Source: Escherichia coli (GTDB lineage Bacteria > Pseudomonadota > Gammaproteobacteria > Enterobacterales > Enterobacteriaceae). From it: a DNA stretch of 64,000 nucleotides. The DNA is taken from assembly GCF_030013205.1 (NCBI RefSeq), contig NZ_CP122648.1. The stretch is one strand, 5' to 3'. The first letter of the stretch is position 1. Each line of letters begins with the position of its first letter. A model generated the notes under the pieces. It was not told the DNA's origin, did not search any database, and worked only from the letters and a program-made list of their open reading frames with translations. The position numbers were made by a program, and so were the translations under genes. Positions 1 through 64,000 of this stretch are shown here, piece by piece.

Positions 1-1218
1 TCAGAACGATGAACACGGCACACACCAGGCCAGCCATTGCGTCAATAAAATCATTGAAATCCAGCTTCGAGACGTTACTTAACATCAGCAAACCTACGTA
101 CATCAGAGCGGGTGCAGTGGCGTAACCAGGGATCAAAAATGACAACGGTGATAAGAACAAAATCAGCAGGAATAACGCCCCCACTACGGTTGCGGTCAAT
201 CCTGTTTTACCCCCGGCGGCGGTTCCTGCCGCTGATTCGATATAAACCGCTGCGGGCGCTGCGCCCACCAGGCCGGAGAATATTGAACTTACTGAGTCAC
301 TGGTCAGGGCTTTGCCGCCGTTGATGATCTGGTTGTCTTTATCCAACAAATTCGCCTGACCGGCGACGGCACGGATGGTACCAGTGGCGTCGAACACTGC
401 GGTCATCACCAATGCTAGTACACTCGGAAGTACAGTTGGCTGGAGTGCGCCCATAATATCGAGGCTGAAAATCAGAGACTTACCATCTTCGCCAGTCAGG
501 CTTGGCATCGCCACCAGACCGTGGTATTTCACCGCTGGATCAAAGATTAAGCCGATGATCGAAATTGCAATAATCACCAACAAGATCCCGCCTGGTACGC
601 GGCACTTTTCCAGACCGAAGATGACCGCCAGCCCCAGCAAGCTCATCATCACCGGGAAGGAGGTAAACGCACCGAGCGCCACTGGCAAGCCTTCAATCGG
701 GTTTTTGATAACCATTCCCACACCGTTAGCAGCAATCAGCAGCAGAAACAGGCCGATACCGATACCTGTACCGTGAGCTATCCCCATCGGTAAATTACGT
801 AAGATCCAGGTACGCACACCGGTTACGGAAATGGCGGTGAAGATGACGCCCATCAGAAAGACCGCGCCCAGTGCGACAGGAACGCTAATTTGTTGCCCGA
901 GAACCAGACTGAATGCGGTAAACGCCGTCAAGGAAATCGCGCAACCAATCGCCATTGGCAAATTGGCCCATAATCCCATCAGCAACGAGCCGAAGCCCGC
1001 GACCAGACAGGTGGCAACAAACACAGCTGCGGGAGGAAAACCTGCTTTGCCCAGCATTCCCGGAACGACGATAACGGAATAAACCATGGCCAGAAAGGTC
1101 GTTAAGCCAGCCAGTACTTCCTGACGAACGGTACTGCCACGAGCGGTAATTTTAAAATAATTATCCAGCGGCCCTGTGGCTTTGGTGCGTCCGGTGTTTG
1201 TAGGATGTCTCCAGACAT
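1..1218 (-). CDS. ghxQ: NCS2/AzgA-family purine (guanine/hypoxanthine) permease; 3' end lies beyond the window start; apparent frameshift near the 5' end
   Basis: Minus-strand ORF is open to position 1 and translates to ...[31 protein letters not shown]... and ...[19 protein letters not shown]. The ATG at 1218 has a GAGGA RBS but is in a different frame. Sits immediately downstream of guaD, as in E. coli. Confidence 0.75.
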
Positions 1219-1253
1219 AATGATGTCCTCACGAGGATGTTAAAGTTTTATTA

Positions 1254-2573
1254 TTAGTTGCGTTCGTACACCAGACGACCATCAACGTAGGTGCGGTAGA
1301 TCGAACGGTCATCGCCCAACGTCATCATCACGAACAATTTGTCGACTAAAGAAACAGAGTTGTCATAGCGCAGCTGTTGTAGCGGAGTGGCGGTGGGTTC
1401 CATCACCACGAAATCAGCCTCTTTGCCAGGTAAAAAGTTGCCAATCAAATCGTCAAGGCCCAGAGATTTCGCTCCGCCGAGCGTGGCCAGGTAAAATGCT
1501 TCATATGCTGAGAGGCGATAGCCTTGTAGTTGCAACACTTTGTAGGCTTCGTTTAGCGTTTGCAGCATGTTGAAAGTTGTTCCGGCACCGATATCCGTTC
1601 CCATGCCCACTTTGACTTTCTTCTGCCATGCTTTTTTCAAGTTGAATAAGCCGCTGCCGAGGTAAAGGTTGGAGGTCGGACAGAAAGCAATGCTGGATTT
1701 GGTTTCGCTGAGACGATCCCACTCTTTTTCTTCGAGATGGACGCAGTGAGCAAAGACACAGTTTTTACCTGTCAGGCCATACTGGTGATAAACATCCAGA
1801 TAACCATCATGTTCAGGATAAAGTTCTTTCACCCAGGCAATTTCATCTTTGTTTTCACAGAGATGGGTATGTACCCACGTATCCGGATATTCTTCTTTCA
1901 GGCGTTTCGCCATCGCCATCTGTTCAGGAGATGAGGTAGGGGCGAAGCGTGGCGTAATCGCATACAACAGACGACCATTTTTGTGCCAGCGCTCGATCAG
2001 TTCTTTGCTTTGGTGATAGCTGCTTTCGGCAGTGTCGAGCAGATAATCCGGTGCGTTACGGTCCATCATCACCTTACCGGCAATCATACGCATATTGATA
2101 TGACTGGCGGCTTCAAACAGCGCATCAACGGATTGCGGATGAACAGTGCCAAACACCAGCGCCGTGGTGGTTCCGTTACGTAAAAGCTGCTTGATGAAGA
2201 ACGCCGACATTTCGCGGGCGTACTCTAAATCCTCATAACGACGTTCAGTAGGGAAGGTGTGTTTATTCAACCACTCCAGCAATTGCTCACCATAGGCCCC
2301 CACCATTTCACTTTGCGGATAATGGATATGTGTATCGACAAAGCCCGGTACTATCAGTTTGCCGCGATAGTCGCGCACGCGAATGGTGTCAGGAATTTGA
2401 TGTTTTCCGTTTTCCCATTCGCCAAACCATTCCACTTTTCCCTGTTTAATGAGTAATAAACCATCCTCAATAAACCGCAGCGCAGAGGCAATCTCTTCCG
2501 GGTTATCGACCGTACGGGTGACATCAATAAAACTGCCTCGTACCGCTTTTAACGTGTGTTCTCCTGACATCAT
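1254..2573 (-). CDS. guaD: guanine deaminase
   Basis: ORF track 1254..2693; internal start MMSGEHTLKAV at 2573 preceded by a GGAG RBS; metal-dependent amidohydrolase motifs (PGFVDTHIHYPQ); 439 aa. Confidence 0.9.
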   Translation of the reverse strand: MMSGEHTLKAVRGSFIDVTRTVDNPEEIASALRFIEDGLLLIKQGKVEWFGEWENGKHQIPDTIRVRDYRGKLIVPGFVDTHIHYPQSEMVGAYGEQLLEWLNKHTFPTERRYEDLEYAREMSAFFIKQLLRNGTTTALVFGTVHPQSVDALFEAASHINMRMIAGKVMMDRNAPDYLLDTAESSYHQSKELIERWHKNGRLLYAITPRFAPTSSPEQMAMAKRLKEEYPDTWVHTHLCENKDEIAWVKELYPEHDGYLDVYHQYGLTGKNCVFAHCVHLEEKEWDRLSETKSSIAFCPTSNLYLGSGLFNLKKAWQKKVKVGMGTDIGAGTTFNMLQTLNEAYKVLQLQGYRLSAYEAFYLATLGGAKSLGLDDLIGNFLPGKEADFVVMEPTATPLQQLRYDNSVSLVDKLFVMMTLGDDRSIYRTYVDGRLVYERN

Positions 2574-2587
2574 TGACTCCTTTACTG

Positions 2588-3976
2588 TTAATCCATCTCT
2601 TCCGCTGAGGTAATACCAGGCAGAACGTTTTCCTGTCGGTAGCCACCAGGGAGGATAATATTTAATAAAATCGCAGTTAACCCGCCAGCACAAATAGGGT
2701 TTTCAACTAGTACATAAATAGAGGCTGGCAATATTTTAAAAATTTCGGGATCGTAGGAGACGCCAAGCCCTAAACCTAAAGAAGTGGCGACAATAAGTGT
2801 TTCTCGGCGCTTTAAACCGTTGGTGATGATGATGCGAATCCCAGCGATAGCAATCATGGAAAACATCAACGTCATTGCGCCTCCCAGAACTGCCGAGGGT
2901 ATGGTTGTGAAGAAACCGCCAATCATCGGAAACAAGCCGAGGATAACCAGCATTACCGCGATGGTTCGCCCGACATAACGTGAAGCGACGCCAGTCATCT
3001 GAATAACCCCATTATTTTGCGCAAACGTGGTTAAGGGTAATGAACCGACAGCGGAGGCGATAACAGAAACCAGACCATCTGCCAGCACGCCGCCTTTCAG
3101 TCGGGACTGATACTCTTCCCCCTGAATAGGGCGGCGAGAAACCATTGCCGTGGCGGTGATATCGCCGACAGCTTCCAGCACGCTAAGCAAATAAATCGTG
3201 CCAACCACCAGGAACTGATGGAAGCTGAAACTAAAGCCGTATTTGAACGGATGCGGGATGGTGATTAACGGCAAATTGCGCATACTGCTGAAATCCACCA
3301 TACCCAGGCATAACGACACGATATAACCGACGCAAAGGCCAATGGCGATCCCTCCCATGCGTAGCAACGGACTGCGACAGCAGTTAAAGCCGATCACCAC
3401 AATCAAAACCAATAAACCAACGCCGAGATGTTCGTAATTGCCGAACGTACCGCTGCTTTTGGCCGCAAATCCTCCACCAAAATCTTTAATCAGGCTTAAG
3501 CCGATCATCAGCACCACAATGCCGCTGACGGTAGGCGTAATAACCCGACGTAAATAGGGCAGGATAAAAGAAGAGCCGACAACCAGAAATGCGCCAACGA
3601 AGGAGACGCCGAGGAGCGACGACATGATTAACTCTTCGTGAAAACCGTCGCTTTTCATGCTGCTGCCCAGCGCAATCATGACCGTAACAAATGAAAAATT
3701 GACTGACTGAATTGAGAGAAGACCAGAACCGACGATGCCGTAGCGGTTTACTTGTAACCAGGTACCAATACCAGAGGCGATCATCGCCATAGAAACCAGA
3801 TAAGCGGTTGTTTCAGCGGAAAGCTGTAAGGCCGCACCCACGATTAACGCGGGGGTTACCATCGGAACGAAAATTGCCAACAGATGGGTAATGGCACCAA
3901 CGAGAGCCTGATGAAAGGGAGGGCGATCCTCCAGTTCAAATATAAGGTCAGAACCTGCATGGTTTATATCAGACAT
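2588..3976 (-). CDS. xanQ: xanthine permease (NCS2 family)
   Basis: ORF track 2588..4210; start taken at MSDINHAGSDLIFELEDRPPF (3976) with a GGAG RBS; polytopic membrane protein. Confidence 0.88.
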   Translation of the reverse strand: MSDINHAGSDLIFELEDRPPFHQALVGAITHLLAIFVPMVTPALIVGAALQLSAETTAYLVSMAMIASGIGTWLQVNRYGIVGSGLLSIQSVNFSFVTVMIALGSSMKSDGFHEELIMSSLLGVSFVGAFLVVGSSFILPYLRRVITPTVSGIVVLMIGLSLIKDFGGGFAAKSSGTFGNYEHLGVGLLVLIVVIGFNCCRSPLLRMGGIAIGLCVGYIVSLCLGMVDFSSMRNLPLITIPHPFKYGFSFSFHQFLVVGTIYLLSVLEAVGDITATAMVSRRPIQGEEYQSRLKGGVLADGLVSVIASAVGSLPLTTFAQNNGVIQMTGVASRYVGRTIAVMLVILGLFPMIGGFFTTIPSAVLGGAMTLMFSMIAIAGIRIIITNGLKRRETLIVATSLGLGLGVSYDPEIFKILPASIYVLVENPICAGGLTAILLNIILPGGYRQENVLPGITSAEEMD

Positions 3977-4099
3977 CCCTTCACTCCTTTTAAAGTAAAT
4001 TTGATCATCTGAATCAGTAAAATAAATTCCCACGAATTTGGGGCGCAGGACGCCTTGAGAACGGCTTATCTCATTTTCGCAGTCACTATTTGGTCGTCG

Positions 4100-4131
4100 T
4101 TCAAACAGAGAAACAGGCCGCCGAAGCGGCC
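4100..4131 (-). terminator. putative intrinsic terminator downstream of xdhD
   Basis: GGCCGC-CGAA-GCGGCC hairpin at 4116-4131 followed on the minus strand by a T-rich tract (TGTTTCTCTGTTT). Confidence 0.4.
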
Positions 4132-4140
4132 ATTTGTTAT

Positions 4141-7011
4141 TTATATTTTTTCCAGCGCGGTGAGTATTTTCTCCGGTGTGAAATGCCATTCGCGTAACCA
4201 GATGCCGCATGCATCGTGAATTGCGGTAGCAATCGCCGGAGCTGCGCCATTTACACCGATTTCCGAGATCGATTTCGCCCCGAACGGGCCGACTTTATCG
4301 TCGCTCGGCACCAGCACAGCGCGGAAATCACGCGGAATGTCACCAATTTTCGGTGCGCCGTAACTGCGTAAATCACGCGTTAACGGGTGACCTTCGGCGT
4401 CATAAATGATTTCTTCGCTCATACTGTGGCCGATTGCACGAAGGGTGGCACCGTAGATTTGTCCCAACGCTAACTCTGGATTGACCGGTGTACCGCAATC
4501 CAGCAAGGCGTAGAATTTATCCAGGCGGATTTCACCCGTACGCGTGTTGACGGCGACTTCAGCAAAGTTTGCGCCATACGGGAAGGCGAAATCAGGCGTG
4601 ATATAACTGCCAGTTCCCACCAGTGAACCAAAGCCTGTGCCGGTTTCGCCTTTATGGGCAATATCCCCGAAACTAACTTCACCTTTCTTGCCGCGTACGA
4701 CGCCCGGCGTTGCTAGTTGGACATCTGCCACTGGCTCACCCAACATTTGCGCACCGTGGAACAGAATTTTCTCCCGCAGATTTTCTGCTGCCAAGCGCGC
4801 CGCGTTACCCGAGAAGCAAGTACCGGACGAGGCATATGCGCCTTTATCAAACAACGCATGATCGGTATCACCGGAGATAACATGCACGTCCTGCGGTGGG
4901 CAGTGCAGCACTTCTGCTGCCAGTTTCGTCACCACGGTATCCAGACCAGTACCAATATCCGCACCGCCAGAATGAACGATAAAGGTACCGTCTGATTCCA
5001 GTTTGATCATGCAGTTAGCCTGATCGATATCCGGGATCCCTGATTTCTGCATGATAATGGCGACGCCACGACCGATGTGCCAGTCACCGTTTTGTGGTTT
5101 TGGTGAAGACCATTGGATCATCTCGCGACCCTGACGCAGGATCTCTTCCAGTGCGCAGCTGGCGGCGGAAGGAACGGAGGTCGGCGCTTTACCTTCACCG
5201 ATTGCACCGAGAATTTTCAGCTCTTGCCCTTCGTGTACCCGGTTACGTTCGATAATTTCCAGTTGGTCGATCTGTAACTGTTCAGCCAGTTCCGCTAATG
5301 CCATGGTGATAGCGAAGTTACCTTTCGGTGCGCCATAACCCTGATAAGCACCATTTGGGCAAATGTTGCTGTAGTAGGTGGTGACCTGGAAATCGACGTT
5401 ATCGCACGGATATAACGGCAGCGACAGCGCCGGTCCGTTACACGGTACGGTGAGTGAGTGGTTGCCGTAAGGGCCAGTGTTGGCGCGGAAATCCATCTTC
5501 ACTGCCGTCAGGCGACCATCTTTTTTCGCTCCCAGTTTGACGGTGACTTTCGCGACGTGACGAGAGGTGTTAGCAATAAACTCTTCTTCACGGGTGTAGC
5601 GGAACAGTACCGGACGCCCGGTCACGCAGGTTGCCCAAGCGCACACTTCTTCCAGCAGGATGTCCTGTTTAGACCCAAAACCGCCGCCAACTCGCTCTTT
5701 AATGACATGAACTTTATGTTGTTTCATGCCCACGAGGCGCGCGACCTGGCGGCGTAAGTGCCATGGTACCTGGGTGGAGGCGTGGATAACCAGACGATCG
5801 CCGTCCATACGGGTAAAGCAGATATGAGTTTCAGTCGGGCACTGCTGCGCCTGCGTTGAGTTATAGGTTCGCTCAATGATCACATCGGCATCGGCAAAGC
5901 CTTTGTCCATATCGCCGATATGACCATGAATACTGGCGGCGATATTTTTACGGGGGCGAGAACCGATCGGGAAGTTGATGATCATATGCTCGCCGCGCTG
6001 GGCTGCATGGCTGTTATCGTCTTCCAGAGTATCTGGCGCACCAGCAACATACACCACCGGTTCATCGTGCACGACAGGTGCATCTTCCGCCATTGCTTCG
6101 TCAATCGACATTACCGGCTTAAGCACTTCATATTCAACGTCGATGAGCTTCAGTGCTTCGAGCGCAATTTCTTCACTTTCAGCGACGACCGCAGCAACGC
6201 GATCGCCGACGTGACGCATTTTCTTGCCGAACATACGGCGGTCAAGCGGTGACGGTTCCGGTGCGCTCTGACCGCCCGGGGTATAGTAGATATCCGGGCA
6301 ATTCAGGTGAGTAATAACGTGAACAACGCCCGGTAAGGCTTCAGCTTTGCTGACATCCAGATGAGTAATCAGTGCGTGAGCGTGTGGGCTACGTAACATT
6401 TTAATGACGCAGGCGTCAGCCGTTACGCGGTCTTCAACATAGCAGGGTTTCGCCTGCACCATTTTCGCGGCATCAGTTTTAGGATAATGCTTACCAATGA
6501 CTTCAAGGTCATCGCGGAAAGTCGGAGCGATATCAATGGTGGCCTGCGGATTATTTTTACGTGCAACCGCCAGTTCAATGACCTGATAGTATTGTTGCCA
6601 GCCTGCATCGCGGCTGAACAAACCAGAAAGCGCGTCGTCGATCTCTTCGCGGGTCGGTGCGGCAATGCGATCGAGAAGATCGGTGATAATCAGAGCCGCA
6701 GCTGGATCGTTATAACCAGACTGCACCACGCCAACATCAACCATTGCCTGTTGAACCAGACTTAACTCGTTCCATTTGCCCAGAGACTCTGCGGTACGAA
6801 TATCTGCCTTCTCTAACTGTGCGGCGATAAGCAAGGACGCGTTAACGATATTACCGTTACAGATAATTGCGTCAGAACCGGCAAACCCGAATCCATCATC
6901 GCTGTTGCGTACAGAGTGCATTCCCATGTTAAACAACAGCTTTTGCACGTTTTCGCCTGGATTAACGGTTAGCTCCTGAGGCGCGCCATTTAAAGTAAAG
7001 TGGATGATCAT
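4141..7011 (-). CDS. xdhD: molybdopterin-containing hydroxylase, large subunit (xanthine dehydrogenase family) with Fe-S/selenium-associated domain
   Basis: 956-aa ORF; aldehyde oxidase/xanthine dehydrogenase-type molybdopterin-binding regions; start ATG overlaps the ygfM stop (ATGA at 7008-7011). Confidence 0.9.
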   Translation of the reverse strand: MIIHFTLNGAPQELTVNPGENVQKLLFNMGMHSVRNSDDGFGFAGSDAIICNGNIVNASLLIAAQLEKADIRTAESLGKWNELSLVQQAMVDVGVVQSGYNDPAAALIITDLLDRIAAPTREEIDDALSGLFSRDAGWQQYYQVIELAVARKNNPQATIDIAPTFRDDLEVIGKHYPKTDAAKMVQAKPCYVEDRVTADACVIKMLRSPHAHALITHLDVSKAEALPGVVHVITHLNCPDIYYTPGGQSAPEPSPLDRRMFGKKMRHVGDRVAAVVAESEEIALEALKLIDVEYEVLKPVMSIDEAMAEDAPVVHDEPVVYVAGAPDTLEDDNSHAAQRGEHMIINFPIGSRPRKNIAASIHGHIGDMDKGFADADVIIERTYNSTQAQQCPTETHICFTRMDGDRLVIHASTQVPWHLRRQVARLVGMKQHKVHVIKERVGGGFGSKQDILLEEVCAWATCVTGRPVLFRYTREEEFIANTSRHVAKVTVKLGAKKDGRLTAVKMDFRANTGPYGNHSLTVPCNGPALSLPLYPCDNVDFQVTTYYSNICPNGAYQGYGAPKGNFAITMALAELAEQLQIDQLEIIERNRVHEGQELKILGAIGEGKAPTSVPSAASCALEEILRQGREMIQWSSPKPQNGDWHIGRGVAIIMQKSGIPDIDQANCMIKLESDGTFIVHSGGADIGTGLDTVVTKLAAEVLHCPPQDVHVISGDTDHALFDKGAYASSGTCFSGNAARLAAENLREKILFHGAQMLGEPVADVQLATPGVVRGKKGEVSFGDIAHKGETGTGFGSLVGTGSYITPDFAFPYGANFAEVAVNTRTGEIRLDKFYALLDCGTPVNPELALGQIYGATLRAIGHSMSEEIIYDAEGHPLTRDLRSYGAPKIGDIPRDFRAVLVPSDDKVGPFGAKSISEIGVNGAAPAIATAIHDACGIWLREWHFTPEKILTALEKI

Positions 7012-7787
7012 ACGGCTTCCTCCCCAGCCTGTTGGCAGTCGGCATACAGGTCGGCTACCAGAACTCCCGTGATATAGCGTTTATAGGCCACGCTGCCCCG
7101 CAAATCTTCCTGCGGGAAAATGGCGTTGGCGACAGCCTGTTCAAGTGCATTGCCTTCCAGATTTTGTTTTTCGACATCGTGCAGACGCAGTGCTTTACTG
7201 GCGACGCCATCCAGCGCAATTCGCATACCGTCGTGGTCTGTCATTGCAACGGCTGCCGTCACGACGGTTAAACCTGCCTGAGAACGGCTAATTTTGCGGG
7301 TCGCACAGGTGCGATACGGATCTTTAATGATAATTTCGGTTAGCAGGCGATCGCATGGGCAGGCCAGGTACTCTTCGATTGACAGTGTTTCGCCATTGCC
7401 AAAAACCAGTTCAGCATCCAGTGCCAGCAGGACGGGAAGCAGCACAGACTCTTCCTGCCGGGCGGCGATTTCACCACCAATGGTCGACTGATTACGAACA
7501 TGGCGAGAGTAGACAAAGCCGAGGGCTTCACGCAGTGCTGCAGGAATAAATCGCGCATCACGCAGTGGCTGCAAGCGAGACATTGCACCAATCCGCAGTG
7601 CACCGTTATCCCAGTCAACCCAGTCCAGTTCCAGATCCTGTAAGGAAATGGCAATCTTTTTATCGGTACGGGTTGGTGTAGCGTTGAGTTTGCTGCCCCC
7701 GGCGAACCAGACGGCTTCATCCTGGTAGCGGCGCTTCAGTTCCAGCGCCTGTTCGACAGAGTCGGGCCTGAAAAATTGTTCAATCAT
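7008..7787 (-). CDS. ygfM: FAD-binding subunit of molybdopterin dehydrogenase
   Basis: 259-aa ORF, FAD-binding PCMH-type fold; translationally coupled to xdhD. Confidence 0.88.
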   Translation of the reverse strand: MIEQFFRPDSVEQALELKRRYQDEAVWFAGGSKLNATPTRTDKKIAISLQDLELDWVDWDNGALRIGAMSRLQPLRDARFIPAALREALGFVYSRHVRNQSTIGGEIAARQEESVLLPVLLALDAELVFGNGETLSIEEYLACPCDRLLTEIIIKDPYRTCATRKISRSQAGLTVVTAAVAMTDHDGMRIALDGVASKALRLHDVEKQNLEGNALEQAVANAIFPQEDLRGSVAYKRYITGVLVADLYADCQQAGEEAV

Positions 7788-7837
7788 CTTCTTTCCTTAT
7801 TTAACCCTCTTCCCTACGGGAAGGGGGTATTTGTCAT

Positions 7838-9166
7838 TTATGCCAGCGCATCCATCCGACGCCACATACTGGCAGCGGCTTTTCTGGCTTGCGCATAAAT
7901 GGAATCGCAATCGAAGTTAAACCGACGGTCTTCATAGACCATCACGCCATTGACCATCACGCTATGAACGCTGCCTGAGCCCATACCGAAAGCGATATGC
8001 CCGGCGATATTGTCTGCCAGCAGCGGTGTCGGCGAGTTGTAATCGCAAATGGTTAAATCGGCTTTGTAACCAGCTTCCAGAAGGCCAAATTTCGCGCCAA
8101 AATTGCGGCTCATCAGTTCGTTGCCGTTAGTCAGGGCTTTGGCAAAACTGTCAGGCCACTGCGGACCACCCGCATCGCGATGTTTAAAGAAGGCAAATTT
8201 CATCTCTTCAAACATGTCCGAACCAATGCCGTCCGTTCCCAACGCCAGATTGCGGATGTCGCTAAGGTGATGGTTGTATCCGACATGGTTGTTCATGTTT
8301 GAACGGGCGTTATGCACCAGGAACGCGTCGCGTTGATTGAGCAGTGCGATGTCATCTTTCGACAAGTACAGCCCATGAGCGACCAGCGTTTTGCTGTCGA
8401 TGAGATCGAATTGCGCCAGTCGTGCCAGTAGGTCTTTGCCGTACCAGTGGTGACTGTAGGAAACGTCATAAAGGTCTTCCGCAGCGTGAATGTGCAAACC
8501 ACGACCTGTGGCTTTCACGGCTTCACGCAGCATCTCCAGACCGGCATCCGGCACGGTAAACGGCGCGTGAGCGCCGATATGTGCTTCCACCAGATACGGC
8601 TCGGTTGCTGCTTTCTTCGCCTCATCAATCTGACGGGCGAAGCGGATGTTTTCTTCTACACCTTCCTGCAACTCTTTGATGCCGTTGTTACGGTCAGTAG
8701 TTTCAAAACAGGTCATCGCGCGCAGGCCAACTTTTAAAAATGCGTTGCGCAATGTGGAGAGCGACCCGTCGATATACGCCGGAGAGGCATGGTGATCGAT
8801 AACCGATGTACATCCACTCTTAATCGCTTCCAGGGAACAAATCAGTCCGCTGTAATAGAGCGACTCTTCATCAAGGGCGCGATCGAGTCGCCACCAGAGA
8901 TTTTTCAGCGTTGAGATGAAATCCGGGCAGGGGGCGATGTTTGCCATAATTCCGCGGGAAAGTCCCGAGTAAAAATGGTTATGCGAGCAGACAATTCCCG
9001 GCATCACAATCCGACCATGCATCTCTTTGTAGCTGGCATCGGGGTAGCGTTGTGTCAGGGCATCGCCGATAGCGACAATCACATCATTTTCGATAGCGAT
9101 ATCAACGCCTTCCTGCACTTTCGCCGGGTGTAACTGCACTGCGGTGACATTCTTCAGAATCAACAT
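7838..9166 (-). CDS. ssnA: amidohydrolase-family protein (chlorohydrolase/aminohydrolase)
   Basis: 442-aa ORF with metal-dependent hydrolase motifs (CSHNHFYS, HIHAAED); stop 2 nt from the ygfK start. Confidence 0.88.
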   Translation of the reverse strand: MLILKNVTAVQLHPAKVQEGVDIAIENDVIVAIGDALTQRYPDASYKEMHGRIVMPGIVCSHNHFYSGLSRGIMANIAPCPDFISTLKNLWWRLDRALDEESLYYSGLICSLEAIKSGCTSVIDHHASPAYIDGSLSTLRNAFLKVGLRAMTCFETTDRNNGIKELQEGVEENIRFARQIDEAKKAATEPYLVEAHIGAHAPFTVPDAGLEMLREAVKATGRGLHIHAAEDLYDVSYSHHWYGKDLLARLAQFDLIDSKTLVAHGLYLSKDDIALLNQRDAFLVHNARSNMNNHVGYNHHLSDIRNLALGTDGIGSDMFEEMKFAFFKHRDAGGPQWPDSFAKALTNGNELMSRNFGAKFGLLEAGYKADLTICDYNSPTPLLADNIAGHIAFGMGSGSVHSVMVNGVMVYEDRRFNFDCDSIYAQARKAAASMWRRMDALA

Positions 9167-9168
9167 GA

Positions 9169-12100
9169 TTACACCTCCACGCGGCCCAGCAGATAATGAT
9201 GATGCTGGTGGACATGGCTAATAATGCGGCACATATCGTTCAGCTCCGGTGGTACGTTATTGAACTGACCTTCGCTGTCGATGTTTAACACCCAGCTTTG
9301 GTTATTCAGACGCACTCGTACCCGGCAATCTTCCACAAGGAAGCCTGGGTTGCTGCTGTTATCAAAGTCTTGCGACAGGCTGAAGACGGTGATTTTGTCT
9401 TTGTATGGTTTACCGTTCCACGGACAGAACTGAGCGCAGTTGCCGCATTCGTTACAGTAAGCGTCGAGGTGCAGCGTCTGGAATCTATTCTGGAAGCCTG
9501 GGACCGCAATGGAGACGTTGGCGCGGTTCGGGCAGACATCCACACACTTGCTGCAAACGTAGTTACATTCAAGGCAGCGAGCAGCTTCCTGCGCGACAAA
9601 CGCATCACGATCGTCACTGTCTACCTGGGTGATAGAGATATCGCCTTTACGTTGATAGATTTCCGCCGGATTGACGTTGTTCCAGTATTTATCGTTCTGG
9701 TGGGAACGGATATTTTCCCGACTAAGGATGGCATCGGTCGCCCGACGCGCGGTTCCGATAGCAGCGACAATGGAGGATGGTCCGCGCTGTACGTCGCCGA
9801 TCATAAAGACGTCTGTCAGACGAGTTTCGCCATTATGGTCGACGTCTGGCCAGCCGTTTTTGTCCAGCGGTACGCCCATCGCATTCAGGGCTTCAGTATC
9901 CTGCTGTTCACCAATGGCGGTGATCAGGCTGTCTACATGCAGTGTTACTGTTTCGTTGGTTTCAACCGGACGGCGACGACCTTTCTCATCAGGTTCGCCA
10001 AGCGACATAACGCGCAAGGTTAAGGTGCCATCAGCATCGAAACGTTCCGGATTATTCAGGAAACGGAACTCCACGCCGTCGTGCAACGCTTCTTCATACT
10101 CTTCGCGCCATGCTGGCATCTCTTGCAGTGAACGACGGTAAACGACCGTTGCTTTTTCTACGCCTGGAACGCGTAACGCCGCACGAGCGCAGTCCATTGC
10201 CGTGTTACCCGCCCCGACAACGACCACATGTTTGCCCAGCTTGAGCGCTGTGCCCTTGTTGTATTCACGCAGGAAGGGGAGTGATTTCCAGACATTTTGG
10301 TTGTCGCCCGCCAGTTTCACACCGCTATTTTTATCAGTGCCGGTGGCAATCAGAACATAGTGGAAGCCCTGATTTTTTAACTGTTCAACGGTCAGATCGG
10401 GTGAGCAGCCATACTCAAATTTCACGCCGTGAGCGGCAACAAAATCAATATCGTGCTGAATTAACTCTGCAGGAATACGGAACTGAGGAATGATATTTTT
10501 CACCACGCCGCCCGCATTGGCTTCGCGTTCAAACAGCGTAACCGGATGGCCCGCTCTGGCAAGGAAGTAACCTGCTGCCAGACCCGCCGGACCTGCACCA
10601 ATCACGGCAACCGGATGGCGTGAACCAGAACCGGCTGGTTTGTGCCAGCGTTGCTTATATTCATCCCAACCTTTTTCCAGCGCGACTTTTTTCAGTTCGC
10701 GGATATTCAGCGCACTGTCGTAATCCAGGCGGGTACAGTTGTATTGGCACTGGTGATCGCAAATATGACCGGTAATGGCGGGCAGGGCGTTGCGTTGGTA
10801 GATGAGTTCCAGTGCGTCGGCATAGCGGTGTTCGCCAAGCAGACGGATGTATTCCGGAATATCCTGTTTAATGGCGCAAGCAGTAACGCACGGTGCAACG
10901 TAGCAGTCGGTCAGCGGCAGGTCTTCTGCCACTTCAATACGCTCTTCTGGCTTCCAGTGTTTCTGAGTGTATTCCATGGTTAACGCGTCTGCTGCCAGTT
11001 TGTTCAGGCGTTCGACGTCAACATGGTCAAGCCCCCAGGCGTCGGAGCCTTCCAGCTCGCGCATGCAGGCACTTAAGCGCAGATAGCCGCCAGGTTTCAG
11101 CAGGTCGGTTGCCATAGTGATAGGGCGAATACCAGTATCAAAAATATCGCGGATAGTCAGCTGACTGGCACCACCGGAATAAGAAATGGGCAGTTTGCCG
11201 TCAAAGGCGCGAGAGAGAACTGCTGCAACATTGATGGAGAGCGGGAACAGCGCACGGCCTGACATATACATCTCTTCACCAGGCAGTGCGCCTTTATTGT
11301 TGATGGTGCCGAGAGTGTTAGTCAGTTTTACGCCAAAGCCGAGTGATTTTTCTTTTGCCAGTACCATCAGGCGTTCCAGCATTTCCAGCGCTTGCGTCAG
11401 CTTGAGGTCGTGATCAAATGACTCTTCTTTTAAGCCTATGTAACCGAAACCGCAGACATCGAGGATCTCACGAACACGCGCGTACCCCAGTAAGGTCGGG
11501 TTGAGTTTCACAAAGGTATTGAGCCCTTTTTCTTCCAGCATGTAGCGGCAAATGGCTTCGATTTCATGCGGAGGACAGCCGTGCATGGTGGAGAGGGTGA
11601 CGCCCTGCACCATACTGGTGGGGATGCGAGCGGGTAAGGCTTGCAAGCTTTCGCGTTTTTCCTGCAATCCGTGGCGGGCTAAAAATGCGTCATCCTGGAG
11701 TAATTTATTCAGCGTATCGCGATATTGCGCGAATTTCGGATGGTCAGATGCGTCCATCATATTGTCGATGAACTGTTGCATCGGTGGTTGCTTAATACCT
11801 TCGAGGTTATAACCGACGCTCATATTAAAGATGAACGATTTACCGGAATCAGAAGGCTGGAACATCGCTTCGAGAAGGTGCAGGGCAAACCAGGCTTTGA
11901 GGTATTCATCCCAGGCTTTAAGCAGGGTAAATTCGGTAGACCATTCGGTGTTAAAGCACTCGTCTTCGGCATCGATACAGGGCTTTTCCAGCTCCAGGCG
12001 GTCAAGAATTTGGACGGTTTTTAGTTCGATGAAGCGCCCGCCAGTCAGCCAGGAAGTGACAATATTTTGCGCGAGCTGCGTGTGCGGGCCAGCGGCAGGG

Positions 12101-12267
12101 CCGACGGGAGTGGCACAGGTTTCACCGAAGACGCTAACAGTTTTACCTTTTACGGGTGAGTAAAACTGTTGCTCGGGAATACCAAAGATTGAGCGTTGTT
12201 GTTGGTATTCATCAAATATGCGCGTCAAAAGTTCCTCAAACGGAATGGGACGCATAATATCCCCCAT
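9169..12267 (-). CDS. ygfK: large Fe-S/FAD oxidoreductase (putative selenate reductase / glutamate synthase-like subunit)
   Basis: 1032-aa ORF; 4Fe-4S cysteine clusters (CxxCxxCxxxCP) and a Rossmann GxGxxG motif (VIGAGPAGLAAG). Confidence 0.88.
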   Translation of the reverse strand: MGDIMRPIPFEELLTRIFDEYQQQRSIFGIPEQQFYSPVKGKTVSVFGETCATPVGPAAGPHTQLAQNIVTSWLTGGRFIELKTVQILDRLELEKPCIDAEDECFNTEWSTEFTLLKAWDEYLKAWFALHLLEAMFQPSDSGKSFIFNMSVGYNLEGIKQPPMQQFIDNMMDASDHPKFAQYRDTLNKLLQDDAFLARHGLQEKRESLQALPARIPTSMVQGVTLSTMHGCPPHEIEAICRYMLEEKGLNTFVKLNPTLLGYARVREILDVCGFGYIGLKEESFDHDLKLTQALEMLERLMVLAKEKSLGFGVKLTNTLGTINNKGALPGEEMYMSGRALFPLSINVAAVLSRAFDGKLPISYSGGASQLTIRDIFDTGIRPITMATDLLKPGGYLRLSACMRELEGSDAWGLDHVDVERLNKLAADALTMEYTQKHWKPEERIEVAEDLPLTDCYVAPCVTACAIKQDIPEYIRLLGEHRYADALELIYQRNALPAITGHICDHQCQYNCTRLDYDSALNIRELKKVALEKGWDEYKQRWHKPAGSGSRHPVAVIGAGPAGLAAGYFLARAGHPVTLFEREANAGGVVKNIIPQFRIPAELIQHDIDFVAAHGVKFEYGCSPDLTVEQLKNQGFHYVLIATGTDKNSGVKLAGDNQNVWKSLPFLREYNKGTALKLGKHVVVVGAGNTAMDCARAALRVPGVEKATVVYRRSLQEMPAWREEYEEALHDGVEFRFLNNPERFDADGTLTLRVMSLGEPDEKGRRRPVETNETVTLHVDSLITAIGEQQDTEALNAMGVPLDKNGWPDVDHNGETRLTDVFMIGDVQRGPSSIVAAIGTARRATDAILSRENIRSHQNDKYWNNVNPAEIYQRKGDISITQVDSDDRDAFVAQEAARCLECNYVCSKCVDVCPNRANVSIAVPGFQNRFQTLHLDAYCNECGNCAQFCPWNGKPYKDKITVFSLSQDFDNSSNPGFLVEDCRVRVRLNNQSWVLNIDSEGQFNNVPPELNDMCRIISHVHQHHHYLLGRVEV

Positions 12268-12588
12268 AACCCTCTCCTTAGCTTATACAGATATCATTGA
12301 GTGACCGGTGTTGAGAAATCCGGTGGTTTAGGGGGATAGAGCAACAATCGCACCACTCTTGCCAGGTTTGGCGGGAAATATAAAAAAATGTGAGGCGGCT
12401 CGAAACTTAAGGGCTTTTTGTGAATGAACTCACAGGTGCCAAATGAGAATTAAAATCACTCCTGAAAATTATTATTGCCAGCCCATTTATCACTTTTTCT
12501 CTTTTCTCAAAATCAGTGATTCCTTATCATTATGATAAAGAGTGCCGGAAGGATTAAATATTTGAACGCAATCGTTTAACTACGTTTT

Positions 12589-13167
12589 CTAAATTTCAGT
12601 ATACCTTTTCTTCGCTGTAATAAAGTCGTCAGGAGTATCAATATCTAAAATTATTTCTGCATTTTCTATTTCGACGGAATAATGATCTCCCATAAGGAGT
12701 GCCTGACGCATATTGGTGATATTGGGACGCTGGATTGCCTGCATCAGGCATGGCTTTGACACTAAAATCGGATGGCCGGGAATGCCATTATGGAGTGGCA
12801 GTATTGCGCCATCATTTCGTAACGACCAGATTTTTCTAAAAATCTCGATGGTGAGGGTAGGCATGTCACCGTGGGTGAGAAAACAATATTCTGTTTTTAC
12901 CGCGGGTACTGCGGCCTTTACTGATGTGAGTAAACCCTGCGCATAATCTGGGTTGTGAATAATAGTGATATTGCTCTGGTTCGCATAACGTTCGTGCAGT
13001 TCATTACCACGATAGCCGGTGACTAAAATAATTCGGCTACAAAACTGCAACGCATTTTTGATACTTGTATCAAGAATTGTTCCCTGTTGCCAGGGTAACA
13101 TCATTTTCCATTGCCCCATTCTTGATGATAATCCGGCAGCGGTAATTATACAGTCGATGGCTGACAT
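12589..13167 (-). CDS. mocA: molybdenum cofactor cytidylyltransferase (MobA-like nucleotidyltransferase)
   Basis: 192-aa ORF; N-terminal ITAAGLSSRMG nucleotidyltransferase motif; the ygfJ position in this cluster. Confidence 0.85.
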   Translation of the reverse strand: MSAIDCIITAAGLSSRMGQWKMMLPWQQGTILDTSIKNALQFCSRIILVTGYRGNELHERYANQSNITIIHNPDYAQGLLTSVKAAVPAVKTEYCFLTHGDMPTLTIEIFRKIWSLRNDGAILPLHNGIPGHPILVSKPCLMQAIQRPNITNMRQALLMGDHYSVEIENAEIILDIDTPDDFITAKKRYTEI

Positions 13168-13269
13168 AGTGGTTCCATTATTTATAGGGGCTAATAACGC
13201 CTGATAATTGCGTTACTTCCTGATGGATTAAGTTGGGGATAATTTATCCCAGAGAGGTCATAAAGACTC

Positions 13270-14040
13270 GTGAAAAGTATAGTTGACCCATCGGCATTAT
13301 TCATTGATTTAGGCGCGCAGAAACGTCCCACTGTGATTTCTGTTGTTGGGGCTGGGGGGAAAACCAGCTTGCTTTTTTGGCTGGCAGAACTGCTCCAGGC
13401 TAGCGGCAGGCGTGTGTTAATCACTACGACGACACATATGTTTATGCCAACGTCTCACTGGCCCGTGGTTTTCTGTCGTGATCCCGCCATGCTTCCTCAT
13501 GCGTCTCTTACATCCCCCATTTCATTTTGTTTTCACAGCTGGAAAGCGAACCAGGGAAAGGTGCAGGGATTTACGCCAGAAGCGATTGATGCACTGGTGC
13601 AACGACCAGAGTGTGACGTAATTCTCATTGAGGCAGATGGCTCGCGTGGAATGCCGTTAAAAGCGCCTGATGAGCACGAACCTTGCATACCTAAAAGCAG
13701 TTGCTGCGTGATTGCTGTGATGGGAGGACATATTTTGGGTGCAAAAGTGAGCACAGAAAATGTCCATCGCTGGTCGCAGTTTGCTGATATTACTGGGTTA
13801 ACACCTGATGCACCCTTGCAACTGAGCGATCTCGTTGCGCTGGTTCGCCACCCTCAGGGCGCGTTTAAAAACGTACCGCAAGGTTGTCGGCGAGTCTGGT
13901 TCATTAACCGTTTTTCTCAATGTGAGAATGCGATTGCGCAAAGCGAGCTCCTTCAACCGCTGCAACAACACAACGTAGAGGCAATCTGGCTGGGCGATAT
14001 ACAAGAACATCCTGCAATCGCGCGCAGATTTGTGAATTAG
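13270..14040 (+). CDS. yqeC: selenium-dependent molybdenum hydroxylase accessory protein YqeC
   Basis: 256-aa ORF with a P-loop-like VVGAGGKTS motif; conserved neighbour of yqeB. Confidence 0.85.
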   Translation: MKSIVDPSALFIDLGAQKRPTVISVVGAGGKTSLLFWLAELLQASGRRVLITTTTHMFMPTSHWPVVFCRDPAMLPHASLTSPISFCFHSWKANQGKVQGFTPEAIDALVQRPECDVILIEADGSRGMPLKAPDEHEPCIPKSSCCVIAVMGGHILGAKVSTENVHRWSQFADITGLTPDAPLQLSDLVALVRHPQGAFKNVPQGCRRVWFINRFSQCENAIAQSELLQPLQQHNVEAIWLGDIQEHPAIARRFVN

Positions 14041-14087
14041 CGGCCCGGGTATTCCGGGTTACTGAAAGGATATCCATTGAGGTTGGT

Positions 14088-15713
14088 ATGAATATTTTCA
14101 CAGAGGCTGCAAAACTCGAAGAGCAAAATTGTCCGTTTGCGATGGCGCAAATTGTTGATAGCCGAGGCTCGACTCCCCGCCATTCTGCACAAATGTTAGT
14201 GCGCGCCGATGGCTCTATCGTCGGTACAATTGGTGGCGGAATGGTTGAGCGGAAGGTGATTGAAGAGTCGCTTCAGGCATTGCAGGAACGTAAGCCGCGA
14301 TTATTCCATGGACGTATGGCTCGTAACGGTGCGGATGCTGTCGGGTCAGATTGTGGAGGTGCAATGTCAGTATTTATCAGCGTCCATGGTATGCGTCCAC
14401 GTCTGGTGTTGATTGGCGCGGGGCATGTCAACCGGGCGATAGCCCAGAGTGCGGCGCTATTAGGATTTGATATTGCCGTTGCTGATATTTATCGCGAAAG
14501 CCTCAATCCTGAACTATTCCCACCATCAACCACGCTTCTCCATGCTGAGTCGTTTGGTGCGGCAGTGGAAGCACTGGATATTCGCCCTGATAATTTTGTC
14601 CTGATTGCCACGAATAATCAGGATCGTGAAGCCCTCGACAAACTCATTGAACAGCCCATTGCATGGTTGGGGTTGCTGGCAAGTCGTCGCAAGGTTCAGC
14701 TTTTCCTGCGTCAATTGCGTGAGAAAGGCGTGGCTGAAGAACATATTGCCCGTTTACATGCGCCTGTTGGTTACAACATAGGTGCGGAAACGCCGCAGGA
14801 GATCGCCATCAGCGTGCTGGCAGAAATATTACAGGTGAAAAATAACGCGCCGGGTGGGCTGATGATGAAACCTTCTCATCCTTCCGGACACCAGCTGGTG
14901 GTGATTCGCGGTGCGGGGGATATCGCCAGTGGTGTGGCGCTACGTCTGTATCATGCGGGTTTTAAAGTGATCATGCTGGAAGTGGAAAAACCGACAGTGA
15001 TTCGTTGTACCGTGGCGTTTGCCCAGGCCGTGTTCGATGGCGAAATGACGGTCGAAGGCGTCACTGCCCGCCTGGCAACCAGCTCTGCGGAAGCGATGAA
15101 ACTTACCGAACGCGGATTCATCCCTGTGATGGTAGATCCCGCCTGTTCATTGCTTGATGAACTGAAACCGCTTTGCGTGGTGGACGCTATTCTGGCGAAA
15201 CAGAATTTGGGGACGCGGGCAGATATGGCACCAGTAACAATCGCGCTTGGGCCGGGCTTTATTGCAGGGAAGGATTGTCATGCGGTAATTGAAACAAATC
15301 GCGGGCACTGGCTCGGTCAGGTGATTTACTCTGGTTGTGCGCAGGAGAATACCGGTGTTCCTGGCAATATTATGGGGCATACCACCCGACGGGTGATCCG
15401 TGCTCCTGCTGCAGGCATTATGCGATCCAACGTGAAATTAGGCGATCTGGTGAAAGAGGGCGATGTGATTGCCTGGATTGGTGAGCATGAAATTAAAGCA
15501 CCGTTGACGGGGATGGTGCGTGGCTTGTTGAACGACGGACTAGCAGTGGTCGGTGGTTTTAAAATTGGTGATATCGATCCTCGTGGTGAAACGGCTGATT
15601 TCACCAGCGTTTCTGATAAAGCCCGGGCAATTGGCGGCGGCGTACTTGAGGCGTTAATGATGTTGATGCATCAGGGCGTGAAAGCGACAAAAGAAGTGCT
15701 GGAAGTGGCTTAA
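14088..15713 (+). CDS. yqeB: XdhC/CoxI-family selenium-dependent molybdenum hydroxylase accessory protein YqeB
   Basis: 541-aa ORF; XdhC-like N-terminal and Rossmann-like domains. Confidence 0.85.
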   Translation: MNIFTEAAKLEEQNCPFAMAQIVDSRGSTPRHSAQMLVRADGSIVGTIGGGMVERKVIEESLQALQERKPRLFHGRMARNGADAVGSDCGGAMSVFISVHGMRPRLVLIGAGHVNRAIAQSAALLGFDIAVADIYRESLNPELFPPSTTLLHAESFGAAVEALDIRPDNFVLIATNNQDREALDKLIEQPIAWLGLLASRRKVQLFLRQLREKGVAEEHIARLHAPVGYNIGAETPQEIAISVLAEILQVKNNAPGGLMMKPSHPSGHQLVVIRGAGDIASGVALRLYHAGFKVIMLEVEKPTVIRCTVAFAQAVFDGEMTVEGVTARLATSSAEAMKLTERGFIPVMVDPACSLLDELKPLCVVDAILAKQNLGTRADMAPVTIALGPGFIAGKDCHAVIETNRGHWLGQVIYSGCAQENTGVPGNIMGHTTRRVIRAPAAGIMRSNVKLGDLVKEGDVIAWIGEHEIKAPLTGMVRGLLNDGLAVVGGFKIGDIDPRGETADFTSVSDKARAIGGGVLEALMMLMHQGVKATKEVLEVA

Positions 15714-15721
15714 ATGAAAAT

Positions 15722-15755
15722 GGCCGGATGGTATTACCCACCCGGCCTTTTAATT
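15722..15755. terminator. bidirectional hairpin between convergent yqeB and yqeA
   Basis: GGCCGG...CCGGCC inverted repeat (15722-15747) followed by TTTTAATT; lies between the two stop codons. Confidence 0.5.
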
Positions 15756-16686
15756 ACTGACAAATCACCGTTCCGGTTTTGCCTTCAATCCCTTCTTTCG
15801 CTTTGCTCAATACGGTAATCAGTGCTTCACGACCTGCGCGAGAGCGAGCAAACGAGGCGGCAGCTTCCACTTTAGGCAGCATAGAACCTTTCGCAAAATG
15901 ACCTTCTTCGATAAAGCGTTCAGCATCACTTAATGACAGGCGATCGAGCCACTGTTCATTCTCTTTACCGAAGTTAATGGCCACTTTTTCTACCGCAGTC
16001 AGAATGATCAGCATATCGGCATCAATCATTTCTGCTAAACGGGCGCTGGCCCAGTCTTTATCGATAACCGCACTGGCACCACGCAGGTGGTTACCTTCAC
16101 GAATAACAGGGATACCACCACCGCCAACGGTGATCACCACCTGGCCTGCATCTACCAACGCTTTAACCGTTTCTTTTTCAATGATATCAACCGGTTTTGG
16201 CGAGGCAACAACACGGCGATAGCCGCGACCAGCATCTTCTTTCAGGGTGTAACCCTGTTTTGTCAGTTGCTCTGCTTCTTGCTCGGTAAAGAATGAACCG
16301 ATCGGCTTGGTCGGGTTGAGGAATGCCGGGTCGTTAGCATCGACTTCGACCTGGGTAACCAGCGTTGCTACAGGTTTATTAATGCCACGAGAAAGCAGTT
16401 CTTCTCTTAATGCGTTTTGTAGATCGTAACCAATATAACCCTGGCTTAAGGCAACACAGATAGACATCGGCAGCATTGGCGAGTGCGCTTCAGTTTTTGC
16501 GGCAGCTTCAAAGGCCTGGTTAATCATGCCCACCTGTGGCCCGTTACCGTGAGTGACGATGACCTCATGTCCCTGGGCAATTAAATCAACAATTGCCTGA
16601 GAAGTAATTTTTACCGCTTTCATTTGCCCGGCCAGATCGTCGCCCAGCGCATTCCCGCCCAGGGCGAGAACAATTTTCTTACTCAT
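15754..16686 (-). CDS. yqeA: carbamate kinase-like protein
   Basis: 310-aa ORF; amino-acid kinase fold with N-terminal KIVLALGGNAL. Confidence 0.88.
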   Translation of the reverse strand: MSKKIVLALGGNALGDDLAGQMKAVKITSQAIVDLIAQGHEVIVTHGNGPQVGMINQAFEAAAKTEAHSPMLPMSICVALSQGYIGYDLQNALREELLSRGINKPVATLVTQVEVDANDPAFLNPTKPIGSFFTEQEAEQLTKQGYTLKEDAGRGYRRVVASPKPVDIIEKETVKALVDAGQVVITVGGGGIPVIREGNHLRGASAVIDKDWASARLAEMIDADMLIILTAVEKVAINFGKENEQWLDRLSLSDAERFIEEGHFAKGSMLPKVEAAASFARSRAGREALITVLSKAKEGIEGKTGTVICQ

Positions 16687-16733
16687 TTTTCCTCACTCAT
16701 CATTCTTGATTGTGTATAGATCCCTGGCAGTGG

Positions 16734-18119
16734 TTAGAGCACGGGAGGGACAAACGGTTTGCGTCGCAGGAAACGACCTCGCCCGGCTTTGCCTGTAAAG
16801 GTGCCGTCACAGAAAATCGTTTCACCACGGGATAAAGTTCTGACAATCGCGCCCTGACAGGTAAAACCCTCCCATGGCGAATAGTCAGCGTTGTCGTGGA
16901 GATGGCGATGCTGAATTTGTTGGCTCTGACGTGGGTCGATAATCACCACGTCGCCATCGGAACCGGGCGCTAATAATCCTTTTTGCGGCCACAGGCCAAA
17001 CAGCCTGGCGGGCATCGCGCTGGTTAATTCAACAAAACGTTCCGGTGTTATACGTCCCGTCATTACGCCACTGGAAAACAGTAACTGCATGCGGTTTTCC
17101 ACACCGGGTAAGCCATTTGGGCAGCGACTGAAATCGCCTTTAGAAATTTGCAGGCGTTGAGCCATCGAGAACGTGCAGTGATCGGTCGCTACCACGTCAA
17201 TCGCACTATCGCTGATGCCACACCACAGTTTGTCCTGCTCGCGTACGTTACGCAGCGGTGGGCTAAGAATGAACTTCATGCCATCTTCTGTATCGTAACT
17301 GCGTTCGTCCAACAGGAGATATTGTGGGCAGGTTTCAACCCAGACTGGCTGGTGATTCGCACGGGCAAGACGCAGATAATCCAGACCTAAGCCGTTAGAC
17401 AGGTGCACGATATAGAGCGGGGCGTTACCGGCAATTTGTGCCAGGTTAATCATGCGGGCGATGGCTTCCGCTTCGCATTCCAGAGGGCGACTCAAGGCGT
17501 GATAGCGCGGCGCGGTTAACCCTGCGGCGATAAACTCCGCCCGCTTGCTGGCGATAGCTGCATCATTTTCCGGGTGCACGGTGGTCAGCGCGCCGGACTC
17601 ATGCAAGCGGCGTAACGCCTGCAAAACCTCGTCATCGTTGAGTTTGTATTGATAGGTTAAATAGAGTTTAAAACTGCTCAGTCCTTCTTCGACCATCATC
17701 GGGATTTCGTCGAGGATGGCGTGATTAATGTGCTGGATCACACCGTGAAAGCTGTAGTCGATGACCGCCTTATGGGCGGCATAACCACGATAAACCTCCA
17801 GTTGATGGCGTAACCGGCAGCCATTCGGGCCAAATCCCATATGGTCAATAATGGTTGTTGTACCGCCACACGCAGCTGCGCGGGTACCGGTAAAAAAATC
17901 ATCACAACTGCGCGCGATGCCGACATCAATATTGAAATGCGTATGGACATCCACGCCGCCAGGGAAAACGTAACAGCCAGTGGCATCAATTTCTTCATAC
18001 GGGAGCTGCGGCGAAATATTGGTGCCCAACTGGCGAACAATCCCGCTTTCAATCAGCAAATCCTGTTTGGCTTGTCCATCTGCGTTAACGACAGTGCCGT
18101 TTTTGATCAATACGCGCAT
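16734..18119 (-). CDS. hyuA: D-phenylhydantoinase (cyclic amidohydrolase)
   Basis: ORF track 16734..18131; start taken at MRVLIKNGTVV (18119) with a GGAG RBS; dihydropyrimidinase/hydantoinase motifs (GGVDVHTH). Confidence 0.88.
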   Translation of the reverse strand: MRVLIKNGTVVNADGQAKQDLLIESGIVRQLGTNISPQLPYEEIDATGCYVFPGGVDVHTHFNIDVGIARSCDDFFTGTRAAACGGTTTIIDHMGFGPNGCRLRHQLEVYRGYAAHKAVIDYSFHGVIQHINHAILDEIPMMVEEGLSSFKLYLTYQYKLNDDEVLQALRRLHESGALTTVHPENDAAIASKRAEFIAAGLTAPRYHALSRPLECEAEAIARMINLAQIAGNAPLYIVHLSNGLGLDYLRLARANHQPVWVETCPQYLLLDERSYDTEDGMKFILSPPLRNVREQDKLWCGISDSAIDVVATDHCTFSMAQRLQISKGDFSRCPNGLPGVENRMQLLFSSGVMTGRITPERFVELTSAMPARLFGLWPQKGLLAPGSDGDVVIIDPRQSQQIQHRHLHDNADYSPWEGFTCQGAIVRTLSRGETIFCDGTFTGKAGRGRFLRRKPFVPPVL

Positions 18120-18171
18120 AGCAAACTCCAAAAACCCTCCGGCGAACCGGAGGGGAATAAGTGAAGAGTAA

Positions 18172-19383
18172 TTATTCGGTTGCCAGCCAGCTTAACGGGA
18201 TTGCCGCGTACATCGCGGCACAGGTCACCAGGTGAGATTTCCAGGTTTTTTCGTTAGGTGCATGCGCTTCAGGTTCTTTACCTGGGCCAAAGCCGATCAC
18301 CGGAATGCCGTGACGGCCCATAATAGATACGCCGTTAGTTGAGAAGGTCCACTTATCAACAACCGGCGCTTTGCCAAACAGACCTTCGTAGGCATTCACC
18401 AGTGCTTTAACGGTGAAGTGATCTTCTTCCACTTTCCAGGTCGGGAAGTAGCATTCGGTTGGGTAAACCAGGCCAGTCCAGGACGGACGGTCGTAGTTGT
18501 ACATAGAAACAACCGCGTTAGCTTTCTGTACTGCAGGCAGGGCGCGGATTTCGTCCAGCGCGCCTTCCCAGGTTTCGCCCCAGGTCAGACGGCGGTCAAT
18601 AGAGACGGCGCAGCTATCTGCTACAGCGCAACGGCTTGGGGATGTGAAGAAGATTTCAGAAACGGTGAGGGTGCCTTTGCCGAGGAATTCGTCATAACCC
18701 AGACGTTGGGAGAGTTCTTGTAATTCGCCAAGAATCGGACCCATTTTGAAAATGGCGTTGTCACCGCGTTCTGGTGCAGAACCGTGGCAGCTAACACCCT
18801 GAACATCAATACGAATTTCCATACGACCGCGCTGACCACGGTATACCTGGCAGTCGGTTGGTTCGGTACTGACCACAAATTCCGGGCGAATGCCGGATTG
18901 TTCAATAATGTACTGCCAGCACAGGCCGTCGCAGTCTTCTTCCTGCACAGTACCGGTAACCAGCAGGGTATATTCATCTTCCAGACCGAGGTCTTTAATG
19001 ATTTTACCGGCATAAACCATAGATGCCATGCCGCCTTCCTGGTCGGAAGTACCGCGACCACCGATCAGCTCATCAGTTTCCATGCCTTCGTACGGATCGA
19101 AGTCCCAGTTTTTGATGTTGCCAATGCCGACGGTATCGATATGAGCGTCCATTGCCACCAGACGCGGGCCGTGGCCGATATAACCGAGAACGTTGCCCAT
19201 CGGGGCGATTTCAACTTTATCGAAGCCGACTTTTTCCATCTCTTCTTTAATACGATGTACTACGCGTTTTTCGTCGCAGCTTTCACTGGGAATAGCAACC
19301 ATGTCGCGCAGGAAGCGAGTCATGTCCGCCTGGTAATCTTTTGCTTTTTCAAGAATCAGTTTGAATGGAATATTCTTAGCCAT
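18172..19383 (-). CDS. ygeY: M20-family peptidase / amidohydrolase
   Basis: 403-aa ORF; ArgE/DapE-like metal-binding residues. Confidence 0.88.
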
Positions 19384-19440
19384 TATTTTTCTCCAGATTT
19401 TTTACTCCCCGTTTTGCAGGGAGCAGTTCCAATAGGGTGA

Positions 19441-20637
19441 TTAAGGTGCTACAGCGTGTTTGCCTTCCCAGACAACTTCGCGGTAGTGCTTCACGTCGGT
19501 GTCGCCTTCAGTGCTGATAACCAGCACTACGGCATCTTTGTTCAGCGCCAGTTTTTCCATCAGGCTTTGACGTTGCGGGTGATAATGAACCGCTGCGAGA
19601 ACGCCCAAACCGACAGCGCCGGATTCACCGGAGATGATGCGCGGGTCATTGCCGTACGGATTACCCAGCACACGCATACCTAATGCGGCAACGCTGTCCT
19701 GGCAGGAGATGAATTGGGTGGCGCAGTTACGTAGGATTTCCCAGCCCAGCGGGTTAGGTTCGCCGCAGGCCAGGCCCGCCATGATGGTGGCCATATCACC
19801 GCCAACGTTGACGATGTCGCCTTTGACGCCGGAGCGATAAATACAGTCAGCTTTGTCAGGTTCAACAATAATGCTGTGCAGATTTTGCGGGCTGTAGACG
19901 TCGACCAGATAACCCAGCACACCACCGGCCATTGCACCGACACCGGCTTGCAGCAGAACGTGCGTCGGGGTTACGCCCATTTCACGCATTTGCTCGACGG
20001 CTTCATCTGCCAGTGTTGCGTAGCCTTGCATGATCCAGGTTGGGATTTTGGTGTAACCTTCCCAGGCGGTATCTTGCACCACTTCCCAGCCGTGCTGCTG
20101 CGCGTGTTGCATGGTCAGGCGAACGGTATCGTCATAGTTCATATCCGTGACGATGCACTCGGCACCGAGGTTCAGAATGGCGTCAACGCGTTCCTGAGCA
20201 GAACCTTTCGGCATGTAAATCACCGCATTCTGTCCGAGTTGCTGTGCTGCCCACGCCACACCGCGCCCGTGGTTGCCGTCGGTGGTGGTCGCGAAAGTCA
20301 TTTTTTCGCCGATGGCATTTTTCAGGTGCTCAAATGACAGCGTTTCGATATCAAGATGATATTTTTCACACAATAATTGAGCGATGGCGTACGCACCGCC
20401 GAGCATTTTGAAGGCGTTCAGACCGAATCGTTTTGATTCGTCTTTGACGAGAATTTTCTTCACACCAAAAAGGTTTGCGAGATCGTCCAGCGCACAAAGC
20501 GGTGTTGGGCGATAACCAGCTATTTTCTGGTGGAACTGGCGCGCCAGTTTGGCCTGGCTTTGCGAAAAGAGCGGTGATGTTTCGCCGTTGAAAAATTTGT
20601 TATCGGCGATATCAATCTTCAATGAGAAAACGGACAT
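19441..20637 (-). CDS. dpaL: 2,3-diaminopropionate ammonia-lyase (PLP-dependent)
   Basis: 398-aa ORF; PLP fold-type II lysine region (KDESKRFGLNAFKMLG); the ygeX position. Confidence 0.88.
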   Translation of the reverse strand: MSVFSLKIDIADNKFFNGETSPLFSQSQAKLARQFHQKIAGYRPTPLCALDDLANLFGVKKILVKDESKRFGLNAFKMLGGAYAIAQLLCEKYHLDIETLSFEHLKNAIGEKMTFATTTDGNHGRGVAWAAQQLGQNAVIYMPKGSAQERVDAILNLGAECIVTDMNYDDTVRLTMQHAQQHGWEVVQDTAWEGYTKIPTWIMQGYATLADEAVEQMREMGVTPTHVLLQAGVGAMAGGVLGYLVDVYSPQNLHSIIVEPDKADCIYRSGVKGDIVNVGGDMATIMAGLACGEPNPLGWEILRNCATQFISCQDSVAALGMRVLGNPYGNDPRIISGESGAVGLGVLAAVHYHPQRQSLMEKLALNKDAVVLVISTEGDTDVKHYREVVWEGKHAVAP

Positions 20638-20694
20638 ATCCTATCCTTTTGGCCTCTGGAAATAGAGGGCCGACCAGCTGATCGGCCCGAGGGG

Positions 20695-21885
20695 TTATTT
20701 CACGCGTTCTTGCGCTTCTTTCAGCAGTTGCTCGAGCAGTGCACCTGGTTTGGCGTATTTACGGGACAGGATCATCGCGGCGATGATATAAGGCTTCCAG
20801 CTGGCTTCTTTGTAGGTTGCGATACGGTATTTTTCGAATACGCCTTCAGTCACTTCACCTTCTTTACAGGATACGCCGCTGATATCAGCTGGCAGGCAGT
20901 GCATGTACAGGGCTTCGCCATCACGGGTCAGTTCCATCATCTCTTCAGTACAATGCCAGTCTTTGTGTTGCGCGTTCTGTGCCAGACACTGTTTTTCCAG
21001 TGCTTTTAAGCCTTCGTGGTCGTTCGCACGCAGCAATTCAGTACGCTCTTCCATCACTTTGTAAGGTGCCCATGACTTCGGATAAACGATGTCTGCGTCT
21101 TTGAAGGCTTCTTCCATGCTGGTGACCTGACGGAAGCTACCACCGGATGCTTTAGCATTGTTTTTCGCCACTTCAACCACATCCGGGATCAGGTCGTAGC
21201 CTTCCGGATGGGCCAGGGTGACATCCATACCGAAGCGAGTCATCAGACCGATGATGCCTTGTGGTACAGAGAGCGGTTTGCCATAGCTTGGGGAGTAGGC
21301 CCAGGTCATGGCGATTTTTTTACCTTTCAGGTTTTCCAGTGAACCAAAGTGTTCACGTAACCATGCCAGGTCAGCCATTGACTGAGTCGGGTGGTCAATA
21401 TCGCATTGCAGGTTCACTAAAGCCGGACGTTGCGGCAGTACACCATGCTTGTAACCGTCATCAAGTGCAGCGCCAACTTCACGCATATAGGCGTTGCCTG
21501 CGCCCAGATACATATCGTCACGAATACCGATGGCATCGGCGCAGAAGGAGATCATATTGGCGGTTTCACGCACGGTTTCGCCGTGAGCGATTTGTGATTT
21601 GCCTTCGTCGAGATCTTGCTGTGCAAGGCCGAGCAGGTTAAGCGCGGAAGCATAAGAGAAACGGGTACGGGTGGAGTTGTCGCGGAATACGGAAATACCT
21701 AATCCACTATTAAAGACTTTGGTTGAGATGTTTTCAGCACGCAGTGCTTTTAATGCTGCGGCAACGTCCAGTACTTGTTTCAGTTCATCTGGCGTCTGTT
21801 CCCACGTTAACAAAAAATCTTTCTCGTGAAGGTGAGAGGTCAGCGAATTGATATCCTTAATCAGCTCATTAACAGTTTTCATCAT
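20695..21885 (-). CDS. ygeW: carbamoyltransferase (ATCase/OTCase-like)
   Basis: 396-aa ORF with the carbamoyl-phosphate-binding STRTR motif. Confidence 0.88.
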   Translation of the reverse strand: MMKTVNELIKDINSLTSHLHEKDFLLTWEQTPDELKQVLDVAAALKALRAENISTKVFNSGLGISVFRDNSTRTRFSYASALNLLGLAQQDLDEGKSQIAHGETVRETANMISFCADAIGIRDDMYLGAGNAYMREVGAALDDGYKHGVLPQRPALVNLQCDIDHPTQSMADLAWLREHFGSLENLKGKKIAMTWAYSPSYGKPLSVPQGIIGLMTRFGMDVTLAHPEGYDLIPDVVEVAKNNAKASGGSFRQVTSMEEAFKDADIVYPKSWAPYKVMEERTELLRANDHEGLKALEKQCLAQNAQHKDWHCTEEMMELTRDGEALYMHCLPADISGVSCKEGEVTEGVFEKYRIATYKEASWKPYIIAAMILSRKYAKPGALLEQLLKEAQERVK

Positions 21886-22360
21886 AAAGTCCCGGTAGTG
21901 GAATGACAGGCAAAGTGGTTTATTTCACTGTGACTTGCCAAAGTGATTGGTGTTTTCACAGCTATGCCTGGGACTAACAATAAGTGTGCCAGAATTATCC
22001 TCGGGGCTGCAAAAGACTAATTTGACGGATAATGTGTGGGGTTGATCACAAATTGATGCCAGCTTCCGGTTGTTTGTAAAATACGAAAACGTTTGGCTTT
22101 TTTTATCGCGTTATTTATTTGCTGCTAAGTATCAGAAATAAGATAAAGGGACAGGCGATCTCTCTTCAGTTTGATAAACTCACCGCCGTAATTCTCATAT
22201 TGATATAGAAATGTGATATCTCTTCCATAATTTCATTAGAAAGTGATAAAAATCTTATGTTTTTATCAAAGCCAATTTCGCCTGAGTTAATATCATCATG
22301 ATCTATGAACCATCAACGTCTTCAATGATCGACTTTTAAGTAAGTCTGGAAGGTAAAGCT

Positions 22361-24139
22361 ATGGAGCTTGCTACTACGCAGTCAGTATTGATGCAAATTC
22401 AACCGACAATTCAGCGTTTTGCCAGAATGCTTGCCAGCGTTTTGCAGCTTGAGGTTGAGATCGTTGATGAAAACTTGTGTCGCGTCGCCGGAACGGGCGC
22501 GTATGGGAAGTTTCTTGGTCGCCAGTTGAGCGGCAACTCACGCCTGCTCCGCCACGTCCTGGAAACGAAAACTGAAAAAGTTGTGACACAGTCTCGCTTC
22601 GATCCCCTTTGTGAAGGTTGCGATAGTAAAGAAAATTGCCGCGAAAAAGCATTTCTGGGTACGCCTGTCATTTTACAGGATCGTTGTGTTGGGGTGATAA
22701 GTTTGATTGCCGTTACCCACGAGCAACAAGAGCATATCAGTGATAATTTACGCGAATTTTCTGATTATGTTCGCCATATATCCACCATTTTTGTTTCGAA
22801 ACTTCTGGAGGATCAGGGGCCAGGAGATAACATCAGTAAAATATTCGCGACCATGATCGATAATATGGATCAGGGCGTATTAGTTGTTGATGATGAAAGT
22901 CGGGTTCAGTTTGTTAATCAGACTGCCTTAAAAACACTTGGTGTTGTACAAAATAATATTATTGGGAAACCTATCCGTTTCAGACCATTAACATTTGAGA
23001 GTAATTTTACCCATGGACATATGCAGCATATTGTTTCGTGGGACGATAAAAGTGAATTAATCATTGGTCAATTGCATAACATTCAGGGCCGACAATTATT
23101 TTTAATGGCGTTTCACCAATCGCATACCAGTTTTTCTGTAGCAAATGCACCTGATGAACCGCATATTGAACAATTGGTTGGCGAGTGCCGTGTTATGCGG
23201 CAATTAAAACGACTCATTAGCCGTATTGCACCCAGCCCATCCAGCGTTATGGTGGTTGGTGAAAGCGGCACGGGTAAAGAAGTTGTCGCCCGTGCAATCC
23301 ATAAGTTGAGCGGAAGACGGAATAAACCCTTTATTGCTATCAACTGTGCCGCGATTCCGGAGCAGCTTCTGGAGAGCGAACTGTTCGGTTATGTTAAAGG
23401 CGCATTTACTGGCGCTTCTGCCAACGGTAAAACAGGGTTGATTCAGGCGGCGAATACGGGCACGCTGTTTCTCGATGAAATAGGTGATATGCCATTAATG
23501 TTGCAGGCTAAATTACTGCGCGCTATTGAGGCGCGTGAAATTCTGCCGATTGGTGCCAGTAGCCCAATACAAGTCGACATTCGCATCATTTCTGCAACTA
23601 ACCAGAATTTGGCACAGTTCATTGCCGAAGGTAAATTCCGCGAAGATCTCTTCTACCGACTTAATGTTATCCCGATAACTCTGCCACCGCTGCGTGAACG
23701 TCAGGAAGATATTGAATTACTGGTGCATTACTTTTTACATCTGCATATCCGTCGGCTGGGATCGGTTTATCCTGGCATTGCTCCCGATGTCGTCGAAATA
23801 TTGCGTAAGCATCGTTGGCCCGGAAACCTGCGCGAGTTAAGCAATTTGATGGAATATCTGGTTAACGTTGTTCCTTCAGGTGAAGTTATCGACAGCACGC
23901 TATTGCCGCCAAATCTGCTGAATAATGGCACAACGGAGCAAAGTGATGTAACAGAGGTCACTGAGGCACACCTGTCACTCGATGATGCGGGCGGCACGGC
24001 GCTGGAGGAGATGGAAAAGCAAATGATCCGCGAGGCGCTTTCACGTCATAACAGCAAGAAGCAAGTTGCTGATGAACTGGGCATCGGCATTGCTACGCTC
24101 TATCGCAAGATTAAGAAATATGAGTTGTTAAACACATAA
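22361..24139 (+). CDS. ygeV: sigma54-dependent transcriptional activator (enhancer-binding protein)
   Basis: 592-aa ORF; AAA+ Walker A GESGTGKE, the sigma54-contact GAFTGA motif, and a C-terminal Fis-type HTH. Confidence 0.9.
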   Translation: MELATTQSVLMQIQPTIQRFARMLASVLQLEVEIVDENLCRVAGTGAYGKFLGRQLSGNSRLLRHVLETKTEKVVTQSRFDPLCEGCDSKENCREKAFLGTPVILQDRCVGVISLIAVTHEQQEHISDNLREFSDYVRHISTIFVSKLLEDQGPGDNISKIFATMIDNMDQGVLVVDDESRVQFVNQTALKTLGVVQNNIIGKPIRFRPLTFESNFTHGHMQHIVSWDDKSELIIGQLHNIQGRQLFLMAFHQSHTSFSVANAPDEPHIEQLVGECRVMRQLKRLISRIAPSPSSVMVVGESGTGKEVVARAIHKLSGRRNKPFIAINCAAIPEQLLESELFGYVKGAFTGASANGKTGLIQAANTGTLFLDEIGDMPLMLQAKLLRAIEAREILPIGASSPIQVDIRIISATNQNLAQFIAEGKFREDLFYRLNVIPITLPPLRERQEDIELLVHYFLHLHIRRLGSVYPGIAPDVVEILRKHRWPGNLRELSNLMEYLVNVVPSGEVIDSTLLPPNLLNNGTTEQSDVTEVTEAHLSLDDAGGTALEEMEKQMIREALSRHNSKKQVADELGIGIATLYRKIKKYELLNT

Positions 24140-24148
24140 CCTCAGTGA

Positions 24149-24180
24149 ATCCGGCCTGAATTCAGGCCGGATATCCTTTT
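24149..24180. terminator. bidirectional hairpin between convergent ygeV and xdhC
   Basis: Perfect palindrome ATCCGGCCTGAA/TTCAGGCCGGAT (24149-24172) followed by a T-rich tract. Confidence 0.5.
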
Positions 24181-24658
24181 ACTTCGTTTTCTCGCAATCC
24201 AGAACTGTATTTACAATCATCTGATACCCCGTGCAGCGACAAAGATTTCCCGCCAGTCCGCGACGAATTTCCGTAATCGTTAATGGCTTCTCGCGTGGTT
24301 TCGCCAGCATTGCTGTGGTAGCCATAATCAGGCCAGGCGTACAAAACCCGCACTGCACCGCGCCGGATTTCGCATAAGCCTGCTGAACATGAGAAAGTTT
24401 TCCGCCTTTCGCTTCACCTTCCAGCGTGCGGATCTCTTTTCCTTCAGCCCAGGCGGCAAGGTATAAGCAACTGTCTATTGCTGTGCCGTCGACCAGCACC
24501 GTACAGGCACCACATTCACCCACGCAGCACCCTTGTTTGACACTTAGCAGTCCTTGTTCGCGGAGTAATTCCGAGAGCGGCGTGCCTGGTGCGGCGTGAA
24601 GCTGAAAAGGGAGCCCGTTAATGGCGCATTCGATGGTAATTGTTTCGCTGTGATTCAT
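24179..24658 (-). CDS. xdhC: xanthine dehydrogenase Fe-S subunit (2Fe-2S ferredoxin-like)
   Basis: 159-aa ORF; cysteine motifs [10 protein letters not shown] and CGFCTPG. Confidence 0.9.
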
Positions 24659-25533
24659 TGCAATTTTCCCCCCGCCGCGGCGACGGCTTCGCTAATCACT
24701 TTTTTGGTCATCGTCTGGATGAGATGCAGACGAAACTCTTTACTGGCCCGCCATGAAGAACGCGGGGCGACATCTTGCAGGACAGATTCGCTGATAGCTT
24801 CCAGCGTTTGCAGGTTTAATGGCGCATTTTGTGCAGTCTGTTCGGCATGTTGGCAGCGAATCGGCGTTGGCGCGGCAACACCAAATGCCAGACGTAATTC
24901 GCTGAAATTGCCGTTATCCAGTCGGCAATGTGCGGCGCAGCCAATCGTTGAAATATCCATTGCGTCGCGCATGGCATATTTAAAATGCGCGCTGCCCGCG
25001 TGTTCTTTCGGCTGGGGCGGAAAATGAAAGGCGACAAGGATTTCGTCATGCTCAAGAGACACTTTGCCCGGCCCAGTGTGAAAGCCATTAATCGGGACGA
25101 AACGAACACCGCGCGGGGAGTGAATCTCCAGTTTCGCGTCATAAATTAGCGTTGGCGTGGCAGAATCTGCGCTGGTAGCACCGTTGCAAATATTTCCACC
25201 GTAGGTAGCGACGTTACGGATCTGCGGTCCGGCAATGGATGAGGCCGCAGCACATAACGCTGGGAGATGACGTTGAGTTACAGGATCTTCAATGAGCTGG
25301 GTAAATGTCGTTGCAGAGCCGATACGTAGTGAGCCATCTTCCGCCAGCGTAATTCCCCGCAGCTCCACCAGATTATGAATATCAACAATATGGCGATAAC
25401 GGTCATTGTGATGGTGGAGCTGAATCAGTACGTCAGTGCCACCGGCGAGCAGTTTGGCCTGCGGGTTGTCAGCCAGCAGGTTGATGGCATCGGCAAGGGT
25501 TGCTGCGCGATGGTAAGAAGCAAAATCAAACAT
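24655..25533 (-). CDS. xdhB: xanthine dehydrogenase FAD-binding subunit
   Basis: 292-aa ORF; 4-nt overlap with xdhC. Confidence 0.9.
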
Positions 25534-25543
25534 GATGTTATCC

Positions 25544-27796
25544 TCAAATCAATCCTGCCAGATGGAACTCTTCATATAACCGTTTTGGCGTCAGCGGCAG
25601 TGTATTGATTGCAACACCGGTAGCCATCTTCACCGCGTTACGAATAGCAGCGGCAACAGGAATTATTGGTGGCTCACCCAGTGACTTATGTCCGTATGCG
25701 GATTGCGGCTCATTGATTTCGACGAACGCGCTTTCCAGTTGTGGCAGATCCGGCATGGTCGGCATTTTGTAATCCAGCAGGTTGGGGTTACGGACCACGC
25801 CGCTTTTCGCATCAATGATCATCTCTTCAAATAGCGCCCAGCCAATGCCCATTCCGCCGTGTACCTGACCTTCTGCCAGTAGCGGATTAAGAATATGGCC
25901 CGAATCATGAACGTTGAGGATGCGGTTGATGGTGACTTTGCACAGCGCAATATCGATCGTCAGATCAACAAAGGTACAGCCAAACGCTGGTGGGTTAGTG
26001 GTGGTTTTGATGGAGCTTTCGGCAGAGAGCTGCCCGCCGCGTTCAGGGTGGTAGAAAGCGTCCATCGCCAAATCTTTTAACGACATTAACGGCTCTTCCG
26101 GTCGTTCAACCAGCACGATATGGCCTTTTATCAGGGTCAGATTCATCGCTGACTGATGTAGCATGACTGCGGCGTGAGCGATGATTTTCTCTTTTAATAA
26201 CAGTGCCGCACTGCGCAGCGCAGGCGCGGCAACATAGCTCTGGCGTGAGGCAAATGCGCCGGGATCGAACGGCGTAACATCGGTATCTTGTGTTGAAATA
26301 ACGCGAACGTCGCTGACCGGAACCCCCACGGTTTCTGCCACCATTTGCGAGAAGACGGTGTCGGCACCCTGACCGATTTCCGTCGCGCCGCTTTGCACGT
26401 TGATGGTTCCATCCTGATTCATCAGAAGGCGCGCGCCTGCTATTTCTACGCCGACAGGCCAGGTGTTCGAGGTGTAGCTAAAACAGGCGACGCCAACGCC
26501 GCGGCGTAAATTGCCTTTCTGGTTCTGGCACTCTGCACGGCGTTTTTCCCATTCAAAGATTTTCCGGCCTTTTTCAAGACACTCCGGCAACCCTGCGCTG
26601 TAAATACGTTTGCCCGTGAGCGGATTAGCATCTCCTTCGCGGGCGGCGTTGCGTAAACGAATTTCAACAGGATCAATACCTAACGCTGTCGCGGCGTCAT
26701 CAAGCATAGACTCAACGGCAAATACGACTTGTGGCGCGCCATAACCACGCATCGCACCAGCCGAGGGGAGGTTGGTATAGCAGGTCTTTGAACTGTAAGC
26801 GTAGGCACAACGAGGATAAAGGTAAGCGACTTTATTCCCCCCTGCAGAAGCGATGGAGTGCCCGTGAGATGCATAAGCGCCGGTGTTAGACAGAACATCC
26901 AGACTATAACCTTTCAATGTTCCGTCGCGGTTCACGCCCATTTGCCCGTCAATAGTAAAAGCGTGGCGGGTACGGGTTGCGAGGAAACACTCTTCACGGC
27001 TAAGGGAAACTTTCACCGGAATGCCGCCAAGCTTGCTGGTCAGGAATGCTGCCATTGGCTCTTCCAGTACATCCTGTTTATTACCAAAACCGCCACCGAC
27101 AAACGGTTTGATGACTCGTACGCATGACCAGGGGATATCCAGCGCCTGACCAACCACGCGGCGAACAATGTGCGGGATCTGGGTGCTGGAAACGATGGTA
27201 ATTCGCGAGTCATCCTCCATCCATGCCAGCGATGTCACGCTTTCCATGTGACAATGTTGAATGATCGGCGTCTGATAGTGCCCCTGTACCTGGTAGTCGG
27301 CGGCATCGATTGTTTGTTGGACATTGCCCGTCGTCATCGTGCTTTGTTTTAGTAAATTGCCGCCATTATGGATTGGTTCAGCGTCATCAGCCAGCGCCGC
27401 TTCTGGGGTGGTGATAACGGGTAATTCTTGCCACTCAATGCTGACCAATTGCGCCGCTTTTTCTGCCGTGAGTTCATCACGGGCCACGACGATGGCAACG
27501 GCGTCACCATGGTGACGAACATGGCGAGTTAGCAGTGCGCGATCGGCGGTATCGCGCTTGTTTTCGTCAAGTGTCCAGGCATGCCCAGCTGTAGCGAATG
27601 GGATATCAGGCACATCTTCCCAGGTAAAAATCGCCAGTACGCCCGGTAAACTTCTGGCTTGTTCATCATTAATACTTACGGCATAACCATGTGCGATAGG
27701 GCTACGTACATATTTCGCGTAACACATGCCCGCCATAACATAATCGTCAGTATATCGTGCCCGCCCGGTGACCTTAGCAATGGCATCTACGCGCAT
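25544..27796 (-). CDS. xdhA: xanthine dehydrogenase molybdopterin-binding subunit
   Basis: ORF track 25544..27835; start taken at MRVDAIAKVTGRARYTDDY (27796) with an AGGTGA RBS. Confidence 0.9.
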   Translation of the reverse strand: MRVDAIAKVTGRARYTDDYVMAGMCYAKYVRSPIAHGYAVSINDEQARSLPGVLAIFTWEDVPDIPFATAGHAWTLDENKRDTADRALLTRHVRHHGDAVAIVVARDELTAEKAAQLVSIEWQELPVITTPEAALADDAEPIHNGGNLLKQSTMTTGNVQQTIDAADYQVQGHYQTPIIQHCHMESVTSLAWMEDDSRITIVSSTQIPHIVRRVVGQALDIPWSCVRVIKPFVGGGFGNKQDVLEEPMAAFLTSKLGGIPVKVSLSREECFLATRTRHAFTIDGQMGVNRDGTLKGYSLDVLSNTGAYASHGHSIASAGGNKVAYLYPRCAYAYSSKTCYTNLPSAGAMRGYGAPQVVFAVESMLDDAATALGIDPVEIRLRNAAREGDANPLTGKRIYSAGLPECLEKGRKIFEWEKRRAECQNQKGNLRRGVGVACFSYTSNTWPVGVEIAGARLLMNQDGTINVQSGATEIGQGADTVFSQMVAETVGVPVSDVRVISTQDTDVTPFDPGAFASRQSYVAAPALRSAALLLKEKIIAHAAVMLHQSAMNLTLIKGHIVLVERPEEPLMSLKDLAMDAFYHPERGGQLSAESSIKTTTNPPAFGCTFVDLTIDIALCKVTINRILNVHDSGHILNPLLAEGQVHGGMGIGWALFEEMIIDAKSGVVRNPNLLDYKMPTMPDLPQLESAFVEINEPQSAYGHKSLGEPPIIPVAAAIRNAVKMATGVAINTLPLTPKRLYEEFHLAGLI

Positions 27797-28247
27797 GCAT
27801 GATTCACCTGTAGCGGTTGCTTCCCGCGCTTCCATAGAAATCCCCTCGATTTGAACATTTGGTTCTTATGGCAAAGATTTAGTCTAAGCAGGCAAGATTT
27901 ACGCCAGAAACGACGATAAGCGTTAAGGGAGGAAGGAAGTGTGATGATGTTAAAAAAACACAGATATGATACGAAACAGGACCCTGAATAGGGGCAGTGA
28001 TACGTATCAATATGAGTGGCGATAAAATCAATGTGATAAATTGGGATTATTACGCATCAGGATGGGAAATAGGGTAAATGAGTCAGGAAATTCGATACAT
28101 CTACAGTGAATATTTTGCTGATGATACTTCCCTTTGCCAAATGAAATTAACCTCTTTCTCTATTACCGCGTTTTTCCAGAAGCAAGAGATTGGGTATCAA
28201 GAGGCTGGCTGCTATGATATGGCGTCTTGTTTTTTAAGCGAGGAAAG

Positions 28248-29003
28248 ATTTTGAGTGCGGGACGCCTGAATAAAAAATCTCTGGGTATCGTGATGTTGTT
28301 ATCGGTTGGACTGCTTTTGGCGGGCTGCTCGGGTAGCAAATCATCCGATACAGGAACGTATTCCGGCTCCGTTTACACCGTGAAACGGGGGGATACGCTA
28401 TATCGTATTTCGCGCACCACGGGAACCAGCGTAAAAGAGCTGGCGCGACTGAACGGCATTTCCCCCCCTTACACCATTGAAGTTGGTCAGAAACTAAAAC
28501 TGGGTGGGGCGAAAAGTAGCAGTACACGTAAATCAACCGCCAAATCAACGACCAAAACCGCATCGGTTACACCGTCATCAGCAGTACCGAAATCTTCCTG
28601 GCCGCCAGTAGGGCAACGTTGTTGGTTATGGCCAACGACAGGGAAAGTTATCATGCCGTATTCGACAGCTGATGGCGGCAATAAAGGGATTGATATCTCA
28701 GCTCCACGGGGTACACCTATTTACGCCGCGGGTGCAGGAAAGGTGGTGTATGTGGGCAACCAGCTGCGTGGCTACGGTAATCTCATCATGATTAAACACA
28801 GTGAAGATTACATTACGGCTTACGCCCATAATGACACGATGCTGGTAAATAATGGGCAAAGCGTGAAGGCTGGGCAAAAAATCGCCACTATGGGGAGCAC
28901 TGATGCGGCATCGGTTCGCCTGCATTTCCAGATTCGTTACCGTGCAACGGCAATTGATCCGCTACGTTACTTGCCGCCTCAGGGCAGCAAGCCAAAATGC
29001 TGA
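28248..29003 (+). CDS. ygeR: LysM-domain, M23 peptidase-like lipoprotein
   Basis: TTG start after a GAGGA RBS; lipobox LLLAGCSG; LysM (YTVKRGDTLYRISR) plus C-terminal M23-like domain; 251 aa. Confidence 0.85.
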   Translation: MLSAGRLNKKSLGIVMLLSVGLLLAGCSGSKSSDTGTYSGSVYTVKRGDTLYRISRTTGTSVKELARLNGISPPYTIEVGQKLKLGGAKSSSTRKSTAKSTTKTASVTPSSAVPKSSWPPVGQRCWLWPTTGKVIMPYSTADGGNKGIDISAPRGTPIYAAGAGKVVYVGNQLRGYGNLIMIKHSEDYITAYAHNDTMLVNNGQSVKAGQKIATMGSTDAASVRLHFQIRYRATAIDPLRYLPPQGSKPKC

Positions 29004-29036
29004 TGGCGAATTAATCAGCAGTCAGCAGCGCGGCAC

Positions 29037-29064
29037 TTGCTAAGGAGAGCGTAAGGTTTATAAT
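29037..29064 (+). promoter_or_regulatory. putative sigma70 promoter of glyU
   Basis: TTGCTA (29037-29042), 16-bp spacer, TATAAT (29059-29064), about 27 bp upstream of the mature tRNA 5' end. Confidence 0.5.
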
Positions 29065-29091
29065 GCCTTACGCATCTCGAAGCGGGCGTAG

Positions 29092-29165
29092 TTCAATGGT
29101 AGAACGAGAGCTTCCCAAGCTCTATACGAGGGTTCGATTCCCTTCGCCCGCTCCAAACAAACATT
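29092..29165 (+). tRNA. glyU: tRNA-Gly (anticodon CCC)
   Basis: 74-nt cloverleaf GCGGGCG...CGCCCGCUCCA; anticodon stem AGAGC/GCUCU around loop UUCCCAA; T-arm GGUUCGAUUCC. Confidence 0.95.
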
Positions 29166-29319
29166 TCTCAACGTCTACTAAAGTCCATCAAACCCACGAA
29201 TATCAAGCCTTCCAGCCATTTTCATAGTTTATTAACGTCTACTCACAACTACCAGAATCTACACACAGAAGTGTATAGTAATGCGTATAGGACAAAATTT
29301 ATTTTTTGGAGCTATACAC

Positions 29320-30534
29320 ATGCTGCTTTCAGACCTTGCCATCAGGCGCGCGAAGCCGAAAGAAAAGGCTTATACACTCAATGACGGTAACGGGCTTTCG
29401 TTGCTCATTGAGCCGAACGGTTCGAAAGGGTGGCGACTGCGCTACAGGTTTGCAGGAAAGCCCAAAATGTTGTCGTTGGGTGTGTACCCTGATGTGTCTC
29501 TGTCTGATGCCAGGGCGGCAAGGGATGAGGCTAAAAGGCTTCTTGCTGGTGGTATAAATCCAAGTGAGGCCAGAAAAGCCCAAAAGCGAGAACAGGCGAG
29601 CAAATTTGGCAATACTTTTGAGGGTATTGCTCGCGAATGGTACGAAAAGCGGATCGACAGGTGGTCATCGTCATACGCCGAGGAAATGATCGAGACGTTT
29701 GAAAAAGATGTTTTTCCGTACATTGGCGGTAGGCCGATCGCAGAAATTAAGCCGATGGAATTGCTGGCGGTTCTTTCCCGTCTTAATGACCGTGGTGCGA
29801 CTGAAAAATTGCGTAAGGTTCGCCAGCGATGCGGCGAGGTGTTCCGGTACGCAATCATCACCGGACGCGCCGAATATAATCCAGCCCCTGACCTGGTGAG
29901 CGCATTTGCTCCACATAAAAAAGAGCATTACGCCTATTTGAAGGCCGACGAACTGCCGGAATTTTTCCGCGTTTTTAATACGTACACCGGAAGCCAGATC
30001 GTCAAACTGGCAATGCGGCTATTAATTCTGACAGGTGTCAGACCCGGGGAATTACGGCAGGCAGAATGGCAGGAGATCGATTTTGATAATCGTTTGTGGG
30101 AAGTGCCTAAAGAACGAATGAAGATGCGCCGTCCGCATTGTGTGCCATTACCAGAACAGGCGATAAAAATACTGGAGCAGTTAAAAAACATGACAGGCCA
30201 GTATCAGTTTATTTTCCCCGGTCGTATTCGCCACAGTAAGCCAATGAGTGAAATGGCGATGAATGTGCTCATTCGTCGTATCGGCTATGCCGGGCGCGTT
30301 ACTGGTCATGGATTCCGGCACACCATGAGCACCATTTTGCATGAGCAGGGCTATAACACTGCGTGGATAGAAACGCAGCTCGCGCACGTCGATAAAAACT
30401 CAATTCGTGGCACGTACAACCATGCGCAATATCTGGACGGGCGGCGGGAAATGCTTCAGTGGTACGCTGATTATATGGATTCGCTCGAGCATGGCGGAAA
30501 TGTGGTGCATGGTGAGTTCGGAAAATGCGGGTGA
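29320..30534 (+). CDS. int: tyrosine integrase, P4 family
   Basis: ORF track 29281..30534; start taken at MLLSDLAIRRAKPK (29320); catalytic HGFRHT and RGTYNHA motifs. Confidence 0.9.
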   Translation: MLLSDLAIRRAKPKEKAYTLNDGNGLSLLIEPNGSKGWRLRYRFAGKPKMLSLGVYPDVSLSDARAARDEAKRLLAGGINPSEARKAQKREQASKFGNTFEGIAREWYEKRIDRWSSSYAEEMIETFEKDVFPYIGGRPIAEIKPMELLAVLSRLNDRGATEKLRKVRQRCGEVFRYAIITGRAEYNPAPDLVSAFAPHKKEHYAYLKADELPEFFRVFNTYTGSQIVKLAMRLLILTGVRPGELRQAEWQEIDFDNRLWEVPKERMKMRRPHCVPLPEQAIKILEQLKNMTGQYQFIFPGRIRHSKPMSEMAMNVLIRRIGYAGRVTGHGFRHTMSTILHEQGYNTAWIETQLAHVDKNSIRGTYNHAQYLDGRREMLQWYADYMDSLEHGGNVVHGEFGKCG

Positions 30535-30656
30535 CTGGTTGAGTATACAGTAGTAGACTTTGAGCGACGAAAGAAAAGGCTGTGTCTAGGGTCGCTCCCG
30601 AAAATCCGTACACCTCGACGGACTGGTACAGCCACTACAGTAGAGGACGCTGAGGT

Positions 30657-31460
30657 GTGCGTATGATTGATATTCATGCCGAATTAAACGAATACAAAAA
30701 AGATTTTATTTCTTTACGTGAATTTCTTGAGGTCGTGCTTAAGGTCGCTGGTGATGATTATGATGTTTCAGATGTCATAACTTGGATACTCAGGAGAATA
30801 AGCGGAGAACATATCCGCCTGTACACAGTAAATGAATTTAAGCTGTTGGAATCTTTTTGTAACCCGTATCGGGATGAATTTGATAATGATGTTCTTTATA
30901 GAAATCTGAATGCGGTTCGGAAACGTGGTTGTTTACCTGGTGAGAGGGATGAAAATGGTTTTCTGGTGTCCGGTTATTGGGAAGATCCCGAATTTGAGAA
31001 CATTGGATTTATAAGGGGTGAAATTTTCGCAATTTTTCCCGATGTCCTTGACGCGTTAACGAAGCTGGAAGGCGCTAACTCTTCTGAAAATGACGAGGCA
31101 CAAGGACGCGATATTGAAAAGAAAGAGTTGCGTACAGAGGATGATTTATTATCCCAAATCGCAATGCTGGAAAAAGAAAACGCAGAGTTAAGGGCAAGGA
31201 TAGAGCAGTTAGAGCAAGAGCGCCCGATACACTTATATAAATACTGGGATAAAGACCCATTAGCTAAGGCTATTGAGATTAGAAACAGAGAGTGGGCCAA
31301 TTACGATCCAGAAAATGATTTTGCCACCAGGGGAAATCAAGAAGCGATAACCAGGGAGCTTAAGCAGTGGGGGGCAAGTAATGCACTTGCAACGCTCATA
31401 GAGAGGACTGCCTGCCCTATTAACCGAGACAACAGCCAAAAGAACGCAAAGCCGGATTAA
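30657..31460 (+). CDS. hypothetical protein, 267 aa, C-terminal coiled coil; orphan cargo gene between int and alpA
   Basis: Complete ORF; predicted coiled coil (LSQIAMLEKENAELRARIEQLEQE); no catalytic motif recognised. Confidence 0.7.
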   Translation: MRMIDIHAELNEYKKDFISLREFLEVVLKVAGDDYDVSDVITWILRRISGEHIRLYTVNEFKLLESFCNPYRDEFDNDVLYRNLNAVRKRGCLPGERDENGFLVSGYWEDPEFENIGFIRGEIFAIFPDVLDALTKLEGANSSENDEAQGRDIEKKELRTEDDLLSQIAMLEKENAELRARIEQLEQERPIHLYKYWDKDPLAKAIEIRNREWANYDPENDFATRGNQEAITRELKQWGASNALATLIERTACPINRDNSQKNAKPD

Positions 31461-31475
31461 CGCACCATACCGCAT

Positions 31476-31619
31476 ACCCTGAGGGTGATTTACTGTTACC
31501 CTGAGGGTATTTTTTTATCTTCCCCGTCAATTTTACCATCACCCTTAGGGTAGATTTCCTCCCGATTACCATCACCCTTAGGGTAGATTTCCTTCCGGTA
31601 ACCATTAGGCCTGAGGGTA
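31476..31619. repeat. five copies of an imperfect palindrome CCCT-n-AGGGTA upstream of alpA
   Basis: Copies at 31476-31486, 31498-31508, 31541-31552, 31574-31585, 31609-31619; a 25-bp unit ACCATCACCCTTAGGGTAGATTTCC occurs twice. Confidence 0.7.
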
Positions 31620-31687
31620 TGAAAATATTCGTTATTTCTGTGCCATGATTACCTCGTCAAATTGAGTAGACGTTATGAGGTAAATAT

Positions 31688-31885
31688 ATGTCAAATACGC
31701 TTATTCGTTTAACAGAAGTTCAGCGTAGAACTGGATATAGCAAGGCATGGATTTATCGCCTTATGGGGCAAGGTAAATTTCCTGCATCAGTTAAAATTGG
31801 CTCGCGAGCTATTGCTTTCGTTGAGAGTGAAATTGACGAGTGGATTAATCAGCGTATTGCGGAATCACGCGGAACAGCTACCTGA
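31688..31885 (+). CDS. alpA: AlpA-family phage transcriptional regulator (MerR-like HTH)
   Basis: 65-aa ORF; VQRRTGYSKAWIYRLM...FPASVKIGSRAIAFVESEIDEWI is the AlpA signature. Confidence 0.85.
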   Translation: MSNTLIRLTEVQRRTGYSKAWIYRLMGQGKFPASVKIGSRAIAFVESEIDEWINQRIAESRGTAT

Positions 31886-31962
31886 TTAAATGGCTACGGG
31901 GCTATTGCCCCCAGCTATCCACCAGCAAATAAAAGTAACTTAATTCGATAGCAGGAGTTTTT

Positions 31963-32763
31963 ATGAAATTTCCAAAAACGCCCGTACAGGGGCGGGGCTT
32001 CGTTCGGCCTGAAAACCAGAATCTGCAAAATTTCGGCGAAATTATCCCGATTATTTCCGGCGTTATTGGCGGGAGTGAAACCACTATTGTTAGCGCCAGA
32101 GCGTTACATAAGGCGTTAGGTGTAGGGCGCGTTTTCCGTTCGTGGATCAAGGGGCGCATTGAAGAATATGGGTTCACGGAAGGCGTGGATTATAAGGTTG
32201 TTGAATATTTGAGCCGACCCGATCCGGTGAGCGCAAAATCTCGCCAGCAAACCGCTCTTGAGTACATCATCACAGTGAACATGGCGAAAGAACTGGCGAT
32301 GGTCGAACGTACCGAACAGGGCCGCGCCGTTCGCCAGTACTTTATCAAATGCGAGGAGGAGCTACACAAGGTTGCGCCTGTTCGTTCCGCAGCGTTACGC
32401 CGGGAACTGAAAGCCCGTATCACAGTTGCCAGCTACTTTAAGCCAATGTGTGCCGCGCTGGAGGCGTACCGGGCTGAACTGGGTAAAAACACACTCCAGC
32501 ACCACTACACCACGGAAGCGAACATGCTGGCGCGTATCGTGCTGGGTGGCATGACTGCAAAACAGTGGGCACTGGCGAACGGCATTACAGGCGAACCACG
32601 CGACCACATGAGCACGTTGCAGCTTGAGCACCTTTCTTACCTTGAGCAGAGCAATATCACGCTGATTGAGTTAGGCCAGGACTACCACCAGCGGAAGGCT
32701 GAATTAATTCGTCTTTCGCAGCGTTGGTTAGCCCGTCGCATGGAGGAAAACAGCCATGTGTAA
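31963..32763 (+). CDS. phage antirepressor-like protein (Bro-N/AntA-type N-terminus)
   Basis: 266-aa ORF; the N-terminal region resembles phage antirepressor proteins. Confidence 0.6.
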   Translation: MKFPKTPVQGRGFVRPENQNLQNFGEIIPIISGVIGGSETTIVSARALHKALGVGRVFRSWIKGRIEEYGFTEGVDYKVVEYLSRPDPVSAKSRQQTALEYIITVNMAKELAMVERTEQGRAVRQYFIKCEEELHKVAPVRSAALRRELKARITVASYFKPMCAALEAYRAELGKNTLQHHYTTEANMLARIVLGGMTAKQWALANGITGEPRDHMSTLQLEHLSYLEQSNITLIELGQDYHQRKAELIRLSQRWLARRMEENSHV

Positions 32764-33237
32764 CGCTCTGACCGTTACAAAAAGAAAAAGCGCCCCGTTG
32801 CCGGAGCGCCTTTGTGAACGAATAGCCTACTGCGCCATATTGCTTACTGTCTACGAGGCAGATTATAGCGTTGTGGTCGCACAGAGTGAAGGCGCTGATC
32901 ACCGTTACTACAGCACACCAGAAATGCAGAATATTTTGCTGCAAAATGTCGTTGGCCACGCTGTCCGGAAAGCAAAAAATTTTGCTGGTGGCGTGACTGA
33001 TACGATTTTTTCTGGTTGCTCGGTGCTGATCAACTTAACCTGGACTTATGTACAACATTGCAACTATTCCTACTTTAAGCTGAATGTAACTTTACCTATA
33101 TCATTAGAGGTATGGTCGCGCTTGACCTCAATTTCACCATTTTGTAGCCCTGCTACAAAAAAATATAAAAGTGTCAATGTTGCTGCAATCAGTAACCATT
33201 TTCCAAAAATATACATTCTTGATTTTACCCTTAATCG

Positions 33238-33411
33238 TCAACCTTTTGGCACGATGCCTCGCTGTTGTAATTCTTTGCGGAGCACTCGTTTAATCCAGGT
33301 AGCTAATGAGGTGTCGCCGTCTGCTTTGGCTGCCTCCTCAAGTTGTGCCCTAAATTCTTCTGGTAGCCGCATTTGGTATGGTGGCGATCGTTTTTCTAAT
33401 GGTGTTGACAT
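33238..33411 (-). CDS. Arc/MetJ-type ribbon-helix-helix DNA-binding protein (57 aa)
   Basis: Manual translation MSTPLEKRSPPYQMRLPEEFRAQLEEAAKADGDTSLATWIKRVLRKELQQRGIVPKG; below the 60-aa ORF-track cutoff; start abuts a palindromic operator. Confidence 0.6.
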   Translation of the reverse strand: MSTPLEKRSPPYQMRLPEEFRAQLEEAAKADGDTSLATWIKRVLRKELQQRGIVPKG

Positions 33412-33451
33412 GGTAATTACCCATAATTACTATAGTTACACGGTAATTACC
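33412..33451. promoter_or_regulatory. putative operator: two perfect GGTAATTACC palindromes 30 bp apart
   Basis: Palindromes at 33412-33421 and 33442-33451 in the divergent region between the Arc-like gene and the 33548 gene. Confidence 0.55.
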
Positions 33452-33547
33452 ATTGTACTTACCATTGCAAAAAAAACAACGCCCCGGACTGCGGGAACAG
33501 TACCAGGGCGTCTAACCACCAACGATAGCGAAAGTATCGAGGTAGCT

Positions 33548-33751
33548 ATGATAAATCATACCACACACCCGCAAGGGCGGGACTCGCACAACCTGAATAA
33601 ATACATCTGGCGTTTTATCGCCCTGAGCACGGCACAACCGCGCGTGATTCACATCGAGGCCACCAGCGAACAGGAAGCCCGCCAGCAATCTCCTGATGGC
33701 TGCGTGATGGTATTCGCTGCCCGTATTCGCCAGGAGGTACGCCATGATTAA
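33548..33751 (+). CDS. hypothetical small protein (67 aa)
   Basis: ATG at 33548 with a GAGG RBS; 8-nt overlap with the next ORF. Confidence 0.55.
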   Translation: MINHTTHPQGRDSHNLNKYIWRFIALSTAQPRVIHIEATSEQEARQQSPDGCVMVFAARIRQEVRHD

Positions 33752-34109
33752 CCTGTCACTTACCGACCTTCACCGCATTCAGTTTGACGAGAAATTTACC
33801 GGGCAGCTACTGGTCCATGTGGAGAACGGGCGCATAGTGCGTAATTACCACCTGCCGGATGGTGCAATTGCCGGAAGCGTTGAAGCATTGCTGGAAATGG
33901 CAGAACGTGCGCGACTGATTAAGCCGTTAACGTGCCATCACGATGATGATCTGCATTTTACCGGACGCATGGTGAGCCATTATGAAAACGGCGTTGAGGT
34001 ATCCCGCGAACGTCTGCGTGATGATTGCTGTTTCGGCACATTGCCGGAATTTATCGAATTGCTGACCGATTGCGGTTATCAGGTAATTCAGAGCAAGACG
34101 CAGGAGTAA
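33744..34109 (+). CDS. hypothetical protein (121 aa)
   Basis: ORF track; operon context upstream of primase. Confidence 0.6.
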   Translation: MINLSLTDLHRIQFDEKFTGQLLVHVENGRIVRNYHLPDGAIAGSVEALLEMAERARLIKPLTCHHDDDLHFTGRMVSHYENGVEVSRERLRDDCCFGTLPEFIELLTDCGYQVIQSKTQE

Positions 34110-34115
34110 AAAACC

Positions 34116-34406
34116 ATGAAAAAGAAAAATTCTGGCTTTACTGCCAGCGGCCCCGCTCGGCCTGAAATCAAACACGGCGATATTTACCGCGACACCAGAC
34201 GTGGGGGACGAGTGGTTATTCGTCACGTTACGCCAGGCAATATCACCTACCGCCGTGAGGCTTACGAATATGACTGCGTAATGCCGCGCCGTCAGTTTGA
34301 GCGTGATTTTATTCTGGTGGAAAACAAACAACAGGCGGTGGCGAGACGTGCAGCCACGAATATTAAAAAAATCCGGGCAATGTTGGTTGCGGGAGGTAAG
34401 AAGTGA
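34116..34406 (+). CDS. hypothetical protein (96 aa)
   Basis: ORF track; 4-nt overlap with the primase start. Confidence 0.6.
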   Translation: MKKKNSGFTASGPARPEIKHGDIYRDTRRGGRVVIRHVTPGNITYRREAYEYDCVMPRRQFERDFILVENKQQAVARRAATNIKKIRAMLVAGGKK

Positions 34407-36208
34407 AAAACGCCCCGAATTTAAAATATCAGCCGAAGGATAAATTCACTGAGGTAATCATTTTTGCCGGGACGGATGCTTACGCCCATGCTCAACACTG
34501 GATTGAAAGCGAAGGACGAAAACACGGCGATAACGTACCACCTGTTTACCTGGGGCCGAAGCAACTGGCAGACCTGGCGAACATCCGCATTATCGACGAA
34601 GGGCGCCGCTTTGCGCGTGTCTATATCGCAGGGGAGATCGAACCAATTCAGATCAACGCTATCGCCGAAAAGCTGGCACTGGCTGGCGTACAGGAGGCGA
34701 AATTATACAAAGGCATCACCGACCGGGAGCCGGAGAACTGGCGCGATTACCTGCAACGGATCCGCGAACAGGCAGAGCGCGGGGAAGTTTCAGCGATGAA
34801 ATTAGTCACAAAAAATAGTGACCTACCCAGGCCAGCACTAAATCAGATGGGAGCCAGCCAGAGAGGGGAAGTATTGCTTGAATATTATGGAAGGGCACTG
34901 GCTATAAATGACGATTCTGATGTAGTTCACCATTACAACGGAATTGTCTGGGAGCCTGTATCTGATAAGGAACTCCAGCGGTCTATGGCGAAGATTTTTA
35001 TTGATGCTGGAATCAGTTATTCGCAAAACGCCATTAAATTTGCCGTAGACACAATGAAATTGAGCCTGCCTGTTATGGGCGGGGCAGACAGGAATCTTAT
35101 TGGATTCAGTAACGGGGTATTTGATACCCGGACAGGAAATTTTCGGGAGCATAACAAAAATGACTGGTTGTTAAATGCCAGTGAATTACCGTTCAGCCCA
35201 CCAGCAGAGGGGGAAACGCTGGCAACACATGCGCCGAATTTCTGGAAGTGGCTGCGTCGTTCGGTGGCAAATAACGATCGTAAAGCGGATCGCGTACTGG
35301 CGGCATTATTCATGGTACTGGCGAACCGGTACGACTGGCAGTTATTCCTTGAGGTAACGGGGCCGGGCGGAAGCGGTAAAAGTGTGATGGCGGAGATTTG
35401 TACCATGCTGGCGGGTAAGGCCAATACAGTATCGGCGAGCATGAAGGCGCTGGAAGACGCGAGGGAACGAGCGTTAGTGGTGGGATATTCTCTGATTATC
35501 ATGCCTGACATGACCCGCTACGCAGGTGATGGTGCTGGGATTAAGGCCATTACAGGCGGTGACAAGGTGGCAATCGACCCGAAACATAAAGCCCCCTACT
35601 CCACACGTATTCCGGCGGTAGTGCTGGCAGTAAACAATAACGCCATGTCATTCAGTGATCGCAGTGGAGGGATCTCGCGTCGTAGGGTGATATTTAATTT
35701 CTCTGAGGTCGTACCGGAGAACGAACGCGATCCCATGCTGGTGGAAAAAATAGAAGGCGAACTGGCGGTAGTGATTCGCCATTTGCTTACACGATTTGCC
35801 GACCAGGACGAAGCGAAAAGACTACTTTATGAGCAGCAAAAATCAGAAGAAGCACTGTTAATAAAGCGTGAAGGTGATTCGCTGGTGGACTTCTGCGGTT
35901 ATCTGATGTCGTTGGTTAAATGTGAGGGGATGATAGTAGGTAATGCAGAAATAGTGCCATTTAGCCCGAGGCGATATCTGTATCATGCTTATTTGGCTTA
36001 TATGTCTGCGCATGGTCTGGGAAAACCGGTATCACTGACACGCTTTGGTACAGATATGCCAGGGGCAATGGCTGAGTACGGAAAGGAGTACAAGCGGGCT
36101 AAATGCACTAAAGGTCCAGATAAAGGGCGAACGATCACAAATGTTCTGTTAGATAAAGATGCTGATGGATGGTTACCAGCAGCGGCAGGCATTAACGACA
36201 GAACATGA
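34403..36208 (+). CDS. phage/satellite-type DNA primase-helicase (P4 alpha / D5-like)
   Basis: 601-aa ORF; Walker A GPGGSGKS; followed directly by an iteron array. Confidence 0.8.
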   Translation: MKNAPNLKYQPKDKFTEVIIFAGTDAYAHAQHWIESEGRKHGDNVPPVYLGPKQLADLANIRIIDEGRRFARVYIAGEIEPIQINAIAEKLALAGVQEAKLYKGITDREPENWRDYLQRIREQAERGEVSAMKLVTKNSDLPRPALNQMGASQRGEVLLEYYGRALAINDDSDVVHHYNGIVWEPVSDKELQRSMAKIFIDAGISYSQNAIKFAVDTMKLSLPVMGGADRNLIGFSNGVFDTRTGNFREHNKNDWLLNASELPFSPPAEGETLATHAPNFWKWLRRSVANNDRKADRVLAALFMVLANRYDWQLFLEVTGPGGSGKSVMAEICTMLAGKANTVSASMKALEDARERALVVGYSLIIMPDMTRYAGDGAGIKAITGGDKVAIDPKHKAPYSTRIPAVVLAVNNNAMSFSDRSGGISRRRVIFNFSEVVPENERDPMLVEKIEGELAVVIRHLLTRFADQDEAKRLLYEQQKSEEALLIKREGDSLVDFCGYLMSLVKCEGMIVGNAEIVPFSPRRYLYHAYLAYMSAHGLGKPVSLTRFGTDMPGAMAEYGKEYKRAKCTKGPDKGRTITNVLLDKDADGWLPAAAGINDRT

Positions 36209-36236
36209 TACGAAATTTATAAGTTGAAACTTAAAA

Positions 36237-36572
36237 GTAGACGGTTGGTAGACAGATACACTTAACCCTCTACCAACCATCTACTAATTAATGTTTTGAA
36301 TTATATAGGTATTTTTAATGTGGTAGAGAGGTGGGCAGTTATTTCTATATTCCTAAACCACGGGGGGTATATAAAAAAACAGATAGTTAAGGGTTCATTT
36401 TTTAAATTTCTCTTTTAACTGTCTACACTGTCTACCATTTAGTAAAAATCATTAATTATCAATGTATTAATGCGGTAGACAGTTAGTAGACAGTTTGCAG
36501 ATTGTTTTTTTGTTATGAGTTAATAACATTAAATAAATCAATCAATTATATCGGTAGACAGTTGGTAGACAG
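36237..36572. repeat. putative replication origin: paired GGTAGACAG iterons flanking an AT-rich segment
   Basis: GTAGACGGTTGGTAGACAG (36237-36255), inverted copy (36268-36284), TGGTAGAGAGGTGGGCAG (36321-36338), inverted pair (36419-36436), GCGGTAGACAGTTAGTAGACAG (36473-36494), TCGGTAGACAGTTGGTAGACAG (36551-36572). Confidence 0.7.
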
Positions 36573-36580
36573 TTGTAACG

Positions 36581-37123
36581 ATGGGGCAAAGCATGACTAA
36601 GCTGACCATTAACAGAAAACCGAAAGGCATTTATGGCACGCCGCAGAAAACGACGCAGGCGGCACAGGAGCAGGATAAAACCACGTCGGCGCATAAAGTG
36701 ATGCCCGGTAACCAGAAAGCGCAGCAGAAGCCCACAGGGGCGACACCGTGGCGGCATATGACCAAGCGCCAGCGCAAAAACCGCAGGCGCATTAACCGCC
36801 TCACTGAGTTGTGGCCTGAATTATTCAGCCGGGAAGCACCGAAGCCGCTTAAGGTGGGGATATTCGACGACCTGATGCAGGATCTCGCCGTCAGGGGGCT
36901 GGCATTCGGTCCAGGGGCATTGCGTGCGACGCTGGCATCTTATGCACAGTGTCCGCGCTATTACCGCGCCTTAATGGCTGGTGGGGTACGCTACGACCTG
37001 AAAGGCCAGCCGTGCGGCGAGGTGACACCACAGGAACAACAGGACGCAGAAACGCGGCTGGTGGCGCTGAATGAGAAGCGCAAACGTCAGCGCCGGGTAG
37101 CAAAGGAGAAAACAGGCGCATGA
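36581..37123 (+). CDS. ProQ/FinO-domain RNA-binding protein
   Basis: PLKVGIFDDL...LRATLASYAQCPRYYRAL...YDLKGQPCGEV parallels ProQ (PLKIGIFQDL...LRSALRLYTSSWRYL...VDLDGNPCGEL). Confidence 0.75.
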   Translation: MGQSMTKLTINRKPKGIYGTPQKTTQAAQEQDKTTSAHKVMPGNQKAQQKPTGATPWRHMTKRQRKNRRRINRLTELWPELFSREAPKPLKVGIFDDLMQDLAVRGLAFGPGALRATLASYAQCPRYYRALMAGGVRYDLKGQPCGEVTPQEQQDAETRLVALNEKRKRQRRVAKEKTGA

Positions 37124-37407
37124 TTCACGACAGCAAAGCGGAAGCACTGGAAGCGCGTGGTCTGTACCGGAGAGCGGCGGCGCGGTGGGCTGAGGTCATC
37201 ATGCTGGCGAATGATGACAAGGCACGGGAACAGGCGGCAAAACGTCGCGCGGAATGTATCCGCAAGGCAGCACGCCCACCAGCACGGCAGGATAATTTCG
37301 GGGAGATGCGCGAAACCATCAGCCGGGCACATGCCGGGATGGGATTACATCAGCCCAATGGTAAGGCATTCAGGAAATACCCTGGATCGAAAAATTGCAG
37401 TCAGTGA
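37120..37407 (+). CDS. PerC-family transcriptional activator-like protein
   Basis: 95-aa ORF; SKAEALEARGLYRRAAARWAEV matches the PerC-family N-terminal signature; ATGA overlap with the upstream gene. Confidence 0.6.
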   Translation: MIHDSKAEALEARGLYRRAAARWAEVIMLANDDKAREQAAKRRAECIRKAARPPARQDNFGEMRETISRAHAGMGLHQPNGKAFRKYPGSKNCSQ

Positions 37408-37608
37408 CGGAGGCCGGGATTTTTCCCGGCTTTTTTGTGCCAGTAAAAAGCCCGCAGCCAGAAGTGTTGCGGGCTTTGTTTTTCAGGTGATTGAAGTCAA
37501 TGGGAAGAACGCGATCATCATGCGTTATTGTTTCATAAATTGCAATGATGTAGATCGTCATTTCAGTTTGTGCAATCATAATCGTTGTTTTGTTCAGGAG
37601 ATATGACT

Positions 37609-37782
37609 ATGAGAAAAGCCAGCGTGAAACCTGTTTTACTCGCTCGTGATCAGATTGAAGCATTACAGCGCATCCAGGACGAGGAACGCCGCAATTCTCC
37701 GCTGGGGATTGCTCCGAGCATTCATGAGGTCGCCCGGCGTTTAATGCAGCGGGCGCTTTATCCCGTAGAACGTCCGGCCTGA
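37609..37782 (+). CDS. hypothetical small protein (57 aa)
   Basis: ATG at 37609, 9 nt after an AGGAG RBS; ORF track 37585..37782. Confidence 0.45.
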   Translation: MRKASVKPVLLARDQIEALQRIQDEERRNSPLGIAPSIHEVARRLMQRALYPVERPA

Positions 37783-37821
37783 TGGTCGTGATTTTTTGGT
37801 GAAAAAAGAGAGGTGGTAAAA

Positions 37822-38400
37822 ATGCCAGCAAGCAAAGAAGATTTGCGATTAAAACTGATGGAGGTGGTTAACGCTCTGTCAGAGTCGCAGGGCAGCACTC
37901 CGCAGGAGATTATCGAAATTCTGAATGCGATCCCCGCACAGGATTTCATAAAAGAGGATAACGCTAATCAAAACATCGTCGCGTCAGTCGAAGATGAATC
38001 CTCACTGGCAGAAGCCCAGGCCAAAGCGGATTCCGCATACAGCAATATGGGCCGTCGAGCTCCGGCCCCGTTTGCTGGTGAAAAGTCGATGGATTACCGC
38101 AAGCGTGCATTAATTGGCGCACAGAAGCTGGCTAAAAAATTCAGTGATGTGGATATTCGTTCCGTTTCAGATTCTGCAACGCTGGCGGTGCTGGAAGATC
38201 AGATTTACAAGGCTGCTCAGGAAAGTGCTCAGTGGGCCGTGGAAAACACGCCGGGTTATTTGACTAAAAAAGTCAGGATGGATGAAGCCGGGCGCCGGAT
38301 TACTGAATATCAGGGGGATCCGAATAACTGGCTTAGTGCTTTCAAAATCCCTCCCCGTCGCCTGGTCAAAATTAACGTTGCAAGCCTCGCGGGGGCATGA
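37822..38400 (+). CDS. hypothetical protein (192 aa)
   Basis: ORF track 37813..38400; ATG at 37822 follows GAGAGGTGG. Confidence 0.65.
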   Translation: MPASKEDLRLKLMEVVNALSESQGSTPQEIIEILNAIPAQDFIKEDNANQNIVASVEDESSLAEAQAKADSAYSNMGRRAPAPFAGEKSMDYRKRALIGAQKLAKKFSDVDIRSVSDSATLAVLEDQIYKAAQESAQWAVENTPGYLTKKVRMDEAGRRITEYQGDPNNWLSAFKIPPRRLVKINVASLAGA

Positions 38401-38464
38401 AAAACGTGCTGATTTCAGCCCTGCCGGATTTGGCGGGGCTTATTGATTATAACCGGGTGACATT

Positions 38465-39148
38465 ATGCTTTTAACAGAAATTGAGGCGGCAAAGCAGATT
38501 CGGGACGGTCAGCTACCGTCGCCTTATCAGTTCTCCAACATGTGGCTGGTTAACCTGCGTATTACAGGGACTGGCATGGCCTACCGCGCCGAAGAAAAAG
38601 AATTTGTCTGGCGTTCACCGCAAACTTATCTCAATCCGCAGTTCCTGGAACGTTGCGCCGGAGTACCCGTCATTATCGACCATCCCGAAGGCAAAACCAT
38701 TGAAGACGTTGGCGAACGGTCGCGCATTATTGGCACCGTCATGTTGCCGTATATTCGCGGTGACGAGGTGTGGGGTGTATGCCGGATTTACGGGCAGGAA
38801 ATCATCGATTACATCCAGAAAGCACGGGGGGAGGTATCCACCAGCCCGTCGGTTGTGTTTTGTGGTGCGTCCGGTGGGGCAGAAGTTCCTGATGTAATGG
38901 GCGAGGACAATTTTTTCATTGAGGGTACGCCATTTCTTATCGATCACGTTGCGCTCGTACCGTTGGGCGTATGGGATAAGGGCGGGAAACCATCAGGTGT
39001 GGAAGTAACAACGCCGACAGAAGAAGAACAGCTCGCCGGAATGGTCCGTGAAGTTATTGATGCGGCCTGCAAGCCAGCTCTGGAAAAACTGGAAGAAATA
39101 TCCGGGCGGCTGGATCAACTGGAAAAAAACAGAGTGAGTGAATCATGA
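38465..39148 (+). CDS. hypothetical protein (227 aa)
   Basis: ORF track; overlaps the next gene by 4 nt. Confidence 0.65.
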   Translation: MLLTEIEAAKQIRDGQLPSPYQFSNMWLVNLRITGTGMAYRAEEKEFVWRSPQTYLNPQFLERCAGVPVIIDHPEGKTIEDVGERSRIIGTVMLPYIRGDEVWGVCRIYGQEIIDYIQKARGEVSTSPSVVFCGASGGAEVPDVMGEDNFFIEGTPFLIDHVALVPLGVWDKGGKPSGVEVTTPTEEEQLAGMVREVIDAACKPALEKLEEISGRLDQLEKNRVSES

Positions 39149-39762
39149 AAATTGCTAAAAACTTAAATCTGATTATCCCTGTGCGCACTGAAAAGGGTAA
39201 TGGCTGGCTCCATGCCACGCCGATCAGCAAAGAGGTGTTTAAAGAGCATTTCTTCATCCTGAGTAAAACCTTTTCTGCCATTTTTTCTGAAGGTCTTGGT
39301 GTTGTTGCGGGTCCGCGCGTTGCCTGCCTTATGCTGGAGAAAATCTCCCGTGACTCCGGTTTATGGGATGGGGAGAAAGGCATACGTAATACGCTCATAA
39401 ACGAAATTATTCGCCTGGCAAACCTTGTTTATCCAGTGGAGGGCAAAGGCTACGACACAATCCCTCTCGATATGGCGCTGGAGCGTGAAATCGTTGATTT
39501 GGACGAAGTGGCGGGTGAACTTGTTTTTTTTACATGCGTCTCGTCGATAAATTCCCCGGAGCAGACGAAGGGGACTATGGATGCGGTGAATGGAATATGG
39601 AGCACTCAATGCTCGTCCTTGAGTCTTACGGAATGGATCGATTCATTGCCGACATTGAAGCCTGCCGTCAGTTCTGGCGCGACGGCGAACACGTCATCAG
39701 CGACATCCTCGACTACTCAGCCGGAGCCGGATTCAGAGACATCTGTGCAGATTCCGGTCTGA
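39145..39762 (+). CDS. hypothetical protein (205 aa), Ser/Thr-rich C-terminus
   Basis: ORF track; translationally coupled to the upstream gene. Confidence 0.65.
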   Translation: MKIAKNLNLIIPVRTEKGNGWLHATPISKEVFKEHFFILSKTFSAIFSEGLGVVAGPRVACLMLEKISRDSGLWDGEKGIRNTLINEIIRLANLVYPVEGKGYDTIPLDMALEREIVDLDEVAGELVFFTCVSSINSPEQTKGTMDAVNGIWSTQCSSLSLTEWIDSLPTLKPAVSSGATANTSSATSSTTQPEPDSETSVQIPV

Positions 39763-39826
39763 ATGTAAAAACAGCAGCTCAGTTTCGTGAGCTGCTCAAA
39801 TTCAAAAATCCCGCAGGAGTATTGTA

Positions 39827-41866
39827 ATGTCAGGTAATCAGATGCCAGTTCTGACGCTGGACGTTAATGAAGAACACCTCAAACGGCTTGAGGCAATTTT
39901 TGAAAAGTATCGCAACGGGCTGATGATCGGCCCTGCCGGAACGCCGATGAAAATACCGGGGCAAAGTGGGCGCAGCGTGGGGGCAGGCTTACCCGTGGCG
40001 GCAAAATCTGGTCGGACAGGACCGGATGTATCCGGGAGAGTGAGGGACGAAAAAGGGCGCTTTGTCGGCAGCGGAAAAACAGCAGATTCGTTCGTAAGCA
40101 ACTATAAAGGTCGCGGCGAAACGATGTTTGATAAGTATCTCAGCGGGCTGGGGAAAAATGCCCAACAGACGCTGAAAACTTACAAGCAGATCAATTCTAC
40201 ACTACAGACGACCACTTCAAGATTAAACAACCTGTTTAAAACAACCGTATCGTGGGGAACAAAACTCTCGGTTATGGGCGTTGCCGGACCGTTTGGCTTT
40301 GGCATGATGTCCCGTAGTGTTGTAGAGAAACAGAAAAATGCAGATGAGCTGGTGGCAACGCCAGGAGAGTTAAAGGCGGCAGAAAGCACTTATTCGCCTT
40401 ATTTTTCCGGTGTTGGCAATGTGCTCAATACACTGGCAGCAGCACAAAATGATATATCGCATCCTGCCCGCGTCGGCCTGCTTAATCTGGGGCTAAATCC
40501 TGATAAAAACGCGACTGAAAACCTGCCTGTATTCCTGAAAAAGGTTGCAGAGCTGGCAAAGGAATATCAGGGAAGTGGTCTTACCCAGAGCATGCTCAGG
40601 GGAAGAGGGCTTGGATGGGTAAATTTTGGTCTTACTAACCAGTTAGTCAAATATCAGGACAAAATACCTGAACTCAACAAAGAGTTTTCGTTACGTGCAG
40701 CGCAGAATGATTCGTTACTGACCTCTGCACATACAAGTAAATATCAGAATATTACCAGTAACCTGGAAAAAAACTGGGATCGGCTTACCAGCGGATTTCA
40801 GGGAGCAATGGCGGGGAATGAAGACGCTTTAATCAGAATGTCTGATGGTGCCACGAATGCTGCCCTGAATTTCATGAATGGTGAGAACTTTAAAAGGATT
40901 CTGACGGATGTAGAAACGGGGCTGGATAAACTTGGTAAGTACGTAAATGGCCCGGATTTTAATAACGACCTGAACAATTTTGCCGAAAACGTTGCAAAGG
41001 TTGTTAAGGCACTTAGCGGGTTTGTTGGTTTTGCGGTTGAACATCCCTGGCTTTTTGGGGCCGCAGTACTTGCTGGACCATCGAGAGTTGGTGCTGTGGC
41101 AGCCACAACGACCGGAGTTGCCGCCCGTGTTGTTGGTGGAAGTCTTCTTGGGGCTACAGCCGGAACAGTAGCTGGATTGGCTATTCCTACAAATGACACA
41201 CCTACCACCAGTGAGGAAATGAAAGGGCTGGAGGGGCGTTTCAACTTTGATTATTTTAACGAAGTGCAGGAGTGGCAAAAAAACAATCCGGGTAAGGTCT
41301 GGCCTGGAGGATTGCAGGGATTTTCAAATCAAGTAAACAGATCTGCATATTTATCCAGAGGGATCAGGAATAACAATCCCGGAAATCTTAATTTCGCAGG
41401 ACAAAAAGGGGCTACCCTGGAATCGGGGCCAAATGCCCGTTTTGCCAGCTTCCCGACGATGCTGGAAGGCATTGCCGCCTTAGATCGGCAGGTAATGCTA
41501 TACCTGAAACGCGGCAAAAATACGATTGATCAGATTATTGATATTTATGCCCCTTCATCTGATGGAAATAACACATCGTCCTATAAAAGCTATCTCTCTC
41601 AGTACACCGGATTAGGTGTTAAGGAGAAAATCGATGGTTCTAATTTTGAGGTCATGAAAAAGCTAATTCAGGGCATTATTAACCATGAAAATGGTGCTGC
41701 CGCTAAAGCTGTAAGTGTTGAAGATGTGATCCGGGCGCTGGCTATGAATCGTGGGATTGTCCCTGCAGCAGGAAACAATGATCAGAACGTTAAGTTGGAA
41801 ATTGTTCGGAACGCTGGTGCCGATTACTTCGCGCAACTAATTGGTGCTCAACGGTTCCTGGGATGA
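39827..41866 (+). CDS. large hypothetical protein (679 aa) with glycine-rich hydrophobic segment, tape-measure-like
   Basis: AGGAG RBS; central segment AVLAGPSRVGAVAATTTGVAARVVGGSLLGATAGTVAGLAI; function not assignable from sequence. Confidence 0.7.
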   Translation: MSGNQMPVLTLDVNEEHLKRLEAIFEKYRNGLMIGPAGTPMKIPGQSGRSVGAGLPVAAKSGRTGPDVSGRVRDEKGRFVGSGKTADSFVSNYKGRGETMFDKYLSGLGKNAQQTLKTYKQINSTLQTTTSRLNNLFKTTVSWGTKLSVMGVAGPFGFGMMSRSVVEKQKNADELVATPGELKAAESTYSPYFSGVGNVLNTLAAAQNDISHPARVGLLNLGLNPDKNATENLPVFLKKVAELAKEYQGSGLTQSMLRGRGLGWVNFGLTNQLVKYQDKIPELNKEFSLRAAQNDSLLTSAHTSKYQNITSNLEKNWDRLTSGFQGAMAGNEDALIRMSDGATNAALNFMNGENFKRILTDVETGLDKLGKYVNGPDFNNDLNNFAENVAKVVKALSGFVGFAVEHPWLFGAAVLAGPSRVGAVAATTTGVAARVVGGSLLGATAGTVAGLAIPTNDTPTTSEEMKGLEGRFNFDYFNEVQEWQKNNPGKVWPGGLQGFSNQVNRSAYLSRGIRNNNPGNLNFAGQKGATLESGPNARFASFPTMLEGIAALDRQVMLYLKRGKNTIDQIIDIYAPSSDGNNTSSYKSYLSQYTGLGVKEKIDGSNFEVMKKLIQGIINHENGAAAKAVSVEDVIRALAMNRGIVPAAGNNDQNVKLEIVRNAGADYFAQLIGAQRFLG

Positions 41867-41917
41867 TTTAAATACACGCGCTTTCCGGCGCATTAATACA
41901 GTCTGAGGGGAAGTGTC

Positions 41918-42445
41918 ATGTTTATGAGCAAGGCAGAATATGCCAAACACAAAGGCGTAAGCCGCCAGACAGTTTACGACTGGATCGAGAAAGGCGAAGT
42001 GATCATGTCTGGCAAAAAAATTGATGTGGAAGCGACAGAGCAGCGGAACAGCCCACCAGCACAGGGAAAAGATACCGTTTCTGAAATGTGGCCAGAGAGA
42101 ACGCTGGAAATGACGTGGGGCGAGTTCTGGAAAGCAGTTAAGGCCAGAGACGGTAAAATCCCTGCACCAGTAACGGACAATGACATACAGCAGCGTGTAC
42201 AGGATGCAGCCGGGGAACTATGCTGTGAAGTGCAATTTCTTGATGATGGTGCTATCTGCCTTGAGGATTATGCTGGGCAATATTACTTTGAGCAGTATGA
42301 TTTTCGGGAAAATGCCAGGCTGGCAATTCGTATGCTGCGTTGTGAGCTCTGCTATGTTGCAGGTGATTGTCCCGATGAGCTGGATAACTGGAGTGAAGCC
42401 GGACTAAACGCCCTGGCTGAGTGGGAAAAATCAGGCCATCAATGA
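41918..42445 (+). CDS. HTH protein resembling terminase small subunit Nu1 N-terminus
   Basis: N-terminal KAEYAKHKGVSRQTVYDWIEKGEV resembles the lambda Nu1 winged-HTH region; GAGGGGA RBS; 175 aa. Confidence 0.55.
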   Translation: MFMSKAEYAKHKGVSRQTVYDWIEKGEVIMSGKKIDVEATEQRNSPPAQGKDTVSEMWPERTLEMTWGEFWKAVKARDGKIPAPVTDNDIQQRVQDAAGELCCEVQFLDDGAICLEDYAGQYYFEQYDFRENARLAIRMLRCELCYVAGDCPDELDNWSEAGLNALAEWEKSGHQ

Positions 42446-42451
42446 CCTCAA

Positions 42452-42732
42452 AAAGTGTCAAGTTGAGCAGCTTGCCAGGTTGACACTTTACACTCTGAAC
42501 GCGAAAAAGTGTCAACCTCGCTGTAAGCCCCGCCATTACTGGCCTTTCGCCAGATTTACCACGTCAAAAAGCCGAAAAAATCGCGAAAAGTGTCAAGTTG
42601 CCATGCTTAGAAATGCTAAGGTTTGATAAGGTTTTTCGCGAAAAAGTGTCAAGTGTGTCAACCTGCGATGTTAAGATTTGTTAAGGTCTTAAGCCGGAAA
42701 GTGTCAACCAGCCCCCTAAGATTTCCTAAGGT
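42452..42732. repeat. array of AAAGTGTCAA direct/inverted repeats interleaved with TAAGATTT-nn-TAAGGT motifs
   Basis: AAAGTGTCAA at 42452, 42506, 42587, 42643, 42698; inverted copy 42480-42489; TAAGATTTnnTAAGGT at 42673 and 42717. Confidence 0.75.
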
Positions 42733-42739
42733 GTAAACC

Positions 42740-42919
42740 ATGACCATCACCGAAGCCGATTTGCTGGAGATGATCCGCAGCATTGCCGGAATCAAACAAC
42801 CAGCAAGCAAAATTAACAGGTGTTCAGCGCCTGTTTCCGTTGTGCTGCAGCAGGAACGCCACCAGCATGATGATGTGAGGCCGTATCAGTGGCGGAAACC
42901 GGACAGGCCGCGACGGTGA
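42740..42919 (+). CDS. hypothetical small ORF (59 aa)
   Basis: ATG after an AAGGTG RBS just downstream of the repeat array; below the ORF-track size cutoff. Confidence 0.3.
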   Translation: MTITEADLLEMIRSIAGIKQPASKINRCSAPVSVVLQQERHQHDDVRPYQWRKPDRPRR

Positions 42920-43385
42920 GCGGAACGTTCGGTAAGGCTACAGCCAAGCCAAACATTAAGCCTACGGGTAACCCTTCGAAGGGGCTTTAAAGGGGAGATG
43001 ATTATCCTTACCAGTTGATAAACAAGCAAACCTCAAATTTGAGGTTTGTATCTGCCTGACTTATTTTTGTGCTAAGTTGTTGATATATCCGACGACACAA
43101 ATTTGCGTTCTGTGGCTGGTGGTGGCGAGTTACGACCGATCATTTCCTTCCTGGCAGGTTACATCCTGCTGCTCAACTACTACGGTAGCCACTACGATTA
43201 ACTACGCGATGCCGATATGGGGATTCCCATATCGGTTTATCCGTGATCATCCACCAGCTTGATCACGGTTAACAGGGGATGTGTAATCCCCAAGCGAGTG
43301 ATAAATGTGTATAGAAATGTGTATAGAATTTATTTTAGAACTCGCGAATGCGCCTTTATTACTGGCCTTGTGGCTTGTTGTATTG

Positions 43386-43403
43386 TTCCCTTCGCCCGCT
43401 CCA
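43386..43403 (+). repeat. att direct repeat (18-bp copy of the glyU 3' end) at the island 1 / island 2 junction
   Basis: TTCCCTTCGCCCGCTCCA is identical to tRNA positions 29148-29165. Confidence 0.85.
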
Positions 43404-43900
43404 GAATCTCCCCAGGTGGAGAAGACTAAAAAAGTCTTCTCTGTCAGCAACTTAAACAGTTACCTATTTAATTTGCTTAGGAGTTCTACCATTGTGATCC
43501 GCCCTTAGTAACTGTCACGTTAAGTTACTCGGTGAGATGACAGTATAACCTAACGTTGGCGGCAGTTGCACCTCTCACACCGCGATAGCACAACGTGAAG
43601 ATAAAGCCCATCCTGGCATTGTAATGTCATCGACAGACTGAACACACGCATTTAAGCCCGATGTGCGGCCTTGTGGCTGCGTAAACAGGTTTATGGTGAT
43701 ATTGGTCCTTGCAAACCATATGCAAGCTCTATCAGCGTTTCAGCCACGCTCCCAACGGGTACACGGTTATCCTGATAAGGTGTGATCTTTCTGACAATCT
43801 GATGAAGTCGCTACGCTCCCGCTTGTTGCTGTATCACCAACGGGGCTTTATGGTTTCTATTGTCTATAATAATCTCACAATTCCCCTGCATGAGGTTGAT

Positions 43901-44107
43901 ATGACTGTTAGCTACAAGATTACTTATGAGCATAGAGACGGTGATCAAATTAGAATGGAAGAGGTTTTATTCCATTCAGAGCATGAACCAACAAAAGATG
44001 AAATTCATGATGCAGTAAGAAAAGATACTGTGAGATTTAATTCTCCATCTAATGGAGTAACGGCTGTTTCAGGGTTTAAAGTGATTTCGGTTGTCCCTGT
44101 TCCATGA
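43901..44107 (+). CDS. hypothetical small protein (68 aa)
   Basis: ATG at 43901 after a GAGG RBS; ORF track lists a longer 43709..44107 frame. Confidence 0.5.
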   Translation: MTVSYKITYEHRDGDQIRMEEVLFHSEHEPTKDEIHDAVRKDTVRFNSPSNGVTAVSGFKVISVVPVP

Positions 44108-44140
44108 ATGGTTATAGAAGGGGCTGGAAGCCCCTAATTA

Positions 44141-44461
44141 TTACTTCTTAATATCGCCAGTGCATTGATATTCGATAGTCACAAGTGTTTGCATACAACC
44201 AGATGAAGAAGGTTGTGAACATTGAGAAGTGAATCCACCAAAAGGCTCGGCTCCTGAATATCCCCAAGCGGCACAACGCGCTTTGGCTGCATTCATGCCT
44301 TGTTGTGGATCTACAACAGGACTTTCAAACATACCGTAAGAATAACTCATCCTAACTGTGCCGTCTGATTTGCTTCCACCAGTTGGAACGAGTTGTTTTT
44401 TTGTTGCACATCCAGAAATAATCAATGTTGAAGCAAGTAACAGCATTAAACTTTTGCGCAT
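44141..44461 (-). CDS. small lipoprotein (106 aa), Cys-rich
   Basis: Signal peptide with lipobox LIISGC; convergent with the upstream gene across a GGGGCT-GGA-AGCCCC hairpin (44117-44131). Confidence 0.7.
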   Translation of the reverse strand: MRKSLMLLLASTLIISGCATKKQLVPTGGSKSDGTVRMSYSYGMFESPVVDPQQGMNAAKARCAAWGYSGAEPFGGFTSQCSQPSSSGCMQTLVTIEYQCTGDIKK

Positions 44462-45113
44462 GTAAATAATCCCAAGAGATAATGGTTATGTATTGATTTA
44501 AAGCGTTTTTAGATTAATGCATTAACTTAGCAAAATTAAGTCTTTTCTGATTGTTTGCAGAGTAAAAATGAGTTGCTTTCGAAATTATTTCGGATGTTTA
44601 TTGTATTACGGTTTTTCAAACCGTCTAACTATTGTCGCTATTGAATGGGCAATAATAGCAAGAGGATTCATTTCGTCATTGGAGGCAACAAAAAGTCGGT
44701 AACTGATAGCTACAACGAATGAAACAATAACGAGAAAGCGGATAGTGCTAAGATGTTTTGAAGATAAATGCATAACGCCCCCTAAATGAATGTGAGGGGG
44801 ATTAAATCATGCAAATTTGTTGTGTGCAATACTGGTAATTTATCCTAATAGTCTACTATTCACCTCAATCTACGTCAACCAATATTTGATGTAGATTTGA
44901 TTTTCTTTTAAAAACAATATGTTGCAATTTGTTGGGTTTTGGGGTTAGGTTGTTTTTTGGACGTTTCCATCAAGTGTAAAGATACGTTTAGCCTTCATAG
45001 TGAGTTCAGTTACTGTCTTTTTCTCTGAAATCGGCGCATACGTGATCATCGCTTAACGAGAAGATCAGCGCCGTCAGGTCCATGCAGCGACAATTCTGAA
45101 ATATCAGGAGGCA

Positions 45114-45665
45114 TTACGCTTCCTGCTCTTTCTTGATACGTTGCACCGTCTGTGTGCTGACACTGAAATCTTTTGCTACGCTCCGAATTGATCCACCATT
45201 CGCGAGAGCGGCAACAATTCCCGCTCGATCAATTGCTTTTCCATTACCACGTTTTGCTATACGCCCAGCTGCCTTAGCTGCGGCGATCCCTTCACGTTGA
45301 CGCTCAAGCATCATTTCACGTTCCATTTGTGCCACTGCTGCAAGCACTGTGAGCATCATATTCCCTGCGGGAGAGTTCTTCCCTGTCTTAAAGTCTTCTT
45401 TATGGAAATGCACAGACACGCCGCGCTCTGTTAATTGCTCAACCGTTGCCAGAAGGTCGGCTGTATTACGGCAAAGGCGATCAATACTGTGAACATGCAA
45501 AACATCACCTTCCCGCACATAGTTCATCATTGCCTCAAACTGTGGGCGCTGGGTATTCTTGCCTGACGCTTTATCTTCAAAGACTTTATCAAGAGCTACT
45601 CCAGCTAATTGACGGTCTGTGTTTTGTTGCACAGTCGATACCCTAATGTATCCAATATTAGCCAT
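45114..45665 (-). CDS. serine recombinase (resolvase/invertase family)
   Basis: 183-aa ORF; N-terminal IGYIRVSTVQQ with catalytic Ser; C-terminal HTH (SIRSVAKDFSVSTQTVQRI). Confidence 0.85.
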   Translation of the reverse strand: MANIGYIRVSTVQQNTDRQLAGVALDKVFEDKASGKNTQRPQFEAMMNYVREGDVLHVHSIDRLCRNTADLLATVEQLTERGVSVHFHKEDFKTGKNSPAGNMMLTVLAAVAQMEREMMLERQREGIAAAKAAGRIAKRGNGKAIDRAGIVAALANGGSIRSVAKDFSVSTQTVQRIKKEQEA

Positions 45666-46166
45666 TTTCTTTATTCCTTCTGTGTTGATTTGTGTGTAGT
45701 GATTATTGATCGTGTTGATTAGGTGTGTAAAGGACTTTTTTCACTACGAAATTCGAAGGTTTTTAGTGTGGTGATTTAGCCTGCTTTATCACTACACGTC
45801 TTGCATGAGAATCATGTAGTTACGTTTTGGTAAAATTAGCAAGCTATTAAATAGTGTGTTTATTTTGAAAAAATAATTTTTTGTTGCATTAAAGAAAACT
45901 TGTTCGACAAATAATAGATTGATTTTTAATCAATAATTTCTGATAGTGCTCTGTAAGCCGCATTACACAAGGCTTTGCGAAAGTGATGTAAAAGTGAAGA
46001 AAGTAAGAATTGCACTTTTAAGCTACTTTTCATTGAATTTTTAGTATGGAATTACACAGGGATTAATCATCAATTACATTGAATTTAAGCCTGTTTTAGA
46101 TGTTTAATTTTGGTAGCAAGAAACACTTTTAGAAGATCATTGCACAGATGTTATGTGATAAATGGA

Positions 46167-46325
46167 TGTAACGATGGGTTACATTCAGCTATCTGAAATA
46201 CTCTCTGTAAGAAATTTGGTAGTAACGATTCGTTACATAGACTAATTATTGAATGTAACGATATTACACATCGGTAGTAACGATACGTTACATCGGCAGA
46301 TGATTGGTTGTAACGAAAGGTTACA
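46167..46325. repeat. five palindromic sites TGTAAC-n5-GTTACA (and GTAACGA-n-TCGTTAC variants)
   Basis: Sites at 46167-46183, 46223-46237, 46254-46268, 46276-46290, 46309-46325 inside a 1.7-kb non-coding AT-rich region. Confidence 0.75.
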
Positions 46326-47357
46326 CAATAAGACTAACATCTATAATACTAATAATAAAACTAACTATTAAACTATATAATATAATTCTTTTTTATCTTT
46401 ATAAGAATAATTATAGGGATACCCGTTAGGGAGTCTAACGACTATCCCTTAATCTATTGGCATTCGCCAGAACCTTGCACAAGTTAGAGTGTTAGTCGTT
46501 AGACTGCTTGTCATAACACATAGTTTTTGTTTGTTGATGTTAGTTAGTAGATCTATGTTCGCTTTCCGCTCACAACGAATATGTAATCTACTATGTGCAA
46601 ATAGCCTACGGCTTGCGTAAGGCTAAATAGTCTTGCGCTGTGCGCAGAACGATAATTAACTAACTACCATCTAACGATCATCAATCATCTAAAATAAATT
46701 TCTTGTGCAATGTTCTTGCGAATGCAATTAGGGTAGCGTTACCCCTTTGGGGATGCTAACGCATAACTATAGATCAACCATCAAACAGACAAAAAAGAAA
46801 AATATGGTTTAAAGATGTTAGGTAGTAGATGAGTTTCTACCGCTTAAATCAAGCCGTAGGCGAGCTAAACGTATATAAGGTAGGGAAACACTTAGCGGTA
46901 ATAGATTAGCTCGTTATAGAGATTCTGAGGAGCTTTACAGGTATTTTATAAGGTGTCTGAAATTAGATTTTATCTACCATCACCTTTTCATATACCTAAC
47001 AAATACAAAATAAGCACCTTAAATAAGCCTCTGGCGAGCTAAACGGTCATTACATAAGGGAATGTATTGTTTTTATCAAAACCTCGTTAGAACGCGTTTT
47101 AGAGCGTTATTAGACAATAATGAAGAATAGCACTACACAGGAGAGCACGAATTGCTAAGACAAATTATAAATTGCTGAAATAGATCGGATTTTTTGCAAA
47201 ATGGTATTGACAAATGTCTCTTTCTGTGCAATAATAGGTATTAGAGGGACAGAAAACATTCTTATCCTCTAAGTAATTAAACCAATGCACCGCACTTTGA
47301 GCCGTCAGGCTGCAAGGTGTCTTTTTCTTTTAACCAAATAGAATAGGAGGTTAATTA

Positions 47358-47540
47358 ATGAAATATTTCACTCCACAGGATGTAGTAGAAGCCTGGAAAC
47401 GTGGTGAGATCAATCGTTTTAAAGTAAGGATGAACAGGAACACAGCGCGACGCTGTGGTTATCCAGAGCGTGAAAAATGTTTTGACGATGCACTAAAAAT
47501 TATTGATGAACTGCGTAAGGCAGAAGTAGAGAAAGAATAA
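47358..47540 (+). CDS. hypothetical small protein (60 aa)
   Basis: Strong AGGAGG RBS; ORF track. Confidence 0.65.
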   Translation: MKYFTPQDVVEAWKRGEINRFKVRMNRNTARRCGYPEREKCFDDALKIIDELRKAEVEKE

Positions 47541-47561
47541 TAACAGGAGAAGGAGAAAACT

Positions 47562-47729
47562 ATGAGCGAAACTAAGAAACCAATTCCGCGCACTTACCTA
47601 CACGTTGACCCTGAAATCTTCAAGGTTTTATTTGCTGAAGCCAAGAAAAGGCAAATTATGGTCAGTGATTTGATGTTAGAAATCATTACTGAAGCAGCAG
47701 AGAACATCAAACAAAAAAAGGGTAAGTGA
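47562..47729 (+). CDS. ribbon-helix-helix-like small protein (55 aa)
   Basis: Manual translation MSETKKPIPRTYLHVDPEIFKVLFAEAKKRQIMVSDLMLEIITEAAENIKQKKGK; GGAGAAGGAG RBS; below the ORF-track cutoff. Confidence 0.55.
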   Translation: MSETKKPIPRTYLHVDPEIFKVLFAEAKKRQIMVSDLMLEIITEAAENIKQKKGK

Positions 47730-47782
47730 TCCTCATTCACTTTAGTAGCGCATTAAGCGTGATTTATAAGGAGATAATTCTA

Positions 47783-48463
47783 ATGTCTAAAATTAAATTG
47801 ATTCGTGAAAAATACCAGTATGTTGATAAACAAACAGGAGAAATTAAAGACAGAACTTTGAATATACCACACTACTTTTGTGAGATTGAATTCATCTACT
47901 CCTCAAATATTGAGGATGGAAAAGCGAAGTTTAGTGCAGAAATGCAAAAATTATATTGCTATGTTTCAGATTGGGAGAAATCAGGGGGGATATGTTTTGA
48001 AACACAAACGAAGTTAAGTAAAGTTTGTGGCTGTAGCCGTAAGACAGTTAATGAATTGATTGGTCTTATGATTAAAATCGGTCTTTTAGAAGAGGTCGGA
48101 GAACGAATCCCAAAACGTCCTTTAAAATTACGTGCGCTACTTCTCACAGATGCACATATTACTCCCCCTGGAGAATCATCACTACCTGATCCTTCTGAGA
48201 AAGAAGACGAATCTAATGAAATATTGAATGTTTCCGAAATCATCCTTGAAGAAGAAACACAAGAGCCAGAGTTCCCTGAGCGGCCCGAAATTTTTACTTG
48301 GCTTCTTTCCCTTGATAAGAAGAAACCACCGCACGAAGAAACAGAAGATTTTGTAAAACGTGCATTAGATTCAAAGAATATCTATCTTGAGAAACAGGCT
48401 TTTCACGATCTGATAATATCTCTAAGAGAAAAAAGTGAAATATACGATTCAATACCATTCTAA
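47783..48463 (+). CDS. winged-HTH protein (226 aa), possible replication initiator or regulator
   Basis: AAGGAG RBS; HTH-like TQTKLSKVCGCSRKTVNELIGLMIKIGLLEE; acidic C-terminal half. Confidence 0.65.
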   Translation: MSKIKLIREKYQYVDKQTGEIKDRTLNIPHYFCEIEFIYSSNIEDGKAKFSAEMQKLYCYVSDWEKSGGICFETQTKLSKVCGCSRKTVNELIGLMIKIGLLEEVGERIPKRPLKLRALLLTDAHITPPGESSLPDPSEKEDESNEILNVSEIILEEETQEPEFPERPEIFTWLLSLDKKKPPHEETEDFVKRALDSKNIYLEKQAFHDLIISLREKSEIYDSIPF

Positions 48464-48472
48464 GGAGAATAA

Positions 48473-48742
48473 ATGACTTATAACATCACTATAGGAAACA
48501 AAACTATTGAAATAACTGAAAGCGGATACAACATTTTAAAAGCTATTTTGGAAATAGAGTTCTCACCGCCGACAGTGGTTAGCTTTTGTAGTTTAGGCGG
48601 CTACAGCGCACAACACGTGAATCATTGGTTAAACCATTTTACATCGTTCGGTGTGCTGGATTATGAAGGGATTAACAGCACTACATTTCGTCTTTTGAAA
48701 TTAAACAAAGATTTTGAATTGTTTATCACAAACAATCAATAA
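48473..48742 (+). CDS. hypothetical protein (89 aa)
   Basis: AAGGAG RBS; ORF track. Confidence 0.6.
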   Translation: MTYNITIGNKTIEITESGYNILKAILEIEFSPPTVVSFCSLGGYSAQHVNHWLNHFTSFGVLDYEGINSTTFRLLKLNKDFELFITNNQ

Positions 48743-48838
48743 CAACAGATCGGGCAATACATATGGCAAATGCATTTATGGCGATATTCATTGTAACAAT
48801 GGTATCAAGTTTTTATAATCCACATAAAAAGAGGGAAA

Positions 48839-49222
48839 ATGGGAAGAAAGAAAAAGAACAACTTAAAACGTATTGAAAAAAACAGTAACTTCAATTCAAC
48901 AAGACAACGTCCACCGACACACACCAATAACGAAATTCCAGGGGAAGAGATAATATTTATTCTTGAAACAGAATCCCCTGAATTAAGCGATGAAGAATTA
49001 GAAATAATCCAGTCAATGCCAGGCGTTTACTTTCGCCCAAGAACAAGAAAACAAACTATCATTTCTGATGGCACTCTGAAACGTTGGCAGCTTTTAGGGT
49101 TTAGCTCCTATCATCATTTTTTGGGATTTAACGCTTTCAATAATTGTGTAGGTGGTGCATCGGAAGTCGATCTGATGGCTCATTTAGAAGATACATTAGC
49201 TTCTAACAAACGTTCTAACTAA
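48839..49222 (+). CDS. hypothetical protein (127 aa)
   Basis: AGAGGG RBS; ORF track. Confidence 0.6.
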   Translation: MGRKKKNNLKRIEKNSNFNSTRQRPPTHTNNEIPGEEIIFILETESPELSDEELEIIQSMPGVYFRPRTRKQTIISDGTLKRWQLLGFSSYHHFLGFNAFNNCVGGASEVDLMAHLEDTLASNKRSN

Positions 49223-49237
49223 TAAAATGATGGGAGT

Positions 49238-49510
49238 ATGTATAAGCGCCCAATGAAAATAATCGAAAAAGGAAAAATAATGATTAACTATCAACTATTA
49301 GAAACAACATTTTTTAAAGAAGCAAAACAACTTGCAGAAGTGTTTATTTCACTGGCTGAACGAGCAAAAGAAGAAAATGATTTTGCCTTGCTTGATGATG
49401 TGCTGGATGACATTGCAACCTATCGTATACCGCTACAGATTGCACTAAACAAGGCTAAACAGATTCAGCAAGAGATGGAATCAGCAGATCAAGGAGAGAT
49501 TGCACAATGA
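49238..49510 (+). CDS. hypothetical protein (90 aa)
   Basis: ORF track; 4-nt overlap with the next gene. Confidence 0.55.
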   Translation: MYKRPMKIIEKGKIMINYQLLETTFFKEAKQLAEVFISLAERAKEENDFALLDDVLDDIATYRIPLQIALNKAKQIQQEMESADQGEIAQ

Positions 49511-49815
49511 CAGACAACATTCTGGAAGTTATGGACACTCTTTCGGATCGGATGATCGCCCTACAGACACGTATCAATCAAGCCTATTCAGATTTATGCG
49601 ATTACACGCTCTCTCAATGCGTTAGTAGCTTAATGAAGGTGAATGTAAGCCTTGACGATTTCATCTCTCTGGTGAGCGATTTAGAGCTATCTAAGGACGA
49701 TGTCAGGCTGTGTACTCAAACCATCACAGACACCGCCAGCACGTTAAAGGCTGCAAGTGAAGAGATTCAGCAATTAGTAGATGATTTAGCAAAAAGTGCT
49801 ATTTTCTCCAAATGA
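49507..49815 (+). CDS. hypothetical protein (102 aa)
   Basis: AAGGAG RBS; ORF track. Confidence 0.6.
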   Translation: MTDNILEVMDTLSDRMIALQTRINQAYSDLCDYTLSQCVSSLMKVNVSLDDFISLVSDLELSKDDVRLCTQTITDTASTLKAASEEIQQLVDDLAKSAIFSK

Positions 49816-50807
49816 TAATGAAAATCATTTGCATTTATAACGATTTCATTATATAATGATATTAGGGGTAGATAAAAAGGTTTTGACTGGTGTTAATCCT
49901 TCTACTGTCATAAATCCCTGCATATGGAAGGTGATAGCCTCAAGGGTTGAGTGGCATTAACCTCTAACAAATATTACCTTCCATCTCTCAAGAAGTTTTA
50001 GAATAATCATAACTCCCTCTTTGATTGTTGATTGTTTCTACGTTGTGTTGATGAATGTTGTTAGGCATTGTGCTTAATTTTGATAAAAGCGGGTAGGTGT
50101 TATCTCCTTGCCCTTCCCGCTCTTATTTTTCATCTATGCTTATCCTAAAGCTCCTTATTTTGTCCGAAAACATTAAAGAGCCTTACACTGATAGTTATAT
50201 TTTATAACTATTTACTAACATCATTAAACTCTTATTTAATGACAGAAGTTAGTAACAGAATAATCTATTAAGTTGTTGTCAAAAAACTATCATCTGCATA
50301 GCGTTAGCCGCAAGTAGAGAGAGTTTAGTTAAGAATGGTGCAATAAACTTTGGAAATATTGATAGCAAAACTAGTTTTATAGAATGCGGATCTATAATCT
50401 TTGGTTGTAAAAACGATTTTCTGAAACGGTAGATTACTGTTGGTGTAGTTAATCCTTATTAAAAATTTAATCTGTGAGTAGATTGGAATAGTGATTCCTT
50501 AAAATCTGACTGGTGCATCCACACCATGAAAGATAGCAGTTGGCCACCGCGCCCCGAATAGATATTCCTGATTGATTCCGCATGTTTTCCTAAGAGCATG
50601 TTTTCAGGAATATCTGTTCACCCTTTAAACCTATCTTTAAGCATGTTTAATAAGCATTCTTAGAGATACGTTTAAAACCTCCTCAAGGTTTTACTTATCG
50701 CTGTGTATTGCCCGACACGTTAATAAATCCCCCTCGCTATTGTCAGATTGAACCTCTTATAGCCTGGGGGATTTATTAAATTCCAGCATAATGGAATCGT
50801 TATATAA

Positions 50808-51017
50808 ATGAAACAAGAAATTATCCTGAAATATGGCAATGAAAAGTTAACACTAACTGAAGATGTGTTGAATGCTACAGCCTACGCGCTTGGCATCACT
50901 CCCACAGAATTAAAGAAACAGTGTGAACGTCTTTATAAGGCTGAAAGCAATAAACCATCTCACCAAGATTTGATTAATGCTAAAGCTCAACAAATCAAAC
51001 AATCTAAGGAAAAATAA
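50808..51017 (+). CDS. hypothetical small protein (69 aa)
   Basis: ORF track; stop overlaps the next start (TAATG). Confidence 0.5.
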   Translation: MKQEIILKYGNEKLTLTEDVLNATAYALGITPTELKKQCERLYKAESNKPSHQDLINAKAQQIKQSKEK

Positions 51018-51391
51018 TGGCTATTTTAAAATTAAGCGATGTTTTCCCACATCGTAAAAGCATCACTGACGTAGTGAGCTATGCAACCGACCCTTACGCG
51101 GCTGTAGAAAGCAAAAAATTTGCAGCACTTGCACAAGATGTAACGTGCGGCGACCTCATTGATTCATCCGGCGCTAAATATGTTAGCGGCGCTGATGTTC
51201 TTGTCGTTGTGTCTGACTTCGTAACTGCTGATTCAAATAAAACAGTTAACGTGCTTCGTGCTAATGCCGGACTCGTTTGCATCAAAGCTGATGCCCTGAA
51301 TGCCGAAGGCGCTGTAAAAGAAGCTGCTATTGCAGCTCTCGCTGCTAAAGGCTTCCAGCTTGAAGGCTTCCACTCTGTTTTCACATCTTAA
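51017..51391 (+). CDS. putative phage head decoration-like protein (124 aa)
   Basis: Position directly upstream of a major-capsid-like gene, as for lambda D/E; the assignment rests on context only. Confidence 0.45.
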   Translation: MAILKLSDVFPHRKSITDVVSYATDPYAAVESKKFAALAQDVTCGDLIDSSGAKYVSGADVLVVVSDFVTADSNKTVNVLRANAGLVCIKADALNAEGAVKEAAIAALAAKGFQLEGFHSVFTS

Positions 51392-51407
51392 GAAGGAATA
51401 AATAATA

Positions 51408-52436
51408 ATGATTATCGGAAATGAAGTGGTTGATCTTGCTCCACTGTTCGAATTAAACGACTCACGCAATTACCTACTGTCTACTCTGGATTTTACTGAT
51501 CCTGTGCCTGTAGAAAGTCACAAAGTGGCTGTTTCCCAGCTTATCGAGAGCAATGAATCTCTGTTCAACCATCCTACAAGCCGTTTTAGCTCTGAGCATA
51601 ACGTTACTAAGCGTGAGAACGGGGAAGAATGGCTGATTGAAATCCCTTACTTCCTGCGTGAAGACCTGATCAAACCGCAGGACGTGCAAGGCAAACGCAA
51701 AGCCGGAAGCTCTATTGAAGAAACACTGCCGGATCTGTATGCGGAATATATCGCTACACACAATGTTGCATTCCAGCGCACTAAAGAAAGCATCCTCGCG
51801 GCTTCTCTGTTCTCTGGCAAGACACATACCCCGAAAACTGACGATGTTCTGATCGACTACAGCACTCTGTTCGGTGTGTCTCCAATGACTGCAACCGTTG
51901 ACGCATCCAGCACCAACACAATGACCGTATTCAAGCAATTTGATCAGATGCATACGGATATGATTGCTAAGGCACAAAGCCAGGCTGCAACCATTGAGCG
52001 TGTTGTTGTGTTCTGTAAACCTGCGGCATTCAACGCTATTCGTTACAGCGTTGGCATGGTTAATGCGTTCCAGTATGCAAGCCCTGTAGACGATGCAAAC
52101 GTGGTGTTTAATGTGCGTTCTCTGCTGCCTGGTGTAACTACTTTCACCATTCCAGGAACTAACATTGACCTGATCAAAGTGACTGATCCGCTGCTGCTGG
52201 CACATATGACCGCTGACGCTGTAGCTATTCCTAAACTTGCTAAGGGGGCAGGTGTTTACCAAGCTATTTTTGGTGCGCCTTCCAGTTCATTCGATCTGCT
52301 GTCTCAAGGCGCTAAAGAGTATTACAGCTATGCTTTCGAATCGAATCGCGGCGACGCAGTGCACGTAGTGACCGAGAATAGCTCGCTTGTGGTTAACCAC
52401 GGTGTTGGCTTCTCTGTGCAGATCACAGTAGCGTAA
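51408..52436 (+). CDS. putative phage major capsid protein, lambda E-like
   Basis: 342 aa (lambda gpE is 341 aa); C-terminus ...GVGFSVQITVA resembles the gpE C-terminus ...DEFVSVQLA; N-terminal DLAPLFEL region. Confidence 0.5.
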   Translation: MIIGNEVVDLAPLFELNDSRNYLLSTLDFTDPVPVESHKVAVSQLIESNESLFNHPTSRFSSEHNVTKRENGEEWLIEIPYFLREDLIKPQDVQGKRKAGSSIEETLPDLYAEYIATHNVAFQRTKESILAASLFSGKTHTPKTDDVLIDYSTLFGVSPMTATVDASSTNTMTVFKQFDQMHTDMIAKAQSQAATIERVVVFCKPAAFNAIRYSVGMVNAFQYASPVDDANVVFNVRSLLPGVTTFTIPGTNIDLIKVTDPLLLAHMTADAVAIPKLAKGAGVYQAIFGAPSSSFDLLSQGAKEYYSYAFESNRGDAVHVVTENSSLVVNHGVGFSVQITVA

Positions 52437-52590
52437 AAAGTGTTAAAGACGTTCCCCTACGTCTGGAAATAATCGGGGCAATAAGGGTAAGGGATAATCA
52501 TATAAGCAAAATATGCGCTGTCTCTTGCACTTTTTGTTTTTCTACTGTCTACAAACCCAAATAAAAATATATATATGTGAGAGAAAACCA

Positions 52591-52788
52591 ATGAATACAG
52601 AAAATTCACAGGCATTAATTCTTAAATCTGTAAAAGAACTGGCAGCTATTAGCGATGACTCAATAATCAATGTCAGTGCCTTATGCAGAATGCTTTCAAT
52701 TGATGCAAATAATGTGCGGCAGCGTGTGTTTCAGACTGGATGCAGCACTTTTGAAGCAATTACATACTACTGTTCTAAAAAACAATAA
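52591..52788 (+). CDS. hypothetical small protein (65 aa)
   Basis: ATG at 52591 within the ORF-track frame 52513..52788. Confidence 0.45.
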   Translation: MNTENSQALILKSVKELAAISDDSIINVSALCRMLSIDANNVRQRVFQTGCSTFEAITYYCSKKQ

Positions 52789-52822
52789 TAAACAACAATC
52801 ATAATACAGGGAAACAATTAAC

Positions 52823-54646
52823 ATGTTAGAGCTAAACATCAGCCGCTTGTCAAACGTTGTCACCTTCGAAGTTAACCGACCATCATTAGAGAAAGCAAAA
52901 GCAGAAGTAGAAAAACTTCGTAAACAAATGGCGGCGGTGAAAGATATAGAATTGCGTGTTAAGACACATAAACAATCAACCGCTAGAGCAAAAAAAGACG
53001 TAGACGATATTGCTAAAAAGCAAGCACAGGCTGATAAAGCTAATGCTAAAGCACAATTAGCCGCTCAACGTGTAGTTGCAAGAGAACAAAAAGCCCTGGC
53101 AGCACGCAAAGAGAAGGCAGAATTAAAGCTTTTAGACGTTGGATCAAGCATTAGTGCAATGCACCGTCTTTCTGTAGCGGAACAATATAAAGCTATTGCA
53201 CAGGCTAGAGAAATTGCCCTCCAATATGAAAGAGGCGCTATTAGTCTGGCACGTATGAATAGCCAAATGAAACGCCTACAACAGCAACAACGTAAGATTA
53301 ATGGCAATCGTAACGCTCACGCTAAAGCCTATGCACCTGTTAAGGGTAGCGGGAGTATTGGCGGCGGTGCTGCGGCTGTTATGCTGGGTGGCTTAGGCGC
53401 TGGCGCTACGTATATGGCTATGAGCAAAGCCTCTGAATTTATGGCTAATAGCTTTGCGAATGCTGAAACAGAAGGGGAATTAATCCAACGTGCAAGGCTT
53501 GGTGGAGTTGATTACAACTTACTTAATAATCTTGAGCGTTGGGCTTACGATAACGGGATCGATAGCCTCCAGGGTGATCAGGGACGCAGAAAAATACTAG
53601 ATGCCATCGGTAAAGATGTGCGTGAACGTGCAACCAAATCTTATGACGAGGCTGAATATGTAGTCGATAAGAAAACAGGGAAAGGCGAATGGAAGGGCGG
53701 CGATAGCGGCATCAATACTTTAATGAATGAAGGATTCCTAACTAAAAAGGATCTAAAAGACTTTGCTGATAATCCGGCTGGTCTGGTTAGTAAAGCAGTT
53801 CAGGGAATGGTAGCTAAAGGCTATTCAGATGCACAAATCGGTAGTCGTCTGGAAGATCTGGCTGATGATTTGATGCTCACCTCTAAATACTGGACACGCT
53901 CCGCTAAAGAAGTGGAACAATCAGCACGAGAACAACGAGAATCAGGGCGCTGGGTAACGCAGGCACAACAGGAAAGCGTTATTAAATTCCGTGAACTGAA
54001 TAATGCACTTAGTGGGCTTTCTGACTCACAAGGGATCGCCTTTGTTGATGGCTTTATGAAATCTCTTGATCCGAAAGTGATTGAAGAGTTTAAAAAGAGC
54101 ATGGTTGCAATGCTGCCAATGTTTACCAAATTAGGCGAGGCTATCGGCGGATTGGTTAACGCTGTAATGAAAGCAATCAACTGGCTGATGAAAAACGACG
54201 AGAAGACGGCAGCTATTCAGAAGAATTTAGGTGATGCACCGCCACTATCTAACGAAGGAATGAAGCAGAATCTTTCTAATCTCACTCCTGATCAATATAA
54301 AGGCGCTGGCACCGGAACAACTAAGCCAGATAACAGCAATTCCCTGGTTAACACTATTAAAAGCTGGTTTATGCCAGAAGAAACGGTAGGTGGGGCGCAG
54401 GCTGTAAATCAATACAGTCTCGAAGGACAAAACATTGCAAATCTGAAACAGAGTGCAGCACAACAAGCTTTCAAGGCTCCTTCTTACACCTTTGCACCTG
54501 TTATTAACTTCAATCCAGAATTACAAGTAAATGCAGAAGTGCCGCTAACTATCGAATCAGACACCGGACGATTGAGCGAATTTATCGACTTCAAATCAAA
54601 GGCATCTTCCGCTGAGTTTAGCAAGCTATTTAGACTGGCCCCCTGA
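52823..54646 (+). CDS. tape-measure-like protein (coiled-coil plus glycine-rich hydrophobic segment); 3' end truncated by IS2
   Basis: 607-aa ORF; N-terminal coiled coil; [25 protein letters not shown]; the last 5 codons and the stop come from the IS2 left end. Confidence 0.6.
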
Positions 54647-54721
54647 ATCTCCAGACAACCAATATCACTTAAATAAGTGATAGTCTTAATACTAGTTTTT
54701 AGACTAGTCATTGGAGAGCAG

Positions 54722-55087
54722 ATGATTGATGTCTTAGGACCGGAGAAACGCAGACGGCGTACTACACAGGAAAAGATCGCTATTGTTCAGCAGAGTTTTG
54801 AACCGGGAATGACGGTCTCCCTTGTTGCCCGGCAACACGGTGTGGCAGCCAGCCAGTTATTTCTCTGGCGCAAGCAATACCAGGAGGGAAGTCTTACTGC
54901 TGTGGCCGCAGGAGAGCAGGTCGTTCCTGCCTCTGAACTTGCTGCTGCCATGAAGCAGATTAAAGAACTCCAGCGCCTGCTCGGCAAAAAAACGATGGAA
55001 AATGAACTCCTTAAAGAAGCCGTTGAATACGGGCGTGCAAAAAAGTGGATAGCGCACGCGCCCTTATTGCCCGGGGATGGGGAGTAA
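54722..55087 (+). CDS. insC: IS2 transposase OrfA (InsC)
   Basis: [41 protein letters not shown]... matches IS2 InsC. Confidence 0.9.
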
Positions 55088-55950
55088 GCTTAGTCAGCCG
55101 TTGTCTCCGGGTGTCGCGTGCGCAGTTGCACGTCATTCTCAGACGAACCGATGACTGGAAAGATGGTCGCCGCAGCCGTCACTCAGATGATACGGATGTG
55201 CTTCTCCGTATACACCATGTTATCGGAGAGCTGCCCACGTATGGTTATCGTCGGGTATGGGCGCTGCTTCGCAGACAGGCCGAACTTGATGGTATGCCTG
55301 CGATCAATGCCAAACGTGTTTACCGGATCATGCGCCAGAATGCGCTGTTGCTTGAGCGAAAAACCGCTGTACCGCCATCGAAACGGGCACATACTGGCAA
55401 AGTGGCCGTGAAAGAAAGCAATCAACGATGGTGCTCTGACGGGTTCGAGTTCCGCTGTGATAACGGAGAAAAACTGCGAGTCACGTTCGCGCTGGACTGC
55501 TGTGACCGTGAGGCACTGCACTGGGCAGTCACTACGGGCGGCTTCGACAGTGAAACAGTACAGGACGTAATGCTGGGAGCGGTGGAACGCCGCTTCGGCA
55601 ACGAGCTTCCGGCGTCTCCAGTAGAGTGGCTGACGGATAATGGTTCATGCTACCGGGCTAATGAAACACGGCAGTTTGCCCGGATGTTGGGGCTTGAACC
55701 GAAGAACACGGCGGTGCGGAGTCCGGAGAGTAACGGCATAGCAGAGAGCTTCGTGAAAACGATAAAGCGTGACTACATCAGTATCATGCCTAAACCAGAC
55801 GGGTTAACGGCAGCAAAGAACCTTGCAGAGGCGTTCGAGCATTATAACGAATGGCATCCGCATAGTGCACTGGGTTATCGCTCGCCACGGGAATATCTGC
55901 GGCAGCAGGCCAGTAATGGGTTAAGTGATAACAGGTGTCTGGAAATATAG
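55045..55950 (+). CDS. insD: IS2 transposase OrfB (InsD), DDE catalytic domain
   Basis: 301-aa ORF overlapping orfA in the -1 frame; IS3-family integrase core. Confidence 0.9.
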
Positions 55951-56050
55951 GGGCAAATCCACTATTAACGCTGGGTGTTATGTCAGGCGGGTCAACCTAT
56001 TAATCATCACTGTGGGGCGGTTTAGCCCCCTTAAATAAGGATTACAAATT

Positions 56051-56728
56051 ATGGCAATGGGTCCGTTAACCATTGGTCGCCCGACTGAGGCGAAAATCAA
56101 CAGCACAAGCAACGATAGCAACGGTAGAACAACCAAAGGGGGTAACGGCTTTGCGATCATTACCTCTAATCTCGGCAGTGGTGCAAATGCTGCTTACAAT
56201 GACTACCAGGCATTATCATTTGATAGCGTGGAATCGACGAAAGTTAGCAGAAATGCGGACGTTACAAGCTATGCCGTCGAATCAGGATCAGAAGTTAGTG
56301 ATCATGTTCAAATACGGAATAACAAGTTCACATTACAAGGGCGTATCTCTGAAACCGTATTGAAGCTCAATCCCGATATGATTAAGAATGCGGGAATTAA
56401 CGGCAATCGACGTATGCTTATGCTTGAATACCTAAATCAGTTGATGGACAGTCGCCAACCTTTCCTACTTGTCACTGAGTTAAAAAATTATGACAACGTT
56501 GTGTTAGTTGGCATGTCTTACGAAGAAGAAGCAAGCGAAAGCCTATTGTTTACTCTTGATTTTGAGCAAATCCGTCTTGTCTCTAAAGCAACTACAAGCG
56601 CAATTGCGGTAAAAACAGCACCAAATAAATCTGTAGGAGGTCAGGTTAAAATGCAGGTAAATACAACAGAACAGAAAAATCAAAAAAGCCCAGGGCAAGA
56701 CGTTGTAACGCCAGTATTTAAACAATAG
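56051..56728 (+). CDS. hypothetical protein (225 aa)
   Basis: AAGGA RBS; ORF track; immediately downstream of the IS2 insertion. Confidence 0.6.
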   Translation: MAMGPLTIGRPTEAKINSTSNDSNGRTTKGGNGFAIITSNLGSGANAAYNDYQALSFDSVESTKVSRNADVTSYAVESGSEVSDHVQIRNNKFTLQGRISETVLKLNPDMIKNAGINGNRRMLMLEYLNQLMDSRQPFLLVTELKNYDNVVLVGMSYEEEASESLLFTLDFEQIRLVSKATTSAIAVKTAPNKSVGGQVKMQVNTTEQKNQKSPGQDVVTPVFKQ

Positions 56729-56821
56729 CCTTAAACACCTATGAAACGCTCTATAACGAGATAATCATAAAAGAGGCATCAATCTATATTGAAGCCTCTT
56801 TATTACGTCTATGGCGTTGTT

Positions 56822-58042
56822 TTACGCCTTAAAATCAATATTTAATTCATATCTTACTAATTCTACATATTCAGCTAATTCTGGAATGCTTGCCCCTTGT
56901 GAGTAGGTGCGAAAGGCTTCTGTTTTGGCTTTTTGCTCAGTGTGGCCCGTAATACTGCCGATCCTGGTCTCGCTAACTCCGGCACGATCAAGACAAGTGA
57001 TAAACATCCCGCGCAAGCTGTGAAAGCATTGTCTATCTGTAGCGATTGGCAAGACGCTACGACGTAAACGTGAGAATGCTTGAGAATAGAACGGGCCTTT
57101 CTTGCCGTCGATTCTTTTTACTTTGTTCGAGTGAGGGAACAAATATTCACCATAATTATGATTTAAATATTCATCGACAATAATCGATAGTCTCGAATGT
57201 ATCGGAACGTGTCTGATCCCTGCTTTAGTCTTACTCTTGCTGATATAAAAACAGCGTATTCCTTCCACAGTTACAACCTCTGACTTTTTCAGGCTTGCCA
57301 GTTCGTCTAATCTGCATCCTGAAAACAAGCCCATTAAAATAATATTTCTGATCTCCGGCTCCGCTGCATCAAGTAGCTTTTGCATTTGTTCAGGTGTAAA
57401 CGGTTGATAACTCTCGATTGTGCGACGTGCTTCGAGGTTATGACCGTGAAAAGGGTTACTGTCTGGTATTCCGTCATAACGGCGTTTAGCAAATTCATAG
57501 AGCGATCCTAAGCATGTAAGCCAGTTTTGACGAGATTGATCGGCTGCTCCTCGTTGCTTCTGGTCATCTAAGAATACTGTTACAAGCCGTCTGCCTATTT
57601 TCTCAATATGAATATCATCTTTCTGAATGCTTTGTAAAAATAGCTCAACGGCCCTTGCTGATTTCTGTAGTGTTGAGTATGAACGACGCTCTCTGTAGCA
57701 TTCGGCGTATTCGTCACGTATTAAGCATAGGGAAGGCGATGCATAACCGCGTTTTACGGCTCTTTGCGTGTTTTTATTGGCCCTTGCCTCTGAATGTAAG
57801 AATTCAATAGCTTTTTGTAACCTCCTTTCGGGGTTATCAGGATTATGTTTCCGCTTTAGTTCCTCCCATTCTAATAACAGATGGTTTCTGAATCTTCTCG
57901 CCTCATTCAGATCTCGTGTAGATGTGCTTTTTCTCCACAACTTGTAAGGGTAAAGATGGCGTAAGTATTTAGGAACAAAAATCTGAAACATCCAGATCCC
58001 ATCTTTTCTCTTAAATAAGTATGCTTGGCTCTTGATCGACAC
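56822..58042 (-). CDS. tyrosine recombinase / phage integrase
   Basis: 406-aa ORF adjacent to att copy 3; C-terminal HSLRG and tyrosine-containing region; different family from the island 1 integrase. Confidence 0.75.
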   Translation of the reverse strand: MSIKSQAYLFKRKDGIWMFQIFVPKYLRHLYPYKLWRKSTSTRDLNEARRFRNHLLLEWEELKRKHNPDNPERRLQKAIEFLHSEARANKNTQRAVKRGYASPSLCLIRDEYAECYRERRSYSTLQKSARAVELFLQSIQKDDIHIEKIGRRLVTVFLDDQKQRGAADQSRQNWLTCLGSLYEFAKRRYDGIPDSNPFHGHNLEARRTIESYQPFTPEQMQKLLDAAEPEIRNIILMGLFSGCRLDELASLKKSEVVTVEGIRCFYISKSKTKAGIRHVPIHSRLSIIVDEYLNHNYGEYLFPHSNKVKRIDGKKGPFYSQAFSRLRRSVLPIATDRQCFHSLRGMFITCLDRAGVSETRIGSITGHTEQKAKTEAFRTYSQGASIPELAEYVELVRYELNIDFKA

Positions 58043-58127
58043 GATAATGATCCTCTATTATCACGTAATCAGTTACCTATGATTGATCACAAAATCTTTA
58101 TTTTACAGCAGGTTATTATGGGTTTCC

Positions 58128-58150
58128 TCGATTCCCTTCGCCCGCTCCAA
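58128..58150 (+). repeat. att direct repeat (23-bp copy of the glyU 3' end) at the distal island boundary
   Basis: TCGATTCCCTTCGCCCGCTCCAA is identical to 29144-29166. Confidence 0.85.
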
Positions 58151-58381
58151 TTTATCTTCACCTCATCAACCTGCCATTTTTGTTGTATCTGATTTTCTAT
58201 ATTATCTTAATTCAATCGCTTCAGACTTTTCGCAATCGCCGTAATACTTCCCCATTTTTTTGTAAATAAAAGCGTTTACGCAATGCAATCCATTTGTAAC
58301 AACCCAGGTAAAATACCTTATTTTCAAGTTGTTAAATAAGTGGTTATCTACGCTTTTAACAAACGATTGATGGAATCTTTT

Positions 58382-59992
58382 ATGAAAGGGAAATCTACAT
58401 TAACTCTTCTGCTCGCTGGTATATTTTCATGCGGCACATGCCAGGCGACAGGGGCAGAAGTGACGAGTGAATCTGTATTTAACATTCTTAATTCCACGGG
58501 GGCAGCAACTGATAAAAGTTATTTATCGTTAAATCCAGATAAGTATCCTAATTATCGTCTTCTGATTCACTCAGCCAAATTAAAAAATGAAATAAAGAGC
58601 CACTATACCAAAGACGAAATTCAAGGATTGTTAACATTAACAGAAAATACACGAAAGTTAACGTTGACGGAGAAACCCTGGGGAACATTTATTCTTGCTT
58701 CTACTTTCGAAGATGACAAAACAGCGGCAGAAACCCACTATGATGCTGTCTGGCTGAGGGATAGTTTATGGGGCTATATGGCATTAGTATCAGATCAAGG
58801 AAATAGTGTAGCCGCAAAAAAGGTTCTGCTCACTCTGTGGGATTATATGTCTACGCCCGACCAGATTAAGCGGATGCAGGACGTCATTAGCAACCCAAAA
58901 CGACTGGATGGTATTCCTGGGCAAATGAATGCTGTGCATATCCGATTTGACAGCAACTCCCCCGTGATGGCAGATGTGCAGGAAGAAGGCAAGCCGCAGC
59001 TGTGGAACCATAAACAAAATGATGCGTTAGGTCTTTATCTTGATCTCCTTATACAAGCAATCGACACTGGTACTATTAACGCTGAAGATTGGCAAAAAGG
59101 TGACCGATTAAAATCGGTTGCGCTGCTGATTGCTTATCTGGATAAAGCCAATTTCTATGTTATGGAAGATTCCGGAGCGTGGGAAGAAGATGCCAGATTA
59201 AACACATCTTCCGTTGCACTGGTGACCTCTGGACTGGAACGTTTGTCGAACTTACTCTCGAAGAAAGACTCTGTTTTTATCTCTGATTTACTGCGCGAAG
59301 CTAAAGCCAATGAACTGGATGAACCTCTTTCAACAACGAGGTTGAACCACCTCATAGATAAAGGTTATGAAAGAATAACGCTACAACTTGATTTAGGGGG
59401 AGAATCCCCAGGTTATCTGGAAAAAGATAAACATTACAGAGAAGCCGATGCGGCTTTACTTAATGTTATTTATCCTGCAAATCTTTCAAAGATAAATACC
59501 AGAAGAAAAGAGCAAGTTCTAAAAATAGTTAAAAAACTAGCAGGTCCGTATGGTATAAAAAGATACGAGAAGGATAATTATCAGTCGGCAAATTTTTGGT
59601 TCAATGATATTAAAACTGATACCGATCAAAATTCACATGCGAAAAGAGAAAAGTGCTTCATTCCATCAACAGAAGCAGAATGGTTTTTTGACTCATGGTA
59701 TGCAAAATCAGCAGCAATTGTTTATAAAGAATCAAGAAAAGAAGAGTATTTGAATGACTCAGTGCAATTTATGAATAGATCATTGGCCCAAATAACAGGC
59801 GAGAATATGATTGGTGCAAATGGCAGGAGCGTACCTGAAATGGCACTTCCCGAAAGCTATAACTATATCCACAAGTCGGGAACTTTGCATGAAGCGCCAA
59901 GCCCTATCATTCCGCTAAATTGGTCGAAAGCTTCAATGACTCTCATGTTGAAAGAGATGTCCAACCTTATCAATGATGAGGGAAATAAATAG
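58382..59992 (+). CDS. glycoside hydrolase family 15-like lipoprotein (ygeQ-like, apparently full length)
   Basis: Signal peptide MKGKSTLTLLLAGIFSCGTCQA; GH15-type SGAWEE catalytic motif; alternative upstream starts at 58340 and 58370. Confidence 0.7.
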   Translation: MKGKSTLTLLLAGIFSCGTCQATGAEVTSESVFNILNSTGAATDKSYLSLNPDKYPNYRLLIHSAKLKNEIKSHYTKDEIQGLLTLTENTRKLTLTEKPWGTFILASTFEDDKTAAETHYDAVWLRDSLWGYMALVSDQGNSVAAKKVLLTLWDYMSTPDQIKRMQDVISNPKRLDGIPGQMNAVHIRFDSNSPVMADVQEEGKPQLWNHKQNDALGLYLDLLIQAIDTGTINAEDWQKGDRLKSVALLIAYLDKANFYVMEDSGAWEEDARLNTSSVALVTSGLERLSNLLSKKDSVFISDLLREAKANELDEPLSTTRLNHLIDKGYERITLQLDLGGESPGYLEKDKHYREADAALLNVIYPANLSKINTRRKEQVLKIVKKLAGPYGIKRYEKDNYQSANFWFNDIKTDTDQNSHAKREKCFIPSTEAEWFFDSWYAKSAAIVYKESRKEEYLNDSVQFMNRSLAQITGENMIGANGRSVPEMALPESYNYIHKSGTLHEAPSPIIPLNWSKASMTLMLKEMSNLINDEGNK

Positions 59993-60000
59993 TTTTCATA

Positions 60001-60237
60001 ATGAGGCGGTCCTGGATTAAAAGGACCGCTCAAAGAGAAATCGTAAGGGAGGTAAAAGTGATCAATAAATTACTGTTAGCTTACCTGATAGGTCTGGTTG
60101 TGACATCGACCTTAATATTTATCTTCTCGGAAGAAAAAGTAACATATCGGTTGTTTGCTGCAGTAATTACAGGGTTGACCTGGCCGCTTAGCCTCATTCC
60201 ATCCATCATAAGTCTCATGATTCGTAAATCCGACTAA
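60001..60237 (+). CDS. small membrane protein (78 aa)
   Basis: ORF track; two predicted hydrophobic helices. Confidence 0.45.
   Translation: MRRSWIKRTAQREIVREVKVINKLLLAYLIGLVVTSTLIFIFSEEKVTYRLFAAVITGLTWPLSLIPSIISLMIRKSD

Positions 60238-64000: not shown

What the first reader, a model, noticed from the sequence alone, without database searches (positions are those of the whole stretch)
29267..29292. GTGTATAG arm-type repeats near both ends of island 1
GAAGTGTATAGTAATGCGTATAGGA beside the int start is mirrored by AATGTGTATAGAAATGTGTATAGAAT at 43304-43330 just inside the right att copy. Paired direct repeats near both att sites are typical arm-type integrase binding sites and independently support the island 1 boundaries. 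Island 2 shows the analogous pair CAGTTACCTAT at 43457-43467 and 58070-58080.
Basis: seen in the sequence. Interest (0 to 1): 0.35.

Follow-up and report, generated by a model that had tools for sequence, protein, structure and literature searches.

The report
Integrase arm sites of a P4-like island
The short GTGTATAG repeats at both ends of this E. coli genomic island are almost certainly the accessory ("arm") docking sites of the island's own P4-type integrase, a well-known kind of element found here with a different recognition word from phage P4.

Summary
G(T/C)GTATAG occurs five times in two tight clusters. Two copies lie 59 nt inside the right att copy. The window is an E. coli glyU (tRNA-Gly-CCC) locus carrying two tandem islands.

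- Island-1 Int has an N-terminal arm-DNA-binding domain (PF13356).
- Phage P4 (39% identical Int) has the same layout, annotated in GenBank as "attP arm sequence repeat", but with GGGGGCAT as the word.
- Of 80 homologous loci (55-82% Int identity), 64 have two direct 8-mers exactly 12 bp apart plus an inverted copy near the ATG. About 1% of control windows do.
- The word changes by lineage, and all copies in one element change together, including those at the far end.
- The word class tracks Int N-domain residues, not the rest of Int, the tRNA target or AlpA.
- In ten E. coli attR arms the block is invariant while the flanks diverge.

This is a new specificity class of a known kind. The island-2 pair (CAGTTACCTAT) is real but unresolved.

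The parts
29082..29155 (+). tRNA-Gly(CCC) gene (glyU), the integration target. Its last 18 nt are the att core.
   Evidence: ARAGORN; annotated tRNA-Gly next to actS in the identical ETEC4079 record.
29138..29155 (.). att core copy 1 (attL of island 1), TTCCCTTCGCCCGCTCCA.
   Evidence: Three exact copies in the window, none expected by chance.
29238..29262 (+). Three (T/A)CTAC direct repeats at 10-bp phasing (29238, 29248, 29258) just upstream of P'1. They are candidate AlpA (directionality factor) sites and/or the -35 region of the int promoter. This is inferred only.
   Evidence: Positions. The ACGTCTAC / AATCTAC blocks are conserved across motif classes. P4 has TCCG three times at 10-bp phasing in the same place (read).
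29271..29278 (+). Arm-type site P'1, GTGTATAG. It contains the -10-like hexamer TATAGT.
   Evidence: invariant in L002-L004 while the flanks diverge; positional homologue of the P4 repeat at 3965-3954.
29283..29290 (+). Arm-type site P'2, GCGTATAG, 12 bp after P'1.
   Evidence: The 12-bp spacing is invariant in 64 of 64 family loci that have the triple.
29312..29319 (-). Arm-type site P'3, an inverted GTGTATAG that abuts the int ATG, between the GGAG ribosome-binding site and the start codon.
   Evidence: An inverted copy lies 0-2 nt from the ATG in 53 of 64 loci. P4 has the same at 3915-3926.
29320..30534 (+). Island-1 integrase (404 aa, P4-type tyrosine recombinase). Residues 3-88 form the arm-DNA-binding domain.
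   Evidence: Pfam PF13356 (E 1.9e-26), PF22022 and PF00589. 39% identical to P4 Int. The N-domain matches PDB 3JU0 and 3JTZ. Model pLDDT 89, with four beta-strands.
31688..31885 (+). AlpA-family protein (65 aa), the probable recombination directionality factor of island 1.
   Evidence: Pfam PF05930, E 2.4e-19. Its sequence does not track the motif class.
43307..43314 (+). Arm-type site P1, GTGTATAG, 79 bp before the core.
   Evidence: invariant in 10 attR arms.
43319..43326 (+). Arm-type site P2, GTGTATAG, 12 bp after P1 and 59 bp before the core.
   Evidence: Lineage-specific pairs sit at the same offset in L015, L031, L050 and L075.
43386..43403 (.). att core copy 2. It is the attR of island 1 and the left junction of island 2.
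43457..43467 (+). Island-2 left copy of CAGTTACCTAT, 53 bp after the core. Function unresolved.
   Evidence: AGTTACCTAT is kept in L086 and L087.
56822..58042 (-). Island-2 integrase (406 aa, DUF6538 N-terminus), unrelated to island-1 Int.
58070..58080 (+). Island-2 right copy of CAGTTACCTAT, in the 89-bp gap between the int2 start and the core. Function unresolved.
   Evidence: There are two substitutions in L086. The equivalent in the 65% relatives L088 and L089 is CAGGTACATCG.
58132..58149 (.). att core copy 3, the right end of island 2. The identity to the tRNA extends to 22 nt here.

Best explanation
The five G(T/C)GTATAG copies are the arm-type binding sites of the island-1 integrase.

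Layout. In the excised circular form the two ends join into one attP of about 280 bp. Reading along it: P1-P2 (two direct copies 12 bp apart), 59 bp, the 18-bp core (the 3' end of tRNA-Gly-CCC), 115 bp, P'1-P'2 (direct, 12 bp apart), 21 bp, P'3 (inverted), then the int ATG.

Mechanism. The integrase is heterobivalent. Its N-terminal beta-sheet domain (residues about 1-90) binds these arm words. Its core-binding and catalytic domains bind and cut within the tRNA-derived core. Bridging of arms and core builds the intasome for integration (attP x glyU) and, with the island's AlpA protein, for excision (attL x attR).

Likely second role. P'1 and P'2 overlap the probable int promoter (TATAGT lies inside P'1), and P'3 sits between the ribosome-binding site and the ATG. 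The same sites therefore probably let Int repress its own gene, as shown for P4 and KplE1.

Shown here: the layout, its conservation, the concerted change of the word in all copies of an element, and the association of the word with the Int N-domain.

Inferred: physical binding by Int, the requirement for recombination, and autoregulation.
For: 1. Int carries Arm-DNA-bind_3 (PF13356) at residues 3-88. This domain matches the solved arm-binding domains in 3JU0 and 3JTZ.
2. P4 has the same map. It has two 12-bp-phased repeats about 75 bp before the core, two more in the int-side arm, and one inverted copy abutting the true ATG. The tRNA end to ATG distance is 163 nt in P4 and 164 nt here. GenBank annotates these as 'attP arm sequence repeat'.
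3. The DR-12 bp-DR-IR triple is present in 64 of 80 homologous loci, against 0.9% of shuffles and 1.3% of other windows. The spacing is 12 in all 64.
4. The word differs by lineage: GTGTATAG, TTGTATAG, GGGGGTA, GGGGGCA, GGGGGCT, GGGGGCC, GGGGGTG. All copies in one element carry the same word.
5. That includes pairs at the far end, 76-79 nt before a fragment of the cognate tRNA, in L015, L031, L050 and L075.
6. N-domain identity to the window Int sorts the word classes, and identity over the rest of the protein does not. L015 (glyU, 77% rest, 58% N) has GGGGGTA. L031 (tRNA-Arg, 63% rest, 72% N) has GTGTATAG.
7. The 15 alignment columns most informative about word class, out of 404, all lie in residues 5-85. 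They fall on the predicted N-terminal helix, the beta-strands and the region after them.
8. AlpA identity does not track the word.
9. In ten E. coli attR arms, 20 of 21 block columns are invariant, against 34 of 135 in the rest of the arm (Fisher p = 6e-10).
10. P4 Int and Vis repress Pint, and PAI I536 IntI, KplE1 IntS and selC-IntL are negatively autoregulated through attL (PMC7286903; PMC2951348).
Against: - No binding or recombination experiment exists for this element or this word.
- The arm sites and the N-domain coding region are contiguous in attP. Co-inheritance by linkage could therefore produce part of the N-domain/word association.
- No sigma-70 consensus promoter was found at 29100-29400, so the overlap with the promoter is not demonstrated.
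- No IHF consensus site was found in either arm.
- 16 of 80 loci failed the strict triple test. Most of them show the repeats displaced further upstream or degenerate.
Confidence: 0.87

Rival explanations
1. The repeats are binding sites of the excisionase/directionality factor (AlpA), not of the integrase.
For: Directionality-factor sites are typically direct repeats about one helical turn apart (abstract of PMC7498355, listed). Island 1 encodes an AlpA homologue. P4 Vis also represses Pint (PMC7286903).
Against: AlpA sequence does not follow the word class. Elements with the GGGGGTA word (L054, L074) have AlpA 82-84% identical to the window's. L004, which has the same GTGTATAG word, has only 66%. 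The sites occur on both arms and in inverted orientation at the ATG. A different, class-independent set of 10-bp-phased repeats, (T/A)CTAC, is a better AlpA candidate.
Confidence: 0.05
2. P'2 and P'3 matter as an RNA hairpin in the int 5' leader that hides the ribosome-binding site and start codon. This would be translational control rather than, or in addition to, DNA binding.
For: The segment 29268-29335 folds at -15.9 kcal/mol (z = -2.35), pairing GUAUAG with CUAUAC. An inverted repeat of 17 nt at 76% complementarity was also found (I1). From memory, P4 int is reported to be regulated post-transcriptionally as well (Piazzolla 2006, not read here).
Against: It cannot explain the P1/P2 pair 14 kb away, or the constant 12-bp phasing of the direct copies. 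The transcription start is unknown and may lie inside or after P'2. Any inverted pair of one word shows apparent covariation, so the alignment cannot tell RNA from DNA.
Confidence: 0.1
3. The repeats are operators of another island-encoded or host regulator that controls int only, and their presence at the right end is incidental.
For: The left cluster overlaps the int 5' region.
Against: The right-end pair is invariant in ten arms whose flanks diverge. It recurs with the lineage word at a fixed offset from the core in unrelated hosts and in P4. Island 1 has no other copy.
Confidence: 0.03
4. Chance similarity or a relic of local duplication, with no function.
For: Each word is only 8 bp long. 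Two more copies lie elsewhere in the window, at 16712 and 63361.
Against: 0 of 100 shuffles reach the count, and 1 of 300 reach the arm statistic. The architecture is conserved in 64 of 80 loci against about 1% of controls.
Confidence: 0.01

Closest known systems
Phage P4 attP arm sequence repeats (GenBank NC_001609 annotation; Pierson & Kahn 1987, cited in PMC7286903)
   Same: The map is the same. Both have two 12-bp-phased direct repeats 75-79 bp before the tRNA-derived core, and two more about 115 bp after it. Both have one inverted copy abutting the int ATG. The tRNA end to ATG distance is 163 nt in P4 and 164 nt here. The integrase is homologous (39% identity) with the same N-terminal domain.
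   Different: The word is GTGTATAG instead of GGGGGCAT. The target is tRNA-Gly(CCC) instead of leuX. The directionality factor is an AlpA-family protein rather than P4 Vis. P4 has a sixth annotated repeat inside int, for which no clear counterpart was found here.
KplE1 (CPS-53) IntS P' arm-type sites overlapping the intS promoter (Panis et al. 2010, PMC2951348)
   Same: The tRNA and int genes have the same orientation, with attL between them. The arm sites lie in the int promoter region, and negative autoregulation has been shown experimentally for that arrangement.
   Different: IntS is more distant: its phage relatives are about 45% identical. Its sites share a TAAA motif. The number and layout of sites differ, and autoregulation has not been tested for this island.
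Lambda Int arm-type sites (P1, P2, P'1-P'3)
   Same: Both use a heterobivalent integrase. Both have two sites in the P arm and three in the P' arm flanking a core, and both need accessory bending proteins and a directionality factor (established knowledge; summarised in PMC2951348).
   Different: The N-domain family differs (PF13356/DUF4102, with an extra strand and helix according to PMC8138268). The spacings differ, the target is a tRNA, and int lies next to attL with its promoter inside att.
Arm-binding domains of the HPI and HAI7 integrases (PDB 3JTZ/3RMP and 3JU0; Szwagierczak et al. 2009)
   Same: The window Int residues 1-90 align to them end to end, with E-values of 1.8e-28 and 7.6e-20.
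   Different: These are structures of the domain alone, from other islands. The paper could not be read here, so their DNA words were not compared.

Membership tests
Arm-type sites of a heterobivalent tyrosine integrase | The cognate integrase has an N-terminal arm-DNA-binding domain. | tested here: met
   PF13356 at residues 3-88, E 1.9e-26; matches PDB 3JU0 and 3JTZ; confident four-strand model.
Arm-type sites of a heterobivalent tyrosine integrase | A repeated word, unrelated to the core sequence, lies on both sides of the core within about 150 bp of it in attP. | tested here: met
   P1 and P2 lie 79 and 67 bp before the core. P'1, P'2 and P'3 start 116, 128 and 157 bp after its last base.
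Arm-type sites of a heterobivalent tyrosine integrase | The sites are conserved among elements using the same integrase while the surrounding arm diverges. | tested here: met
   attL. Ten attR arms: 20 of 21 block columns invariant against 34 of 135 elsewhere, p = 6e-10.
Arm-type sites of a heterobivalent tyrosine integrase | Site sequence changes together with the integrase arm-binding domain. | tested here: met
   Word classes are sorted by N-domain identity, not by the rest of Int. The top 15 informative columns all lie in residues 5-85. Caveat: physical linkage in attP.
Arm-type sites of a heterobivalent tyrosine integrase | Direct binding by the integrase N-domain, and a requirement for recombination. 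| not testable with these tools
   Needs EMSA or footprinting and in vivo excision or integration assays.
P4-type attP architecture | Two 12-bp-phased repeats in each arm, plus an inverted copy at the int ATG, with about 163 nt from the tRNA end to the ATG. | tested here: met
   Window compared with P4. The family-wide distribution of tRNA end to ATG distance peaks at 162-166 nt.
P4-type attP architecture | The same recognition word as P4 (GGGGGCAT). | tested here: not met
   The word here is GTGTATAG. This is a different specificity class within the family.
Directionality-factor (Xis/AlpA) binding sites | The site word follows the directionality-factor sequence. | tested here: not met
   AlpA identity is decoupled from word class.
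Negatively autoregulated int promoter inside attL (KplE1/P4 type) | tRNA and int are co-oriented, with the whole attL arm in the intergenic region. | tested here: met
   A 164-nt gap between the tRNA and int, on the same strand.
Negatively autoregulated int promoter inside attL (KplE1/P4 type) | The promoter hexamers are overlapped by arm sites, and Int represses. | tested here: inconclusive
   No consensus promoter was found by scan. TATAGT inside P'1 is only -10-like. Repression needs a reporter assay.
Island-2 arm-type sites (CAGTTACCTAT) | A word repeated in both arms, conserved and changing in concert in relatives. | tested here: inconclusive
   The exact 11-mer gives 32 of 2000 shuffles. 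The multi-copy statistic is not significant. L086 has two substitutions in one copy only. The far ends of L088 and L089 are not available.

The most novel reading that the evidence does not exclude
P4-type integrases may carry a small, swappable arm-recognition code on a rigid attP scaffold.

- At least eight word classes were seen: GTGTATAG, TTGTATAG, GGGGGTA, GGGGGCA, GGGGGCT, GGGGGCC, GGGGGTG, GGGGTGCA.
- Each class goes with a few beta-sheet residues. Positions 19, 27, 31, 37, 41 and 48 separate TATAG from GGGGG. Position 50 goes with the base after GGGGG: L with TA, R with CA, K with CT or CC, M with TG.
- The classes are shuffled independently of the tRNA target. tRNA-SeC is used with six word classes, and GGGGGTA occurs with seven tRNAs.

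If real, this would keep co-resident or tandem satellites from cross-reacting. It would also give a rule for predicting or re-programming arm specificity.
Probability: 0.5. Interest if true: 0.55.

Novelty: new member of a known kind. Interest (0 to 1): 0.3.

Why it matters
The result fixes the ends and the recombination anatomy of a P4-like satellite at glyU in a pig enterotoxigenic E. coli, independently of the core repeats. It also shows that the middle att copy is a hybrid junction of two islands that use unrelated integrases with different accessory words, so each island should excise on its own.

For annotation, the rule [quoted passage not shown] gives a cheap way to find the far end of such islands.

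The family-wide co-variation of word and N-domain residues is a ready-made data set for studying arm-site specificity.

Tried and rejected
- An exact-match search for a second tRNA tail downstream of int found only 2 loci. The attR cores are degenerate and the flanks were limited to 10 kb. I replaced it with a search for motif pairs and then for the longest shared tRNA word.
- The sigma-70 scan of 29100-29400 found nothing. The IHF consensus WATCARNNNNTTR found nothing in the attL arm and a single one-mismatch hit at the edge of the attR arm.
- A literal literature search for the words returned only unrelated primers and sequences. A search for glyU, integrase and island gave no description of this element.
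- The paper on the HPI and HAI7 arm-binding domains is not held.
- Island 2: IMG/VR gave two 65% relatives, but their far ends lie outside the fetched DNA, so concerted change could not be tested.
- AlpA was considered as the binder and rejected.
- An RNA-hairpin-only reading was rejected because it cannot explain the right-end pair.
- L038, predicted from its N-domain residues E29 and R50 to be GGGGGCA class, shows only a decayed GGGGGCAC...GGGCACAT pair in a disrupted locus. This is consistent but weak.

Full report
**What the window is.** The region is an E. coli chromosome. It is 100% identical to pig ETEC strain ETEC4079 at the actS-glyU locus. tRNA-Gly(CCC) lies at 29082-29155. Its last 18 nt, TTCCCTTCGCCCGCTCCA, recur exactly at 43386 and 58132. 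Two islands therefore sit in tandem.

- Island 1 (29156-43403) starts with an integrase gene on the + strand (29320-30534). It carries an AlpA-family gene (31688-31885), an Icd-like gene, a P4-alpha-like primase, ProQ/FinO and PerC genes. This is a P4-like or PICI-like satellite gene set.
- Island 2 (43404-58149) ends with an integrase on the - strand (58042-56822). That integrase has a DUF6538 N-terminus and is unrelated to the first one.

**The observation.** Both strings are present, with coordinates off by one.

- GTGTATAG occurs 6 times in the window against 1.03 expected; 0 of 100 shuffles reach that count.
- With the GCGTATAG variant, five of eight sites fall in two clusters: 29271(+), 29283(+), 29312(-), and 43307(+), 43319(+).
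- In both clusters the direct copies are exactly 12 bp apart.
It lies between the GGAG ribosome-binding site and the int ATG at 29320.
- An unbiased scan for the best 8-mer family shared by the two arms returns GTGTATAG. One of 300 shuffles does as well.

**The integrase can bind arm sites.** Island-1 Int has the Arm-DNA-bind_3 domain (PF13356) at residues 3-88, followed by the central and catalytic domains. Residues 1-90 align end to end with the solved arm-binding domains of the HAI7 and HPI/CP4-like integrases, 3JU0 and 3JTZ. A model built on 78 homologues is confident (pLDDT 89). It shows a short helix, four beta-strands (18-21, 26-30, 36-44, 47-56) and two helices.

**Phage P4 has the same map.** P4 Int is 39% identical. 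The P4 GenBank record annotates six "attP arm sequence repeats".

- Two adjacent 12-mers (GGGGGCAC / GGGGGCAT) lie about 75 bp before the core.
- Two more (GGGGGCAT twice) lie in the int-side arm.
- One inverted copy abuts the ATG that aligns with the family start (MKLNARQ...).
- One lies inside int.
- The distance from the tRNA-derived core end to the ATG is 163 nt in P4 and 164 nt here.

The window repeats are therefore positional homologues of the P4 arm repeats, with a different word.

**Family-wide test.** A scan of one genome per species returned 80 loci with Int homologues of 55-82% identity, from Enterobacterales.

- In 64 of 80 loci, the 110 nt upstream of int contain two 8-mers 12 bp apart plus an inverted copy. 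The rate is 0.9% in shuffles and 1.3% in other windows of the same loci.
- The spacing is 12 in all 64. The inverted copy is 0-2 nt from the ATG in 53.
- The word differs by lineage: GTGTATAG, TTGTATAG, GGGGGTA, GGGGGCA, GGGGGCT, GGGGGCC, GGGGGTG. Within one element all copies carry the same word.
- Where the far end lies inside the fetched DNA, a pair of the lineage word, again 12 bp apart, sits 76-79 nt before a 10-15-nt fragment of the cognate tRNA. This holds for L015 (Y. pestis, glyU, GGGGGTA), L031 (tRNA-Arg, GTGTATAG), L050 (tRNA-Arg, GGGGGTA) and L075 (tRNA-SeC, GGGGGCAT).
- L016 has a TTGTATAG pair at +10.2 kb, but its tRNA could not be called.

**Which protein reads the word.**

- Ranking the homologues by identity of residues 1-90 to the window Int separates the TATAG-type from the GGGGG-type elements (64% or more against 62% or less). 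Identity over the rest of the protein does not separate them.
- L015 shares the glyU target and 77% of the rest, but only 58% of the N-domain, and has GGGGGTA. L031 targets tRNA-Arg and shares 63% of the rest but 72% of the N-domain, and has GTGTATAG.
- Of 404 alignment columns, the 15 most informative about word class all lie in residues 5-85. Six are perfect discriminators: T19/K, S27/Y, E31, G37/Y, R41/K, P48/E. They fall on the predicted N-terminal helix, the beta-strands and the region after them.
- Within the GGGGG group, residue 50 goes with the following bases: L with TA, R with CA, K with CT or CC, M with TG.
- Word class and tRNA target are shuffled relative to each other.
- AlpA identity is unrelated to the word. 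GGGGGTA elements have AlpA 82-84% identical to the window's, while L004, with the same word, has 66%.
- Caveat: in attP the arm sites and the N-domain codons are contiguous, so linkage contributes to the association. What linkage cannot explain is that five separate copies carry one word and change together.

- The integrase is present at 80% coverage or more in 78-86 of 5426 complete genomes. The attR arm is present in 79.
- In attL alignments the block AATCTACACACAGAAGTGTATAGTAATGCGTATAGGACAAAAT is invariant, even in L004, whose flanks differ.
- In ten attR arms with 71% mean column identity, 20 of 21 columns of TGTGTATAGAAATGTGTATAG are invariant, against 34 of 135 in the rest of the arm (p = 6e-10).

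**How it most likely works.** Int bridges the arm words (through its N-domain) and the core (through its core-binding and catalytic domains) to assemble the intasome. Integration joins attP to the glyU 3' end. Excision recombines attL and attR with AlpA.

The int-side sites probably also act as operators.

- TATAGT lies inside P'1 and P'3 abuts the ATG.
- Negative autoregulation through attL has been shown for P4 Int (and Vis), PAI I536 IntI, KplE1 IntS and selC-IntL (PMC7286903; PMC2951348).
- This step is inferred here. No consensus promoter or IHF site was found.
- P'2 and P'3 can also pair as an RNA hairpin (-15.9 kcal/mol, z = -2.35). That could add translational control but cannot explain the right-end pair.

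**Island 2.** One copy starts 54 bp after the middle core and the other starts 62 bp before the right core.

- A shared 11-mer arises in 1.6% of shuffles. The multi-copy statistic is not significant.
- In relatives with 87% and 75% identical integrase DNA, the left copy is kept. The right copy has two substitutions in one of them.
- In 65% relatives the right copy reads CAGGTACATCG, and their far ends were not recoverable.
- The analogy is possible but not established.

**Verdict.** This is a new specificity class (GTGTATAG) of the long-known P4-type arm repeats, so it is ordinary in kind. The family-wide word/N-domain co-variation on a rigid scaffold is the most interesting by-product. I found no description of it in the papers searched, but that search was limited.

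Noticed in passing
window 29138-58149; L088 200-490; L089 9700-10000: Two islands with unrelated integrases (PF13356-type and DUF6538-type) use the same glyU core in tandem. In two IMG/VR contigs the order is reversed: an island-2-type int is followed by a roughly 55-nt tRNA-Gly fragment and then an island-1-type P' arm carrying GTGTATAGTAATGCGTATAG.
   Followed up: partly
window 29164-29179 and 29228-29243; 29238-29262: ACGTCTAC occurs twice, 64 bp apart, in the int-side arm. Both copies are conserved across the family whatever the arm word or tRNA target. Next to the second copy, (T/A)CTAC recurs three times at 10-bp phasing. P4 has TCCG three times at 10-bp phasing at the same place. These are candidate AlpA/Vis sites or promoter elements.
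   Followed up: partly
attR cores in L003, L004, L106, L108, L109 (alignment A5): Five of ten E. coli attR cores bordering the chromosome carry a 1-nt deletion (TTCCCTTCG-CCGCTCCA). The window's three cores are intact. This may mean that many of these islands can no longer excise precisely.
   Followed up: no
window 43290-43300 and 43327-43345 (alignment A5): Besides the motif pair, TCAAGCG upstream and AT(T/C)nATTTT(A/G)(G/C)AA downstream are conserved in attR arms whose other sequence diverges. A(T)TTATTTT also follows P'2 on the left arm. They may be accessory-protein or bending sites. No IHF consensus was found.
   Followed up: partly
L085 (phage P4) 3912-3926: The P4 RefSeq int CDS starts at an upstream ATG that lies inside the inverted arm repeat. 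Alignment with about 80 homologues supports the second ATG (3914) as the family start.
   Followed up: partly
L030 about +216 from the int ATG; window 29369-29378: Extra word-like copies occur inside int coding sequence. In L030, GGGGTATCGCTGGGGGTATCG encodes the conserved AGGI motif. In the window there is an inverted AGTGTATAAG at +50. P4 also has an annotated repeat inside int. Whether these are used is unknown.
   Followed up: no
window 43404-58149: Island 2 encodes a major capsid protein, a 'baseplate' protein, a small serine recombinase and an IS3 insertion, with its integrase pointing inward from the right end. It looks like a capsid-encoding satellite or a prophage remnant, and the same type sits directly at glyU in many E. 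coli genomes.
   Followed up: no
L033 4700-4804: Budvicia aquatica carries yet another word class (TGTTGGTA / TGATGGTA, with an inverted TACCAACA) and a distinct N-domain signature (H27, H31, Q41, Q48).
   Followed up: no

What the first reader, a model, noticed from the sequence alone, without database searches (positions are those of the whole stretch)
30657..31460. Orphan cargo gene in the int-alpA slot of island 1
A single 267-aa ORF with no recognisable catalytic motif and a C-terminal coiled coil sits between the integrase and AlpA. In P4-like and PICI-type satellites this position is a variable cargo hotspot that often holds anti-phage genes. It is visibly more AT-rich than the flanking int and alpA.
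Basis: inference. Interest (0 to 1): 0.6.

Follow-up and report, generated by a model that had tools for sequence, protein, structure and literature searches.

The report
Uncharacterised alpA-linked gatekeeper gene in satellite
The gene is real, but it is not free-floating cargo: it belongs to a small uncharacterised family that always sits just upstream of the satellite master switch alpA, with its own RNA leader and repeated DNA boxes, so it most likely helps control when the island wakes up.

Summary
The ORF is real (30657/30663..31460, +). It lies in a 14.2-kb phage satellite at tRNA-Gly (att repeats 29138-29155 and 43386-43403). No Pfam, PHROG-function, NCBIfam, PADLOC, PDB-sequence or fold match exists.

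It is not an orphan. It has a variable N-domain, a coiled coil (aa 159-186) and a conserved 70-aa C-terminal domain (CTD). The CTD defines about 117 cluster representatives among 1.84 billion proteins and is always C-terminal.

In every architecture recovered the gene lies directly upstream of an AlpA-family gene, including islands whose integrase is at the far end. This holds for 61 of 62 IMG/VR loci.

It carries two private cis elements. The Rfam "int-alpA RNA" motif (30579-30646) ends 15-21 nt before the start codon. Helically phased palindromes TACCCTNAGGGTA begin 16 nt after the stop codon. Islands with near-identical AlpA but without this gene lack both.

Best reading (inferred, about 0.5): a dimeric box-binding regulator gates alpA, and the hypervariable N-domain gives specificity or senses the helper phage. 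The anti-phage cargo reading is not excluded but has no positive support.

The parts
29082..29155 (+). tRNA-Gly(CCC), the integration target. Its last 18 nt (29138-29155) form attL.
   Evidence: ARAGORN; Rfam tRNA, 71.6 bits; 18-bp direct repeat shared with 43386-43403.
29281..30534 (+). P4-type tyrosine integrase of the island.
   Evidence: phrog_1 integrase, E=8e-80; RefSeq annotation.
30531..30559 (+). Candidate promoter of the gene (-35 GTGACT at 30531-36; -10 TAGACT at 30554-59). Weak, inferred only.
   Evidence: GTAGACTT is conserved upstream of the RNA motif in int-adjacent loci. It falls below the threshold of the consensus scan, which found none.
30579..30646 (+). int-alpA RNA motif (Rfam RF02996), the structured 5' leader of the gene.
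   Evidence: 45.5 bits against a gathering score of 35.8, full-length match to the model. The same motif lies directly 5' of the family gene or of its small partner ORF in 9 of 13 first-round sources and 30 of 40 IMG/VR loci at gathering score, plus 3 just below it. The ORF start is 15-21 nt after the motif end in 35 non-redundant instances.
30651..30665 (+). Conserved Shine-Dalgarno block (TGAGGTG) and the probable start codon ATG 30663 (alternative GTG 30657).
   Evidence: Sequence. The block (A/G)CG..GAGGTG..ATG is conserved across loci. An alternative fold pairs GUACACCUC of the motif with GAGGUGUGC.
30663..30986 (+). Variable N-terminal domain (aa 1-108). Its topology (beta-alpha-alpha-beta-beta at aa 15-64) is reminiscent of a winged helix. 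Proposed specificity or sensor domain.
30987..31082 (+). Conserved 'GF-R-x-E-I' element (aa 109-140). It corresponds to the N-terminus of the short (152-aa) family members.
   Evidence: Alignment A1; mosaic identity pattern.
31083..31136 (+). Acidic disordered linker (aa 141-158).
   Evidence: pLDDT below 50 at aa 140-158.
31137..31220 (+). Coiled coil (aa 159-186), the presumed dimerisation element.
   Evidence: Single long helix H159-186 in the AF2 model. Weak bZIP, DivIC and TolA-trimerisation Pfam hits.
31221..31430 (+). Conserved C-terminal domain (aa 187-256; motif DPLxLAIxIRNxEW...AxAIExVACPIxR), the family-defining domain and proposed box-binding domain.
31476..31618 (.). Array of 11-bp palindromes ACCCTNAGGGT at 31476, 31498, 31541 and 31574, plus a degenerate fifth at 31608. 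Centre spacing is 22, 43, 33 and 34 bp. It includes a 33-bp tandem duplication (31533-31598). Proposed operators.
   Evidence: Four exact and one near match in 64 kb, against 0.79 expected with up to 1 mismatch. Exact boxes occur only directly after family genes in the 20 loci held at that point, and never elsewhere in each IMG/VR locus. Absent from X-less islands with near-identical AlpA.
31649..31683 (+). alpA leader hairpin in which UUACCUC pairs with the alpA Shine-Dalgarno sequence GAGGUAA.
   Evidence: RNAfold on 27 loci shows the stem kept through compensatory changes, for example in L002, L025, L036 and L044.
31688..31885 (+). alpA, the AlpA-family regulator. It is the master activator of Gram-negative PICIs according to PMC6092414.
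   Evidence: phrog_2790 and phrog_66, E=1.5e-11. RefSeq lists it as an HTH/AlpA family regulator.
43386..43403 (.). attR, an 18-bp repeat of the tRNA 3' end marking the right end of the 14.25-kb island.
   Evidence: the repeat finder family D4, 100% identity.

Best explanation
I call the ORF X. It is one component of a conserved four-part control module of AlpA-type phage satellites: a structured RNA leader (the Rfam int-alpA motif), then X, then an array of phased palindromic boxes, then alpA.

Shown: the four parts co-occur in the same order and at the same spacing across very different islands, and the boxes and the RNA track X rather than AlpA or the integrase.

Inferred: X dimerises through its coiled coil. 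Its conserved C-terminal domain binds the TACCCT-N-AGGGTA half-site pairs that fill the space between its stop codon and alpA. This gates expression of alpA, either as a repressor or roadblock that keeps the island silent, or as a sensor-activator. AlpA is the activator that starts excision and replication of such islands.

Speculative: the hypervariable, recombining N-domain gives each allele its specificity, for instance by binding a helper-phage protein. X's own translation would be set by the leader RNA, whose conserved ACCUC can pair with X's Shine-Dalgarno sequence.
For: (1) Linkage to alpA. X-family genes lie immediately upstream of an AlpA-family gene in int-X-alpA islands. The same holds in Yersinia int-108aa-Xshort-alpA, in a metagenomic 99aa-X-alpA-like-antA locus and in a DUF1233-X-alpA contig. 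It also holds in cf-PICI-like islands whose integrase is at the opposite end. In IMG/VR, 61 of 62 loci have an AlpA-like ORF next on the same strand.

(2) Boxes. In the window 4-5 copies are phased at about 11n bp. Exact boxes occur only in the stretch just after X genes in all loci. Box type varies with CTD subfamily: ACCCT, ACTAT or ACCGT. Non-palindromic hybrids such as ACCCTCATAGT argue for DNA half-site reading by a dimer rather than for RNA hairpins.

(3) The boxes follow X, not AlpA. EcCIMP1 and L013 have near-identical AlpA DNA-binding regions but no X and no boxes. In L082 and L083 the boxes stay at X's stop codon although alpA is 631 bp away or absent.

(4) The boxes follow the CTD, not the N-domain. 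They are the same for fused, split and minimal (coiled coil + CTD, 109-118 aa) proteins.

(5) Domain pattern. The CTD is 45-96% identical while the N-domain is 1-69% identical, with mosaic alleles.

(6) The RNA leader sits at fixed spacing from the start codon.

(7) Literature. [quoted passage not shown]
Confidence: 0.5

Rival explanations
1. X is anti-phage or interference cargo. It would be a stand-alone sensor-effector protein whose variable N-domain recognises phage components. It would sit at a permissive insertion point just before the island's early operon and would carry its own leader and terminator.
For: Slot content differs among sister islands. The N-domain is hypervariable and the alleles are mosaic, as in arms-race genes. 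X is AT-rich relative to int. The literature places accessory and defence genes near int in satellites (PMC10085698). X is optional, being absent from functional PICIs (PMC6092414).
Against: No PADLOC, Pfam or fold similarity to any defence protein or enzymatic effector was found. A 70-aa helical CTD is an unlikely effector. The adjacency to alpA holds even when int is far away, which a hotspot next to int does not explain. The phased multi-copy boxes go beyond what a terminator needs. X is absent from the phage and plasmid collections.
Confidence: 0.2
2. X is a replication or recombination accessory factor. It would bind the boxes as iterons or as an architectural site and recruit host DNA-metabolism proteins, acting with AlpA in its excisionase role or with the island's primase.
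For: In split loci the N-domain protein ends in EPPMDFDDDIPF, which is identical to the E. coli SSB C-terminal tip. From established knowledge, that tip docks many replication and repair proteins. AlpA relatives act as excisionases (PMC10111431). Iterated phased repeats are typical of origins.
Against: The window's fused X has no SSB-like tail. The boxes are 2.3 kb from attL and 11.8 kb from attR. PICI origins map downstream of pri (PMC10111431). No AT-rich unwinding element or DnaA box was examined.
Confidence: 0.12
3. AlpA, not X, binds the boxes. X would then be a protein-level modulator, for example an anti-activator that holds AlpA.
For: AlpA activates its own promoter (PMC6092414), so AlpA sites must exist upstream of alpA. 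X and AlpA are always neighbours.
Against: Islands with near-identical AlpA DNA-binding regions but no X have no boxes. The same ACTAT boxes occur with very different AlpA proteins in L005 and L017. In L082 and L083 the boxes stay with X. A separate 'TAGAC' repeat is a better candidate AlpA site (inference).
Confidence: 0.1

Closest known systems
Stl / Rpr master repressors of SaPIs and other Gram-positive PICIs
   Same: The gene lies next to int and to the island's regulatory gene, with operator-like repeats between it and the gene it would control. One part is conserved and the other is extremely variable between islands. For Stl, the variable part senses helper-phage proteins (PMC6092414, PMC9927489).
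   Different: No HTH_3 or other recognised DNA-binding domain is present. The conserved part is C-terminal. X is transcribed in the same direction as alpA rather than divergently. Repression, DNA binding and phage sensing are all untested. Gram-negative PICIs are described as controlled by an activator.
Rfam RF02996 'int-alpA RNA' motif (from the 224-candidate-RNA survey, PMC5737381)
   Same: Window 30579-30646 matches the model end to end above the gathering score.
   Different: Rfam files it as a candidate sRNA named after its flanking genes. Here it is always the 5' leader of an X-family ORF or of its small partner ORF. It sits 15-21 nt from the start codon, follows X even when int is elsewhere, and is absent from X-less int-alpA gaps. 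That points to a cis-acting translational leader. This link was not found in the papers I could search.
Defence and accessory hotspots of P4-like satellites and PICIs
   Same: The position is close to int, the content differs between sister islands, and the protein has no known function.
   Different: The described hotspots are int-to-psu/delta/sid in P4 and att-to-int in PICIs (bioRxiv 10.64898/2026.02.27.708500; PMC10085698). X matches no defence model and is tied to alpA, not to int.
P4 Vis/PLL node, where helper and satellite activators turn on the alpA homologue vis
   Same: A control region directly upstream of the AlpA-family gene decides satellite activation.
   Different: In P4 that region is the divergent Psid/PLL promoter pair, activated by Delta, Ogr and Cox (my own knowledge, not tested here). 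P4 has no X homologue, and the phage collection gave no match.

Membership tests
Known anti-phage defence systems (PADLOC-DB v2) | Sequence match to a model of a known or candidate defence protein | tested here: not met
   0 of 5027 models at E<=1 for X. No meaningful match for distant family members or for the unrelated slot proteins either: the single hit is P0054 to JetC over its coiled coil, 13 bits, E=0.0039.
Satellite accessory cargo (hotspot gene) | Occupancy varies between otherwise related islands | tested here: met
   X alleles, unrelated 260- and 302-aa proteins, or a 427-bp gap without X.
Satellite accessory cargo (hotspot gene) | Position defined by the hotspot (next to int), independent of the core regulatory genes | tested here: not met
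   X stays directly upstream of alpA when int is at the other end. 61 of 62 IMG/VR loci show the adjacency. X co-travels with the RNA leader and the boxes.
Satellite accessory cargo (hotspot gene) | Confers a phenotype unrelated to the island's own cycle, such as phage resistance | not testable with these tools
   Needs cloning and phage challenge.
Satellite master repressor (Stl/Rpr-like) | Recognisable sequence-specific DNA-binding domain | tested here: inconclusive
Satellite master repressor (Stl/Rpr-like) | Operator repeats between the regulator gene and the regulated early gene | tested here: met
   4-5 phased palindromes at 31476-31618, between X and alpA. The same layout is seen in other loci.
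Satellite master repressor (Stl/Rpr-like) | Divergent transcription from the regulated operon | tested here: not met
   X and alpA are on the same strand in all loci.
Satellite master repressor (Stl/Rpr-like) | Island-specific variable sensing part joined to a conserved part | tested here: met
   N-domain 1-69% identity against 45-96% for the CTD, with mosaic alleles.
Satellite master repressor (Stl/Rpr-like) | Represses the island and is relieved by a helper-phage protein | not testable with these tools
   Needs reporter fusions, deletion of X and interaction assays.
Rfam RF02996 int-alpA RNA (the 5' leader) | Covariance-model score at or above the curated gathering score | tested here: met
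   45.5 bits against 35.8, model positions 1-71 of 71.
PICI / P4-like phage satellite (the host island) | Integrase, AlpA and primase-helicase, co-oriented and bounded by att repeats at a tRNA | tested here: met
   int, alpA and a primase of the D5_N/DUF5906 type. An 18-bp att repeat with 14,248-bp start-to-start spacing, so the element is about 14.25 kb. Mobilisation by a helper was not tested.

The most novel reading that the evidence does not exclude
X would be the missing helper-phage sensor and gatekeeper of AlpA-type (Gram-negative) satellites. In this reading a dimer with a previously undescribed DNA-binding domain sits on phased TACCCT-N-AGGGTA operators and holds alpA off until the variable N-domain meets a helper-phage protein or a replication signal. 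Its own synthesis would be set by the orphan 'int-alpA' RNA, which would thereby gain a function as a translational leader. The SSB-tip mimic on the split N-domain proteins would link the switch to the state of DNA replication.
Probability: 0.3. Interest if true: 0.8.

Novelty: new variant of a known kind. Interest (0 to 1): 0.62.

Why it matters
How Gram-negative phage-inducible islands detect their helper phage is an open question. The founding paper (PMC6092414) states that a global repressor is unclear and that the inducer is unknown. This gene family gives a concrete, testable candidate for an extra control layer at exactly that node. The layer has a new conserved protein domain, a defined DNA motif and a defined RNA leader. 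It also gives the orphan Rfam motif int-alpA a consistent genetic partner. The variable N-domains might help predict which helper induces which island, but that is speculative. If instead the gene proves to be defensive, it would be a defence protein without any known domain, embedded in a satellite's switch. Either way it should no longer be treated as anonymous cargo.

Tried and rejected
- **Family searches.** Pfam, PHROGs, NCBIfam and PADLOC on X gave only coiled-coil noise.
- **Pfam on the wider family.** Across 106 family members the one real hit (a LacI-type Peripla_BP domain) is in P0090. That protein is a chimera of an X fragment and a neighbouring gene, not an architecture.
- **Other collections.** tblastn against 50,697 phage records and 72,556 plasmids found no match.
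- **EcCIMP1_002.** I tested whether this published 'UvrB-like' int-alpA gene (PMC11773190) is a stand-alone CTD. It is not; that gap has no X homologue.
- **Promoters.** The sigma-70 consensus scan of 30300-32000 found no promoter, so the boxes could not be placed relative to a promoter.
- **Boxes as RNA hairpins or terminators.** I judged this less likely because AU-rich and non-palindromic hybrid boxes occur. One subgroup does have a true terminator-like palindrome.
- **Other roles considered and dropped.**
  - Toxin-antitoxin pair: AlpA is common without X.
  - Plasmid-partition centromere protein: there is no NTPase partner.
  - H-NS-like silencer: the CTD motif is different.
- **Literature.** Searches for a Gram-negative PICI repressor or inducer found no description of this family.

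Full report
**1. The observation**

The ORF listing reports an ORF at 30657..31460 (+), 267 aa from GTG. RefSeq annotates the same gene from the in-frame ATG at 30663 (265 aa, WP_000565285.1, 'hypothetical protein'). A GAGGTG Shine-Dalgarno sequence lies 6 nt before that ATG.

The gene lies between a P4-type integrase (29281..30534) and an AlpA-family gene (31688..31885). The host element is a 14.25-kb island in tRNA-Gly(CCC), bounded by an 18-bp repeat at 29138-29155 and 43386-43403. The island also carries antA/B, DUF4222, a primase-helicase, ProQ/FinO-like and PerC-like genes, so it is a PICI/P4-like phage satellite.

The gene is intact in about 3% of complete E. coli genomes: 179 of 5426 with the 1.2-kb query and 147 with the 3' end only. 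It is always chromosomal. Its GC content is 41.5%, against 49.8% for int but 42.9% for alpA. The coiled coil is at aa 159-186 and is followed by a further 70-aa domain.

**2. What the protein is**

No family library recognises it. Pfam, PHROGs, NCBIfam and PADLOC give only coiled-coil noise. Word-indexed homology search finds 43 relatives, all unnamed and mostly Enterobacteriaceae.

The alignment shows a variable N-terminal part and a conserved C-terminal domain (CTD) with the motif DPLxLAIxIRNxEW...AxAIExVACPIxR. A profile of the CTD searched against 1.84 billion representative proteins finds only 117. The domain is at the very C-terminus in nearly all of them (P0090, a chimera, is the exception). 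It lies behind N-terminal regions of 0-450 residues that share no Pfam family. The single Peripla_BP hit is a chimeric protein.

Identity to the window protein is 45-96% in the CTD but 1-69% in the N-domain. Some alleles are mosaic: P0006 is 100% identical in aa 109-140 but 65-69% elsewhere.

AlphaFold2 gives:
- a confident N-domain (pLDDT about 88);
- a disordered acidic linker;
- one long helix (aa 159-186);
- a four-helix CTD.

**3. Genomic context: the decisive evidence**

The family gene is not tied to the integrase. It is tied to alpA.
- In E. coli sister islands carrying the same AlpA (WP_000072422), or the closely related WP_001580986 in L011/L012, the int-alpA gap always holds an X allele of 62-99% identity.
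- In islands whose AlpA differs in sequence (that of L013 still keeps a near-identical DNA-binding region), the gap holds unrelated 302- and 260-aa proteins.
- In the published PICI EcCIMP1 the gap is 427 bp without any X.
- In Yersinia the order is int, a 108-aa ORF, a 153-aa short X, alpA, antA.
- In a low-GC metagenomic element the order is a 99-aa ORF, X, a 53-aa AlpA-like gene, antA.
- In a high-GC contig the order is DUF1233, X, alpA.
- In cf-PICI-like islands (portal, connectors, HNH, terminase) the integrase is at the far end on the other strand, and X still sits directly before alpA.

A scan of IMG/VR with the CTD alignment returned 63 loci. In 62 of them I could call the X ORF, and 61 of those have an AlpA-like ORF next on the same strand (E 1e-15 to 1e-33 against a small AlpA HMM). 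The gap is usually 130-250 bp. Some of these loci are duplicates; about 45 are distinct.

**4. The boxes**

The 227-bp gap between X and alpA contains ACCCTGAGGGT at 31476 and 31498 and ACCCTTAGGGT at 31541 and 31574. A degenerate copy lies at 31608. Centre-to-centre spacing is 22, 43, 33 and 34 bp, which is close to whole helical turns. The window has 5 matches with up to 1 mismatch against 0.79 expected, and four of them are here.

The same layout recurs after every X gene. The first box starts 5-64 nt after the stop codon, and 1-4 perfect copies follow (up to five counting the degenerate fifth box in the window). Box types are:
- ACCCTNAGGGT in Enterobacterales, including a 444-bp contig holding only a 118-aa coiled coil + CTD protein followed by three boxes;
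- ACTATNATAGT in two low-GC groups;
- ACCGTNACGGT in a high-GC contig;
- non-palindromic hybrids such as ACCCTCATAGT or ACCGTGAGGGT.

Exact boxes occur nowhere else in the loci examined. The hybrids cannot form hairpins. I therefore read the boxes as pairs of 5-bp DNA half-sites 6 bp apart, read by a symmetric dimer.

Which protein do the boxes belong to?
- EcCIMP1 and L013 have AlpA proteins whose DNA-binding region is nearly identical to the window's, but they have no X and no box.
- L005 and L017 share ACTAT boxes although their AlpA proteins are very different.
- In L082 and L083 the boxes stay at X's stop codon although alpA is 631 bp away or absent.
- The boxes are the same for X proteins with different, split-off or missing N-domains.

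The boxes therefore track the coiled coil + CTD part of X. Actual binding remains an inference.

**5. The RNA leader**

Rfam's 'int-alpA RNA' (RF02996) matches 30579-30646 end to end at 45.5 bits, above the gathering score of 35.8. The motif's 3' end is 17 nt from ATG 30663.

At gathering score the same motif lies directly 5' of X, or of the small ORF preceding short X, as follows:
- in 9 of the 13 first-round sources (the window plus L001, L002, L009, L010, L016, L017, L018 and L020), including those where int is elsewhere;
- not in the X-less L013, L014 and L015, and not in L005;
- in 30 of 40 IMG/VR loci, with three more just below threshold at the expected place.

In 35 non-redundant instances the ORF start lies 15-21 nt after the motif, behind a conserved Shine-Dalgarno block. 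In the window the minimum-free-energy fold pairs GUACACCUC of the motif with GAGGUGUGC at the ribosome-binding site. That fold excludes the Rfam structure. The overall fold energy is not unusual (z = -1.3).

I infer a cis-acting translational leader rather than a free sRNA. The papers I could search do not describe this.

**6. How it most likely works**

*Shown:* a conserved module of leader RNA, X, boxes and alpA.

[quoted passage not shown] It activates its own promoter and is switched on by the helper phage through an unknown inducer. Whether a repressor exists is 'unclear' (PMC6092414).

*Inferred (about 0.5):* X dimers bind the boxes through the CTD and gate alpA.

*Speculative (about 0.3):*
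- X acts as a repressor or roadblock that also insulates alpA from read-through out of int and X.
- The variable N-domain is the island-specific sensor, functionally like Stl of SaPIs.

*Against:* no recognisable DNA-binding fold, a non-basic CTD, no mapped promoter, and co-directional genes. Working PICIs also exist without X, so X can only be an optional extra layer.

**7. Rivals**

- **Defence cargo (0.2).** Slot variability, the hypervariable N-domain and the literature prior (PMC10085698) fit this reading. However, there is no defence homology and no plausible effector. The linkage to alpA rather than to int is also unexplained. The documented hotspots are int-to-psu (P4) and att-to-int (PICI) (bioRxiv 10.64898/2026.02.27.708500).
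- **Replication or recombination accessory (0.12).** This is prompted by the SSB-tip mimic described below. The window protein lacks that tail, and the boxes are far from att and from the usual ori position.
- **AlpA binds the boxes and X acts on AlpA (0.1).** The X-less islands contradict this.

**8. Other things noticed**

- In split loci the N-domain is a separate 99-149-aa protein. Its start (MLDIAEVLKARESEF[IV]SLRELI...) is homologous to fused X proteins. Its end, EPPMDFDDDIPF, is identical to the C-terminal tip of E. coli SSB.
- The alpA Shine-Dalgarno sequence is sequestered in a leader hairpin (31649-31683) that is kept by compensatory changes across loci. X-less L013 shows it too, although EcCIMP1 does not.

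**9. Novelty and verdict**

The protein family, its CTD, the box motif and the link to RF02996 are undescribed in the libraries and papers I could reach. The kind of thing, a satellite regulatory module, is known. I rate it a new variant of a known kind, with interest 0.62. It makes the open question of how AlpA-type satellites are kept silent and then induced directly testable with a few simple experiments.

Noticed in passing
window 30579-30646: The Rfam RF02996 'int-alpA RNA' motif lies directly 5' of the ORF. Across loci it follows the X-family gene rather than int, at a fixed 15-21 nt from the start codon. That suggests a cis-acting translational leader for this orphan RNA family.
   Followed up: yes
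L025:1-327, L026:3423-3743, L028:2056-2385, L046:1593-1943 and similar split loci: Where the N-domain is a separate small protein, it ends in EPPMDFDDDIPF. This is identical to the C-terminal tip of E. coli SSB (1eqq_A residues 167-178). Variants end in DDDDVPF, TNIPF or GDIPF. The window's fused protein has no such tail.
   Followed up: partly
window 31649-31683: In the alpA leader, UUACCUC pairs with the alpA Shine-Dalgarno sequence GAGGUAA. The stem is kept through compensatory changes in other loci, including the X-less island L013. alpA translation therefore looks blocked on long or read-through transcripts.
   Followed up: partly
window 30546-30560 and 31667-31672; L026, L030, L032, L034, L036, L049 upstream of the RNA motif: Repeated 'TAGAC' elements (ATAGACAGT, GTAGACTT, GTAGACGA) lie between int and the RNA motif, and again in the loop of the alpA leader hairpin. 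They could be AlpA or Int binding sites, or the -10 element of the gene's promoter.
   Followed up: no
window 31533-31598: A 33-bp tandem duplication carries one box per unit. The O104:H4 island (L008) has a single unit, so box number varies between strains.
   Followed up: partly
L050, L059, L062, L065, L070, L071 (first ~60 nt after the X stop codon): One family subgroup replaces the 11-bp boxes with a long terminator-like palindrome, ATACCCTGCC-TATATA-GACAGGGTAT followed by a T run. It uses the same TACCCTG half-sites at wider spacing.
   Followed up: no
window 28500-43000 versus L002, L010, L015, L017: Sister islands carry the P4-type immunity RNAs (Rfam C4 and isrK) in the region after antA. 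The window's island gave no such hit at E<=0.1.
   Followed up: no
L013:2435-3343 and L014:2392-3174: Islands with other alpA alleles hold unrelated 302- and 260-aa proteins in the same gap. Neither has a Pfam, PHROG or PADLOC match. They share a weak N-terminal similarity (LPxxxFxxLxxAA...), which may point to a further regulator family in this position.
   Followed up: partly
L083:2982-4926: A distant family member lies in a prophage-style switch region, after an XRE-type HTH gene and facing a divergent cI-like HTH gene. Two ACCCTCAGGGT boxes follow its stop codon, and no AlpA-like gene is nearby.
   Followed up: no
window 39827-41866: A 679-aa island ORF (phrog_7694) has a C-terminal part resembling lytic transglycosylase or endolysin domains of phage tail and injection proteins. 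This is unusual cargo for a satellite.
   Followed up: no
window 42446-42679: Three copies of CGCGAAAAAGTGTCAA, plus inverted GTGTCAA/TTGACAC elements, lie near the right end of the island. They could form an ori-like or packaging-site-like repeat cluster.
   Followed up: no
L001 (E. coli F9792) 12736-17386: An identical int-X-alpA module sits next to phage tail genes and a pinE invertase pseudogene instead of tRNA-Gly and actS. The same module therefore occurs at several chromosomal sites: glyU, thrW/proA, and next to cas genes.
   Followed up: no

What the first reader, a model, noticed from the sequence alone, without database searches (positions are those of the whole stretch)
31476..31619. 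Cluster of CCCT-n-AGGGTA palindromes upstream of alpA
Five copies of a short imperfect palindrome, including a 25-bp unit repeated twice, occupy the 230-bp gap between the orphan cargo gene and alpA. The second copy is followed by a T-run and may terminate upstream transcription; the others look like operator sites for an island regulator.
Basis: seen in the sequence. Interest (0 to 1): 0.4.

Follow-up and report, generated by a model that had tools for sequence, protein, structure and literature searches.

The report
Operator array controlling a satellite's alpA switch
The five short palindromes are real, conserved protein-docking sites in front of alpA, the master switch gene of a phage-parasitic island, and the neighbouring "cargo" gene is probably the unknown regulator that reads them, which gives a testable lead on how helper phages wake such islands.

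Summary
Five TACCCTnAGGGTA-type palindromes lie at 31475-31619 (centres 31481, 31503, 31546, 31579, 31613), against 0.03 expected by chance and none elsewhere in the 64 kb.

The setting is a PICI-type phage satellite at tRNA-Gly: int, gene X, palindromes, alpA, antA, primase.

In diverged relatives the spacers are scrambled, but the palindromes keep fixed distances from the alpA start (about 75, 109, 151, 174, 206 bp). These spacings are near-multiples of a helical turn, as expected of a phased operator array at the alpA promoter.

Nearly identical AlpA proteins sit behind quite different repeat motifs. The palindromes track perfectly (38/38 vs 0/41 loci) with a roughly 70-aa C-terminal domain of gene X, which has a variable N-terminus, a leucine zipper and that domain, and no known family. 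The N-terminal domains shuffle across operator types.

Best reading: X dimers bind the array and gate PalpA. Whether they activate or repress is unresolved. DNA binding by X is inferred, not shown.

In this lineage, sites 1 and 2 also fold into a strong intrinsic terminator (-24.8 kcal/mol plus U7).

The parts
29082..29155 (+). tRNA-Gly(CCC). Its 3' end (29134-29156) is attL of the island, and the 23-bp direct repeat recurs at 58128-58150 (attR).
29281..30534 (+). Tyrosine integrase of the island, with Arm-DNA-bind_3, Phage_int_M and Phage_integrase domains.
30579..30646 (+). Rfam int-alpA RNA motif (RF02996). It ends at the ribosome-binding site of gene X, so it is the leader of the int-alpA slot gene and not part of the palindrome cluster.
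30657..31460 (+). RefSeq start is 30663, giving 265 aa. It has a variable N-terminal domain with winged-helix-like topology, a leucine zipper (about res 159-186, Asn at an 'a' position) and a conserved roughly 70-aa C-terminal domain (...DDPLxLAIxIRNxEW...AxAIExVACPIxR). It is the proposed reader of the palindromes.
31475..31487 (.). Palindrome site 1, TACCCTGAGGGTG. It corresponds to family position O4 (about 174 bp from the ATG before the 33-bp duplication).
31497..31509 (.). Palindrome site 2, TACCCTGAGGGTA (perfect). Family position O3.
31474..31516 (+). Predicted intrinsic terminator for int-X transcription. Sites 1 and 2 pair as the two arms of a hairpin (31474-31510) followed by T7 (31510-31516).
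   Evidence: (I3)
31533..31598 (+). Two tandem 33-bp units, each carrying one palindrome. E. coli genomes carry 1, 2 or 3 copies of the unit.
31540..31552 (.). Palindrome site 3, CACCCTTAGGGTA. A duplicate of O2.
31573..31585 (.). Palindrome site 4, CACCCTTAGGGTA. Family position O2, 109 bp from the ATG.
31607..31619 (.). Site 5, AGGCCTGAGGGTA. Family position O1, 75 bp from the ATG. Its right half is invariant across the family and it abuts the core promoter, with its centre at about -43 from the inferred start.
31641..31649 (+). Inferred extended -10 element of PalpA, TGcCATGAT (TGCCATCAT in relatives). No recognisable -35. The transcription start is inferred near 31656.
   Evidence: inference; no TSS data
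31649..31683 (+). alpA leader hairpin (UUACCUCGU / AUGAGGUAA) that buries the Shine-Dalgarno GAGG (31677-31680). Relatives keep it, some with entirely different stem sequences.
31688..31885 (+). alpA (65 aa, Phage_AlpA/HTH_17), the master activator/excisionase-type gene of Gram-negative PICIs.

Best explanation
The five palindromes form a phased operator array that makes up the control region of the alpA promoter of a PICI-type phage satellite. Each 13-bp site (consensus TACCCTnAGGGTA) is probably bound by a dimer of protein X, the product of the gene immediately upstream. In this model X's leucine zipper holds two copies of a novel roughly 70-aa C-terminal domain over the two ACCCT half-sites. 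The sites lie 2, 3 or 4 helical turns apart, so bound dimers would sit on one face of the DNA and could cooperate. The promoter-proximal site is centred about 43 bp upstream of the inferred start of a promoter that has an extended -10 and no -35. Occupancy of the array would therefore set whether RNA polymerase fires alpA. X's interchangeable N-terminal domain is the likely input, for example a helper-phage signal. The direction is not resolved. The geometry and the weak core promoter favour activation or sensing; repression is not excluded. In this E. coli lineage the two distal sites also fold in the int-X transcript into a strong intrinsic terminator. Together with a Shine-Dalgarno-sequestering leader hairpin, this would insulate alpA from read-through. 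Shown: the sites, their conservation, their phasing and their association with X. Inferred: binding by X, the promoter and start-site positions, and the sign of regulation.
For: The sites are non-random and unique to this gap.

Phylogenetic footprint. In 18 non-redundant relatives the sites recur at 74-76, 107-109, 149-153, 173-175 and 205-207 bp from the alpA ATG, while the spacers diverge beyond alignment.

The spacings of 22-23, 32, 33-34 and 42-44 bp are near-integral helical turns.

Association with X. A strong hit to the X C-terminal domain together with at least two palindromes was found in 38/38 loci. Palindromes were found in 0/30 loci without the domain, and in 0/11 loci with a distant 'LRP' subfamily that carries GGTGG/CCACC repeats instead. 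Metagenomic members with only about 30% identity in this domain still sit about 180 bp upstream of an alpA-like gene, with 4-5 ACCCTnAGGGT sites in between.

The N-terminal domains of X are shared across operator types (E = 1e-14 to 1e-27), whereas the last roughly 100 aa predict the repeat motif in five independent classes.

AlpA identity does not separate the classes. AlpA that is 97% identical is found without palindromes. The downstream genes AntA, the RHH protein, DUF4222 and primase do not track with the palindromes.

Of 47 two-site clusters in 2.9 M viral contigs, 30 have the domain and alpA adjacent, and 5 more are cut at a locus end or lack one of the two hits.

No canonical sigma-70 promoter was found in 31300-32000, which fits an activator-dependent promoter.

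Literature. AlpA autoactivates and helper phages induce alpA by an unknown route (PMC6092414). A variable gene of unknown function between int and alpA is required for PICMI induction (PMC10803314).

Terminator fold: dG -24.8 kcal/mol, z = -5.5, followed by U7.

Against: The C-terminal domain is roughly charge-neutral, which is unusual for a DNA reader (my count from the sequence).

The domain is physically adjacent to the sites, so linkage alone would give some co-inheritance.

PICIs without an X gene (EcCICFT073, EcCIMP1) are still phage-inducible, so X is not universally required.

The promoter and start site are inferred from sequence only.

The T-run is missing in several relatives, so the terminator role is not general.
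Confidence: 0.55

Rival explanations
1. A factor from outside the island, either a helper-phage protein or a host transcription factor, binds the palindromes and switches on alpA. X would then be an unrelated accessory or defence gene that travels with the sites because it lies next to them.
For: Helper phages induce alpA in PICIs that lack any X gene. X has no recognisable DNA-binding fold. The slot is flanked by conserved sequence, the int-alpA RNA motif and the alpA leader, as expected of a cassette-exchange hotspot. ACCCTnAGGGT tandem clusters also occur in unrelated viral contigs.
Against: Adjacency does not easily explain why the domain and the sites stay paired down to about 30% protein identity while the spacers are randomised. 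It also does not explain why five different C-terminal domain classes each have their own motif while N-terminal domains shuffle freely. Several operator types coexist in E. coli, so a single host factor cannot serve them all.
Confidence: 0.22
2. AlpA itself binds the palindromes, either for its known positive autoregulation or as an excisionase-type architectural protein.
For: AlpA activates its own promoter in EcCICFT073 and EcCIMP1. The sites are immediately upstream of alpA. EcCIMP1 has one AGGGTAgctcTACCCT element upstream of alpA.
Against: AlpA proteins 97% identical to this one (L032-L036), with the same HTH residues, sit behind regions with no palindromes and a different motif. AlpA identity ranges overlap between loci with and without palindromes. 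The cluster is 2.3 kb from attL, too far for recombination arm sites. Xis-type proteins usually read direct repeats, not compact dyads (general knowledge).
Confidence: 0.08
3. The repeats act only at the RNA level or have no function. They would be terminator hairpins multiplied by slippage or recombination, with no protein reader.
For: Sites 1 and 2 form a strong terminator-like hairpin. The 33-bp unit varies between 1 and 3 copies among E. coli genomes, which shows ongoing recombination.
Against: Sites 3-5 have no T-run. The T-run after site 2 is not conserved in relatives. Site positions relative to the alpA start, and their helical phasing, are conserved across genera. The promoter-proximal site keeps only one half, which makes no sense for a hairpin.
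Confidence: 0.08
4. The cluster is a replication origin (iterons), a packaging site, or a member of a genome-wide extragenic palindrome family (REP-like).
For: Repeated short motifs in an intergenic region of a mobile element.
Against: It is not next to the primase/replication gene, which lies 2.8 kb downstream. There is no other copy in the 64 kb. It is position-locked to the alpA promoter.
Confidence: 0.03

Closest known systems
Stl-operator module of SaPIs and other Gram-positive PICIs (master repressor that phage proteins inactivate)
   Same: A satellite-encoded regulator with modular, swappable sensing parts sits next to the operators that gate the induction operon. The helper phage supplies the signal (role described in PMC6092414).
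   Different: Stl is divergently transcribed and has a recognisable HTH. X is co-directional with int and alpA, has no detectable HTH in the conserved domain, and may activate rather than repress. No homology was found.
AlpA autoregulatory circuit of E. coli PICIs (EcCICFT073, EcCIMP1)
   Same: Same kind of island, same gene order and the same target gene. This AlpA is 81% identical to the EcCIMP1 AlpA. alpA is the induction switch there.
   Different: Those two islands have no gene between int and alpA and lack the palindrome array. The cis-elements of PalpA are not described in the papers I could search.
iolg/icg genes between int and alpA in Vibrio PICMIs
   Same: A variable gene of unknown function in the same slot. 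It is constitutively expressed with int and is needed for phage-induced excision (PMC10803314).
   Different: Homology to X was not tested. The authors propose a role in the excision complex, not promoter control. No operator array is reported.
bZIP-type recognition (GCN4 on the AP-1 site)
   Same: A parallel leucine zipper with Asn at an 'a' position holds two DNA-reading units over a compact dyad with a single central base pair (general knowledge; zipper read from the sequence).
   Different: In X the reading module would be a folded four-helix domain on the C-terminal side of the zipper, not a basic helix on the N-terminal side. This is an analogy only.
IS10/IS50 fold-back inhibition of outside transcripts
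   Same: A leader hairpin hides the ribosome-binding site only in transcripts that start upstream of the element's own promoter (general knowledge). Here the inferred alpA start falls inside the 5' arm of the hairpin.
   Different: The gene and element are different, and the start site has not been mapped.

Membership tests
Gram-negative PICI (EcCI-type phage satellite) | Integrase at one end next to a specific att site, with alpA co-oriented just downstream | tested here: met
   tRNA-Gly attL 29134-29156; int 29281-30534; alpA 31688-31885 on the same strand
Gram-negative PICI (EcCI-type phage satellite) | Primase/replication gene downstream, with the accessory set (Icd-like, DUF4222, ProQ/FinO, PerC) typical of E. 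coli PICIs | tested here: met
   D5_N/DUF5906/Pox_D5 primase at 34403-36208; DUF4222; ProQ. The 100%-identical module in strain F9792 is annotated with the same gene set
Gram-negative PICI (EcCI-type phage satellite) | Induction, packaging and transfer by a helper phage | not testable with these tools
   Needs experiments. The 29-kb att-to-att span with a second integrase (56822-58042) suggests a composite element
Transcription-factor operator array | Sites conserved in sequence and position relative to a promoter while flanking DNA diverges | tested here: met
Transcription-factor operator array | Specific binding by a defined protein | not testable with these tools
   Only co-variation with the X C-terminal domain is available
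Rho-independent terminator (sites 1+2) | Stable GC-rich hairpin immediately followed by a U-tract, downstream of a stop codon | tested here: met
   Hairpin 31474-31510, dG -24.8 kcal/mol, z = -5.5, T7 at 31510-31516, 14 nt after the X stop codon. Termination activity was not tested and the T-run is not conserved in relatives
AlpA/Xis-type (recombination directionality factor) binding sites | Sites co-occur with the cognate AlpA regardless of neighbouring genes and lie near the att core | tested here: not met
   Near-identical AlpA is found without the sites. The cluster is 2.3 kb from attL
Rfam int-alpA RNA (RF02996) | Match to the covariance model at or above the gathering score | tested here: not met
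   The model matches 30579-30646, upstream of X, and not the palindrome cluster
Dispersed extragenic palindromes (REP/BIME-like) | Many copies scattered through the chromosome | tested here: not met
   No copy outside 31475-31619 in the 64 kb
Replication-origin iterons | Repeats adjacent to the initiator gene and bound by it | tested here: not met
   The primase is 2.8 kb downstream, and the sites track with X and the alpA start rather than with the primase
Known DNA-binding domain families (HTH, wHTH, RHH and others) for the X C-terminal domain | Significant sequence or fold match | tested here: inconclusive

The most novel reading that the evidence does not exclude
The gene slot between int and alpA in Gram-negative phage satellites holds a previously unrecognised class of modular master regulators. 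Each would combine an interchangeable N-terminal sensor, a dimerising zipper and an operator-specific C-terminal head, and each class would have its own operator array built into a portable alpA promoter cassette. That cassette would be flanked by the int-alpA RNA motif on one side and the alpA leader hairpin on the other. On this reading X and its palindromes are one such cassette, and they are the missing link by which a helper phage switches on alpA.
Probability: 0.35. Interest if true: 0.8.

Novelty: new variant of a known kind. Interest (0 to 1): 0.6.

Why it matters
How helper phages induce Gram-negative PICIs is an acknowledged open question. AlpA is known to be necessary and sufficient for induction, but what turns alpA on is not known (PMC6092414, PMC10803314).

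This locus offers a concrete handle on that question. It has a defined five-site operator array at PalpA and a candidate cognate regulator, and the modular build of that regulator suggests which half reads DNA and which half senses the phage.

If the model is right, helper specificity could be predicted from sequence, and satellite-based delivery tools could be re-targeted. It would also mean that many 'hypothetical cargo' genes next to integrases are misfiled. If it is wrong, the cluster is still a clean, conserved cis-element for dissecting alpA control.

Tried and rejected
Family searches for X gave nothing useful: Pfam, PHROGs, NCBIfam and PADLOC, Pfam on 82 C-terminal domains, and a PDB profile search.

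Two AF2 models were made and three fold searches run. No informative match came back, and the AFDB library was unavailable.

Formal covariation counting on the alpA leader was dropped. In the alignable subset the 3' arm is almost invariant, and my shuffle control for SD pairing was uninformative, with 70% paired by chance. The support for the hairpin is therefore qualitative: several unrelated stems all bury the SD.

I looked for the palindromes or their half-sites near attL/attR and other island promoters and found none.

I tested AntA, the Arc-like YlcI protein, DUF4222 and the primase as alternative readers. None tracks with the sites.

I checked the two experimentally studied PICIs. Both lack X and the array, so their reporter data cannot be carried over directly.

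Five literature searches for a described PalpA operator or regulator found nothing.

A repeat finder on a minus-strand reference failed.

Full report
**1. The observation**

The region 31461-31687 is the 227-bp gap between an ORF ending at 31460 and alpA (31688-31885; Pfam Phage_AlpA, E = 2.4e-19).

The pattern CCCTNAGGGTA occurs five times (strand-specific) at four positions between 31475 and 31585. Dinucleotide shuffles predict 0.03 occurrences, and there are none elsewhere in the 64 kb. A fifth, half-degenerate site (AGGCCTGAGGGTA, 31607-31619) shares the CCTNAGG core.

The site centres are 31481, 31503, 31546, 31579 and 31613, spaced 22, 43, 33 and 34 bp. The 'unit repeated twice' is a 33-bp tandem duplication (31533-31565 and 31566-31598).

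**2. Setting**

The window is E. coli chromosome. The order is ygeR/actS, tRNA-Gly(CCC), then an integrase (29281-30534), a 265-267-aa ORF that I call X (30657/30663-31460), the palindromes, alpA, an AntA-type gene, a small divergent Arc-like gene, DUF4222 and a D5-type primase.

The 3' end of the tRNA is repeated at 58128-58150. Between those repeats lie ProQ/FinO, a capsid-E gene and a second integrase. The left part has the gene set of an E. coli PICI-type satellite, and the whole is probably composite. A 100%-identical module sits at another site in strain F9792 with the usual PICI annotation. The 321-bp region is found in 147 of 5426 complete E. coli genomes.

**3. The sites are under selection as DNA sites**

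Close relatives differ mainly in copy number. They carry one, two or three 33-bp units, or a fusion of sites 1 and 2, which shows recombination among the repeats.

The informative comparisons are the diverged ones. In E. coli islands with a 67%-identical X gene (L008, L009), the spacers differ but the palindromes stay 23, 43 and 34 bp apart.

I then examined 80 IMG/VR loci encoding AlpA at 77-100% identity. In 18 non-redundant loci carrying the palindromes, the sites fall at 74-76, 107-109, 149-153, 173-175 and 205-207 bp from the alpA ATG. In a MAFFT alignment the conserved columns are the palindromes, the promoter-proximal stretch and the leader, while the spacers are not conserved.

I call these positions O1 to O5. 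The window carries O4, O3, a duplicated O2, O2 and O1. The intervals (about 34, 43, 22-23 and 32 bp) are close to 3, 4, 2 and 3 helical turns, so all sites face the same side of the helix. O1 always keeps only its right half (C[CT]TGAGGGTATGA) and abuts the core promoter.

**4. The promoter (inference)**

The consensus scan finds no canonical sigma-70 promoter in 31300-32000.

The only conserved promoter-like element in the family is TGCCATCAT (TGCCATGAT in the window, 31641-31649), an extended -10 with no usable -35. With a start near 31656, O1 is centred near -43, O2 near -77, the duplicate near -110, O3 near -153 and O4 near -175.

A dyad at about -42 next to a promoter without a -35 is the classic class II activator geometry (general knowledge). 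A repressor is not excluded.

**5. Who reads the sites**

*AlpA is unlikely.* Loci L032-L036 encode AlpA that is 97% identical to this one, with the same HTH residues, yet have no palindromes. AlpA identity ranges overlap between loci with and without the sites.

*Other repeats fill the same place.* Loci without the palindromes carry different repeated motifs there:
- ACTTCCA(A)A repeats
- TACCGCAATTGCGGTA
- TTGCATGCA
- GGTGG/CCACC inverted repeats
- ACCGGAA/TTCCGGT

.

*The motif type tracks the upstream gene.* What changes with the motif is the gene upstream of it. All 38 loci with at least two palindromes have a strong hit (E < 1e-15) to the C-terminal roughly 70 aa of X. None of the 30 loci without that domain has the palindromes. 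Eleven loci with a distant 'LRP' variant of the domain have the GGTGG/CCACC type instead. Clustering the last 100 aa of the slot gene predicts the motif type in five independent classes.

*N-terminal domains shuffle.* The N-terminal domains of X cross operator types. The N-termini of L037, L062 and L071 (palindrome type) match those of L051, L061 and L053 (ACTTCCA type) at E = 1e-14 to 1e-27.

*Distant members keep the arrangement.* Metagenomic members of the domain family with about 30% identity (P0100, P0121) still lie about 180 bp upstream of an alpA-like gene, with four or five ACCCTnAGGGT sites in between.

*Downstream genes do not track.* AntA, the Arc-like protein, DUF4222 and the primase show no association with the sites.

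*Collection-wide scan.* A scan of 2.9 M viral contigs for two exact sites 10-36 bp apart returned 47 stretches. Thirty have the X domain and alpA adjacent, and five more are cut at a locus end or lack one of the two hits. Twelve are unrelated tandem repeats in viruses of 30-70% GC.

**6. What X is**

X and its homologues are all annotated as hypothetical proteins, with no Pfam, NCBIfam, PADLOC or informative PHROG match.

The alignment shows three parts:
- a variable N-terminus;
- a heptad leucine zipper (I-L-N-L-I-L at the a/d positions, with Asn at an 'a' position, as in parallel dimers);
- the conserved C-terminal domain ...DDPLxLAIxIRNxEWxxYD...AxAIExVACPIxR.

An exhaustive profile search found only 127 representatives among 1.84 billion proteins, always with the domain at the C-terminus of proteins of 64-515 aa.

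The domain is about charge-neutral. DNA binding by X is therefore an inference from co-variation and architecture, not from fold. A zipper holding two heads over a compact dyad with one central base pair resembles bZIP geometry, but this is only an analogy.

**7. Terminator and insulation**

Because each site is a dyad, neighbouring sites are also inverted repeats of each other. In RNA, 31474-31510 folds into a hairpin with two 13-nt arms (dG -24.8 kcal/mol; shuffles -10.9 ± 2.5; z = -5.5), followed by U7. This is a good intrinsic terminator 14 nt after the X stop codon.

The T-run is present in some E. coli variants (L011) and absent in L008, L009, L045 and L066. Termination is therefore a lineage-specific second use of O4/O3.

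Downstream, the alpA leader forms a hairpin (31649-31657 with 31675-31683) that buries the Shine-Dalgarno sequence. Relatives keep such a hairpin even where the stem sequence is completely different: GCTCCTGTAG/CTACAGGAGC, GTCTCCCGT/ACGGGAGAC, CTTCTTAGTATTC/GAATACTAAGGAG and CACCTT/AAGGTG.

The inferred start lies inside the 5' arm. Transcripts initiated at PalpA would then have a free ribosome-binding site, while read-through transcripts would not. This resembles IS10 fold-back inhibition and is an inference.

**8. Relation to what is known**

[quoted passage not shown] In Vibrio PICMIs a variable gene of unknown function in the same slot is required for phage-induced excision, and the authors ask how the phage activates alpA (PMC10803314).

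Rfam's int-alpA RNA motif maps to 30579-30646. It ends at X's ribosome-binding site and precedes whatever gene fills the slot in 11 of 20 related loci scanned.

I found no paper describing the palindromes or X. The held library is incomplete, so this is absence in what I could search.

**9. Verdict**

The cluster is a genuine, conserved cis-regulatory array at the alpA promoter of a phage satellite (about 0.85). The best candidate reader is the neighbouring protein X (about 0.6).

The sign of regulation is open. I lean towards activation or sensing because of the -43 geometry, the weak core promoter and the PICMI phenotype.

The main rival is an external phage or host factor, with X merely linked to the sites (0.22).

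It is a new variant of a known kind: a regulator-operator switch of a mobile element, built from an uncharacterised protein family. It is moderately to highly interesting because it makes an open question directly testable.

Noticed in passing
window 30579-30646: Rfam int-alpA RNA motif (RF02996, 45.5 bits). It lies between int and X and ends at X's ribosome-binding site. In related loci it precedes whichever gene occupies the int-alpA slot, across operator types, so it looks like a shared leader for the slot gene rather than for alpA.
   Followed up: partly
window 31649-31683: alpA leader hairpin that buries the Shine-Dalgarno sequence. Relatives keep it with unrelated stem sequences. The inferred alpA start lies inside the 5' arm, which would free the RBS only in promoter-initiated transcripts.
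   Followed up: partly
window 31666-31674 (TAGACGTTA) and the same motif in L032, L037, L038, L040 and others: The hairpin loop sequence (A)TAGACGTTA is conserved across different operator types and even when the stem changes. It is the only element shared by all alpA upstream regions, which makes it a candidate AlpA autoregulatory site. Not tested.
   Followed up: no
window 31533-31598; L002-L006: The 33-bp unit carrying one palindrome is present in 1, 2 or 3 copies in different E. coli genomes, and one genome has sites 1 and 2 fused. This is natural variation in operator number.
   Followed up: yes
L038, L041, L051, L059, L073, L077 and others, 60-260 bp upstream of alpA: Other islands carry different repeat sets in the same place (ACTTCCA, TACCGCAATTGCGGTA, TTGCATGCA, GGTGG/CCACC, ACCGGAA/TTCCGGT, TGGAATATTCCA). 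Each is paired with a different C-terminal domain class of the upstream gene. All of these proteins are uncharacterised, and two are DUF6387.
   Followed up: partly
window 29134-29156 and 58128-58150; 51408-52436; 56822-58042 (-): The tRNA-Gly direct repeats are 29 kb apart and enclose a second integrase and a capsid-E gene. The island is probably two elements in tandem or a PICI with captured phage genes.
   Followed up: partly
L007 (EcCIMP1) 19025-19043, about 190 bp upstream of alpA: EcCIMP1 lacks gene X and the array but has one element with the same hexamers in the opposite order, AGGGTAgctcTACCCT. This may be coincidence or a relic.
   Followed up: no
L141 (IMGVR_UViG_3300037313_000197), whole locus; also L116, L138, L142: Unrelated viral contigs carry ACCCTnAGGGT in tandem repeats, or at 21 positions across the first 8 kb of a 14-kb locus (L141), without alpA or the X domain. 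These may be phage terminators or promoters that happen to use the same dyad.
   Followed up: no
window 33238-33411 (-): Small divergent Arc/YlcI-type ribbon-helix-helix gene between antA and the Icd-like/primase operon. It is a plausible second regulator of the island and is not associated with the palindromes.
   Followed up: partly
L007, L038, L051, L066, L072 (about 1-2 kb downstream of alpA): Related islands carry P4-type C4 antisense RNA, its a1/b1 targets and isrK. None of these was detected in window 29000-37000 at E <= 1.
   Followed up: no

What the first reader, a model, noticed from the sequence alone, without database searches (positions are those of the whole stretch)
33238..33751. 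Unannotated Arc-like repressor and palindromic operators forming a divergent switch
A 57-aa ribbon-helix-helix ORF on the minus strand (33238-33411), absent from the ORF track, abuts two perfect GGTAATTACC palindromes 30 bp apart (33412-33451). These lie between it and a divergent 67-aa gene at the head of the primase operon, the layout of an immunity/replication switch. The track's 331-aa plus-strand ORF over this region is an artefact spanning both.
Basis: partly seen in the sequence, partly recalled or inferred. Interest (0 to 1): 0.5.

Follow-up and report, generated by a model that had tools for sequence, protein, structure and literature searches.

The report
Hidden repressor switch in phage satellite
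A small unannotated gene in an E. coli phage-satellite island very probably encodes an Arc-like repressor that sits on conserved palindromes inside the promoter of the island's replication genes, a candidate for the "missing" repressor of Gram-negative satellites, and it appears to be backed up by a small antisense RNA.

Summary
The 57-aa minus-strand ORF (33238-33411), the two exact GGTAATTACC palindromes (33412-21, 33442-51; 0.04 expected per window) and the 331-aa plus-strand ORF are all there. The window is E. coli ETEC4079. The locus lies in a roughly 17-kb PICI-type satellite at tRNA-Gly, in a 785-bp stretch that RefSeq leaves unannotated.

The ORF is a real gene. It has 63 homologues, mostly exactly 57 aa, in four orders of Gammaproteobacteria. 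Substitutions are nearly all silent in its own frame (32 nt changes give 2 aa changes against the O157 copy). It matches PHROG "Arc-like repressor" (1e-6) and is predicted to fold as a ribbon-helix-helix dimer.

The palindromes keep their positions in about 50 loci: one abuts the start codon, the other lies 30-31 bp further. Their sequence changes together with the protein's predicted DNA-reading residues. Palindrome 1 fills the spacer of a conserved promoter (TTGACA-17-TACTAT) for the Icd-like/primase operon. Its -35 lies inside the repressor's first codons.

New here is a covarying hairpin plus T-run, with a conserved -10, which predicts a roughly 78-nt antisense RNA over the Icd-like ribosome-binding site.

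I found no paper describing any of this. DNA binding and expression are untested.

The parts
33238..33411 (-). rhh: 57-aa Arc-like ribbon-helix-helix protein (stop codon 33238-33240). Predicted strand at residues 11-15, helices at 18-31 and 36-50.
   Evidence: ORF. 63 homologues, mostly 57 aa. Silent-substitution pattern. PHROG 228 at 1e-6. AF2 models and Foldseek hits.
33412..33421 (.). O1: perfect palindrome GGTAATTACC. It abuts the rhh ATG and lies inside the 17-bp spacer of P_icd.
   Evidence: A perfect palindrome at -10 in most of 57 loci. The 17-mer TTGACATGGTAATTACC is identical in 25 loci.
33442..33451 (.). O2: perfect palindrome GGTAATTACC, over the predicted start sites of both promoters.
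   Evidence: A site at -40/-41 in 24 of 31 unique upstream regions.
33454..33463 (.). O3 (probable): GGTAAGTACA read on the minus strand, 8 of 10 matches. It lies 12 bp from O2 and overlaps the -10 of P_rhh.
   Evidence: A site at -52/-53 in 8 unique upstream regions, the window included.
33405..33433 (+). P_icd: -35 TTGACA (33405-33410, inside rhh codons 1-3), 17-bp spacer, -10 TACTAT (33428-33433). Predicted start near 33440.
   Evidence: Promoter scan, 10 of 12 matches. TTGACA conserved in 45 of 57 loci. A TAnnnT hexamer at 17-18 bp read by eye in the loci checked; the printed tally is one base out of register.
33452..33457 (-). P_rhh -10 candidate, TACAAT on the minus strand, abutting O2. 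The -35 is weak (TTGTTT near 33474-33479).
   Evidence: TACAAT, TATAAT or TAAAAT at this position in the loci. Below the promoter scan's threshold.
33470..33510 (-). Intrinsic terminator on the minus strand: hairpin 33480-33510, then TTG and a T-run at 33470-33479.
   Evidence: Terminator scan. 10 of 11 pairs show compensatory changes and 94% of cells are paired. G-U to A-C ratio 28:7 favours the minus strand.
33523..33539 (-). SL1: small hairpin complementary to the Icd-like Shine-Dalgarno region.
   Evidence: 5 of 5 pairs show compensatory changes.
33470..33548 (-). Predicted antisense RNA of about 78 nt, covering the Icd-like start codon, Shine-Dalgarno sequence and leader.
   Evidence: Conserved -10, structure and terminator. 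MFE -38 kcal/mol, z -6.6. No Rfam match. Expression not shown.
33555..33560 (-). -10 of the antisense-RNA promoter: TATGAT preceded by TGG.
   Evidence: T27, A28 and T32 of alignment A2 are at least 90% conserved, 7 nt upstream of the complement of the start codon.
33548..33751 (+). Icd-like 67-aa gene, first of the replication operon. It overlaps the next ORF's start by 8 nt.
   Evidence: NCBIfam 3.9e-20. PHROG 6196 at 1.5e-43. RefSeq CDS.
33744..36208 (+). Downstream operon genes: orf121, DUF4222 and D5_N/DUF5906 primase-helicase.
33070..33216 (-). orf48: hydrophobic 48-aa peptide just downstream of rhh. Likely variable cargo of the leftward unit.
   Evidence: No family hit. The genes downstream of rhh are not conserved among loci.
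32786..32813 (-). Terminator-like hairpin that closes the leftward rhh unit, next to the end of antA.
32756..33751 (+). 331-aa ORF: an artefact that runs antisense through rhh, through the operators and the hairpin, into the Icd-like frame.

Best explanation
The 57-aa gene encodes a dimeric ribbon-helix-helix (Arc/CopG-type) repressor belonging to a PICI-type phage satellite.

Proposed mechanism (inferred):
- Dimers bind the 10-bp palindromes O1 and O2, and probably the degenerate O3.
- O1 lies in the spacer of the rightward promoter P_icd (TTGACA-17-TACTAT). O2 lies over the start sites. Occupancy therefore shuts off the Icd-like/primase replication operon.
- O2 and O3 flank the -10 of the repressor's own leftward promoter, which gives autoregulation.
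- A second layer is predicted. A roughly 78-nt RNA is transcribed leftward from a conserved -10 inside the start of the Icd-like gene and ends at the conserved hairpin and T-run. It is fully complementary to the Icd-like leader, Shine-Dalgarno sequence and start codon. It would block translation of the Icd-like gene. That gene overlaps the next ORF, so the block would also reach expression downstream.

Together these would keep satellite replication silent until a helper phage intervenes.

Shown here: the gene is real and conserved; the fold is predicted with good confidence; operator position and sequence are conserved and co-vary with the protein; both hairpins co-vary. Inferred: DNA binding, repression, expression of the RNA, and how a helper lifts the block.
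For: Gene reality:
- 63 homologues, mostly exactly 57 aa.
- Against the O157 copy, 32 nt differences give 2 aa changes in this frame and 8 in the opposite frame. Over all pairs the totals are 3272 and 5945.

Fold:
- PHROG 228 'Arc-like repressor' at 1e-6.
- Pfam Arc hits in 16 of 33 family members.
- The AF2 monomer shows extended chain, helix, helix.
- The tandem single-chain model forms strand 11-15 and two helices in each half, with core pLDDT about 90 and pTM 0.69.
- Its best Foldseek hits are chains of the F-plasmid relaxosome (probability 1.0), which I take from memory to be TraY, a natural tandem ribbon-helix-helix protein; the output does not name the chains.
- By my reading of the entry descriptions, most of the monomer's top 50 hits are ribbon-helix-helix proteins.

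Operators:
- Exact GGTAATTACC twice, against 0.04 expected.
- A palindrome abuts the start codon in most loci, with a second 30-31 bp further in 24 of 31.
- The 17-mer TTGACATGGTAATTACC is identical in 25 loci while the coding sequence differs by 14-39% (24-67 of 171 nt) from the window's.
- Specificity co-varies: RSPQYQMRL goes with GGTAATTACC, RSPQFPMRL with GGTATATACC, KTDQYQIRL with TGTAATTACA, and GNPPFQFRL with GTGTAATTACAC.

Promoter:
- 10 of 12 consensus matches.
- TTGACA is conserved in 45 of 57 loci inside codons 1-3.

Context:
- The first divergent ORF starts 126-141 nt away in nearly all loci and is usually Icd-like.

Antisense RNA:
- 92% of cells paired, 15 of 16 pairs with compensatory changes, slid controls 31-52%.
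- G-U to A-C ratios of 28:7 and 11:4 favour the minus strand.
- A conserved TAnnnT.
- Folding z-score -6.6.
Against: - There is no experimental evidence of expression, binding or repression.
- The window protein scores below the curated cut-offs of Pfam Arc (16.8 against 20.4) and NCBIfam YlcI_YnfO_N (20.1 against 30).
- No single Foldseek hit to the monomer is significant.
- The rhh promoter is weak by consensus and its -35 is not conserved in position. The Shine-Dalgarno sequence is poor.
- In Gram-negative PICIs the published inducer is the activator AlpA, and no repressor has been needed to explain induction (PMC6092414).
- The antisense RNA matches no Rfam family. Its -10 lies in coding sequence, so part of that conservation could come from the protein.
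- A hairpin complementary to the leader must also be able to form in the mRNA.
Confidence: 0.72

Rival explanations
1. The ribbon-helix-helix protein is the antitoxin of a type II toxin-antitoxin pair. The palindromes are its autoregulatory operator and orf48 (or another downstream gene) is the toxin.
For: Many ribbon-helix-helix proteins among the fold hits are antitoxins such as ParD, VapB, CopA and PrpA. A small hydrophobic ORF follows directly. One Yersinia locus has a MazEF-like pair downstream, judged by eye from the sequence.
Against: The downstream gene differs in almost every lineage. The protein ends 7 residues after helix 2, leaving no room for a toxin-binding domain. What stays conserved is the partner on the other side: the promoter, the hairpin and the Icd-like gene at a fixed distance.
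Confidence: 0.05
2. The protein binds the palindromes, but its main role is something other than silencing satellite replication. It could activate its own leftward cargo operon, act on helper-phage DNA to interfere with the helper, or serve as an accessory factor at the origin or for excision.
For: Mnt and some other ribbon-helix-helix proteins activate one promoter while repressing another (own knowledge). PHROG also gives weak hits to partition-type ribbon-helix-helix families. AlpA, not a repressor, is the known switch of these satellites (PMC6092414).
Against: O1 sits between the -35 and -10 of a near-consensus promoter. That is a repressing position (own knowledge), and it is conserved across genera. 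No other exact operator lies in the island apart from an 8-mer inside orf121. The protein is almost absent from true phages, with 4 hits in 50,697 records, the best of them a 15-kb satellite.
Confidence: 0.12
3. The conserved hairpin and T-run do not mark a separate antisense RNA. They are either a structure of the Icd-like mRNA leader, or an attenuator inside a longer rhh mRNA that starts within the Icd-like gene.
For: Any cis-antisense structure is mirrored in the mRNA. The T-run overlaps the weak -35 of P_rhh, so read-through transcripts could carry rhh. No RNA data were available.
Against: The T-run follows the hairpin only on the minus strand. G-U pairs outnumber A-C by 28:7 and 11:4 on that strand. 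A TAnnnT hexamer lies at a fixed distance upstream whatever the reading frame or protein family of the first gene.
Confidence: 0.25
4. The 331-aa plus-strand ORF (or a long 'Icd-like' protein, as PGAP pseudogene calls suggest in O157) is the real gene, and the minus-strand ORF is a shadow of it.
For: The + frame is open in the window and in many homologues. PGAP places a + strand Icd-like pseudogene there in the O157 genome whose annotation I read; an Icd-like feature lies under the match in 25 of the 40 records listed, most of them O157 or other EHEC.
Against: Amino-acid change is about twice as frequent in the + frame (5945 against 3272). Stops occur in that frame in 5 homologues. The ORF would have to read through the operators, a terminator hairpin and a Shine-Dalgarno sequence. 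The Icd-like family match covers only residues 19-62 of the last 67 aa.
Confidence: 0.01

Closest known systems
Plasmid pMV158/pLS1 copy-number control: CopG repressor plus antisense RNA II
   Same: A roughly 45-60-aa ribbon-helix-helix repressor binds a symmetric element that overlaps the promoter of the replication operon. A small countertranscribed RNA with its own intrinsic terminator is complementary to the translation-initiation region of the replication gene. The comparison with pMV158 rests on my own knowledge; the layout here comes.
   Different: Here the repressor is transcribed divergently and is not the first gene of the operon it represses. The element is an integrated phage satellite, not a rolling-circle plasmid. 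The RNA targets a small Icd-like leader gene rather than the initiator itself. No sequence relationship was shown.
Phage P22 immI region: Arc, Mnt and sar RNA controlling ant
   Same: Small Arc-type ribbon-helix-helix repressors act on operators inside overlapping, oppositely oriented promoters, together with a short antisense RNA against the first regulated gene (own knowledge). The Arc-like match is PHROG 228 at 1e-6. Arc structures are among the best fold hits.
   Different: There is one repressor, not two. The operators are 10-bp perfect palindromes 30 bp apart rather than one 21-bp operator bound by a tetramer. The regulated genes are for replication, not an antirepressor. The Pfam Arc score is below its cut-off.
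Phage P1/P7 immI (c4 RNA - icd - ant) and P4 CI RNA immunity
   Same: An Icd-family small ORF heads the regulated operon, and its translation initiation region is the target of an antisense RNA (own knowledge). Immunity RNAs of this type have been reported in the 'Bro zone' of some Gram-negative PICIs (PMC10111431).
   Different: c4 and CI are encoded on the same strand as their targets and are processed from the operon transcript. Here the RNA is cis-antisense, with its own promoter and terminator. No Rfam C4 or isrK match was found at E of 1 or better on either strand. A protein repressor is present as well.
Stl/Rpr master repressors of Gram-positive PICIs (SaPIs)
   Same: The position and logic match: a repressor gene transcribed leftward, divergent from the excision/replication operon, with accessory cargo on its own side (PMC6092414).
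   Different: Stl proteins are large helix-turn-helix proteins that are inactivated by binding helper-phage proteins. This protein is a 57-aa ribbon-helix-helix protein with no obvious sensor domain. Gram-negative PICIs are reported to be induced through AlpA, and whether they have a repressor is described as unclear (PMC6092414).
YlcI/YnfO family (NF041551) cassettes in sister islands
   Same: A YlcI/YnfO gene occupies the same slot in related E. coli islands. It faces a TTGACA promoter with its own repeats, the same type of hairpin and an almost identical Icd-like leader. The window protein gives a weak match (4.8e-4).
   Different: These proteins are about 101 aa with different repeats (GTAAGAC/GTCTTAC). 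The window protein is below the family cut-off (20.1 against 30). The function of YlcI/YnfO is itself unknown: in the listing the top-ranked papers that name it do so only in passing.

Membership tests
Ribbon-helix-helix (MetJ/Arc) superfamily | Strand-helix-helix topology, with two chains pairing their N-terminal strands into an antiparallel sheet. | tested here: met
   This is prediction only. The tandem AF2 model has E11-15, H18-31 and H36-50 in each half, with core pLDDT about 90 and pTM 0.69. Its top Foldseek hits are F-relaxosome chains at probability 1.0, which I take from memory to be TraY, a tandem ribbon-helix-helix protein. By my reading of the entry descriptions, most of the monomer's top 50 hits are ribbon-helix-helix proteins, though none reaches E below 1.
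Pfam Arc (PF03869) | Score at or above the gathering threshold of 20.4 bits. | tested here: not met
   16.8 bits, E 0.0064, residues 9-32 only. 16 of 33 family members give sub-threshold or weak hits, the best at 1.5e-4.
PHROG 228 'Arc-like repressor' | Significant profile match over the domain. | tested here: met
   E 1e-6, 29.7 bits, residues 6-53.
NCBIfam YlcI/YnfO (NF041551) | Score at or above the cut-off of 30 bits. | tested here: not met
   20.1 bits, E 4.8e-4.
Autoregulated operator-binding repressor | Sequence-specific binding to the palindromes and repression of the overlapping promoters. | not testable with these tools
   Indirect only: the operators' positions are conserved and their sequence co-varies with the residues around the predicted strand.
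Type II toxin-antitoxin antitoxin | A conserved adjacent toxin gene and a toxin-binding extension. | tested here: not met
   Downstream genes differ between lineages. Only 7 residues follow helix 2.
Gram-negative PICI / cf-PICI satellites | Integrase, AlpA, primase/replication module, island of about 10-17 kb at a fixed site, no full set of phage genes. | tested here: met
   tRNA-Gly, int, AlpA, AntA, Icd-like, DUF4222, primase, ProQ/FinO, PerC, DUF2213. The att repeats and the exact right end were not mapped. Mobilisation by a helper was not testable.
Rfam C4 / isrK immunity RNAs (P1, P4 type) | Covariance-model match. | tested here: not met
   No match at E of 1 or better in 29000-48000 on either strand.
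Countertranscript (cis-antisense) control RNA | Own promoter, structure conserved on the antisense strand, intrinsic terminator, complementarity to the target's translation-initiation region. | tested here: inconclusive
   Structure, strand bias, terminator and -10 are all supported. Transcription was not observed.

The most novel reading that the evidence does not exclude
The 57-aa ribbon-helix-helix protein is the long-unidentified master repressor (the functional counterpart of Stl/Rpr) of a large subgroup of Gram-negative PICIs and capsid-forming PICIs, including an O157:H7 island that looks like the EcCIEDL933 type. It would work together with a new, satellite-specific cis-antisense RNA. 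Alternative cassettes (GGTAATTACC, GGTATATACC, TGTAATTACA, YlcI/YnfO type) would define immunity groups among satellites, and helper phages would induce the island by overcoming this dual lock.
Probability: 0.3. Interest if true: 0.7.

Novelty: new member of a known kind. Interest (0 to 1): 0.5.

Why it matters
[quoted passage not shown] A later survey of these islands describes Bro-family proteins and immunity RNAs in this zone, with no ribbon-helix-helix protein among the passages I searched (PMC10111431).

This work identifies a conserved repressor-operator cassette that is mostly unannotated or mis-annotated. It sits exactly where a master repressor would sit. It is present in 487 of 5,426 complete E. 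coli genomes, including an O157:H7 capsid-forming satellite, and in satellites of Pasteurellaceae, Orbaceae and Aeromonadales.

The model is directly testable by rhh deletion, EMSA, reporter fusions and a Northern blot for the RNA. The natural operator/protein variants offer a ready-made specificity series for ribbon-helix-helix DNA recognition. The cassette also exposes a recurrent annotation error: a plus-strand "Icd-like" pseudogene called over the real gene.

Tried and rejected
- Rfam at E of 1 or better over 29000-48000 gave nothing for the leader or hairpin. It found only the tRNA, the known int-alpA motif and two chance-level hits.
- A profile search against PDB sequences returned designed helical repeats, which are spurious helix-hairpin matches. 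AmrZ appeared only at E 0.38.
- tblastn with the window's Icd-like protein found only 4 of the loci, because the family is too divergent. I read the first divergent ORFs directly instead.
- My first antisense-frame comparison used the wrong register and was redone. Third codon positions coincide in the two overlapping frames, so position-3 bias alone does not separate them. Amino-acid change and stop codons do.
- The toxin-antitoxin reading was rejected because the downstream genes are not conserved.
- I considered AntA as a dedicated anti-repressor and dropped it as a general partner, because the O157 island has the cassette without AntA.
- Literature searches found no description of this cassette: ribbon-helix-helix + satellite + PICI returned 0 papers; cf-PICI + repressor, Icd-like + antisense, and YnfO/YlcI returned nothing relevant.
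- I could not confirm from the cf-PICI preprint that locus L003 is EcCIEDL933 itself.
Full report
**Where this is.** The window is identical to E. coli ETEC4079 (NZ_CP122643.1; window base 1 = record base 927,999). The finding lies inside an integrative island next to tRNA-Gly (29082-29152). The gene order is integrase, a 265-aa protein, AlpA, AntA, a gap, Icd-like, orf121, DUF4222, D5-type primase, ProQ/FinO, PerC, NUDIX, DUF2213 and more. This is the gene order described for Gram-negative phage-inducible chromosomal islands (PICIs): an integration zone, a variable 'Bro' zone, a replication zone and a late zone (PMC10111431). RefSeq annotates nothing between 32764 and 33547.

**Observation.**
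- The 57-aa ORF at 33238-33411 (-) is there. It falls below the ORF lister's default minimum of 60 aa, which would explain its absence from a track built that way; I could not see the track.
- GGTAATTACC occurs exactly twice in 64 kb, at 33412-21 and 33442-51. Shuffles give 0.04 expected copies and none had two.
- The divergent 67-aa gene (33548-33751) is an Icd-like protein (NCBIfam 3.9e-20).
- The 331-aa plus-strand ORF spans all of these.

**Is the small ORF a gene?** Yes.
- A search of 5.8 billion proteins returned 63 relatives at 65-98% identity. Most are exactly 57 aa. They come from Enterobacterales, Aeromonadales, Orbaceae and Pasteurellaceae.
- Against the copy in an O157:H7 island, 32 of 171 nucleotides differ but only 2 amino acids do. 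Against an O111 copy the figures are 24 nt and 1 aa.
- The third codon positions of the two overlapping frames coincide, so I compared amino-acid change directly. Summed over all pairs, there are 3272 changes in the minus frame and 5945 in the 331-aa frame. The plus frame also carries stops in five homologues.
- The 331-aa ORF is therefore a shadow of the real gene.

**What is the protein?**
- Curated sequence models are borderline. Pfam Arc scores 16.8 bits against a cut-off of 20.4. NCBIfam YlcI/YnfO scores 20.1 against 30.
- PHROG 228 'Arc-like repressor' matches residues 6-53 at 1e-6.
- AlphaFold gives an extended N-terminus followed by two helices.
- When two copies are joined by a linker and modelled with paired homologues, each half forms a strand (residues 11-15) and two helices. 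Core confidence is about 90 and pTM is 0.69.
- The best structural matches of that tandem model are chains of the F-plasmid relaxosome (probability 1.0). From memory these are TraY, a natural tandem ribbon-helix-helix protein; the output does not name the chains.
- By my reading of the entry descriptions, most of the monomer's top 50 hits are ribbon-helix-helix proteins such as Arc, ParD, NikR, CopA and ORF56. None is individually significant.
- I file the protein in the ribbon-helix-helix superfamily as Arc-like. It is not a scored member of Pfam Arc.

**Are the palindromes operators?** I fetched 59 loci from one genome per species and read the 110 nt upstream of each start codon.
- A perfect 10-bp palindrome abuts the start codon in most loci.
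- A second copy, perfect or with 1-2 mismatches, lies 30-31 bp further in 24 of 31 distinct upstream regions. It lies 27-28 bp further in Photorhabdus.
- A third copy lies 12 bp beyond that in eight regions, including the window (33454-33463).
- The 17-mer TTGACATGGTAATTACC is identical in 25 loci, from E. coli, Citrobacter, Yersinia, Xenorhabdus, Photorhabdus, Providencia, Gilliamella, Oceanimonas and Oceanisphaera. In the same loci nearly every third codon position of the gene has changed (53 of 57 columns).
- Where the palindrome differs, so does the protein around the predicted DNA-reading strand:

| Residues around the strand | Palindrome |
|---|---|
| RSPQYQMRL | GGTAATTACC |
| RSPQFPMRL | GGTATATACC |
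| KTDQYQIRL | TGTAATTACA |
| GNPPFQFRL | GTGTAATTACAC |

This is the pattern expected of a repressor and its operator.

**Promoter geometry.**
- The scan found one strong plus-strand promoter: TTGACA (33405-10), a 17-bp spacer, then TACTAT (33428-33).
- Its -35 is the reverse complement of rhh codons 1-2 plus the first base of codon 3. The ORF begins (A/T/G)TGTCAA in 45 of 57 loci. This would account for residue 3 in the aligned family being T, I, M, S or R, all of which have codons starting with A.
- Reading the slices shifted by one base, a TAnnnT hexamer follows at 17-18 bp in most of the loci I checked by eye. The tally printed in that call is one base out of register.
- O1 therefore fills the spacer of the replication-operon promoter, and O2 covers its start site.
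- On the other strand a TACAAT-like hexamer (33457 to 33452) abuts O2 and is overlapped by O3. It is the likely -10 of the repressor's own promoter. Its -35 is weak and not fixed in position.
- The two promoters overlap face to face.

**Partner genes.**
- On the operator side, the first ORF starts 126-141 nt from the rhh ATG in nearly all loci. It is usually a 58-89-aa Icd-like protein.
- On the other side, nothing is conserved downstream of rhh. In the window it is a 48-aa hydrophobic peptide followed by a terminator at 32813 to 32786.
- This argues against a toxin-antitoxin pair. It fits a repressor whose own transcription unit carries variable cargo.

**A second layer.**
- Between O3 and the Icd-like start lies a G+C-rich hairpin (33480-33510), followed on the minus strand only by TTG and a T-run.
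- In an alignment of 30 loci (A2), this hairpin and a smaller one complementary to the Icd-like Shine-Dalgarno region are paired in 92% of cells. Compensatory changes occur in 15 of 16 pairs. Slid controls reach only 31-52%.
- G-U pairs outnumber A-C pairs 28:7 and 11:4 on the minus strand, so the fold is selected in the leftward RNA.
- A TAnnnT hexamer (33560 to 33555 in the window) is at least 90% conserved, 7 nt upstream of the complement of the start codon. This holds even though the first gene belongs to different protein families and, in the window, is in a different register.
- Together these predict a roughly 78-nt antisense RNA (about 33548 to 33470). It folds at -38 kcal/mol with z -6.6 and matches no Rfam family.
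- It would mask the Icd-like ribosome-binding site. That gene overlaps the next ORF by 8 nt, so the block would likely reach downstream expression as well.
- Transcription of this RNA has not been observed, so this layer is a prediction.

**Distribution and annotation.**
- 487 of 5,426 complete E. coli genomes carry the cassette. About 1,475 records carry part of the query region; in the listed rows that part is mostly the hairpin and leader.
- In the O157:H7 island whose annotation I read, a capsid-forming PICI with capsid and decoration genes, the gene is not annotated and PGAP instead calls a plus-strand 'Icd-like' pseudogene over it. In one search an Icd-like feature lies under the match in 25 of the 40 records listed, most of them O157 or other EHEC.
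- In sister islands a 101-aa YlcI/YnfO protein occupies the same slot, with its own repeats in front of the same kind of promoter, hairpin and leader. One O111 island carries both cassettes in tandem.
- True phages almost lack the protein. There are 4 hits in 50,697 records, and the best is a 15-kb 'phage' that has the layout of a capsid-forming satellite.

**Comparison with what is known.**
- The logic is closest to pMV158 (CopG repressor plus RNA II on the replication operon) and to P22 immI (Arc/Mnt plus sar RNA). The slot it occupies is that of Stl/Rpr in Gram-positive PICIs.
- It differs from P1/P4 immunity, where the RNA lies on the same strand as its target. No C4 or isrK match is present here.
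- The PICI literature I could search names AlpA as activator and calls the existence of a repressor in Gram-negative elements 'unclear' (PMC6092414). I found no mention of this protein.

**Verdict.** This is a new member of a known kind (an Arc/CopG-type repressor with its operators) in a setting where it had not been described. It comes with a predicted antisense partner and a clear experimental path. Binding, repression, RNA expression and the link to helper induction remain to be shown.

Noticed in passing
window 30579-30646 (+): Rfam int-alpA RNA motif (RF02996) at 45.5 bits, above its gathering score of 35.8. It lies between the integrase and the 265-aa gene.
   Followed up: no
window 33841-33848; L003 6588: A third exact GTAATTAC lies inside orf121 at codons N-Y-H, about 400 bp from O2. 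It is also present at the homologous place in the O157 island. It could be a distal operator or a coding coincidence.
   Followed up: partly
L004 5997-7377: An O111:H8 island carries two repressor cassettes in tandem: the 57-aa protein, then a 101-aa YlcI/YnfO protein. Each faces a TTGACA promoter with its own repeats, a hairpin and an Icd-type leader. The second leader is almost identical to the window's.
   Followed up: partly
L036-L040 (Photorhabdus), about 2600-4160: Two copies of the 57-aa gene with GGTATATACC operators lie about 1.2 kb apart. The first ORF opposite the downstream copy is a conserved 119-aa protein rather than an Icd-like one.
   Followed up: no
L003 5554-6147; records listed: In the O157 genome whose annotation I read, RefSeq calls a plus-strand 'Icd-like' pseudogene over the real minus-strand gene. 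In one search an Icd-like feature lies under the match in 25 of the 40 records listed, mostly O157 and other EHEC. This looks like a systematic mis-annotation.
   Followed up: partly
L064 (OR544139.1) 4313-5183: 'Pasteurella phage Pmp8' (15.3 kb) has the layout of a capsid-forming satellite. It carries the same repressor/divergent-operon module.
   Followed up: no
window 33070-33216 (-): A 48-aa peptide with a hydrophobic N-terminal half lies just downstream of rhh. It has no family match. This position holds different small genes in other lineages.
   Followed up: partly
window 32786-32813: A G+C-rich hairpin between the convergent antA and rhh units has a T-run on the minus strand and a weak one on the plus strand. 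It may terminate transcription in both directions, which bears on whether AlpA-driven transcription can reach the replication operon.
   Followed up: no
window 33511-33518 (TCTAACCA on +): The motif TGGTTAGA/TGGTCAGA just 5' of the terminator hairpin is nearly invariant in 30 loci. In the window's predicted fold it pairs with the RNA's 5' end. Because it does not vary, covariation cannot test this pairing.
   Followed up: partly
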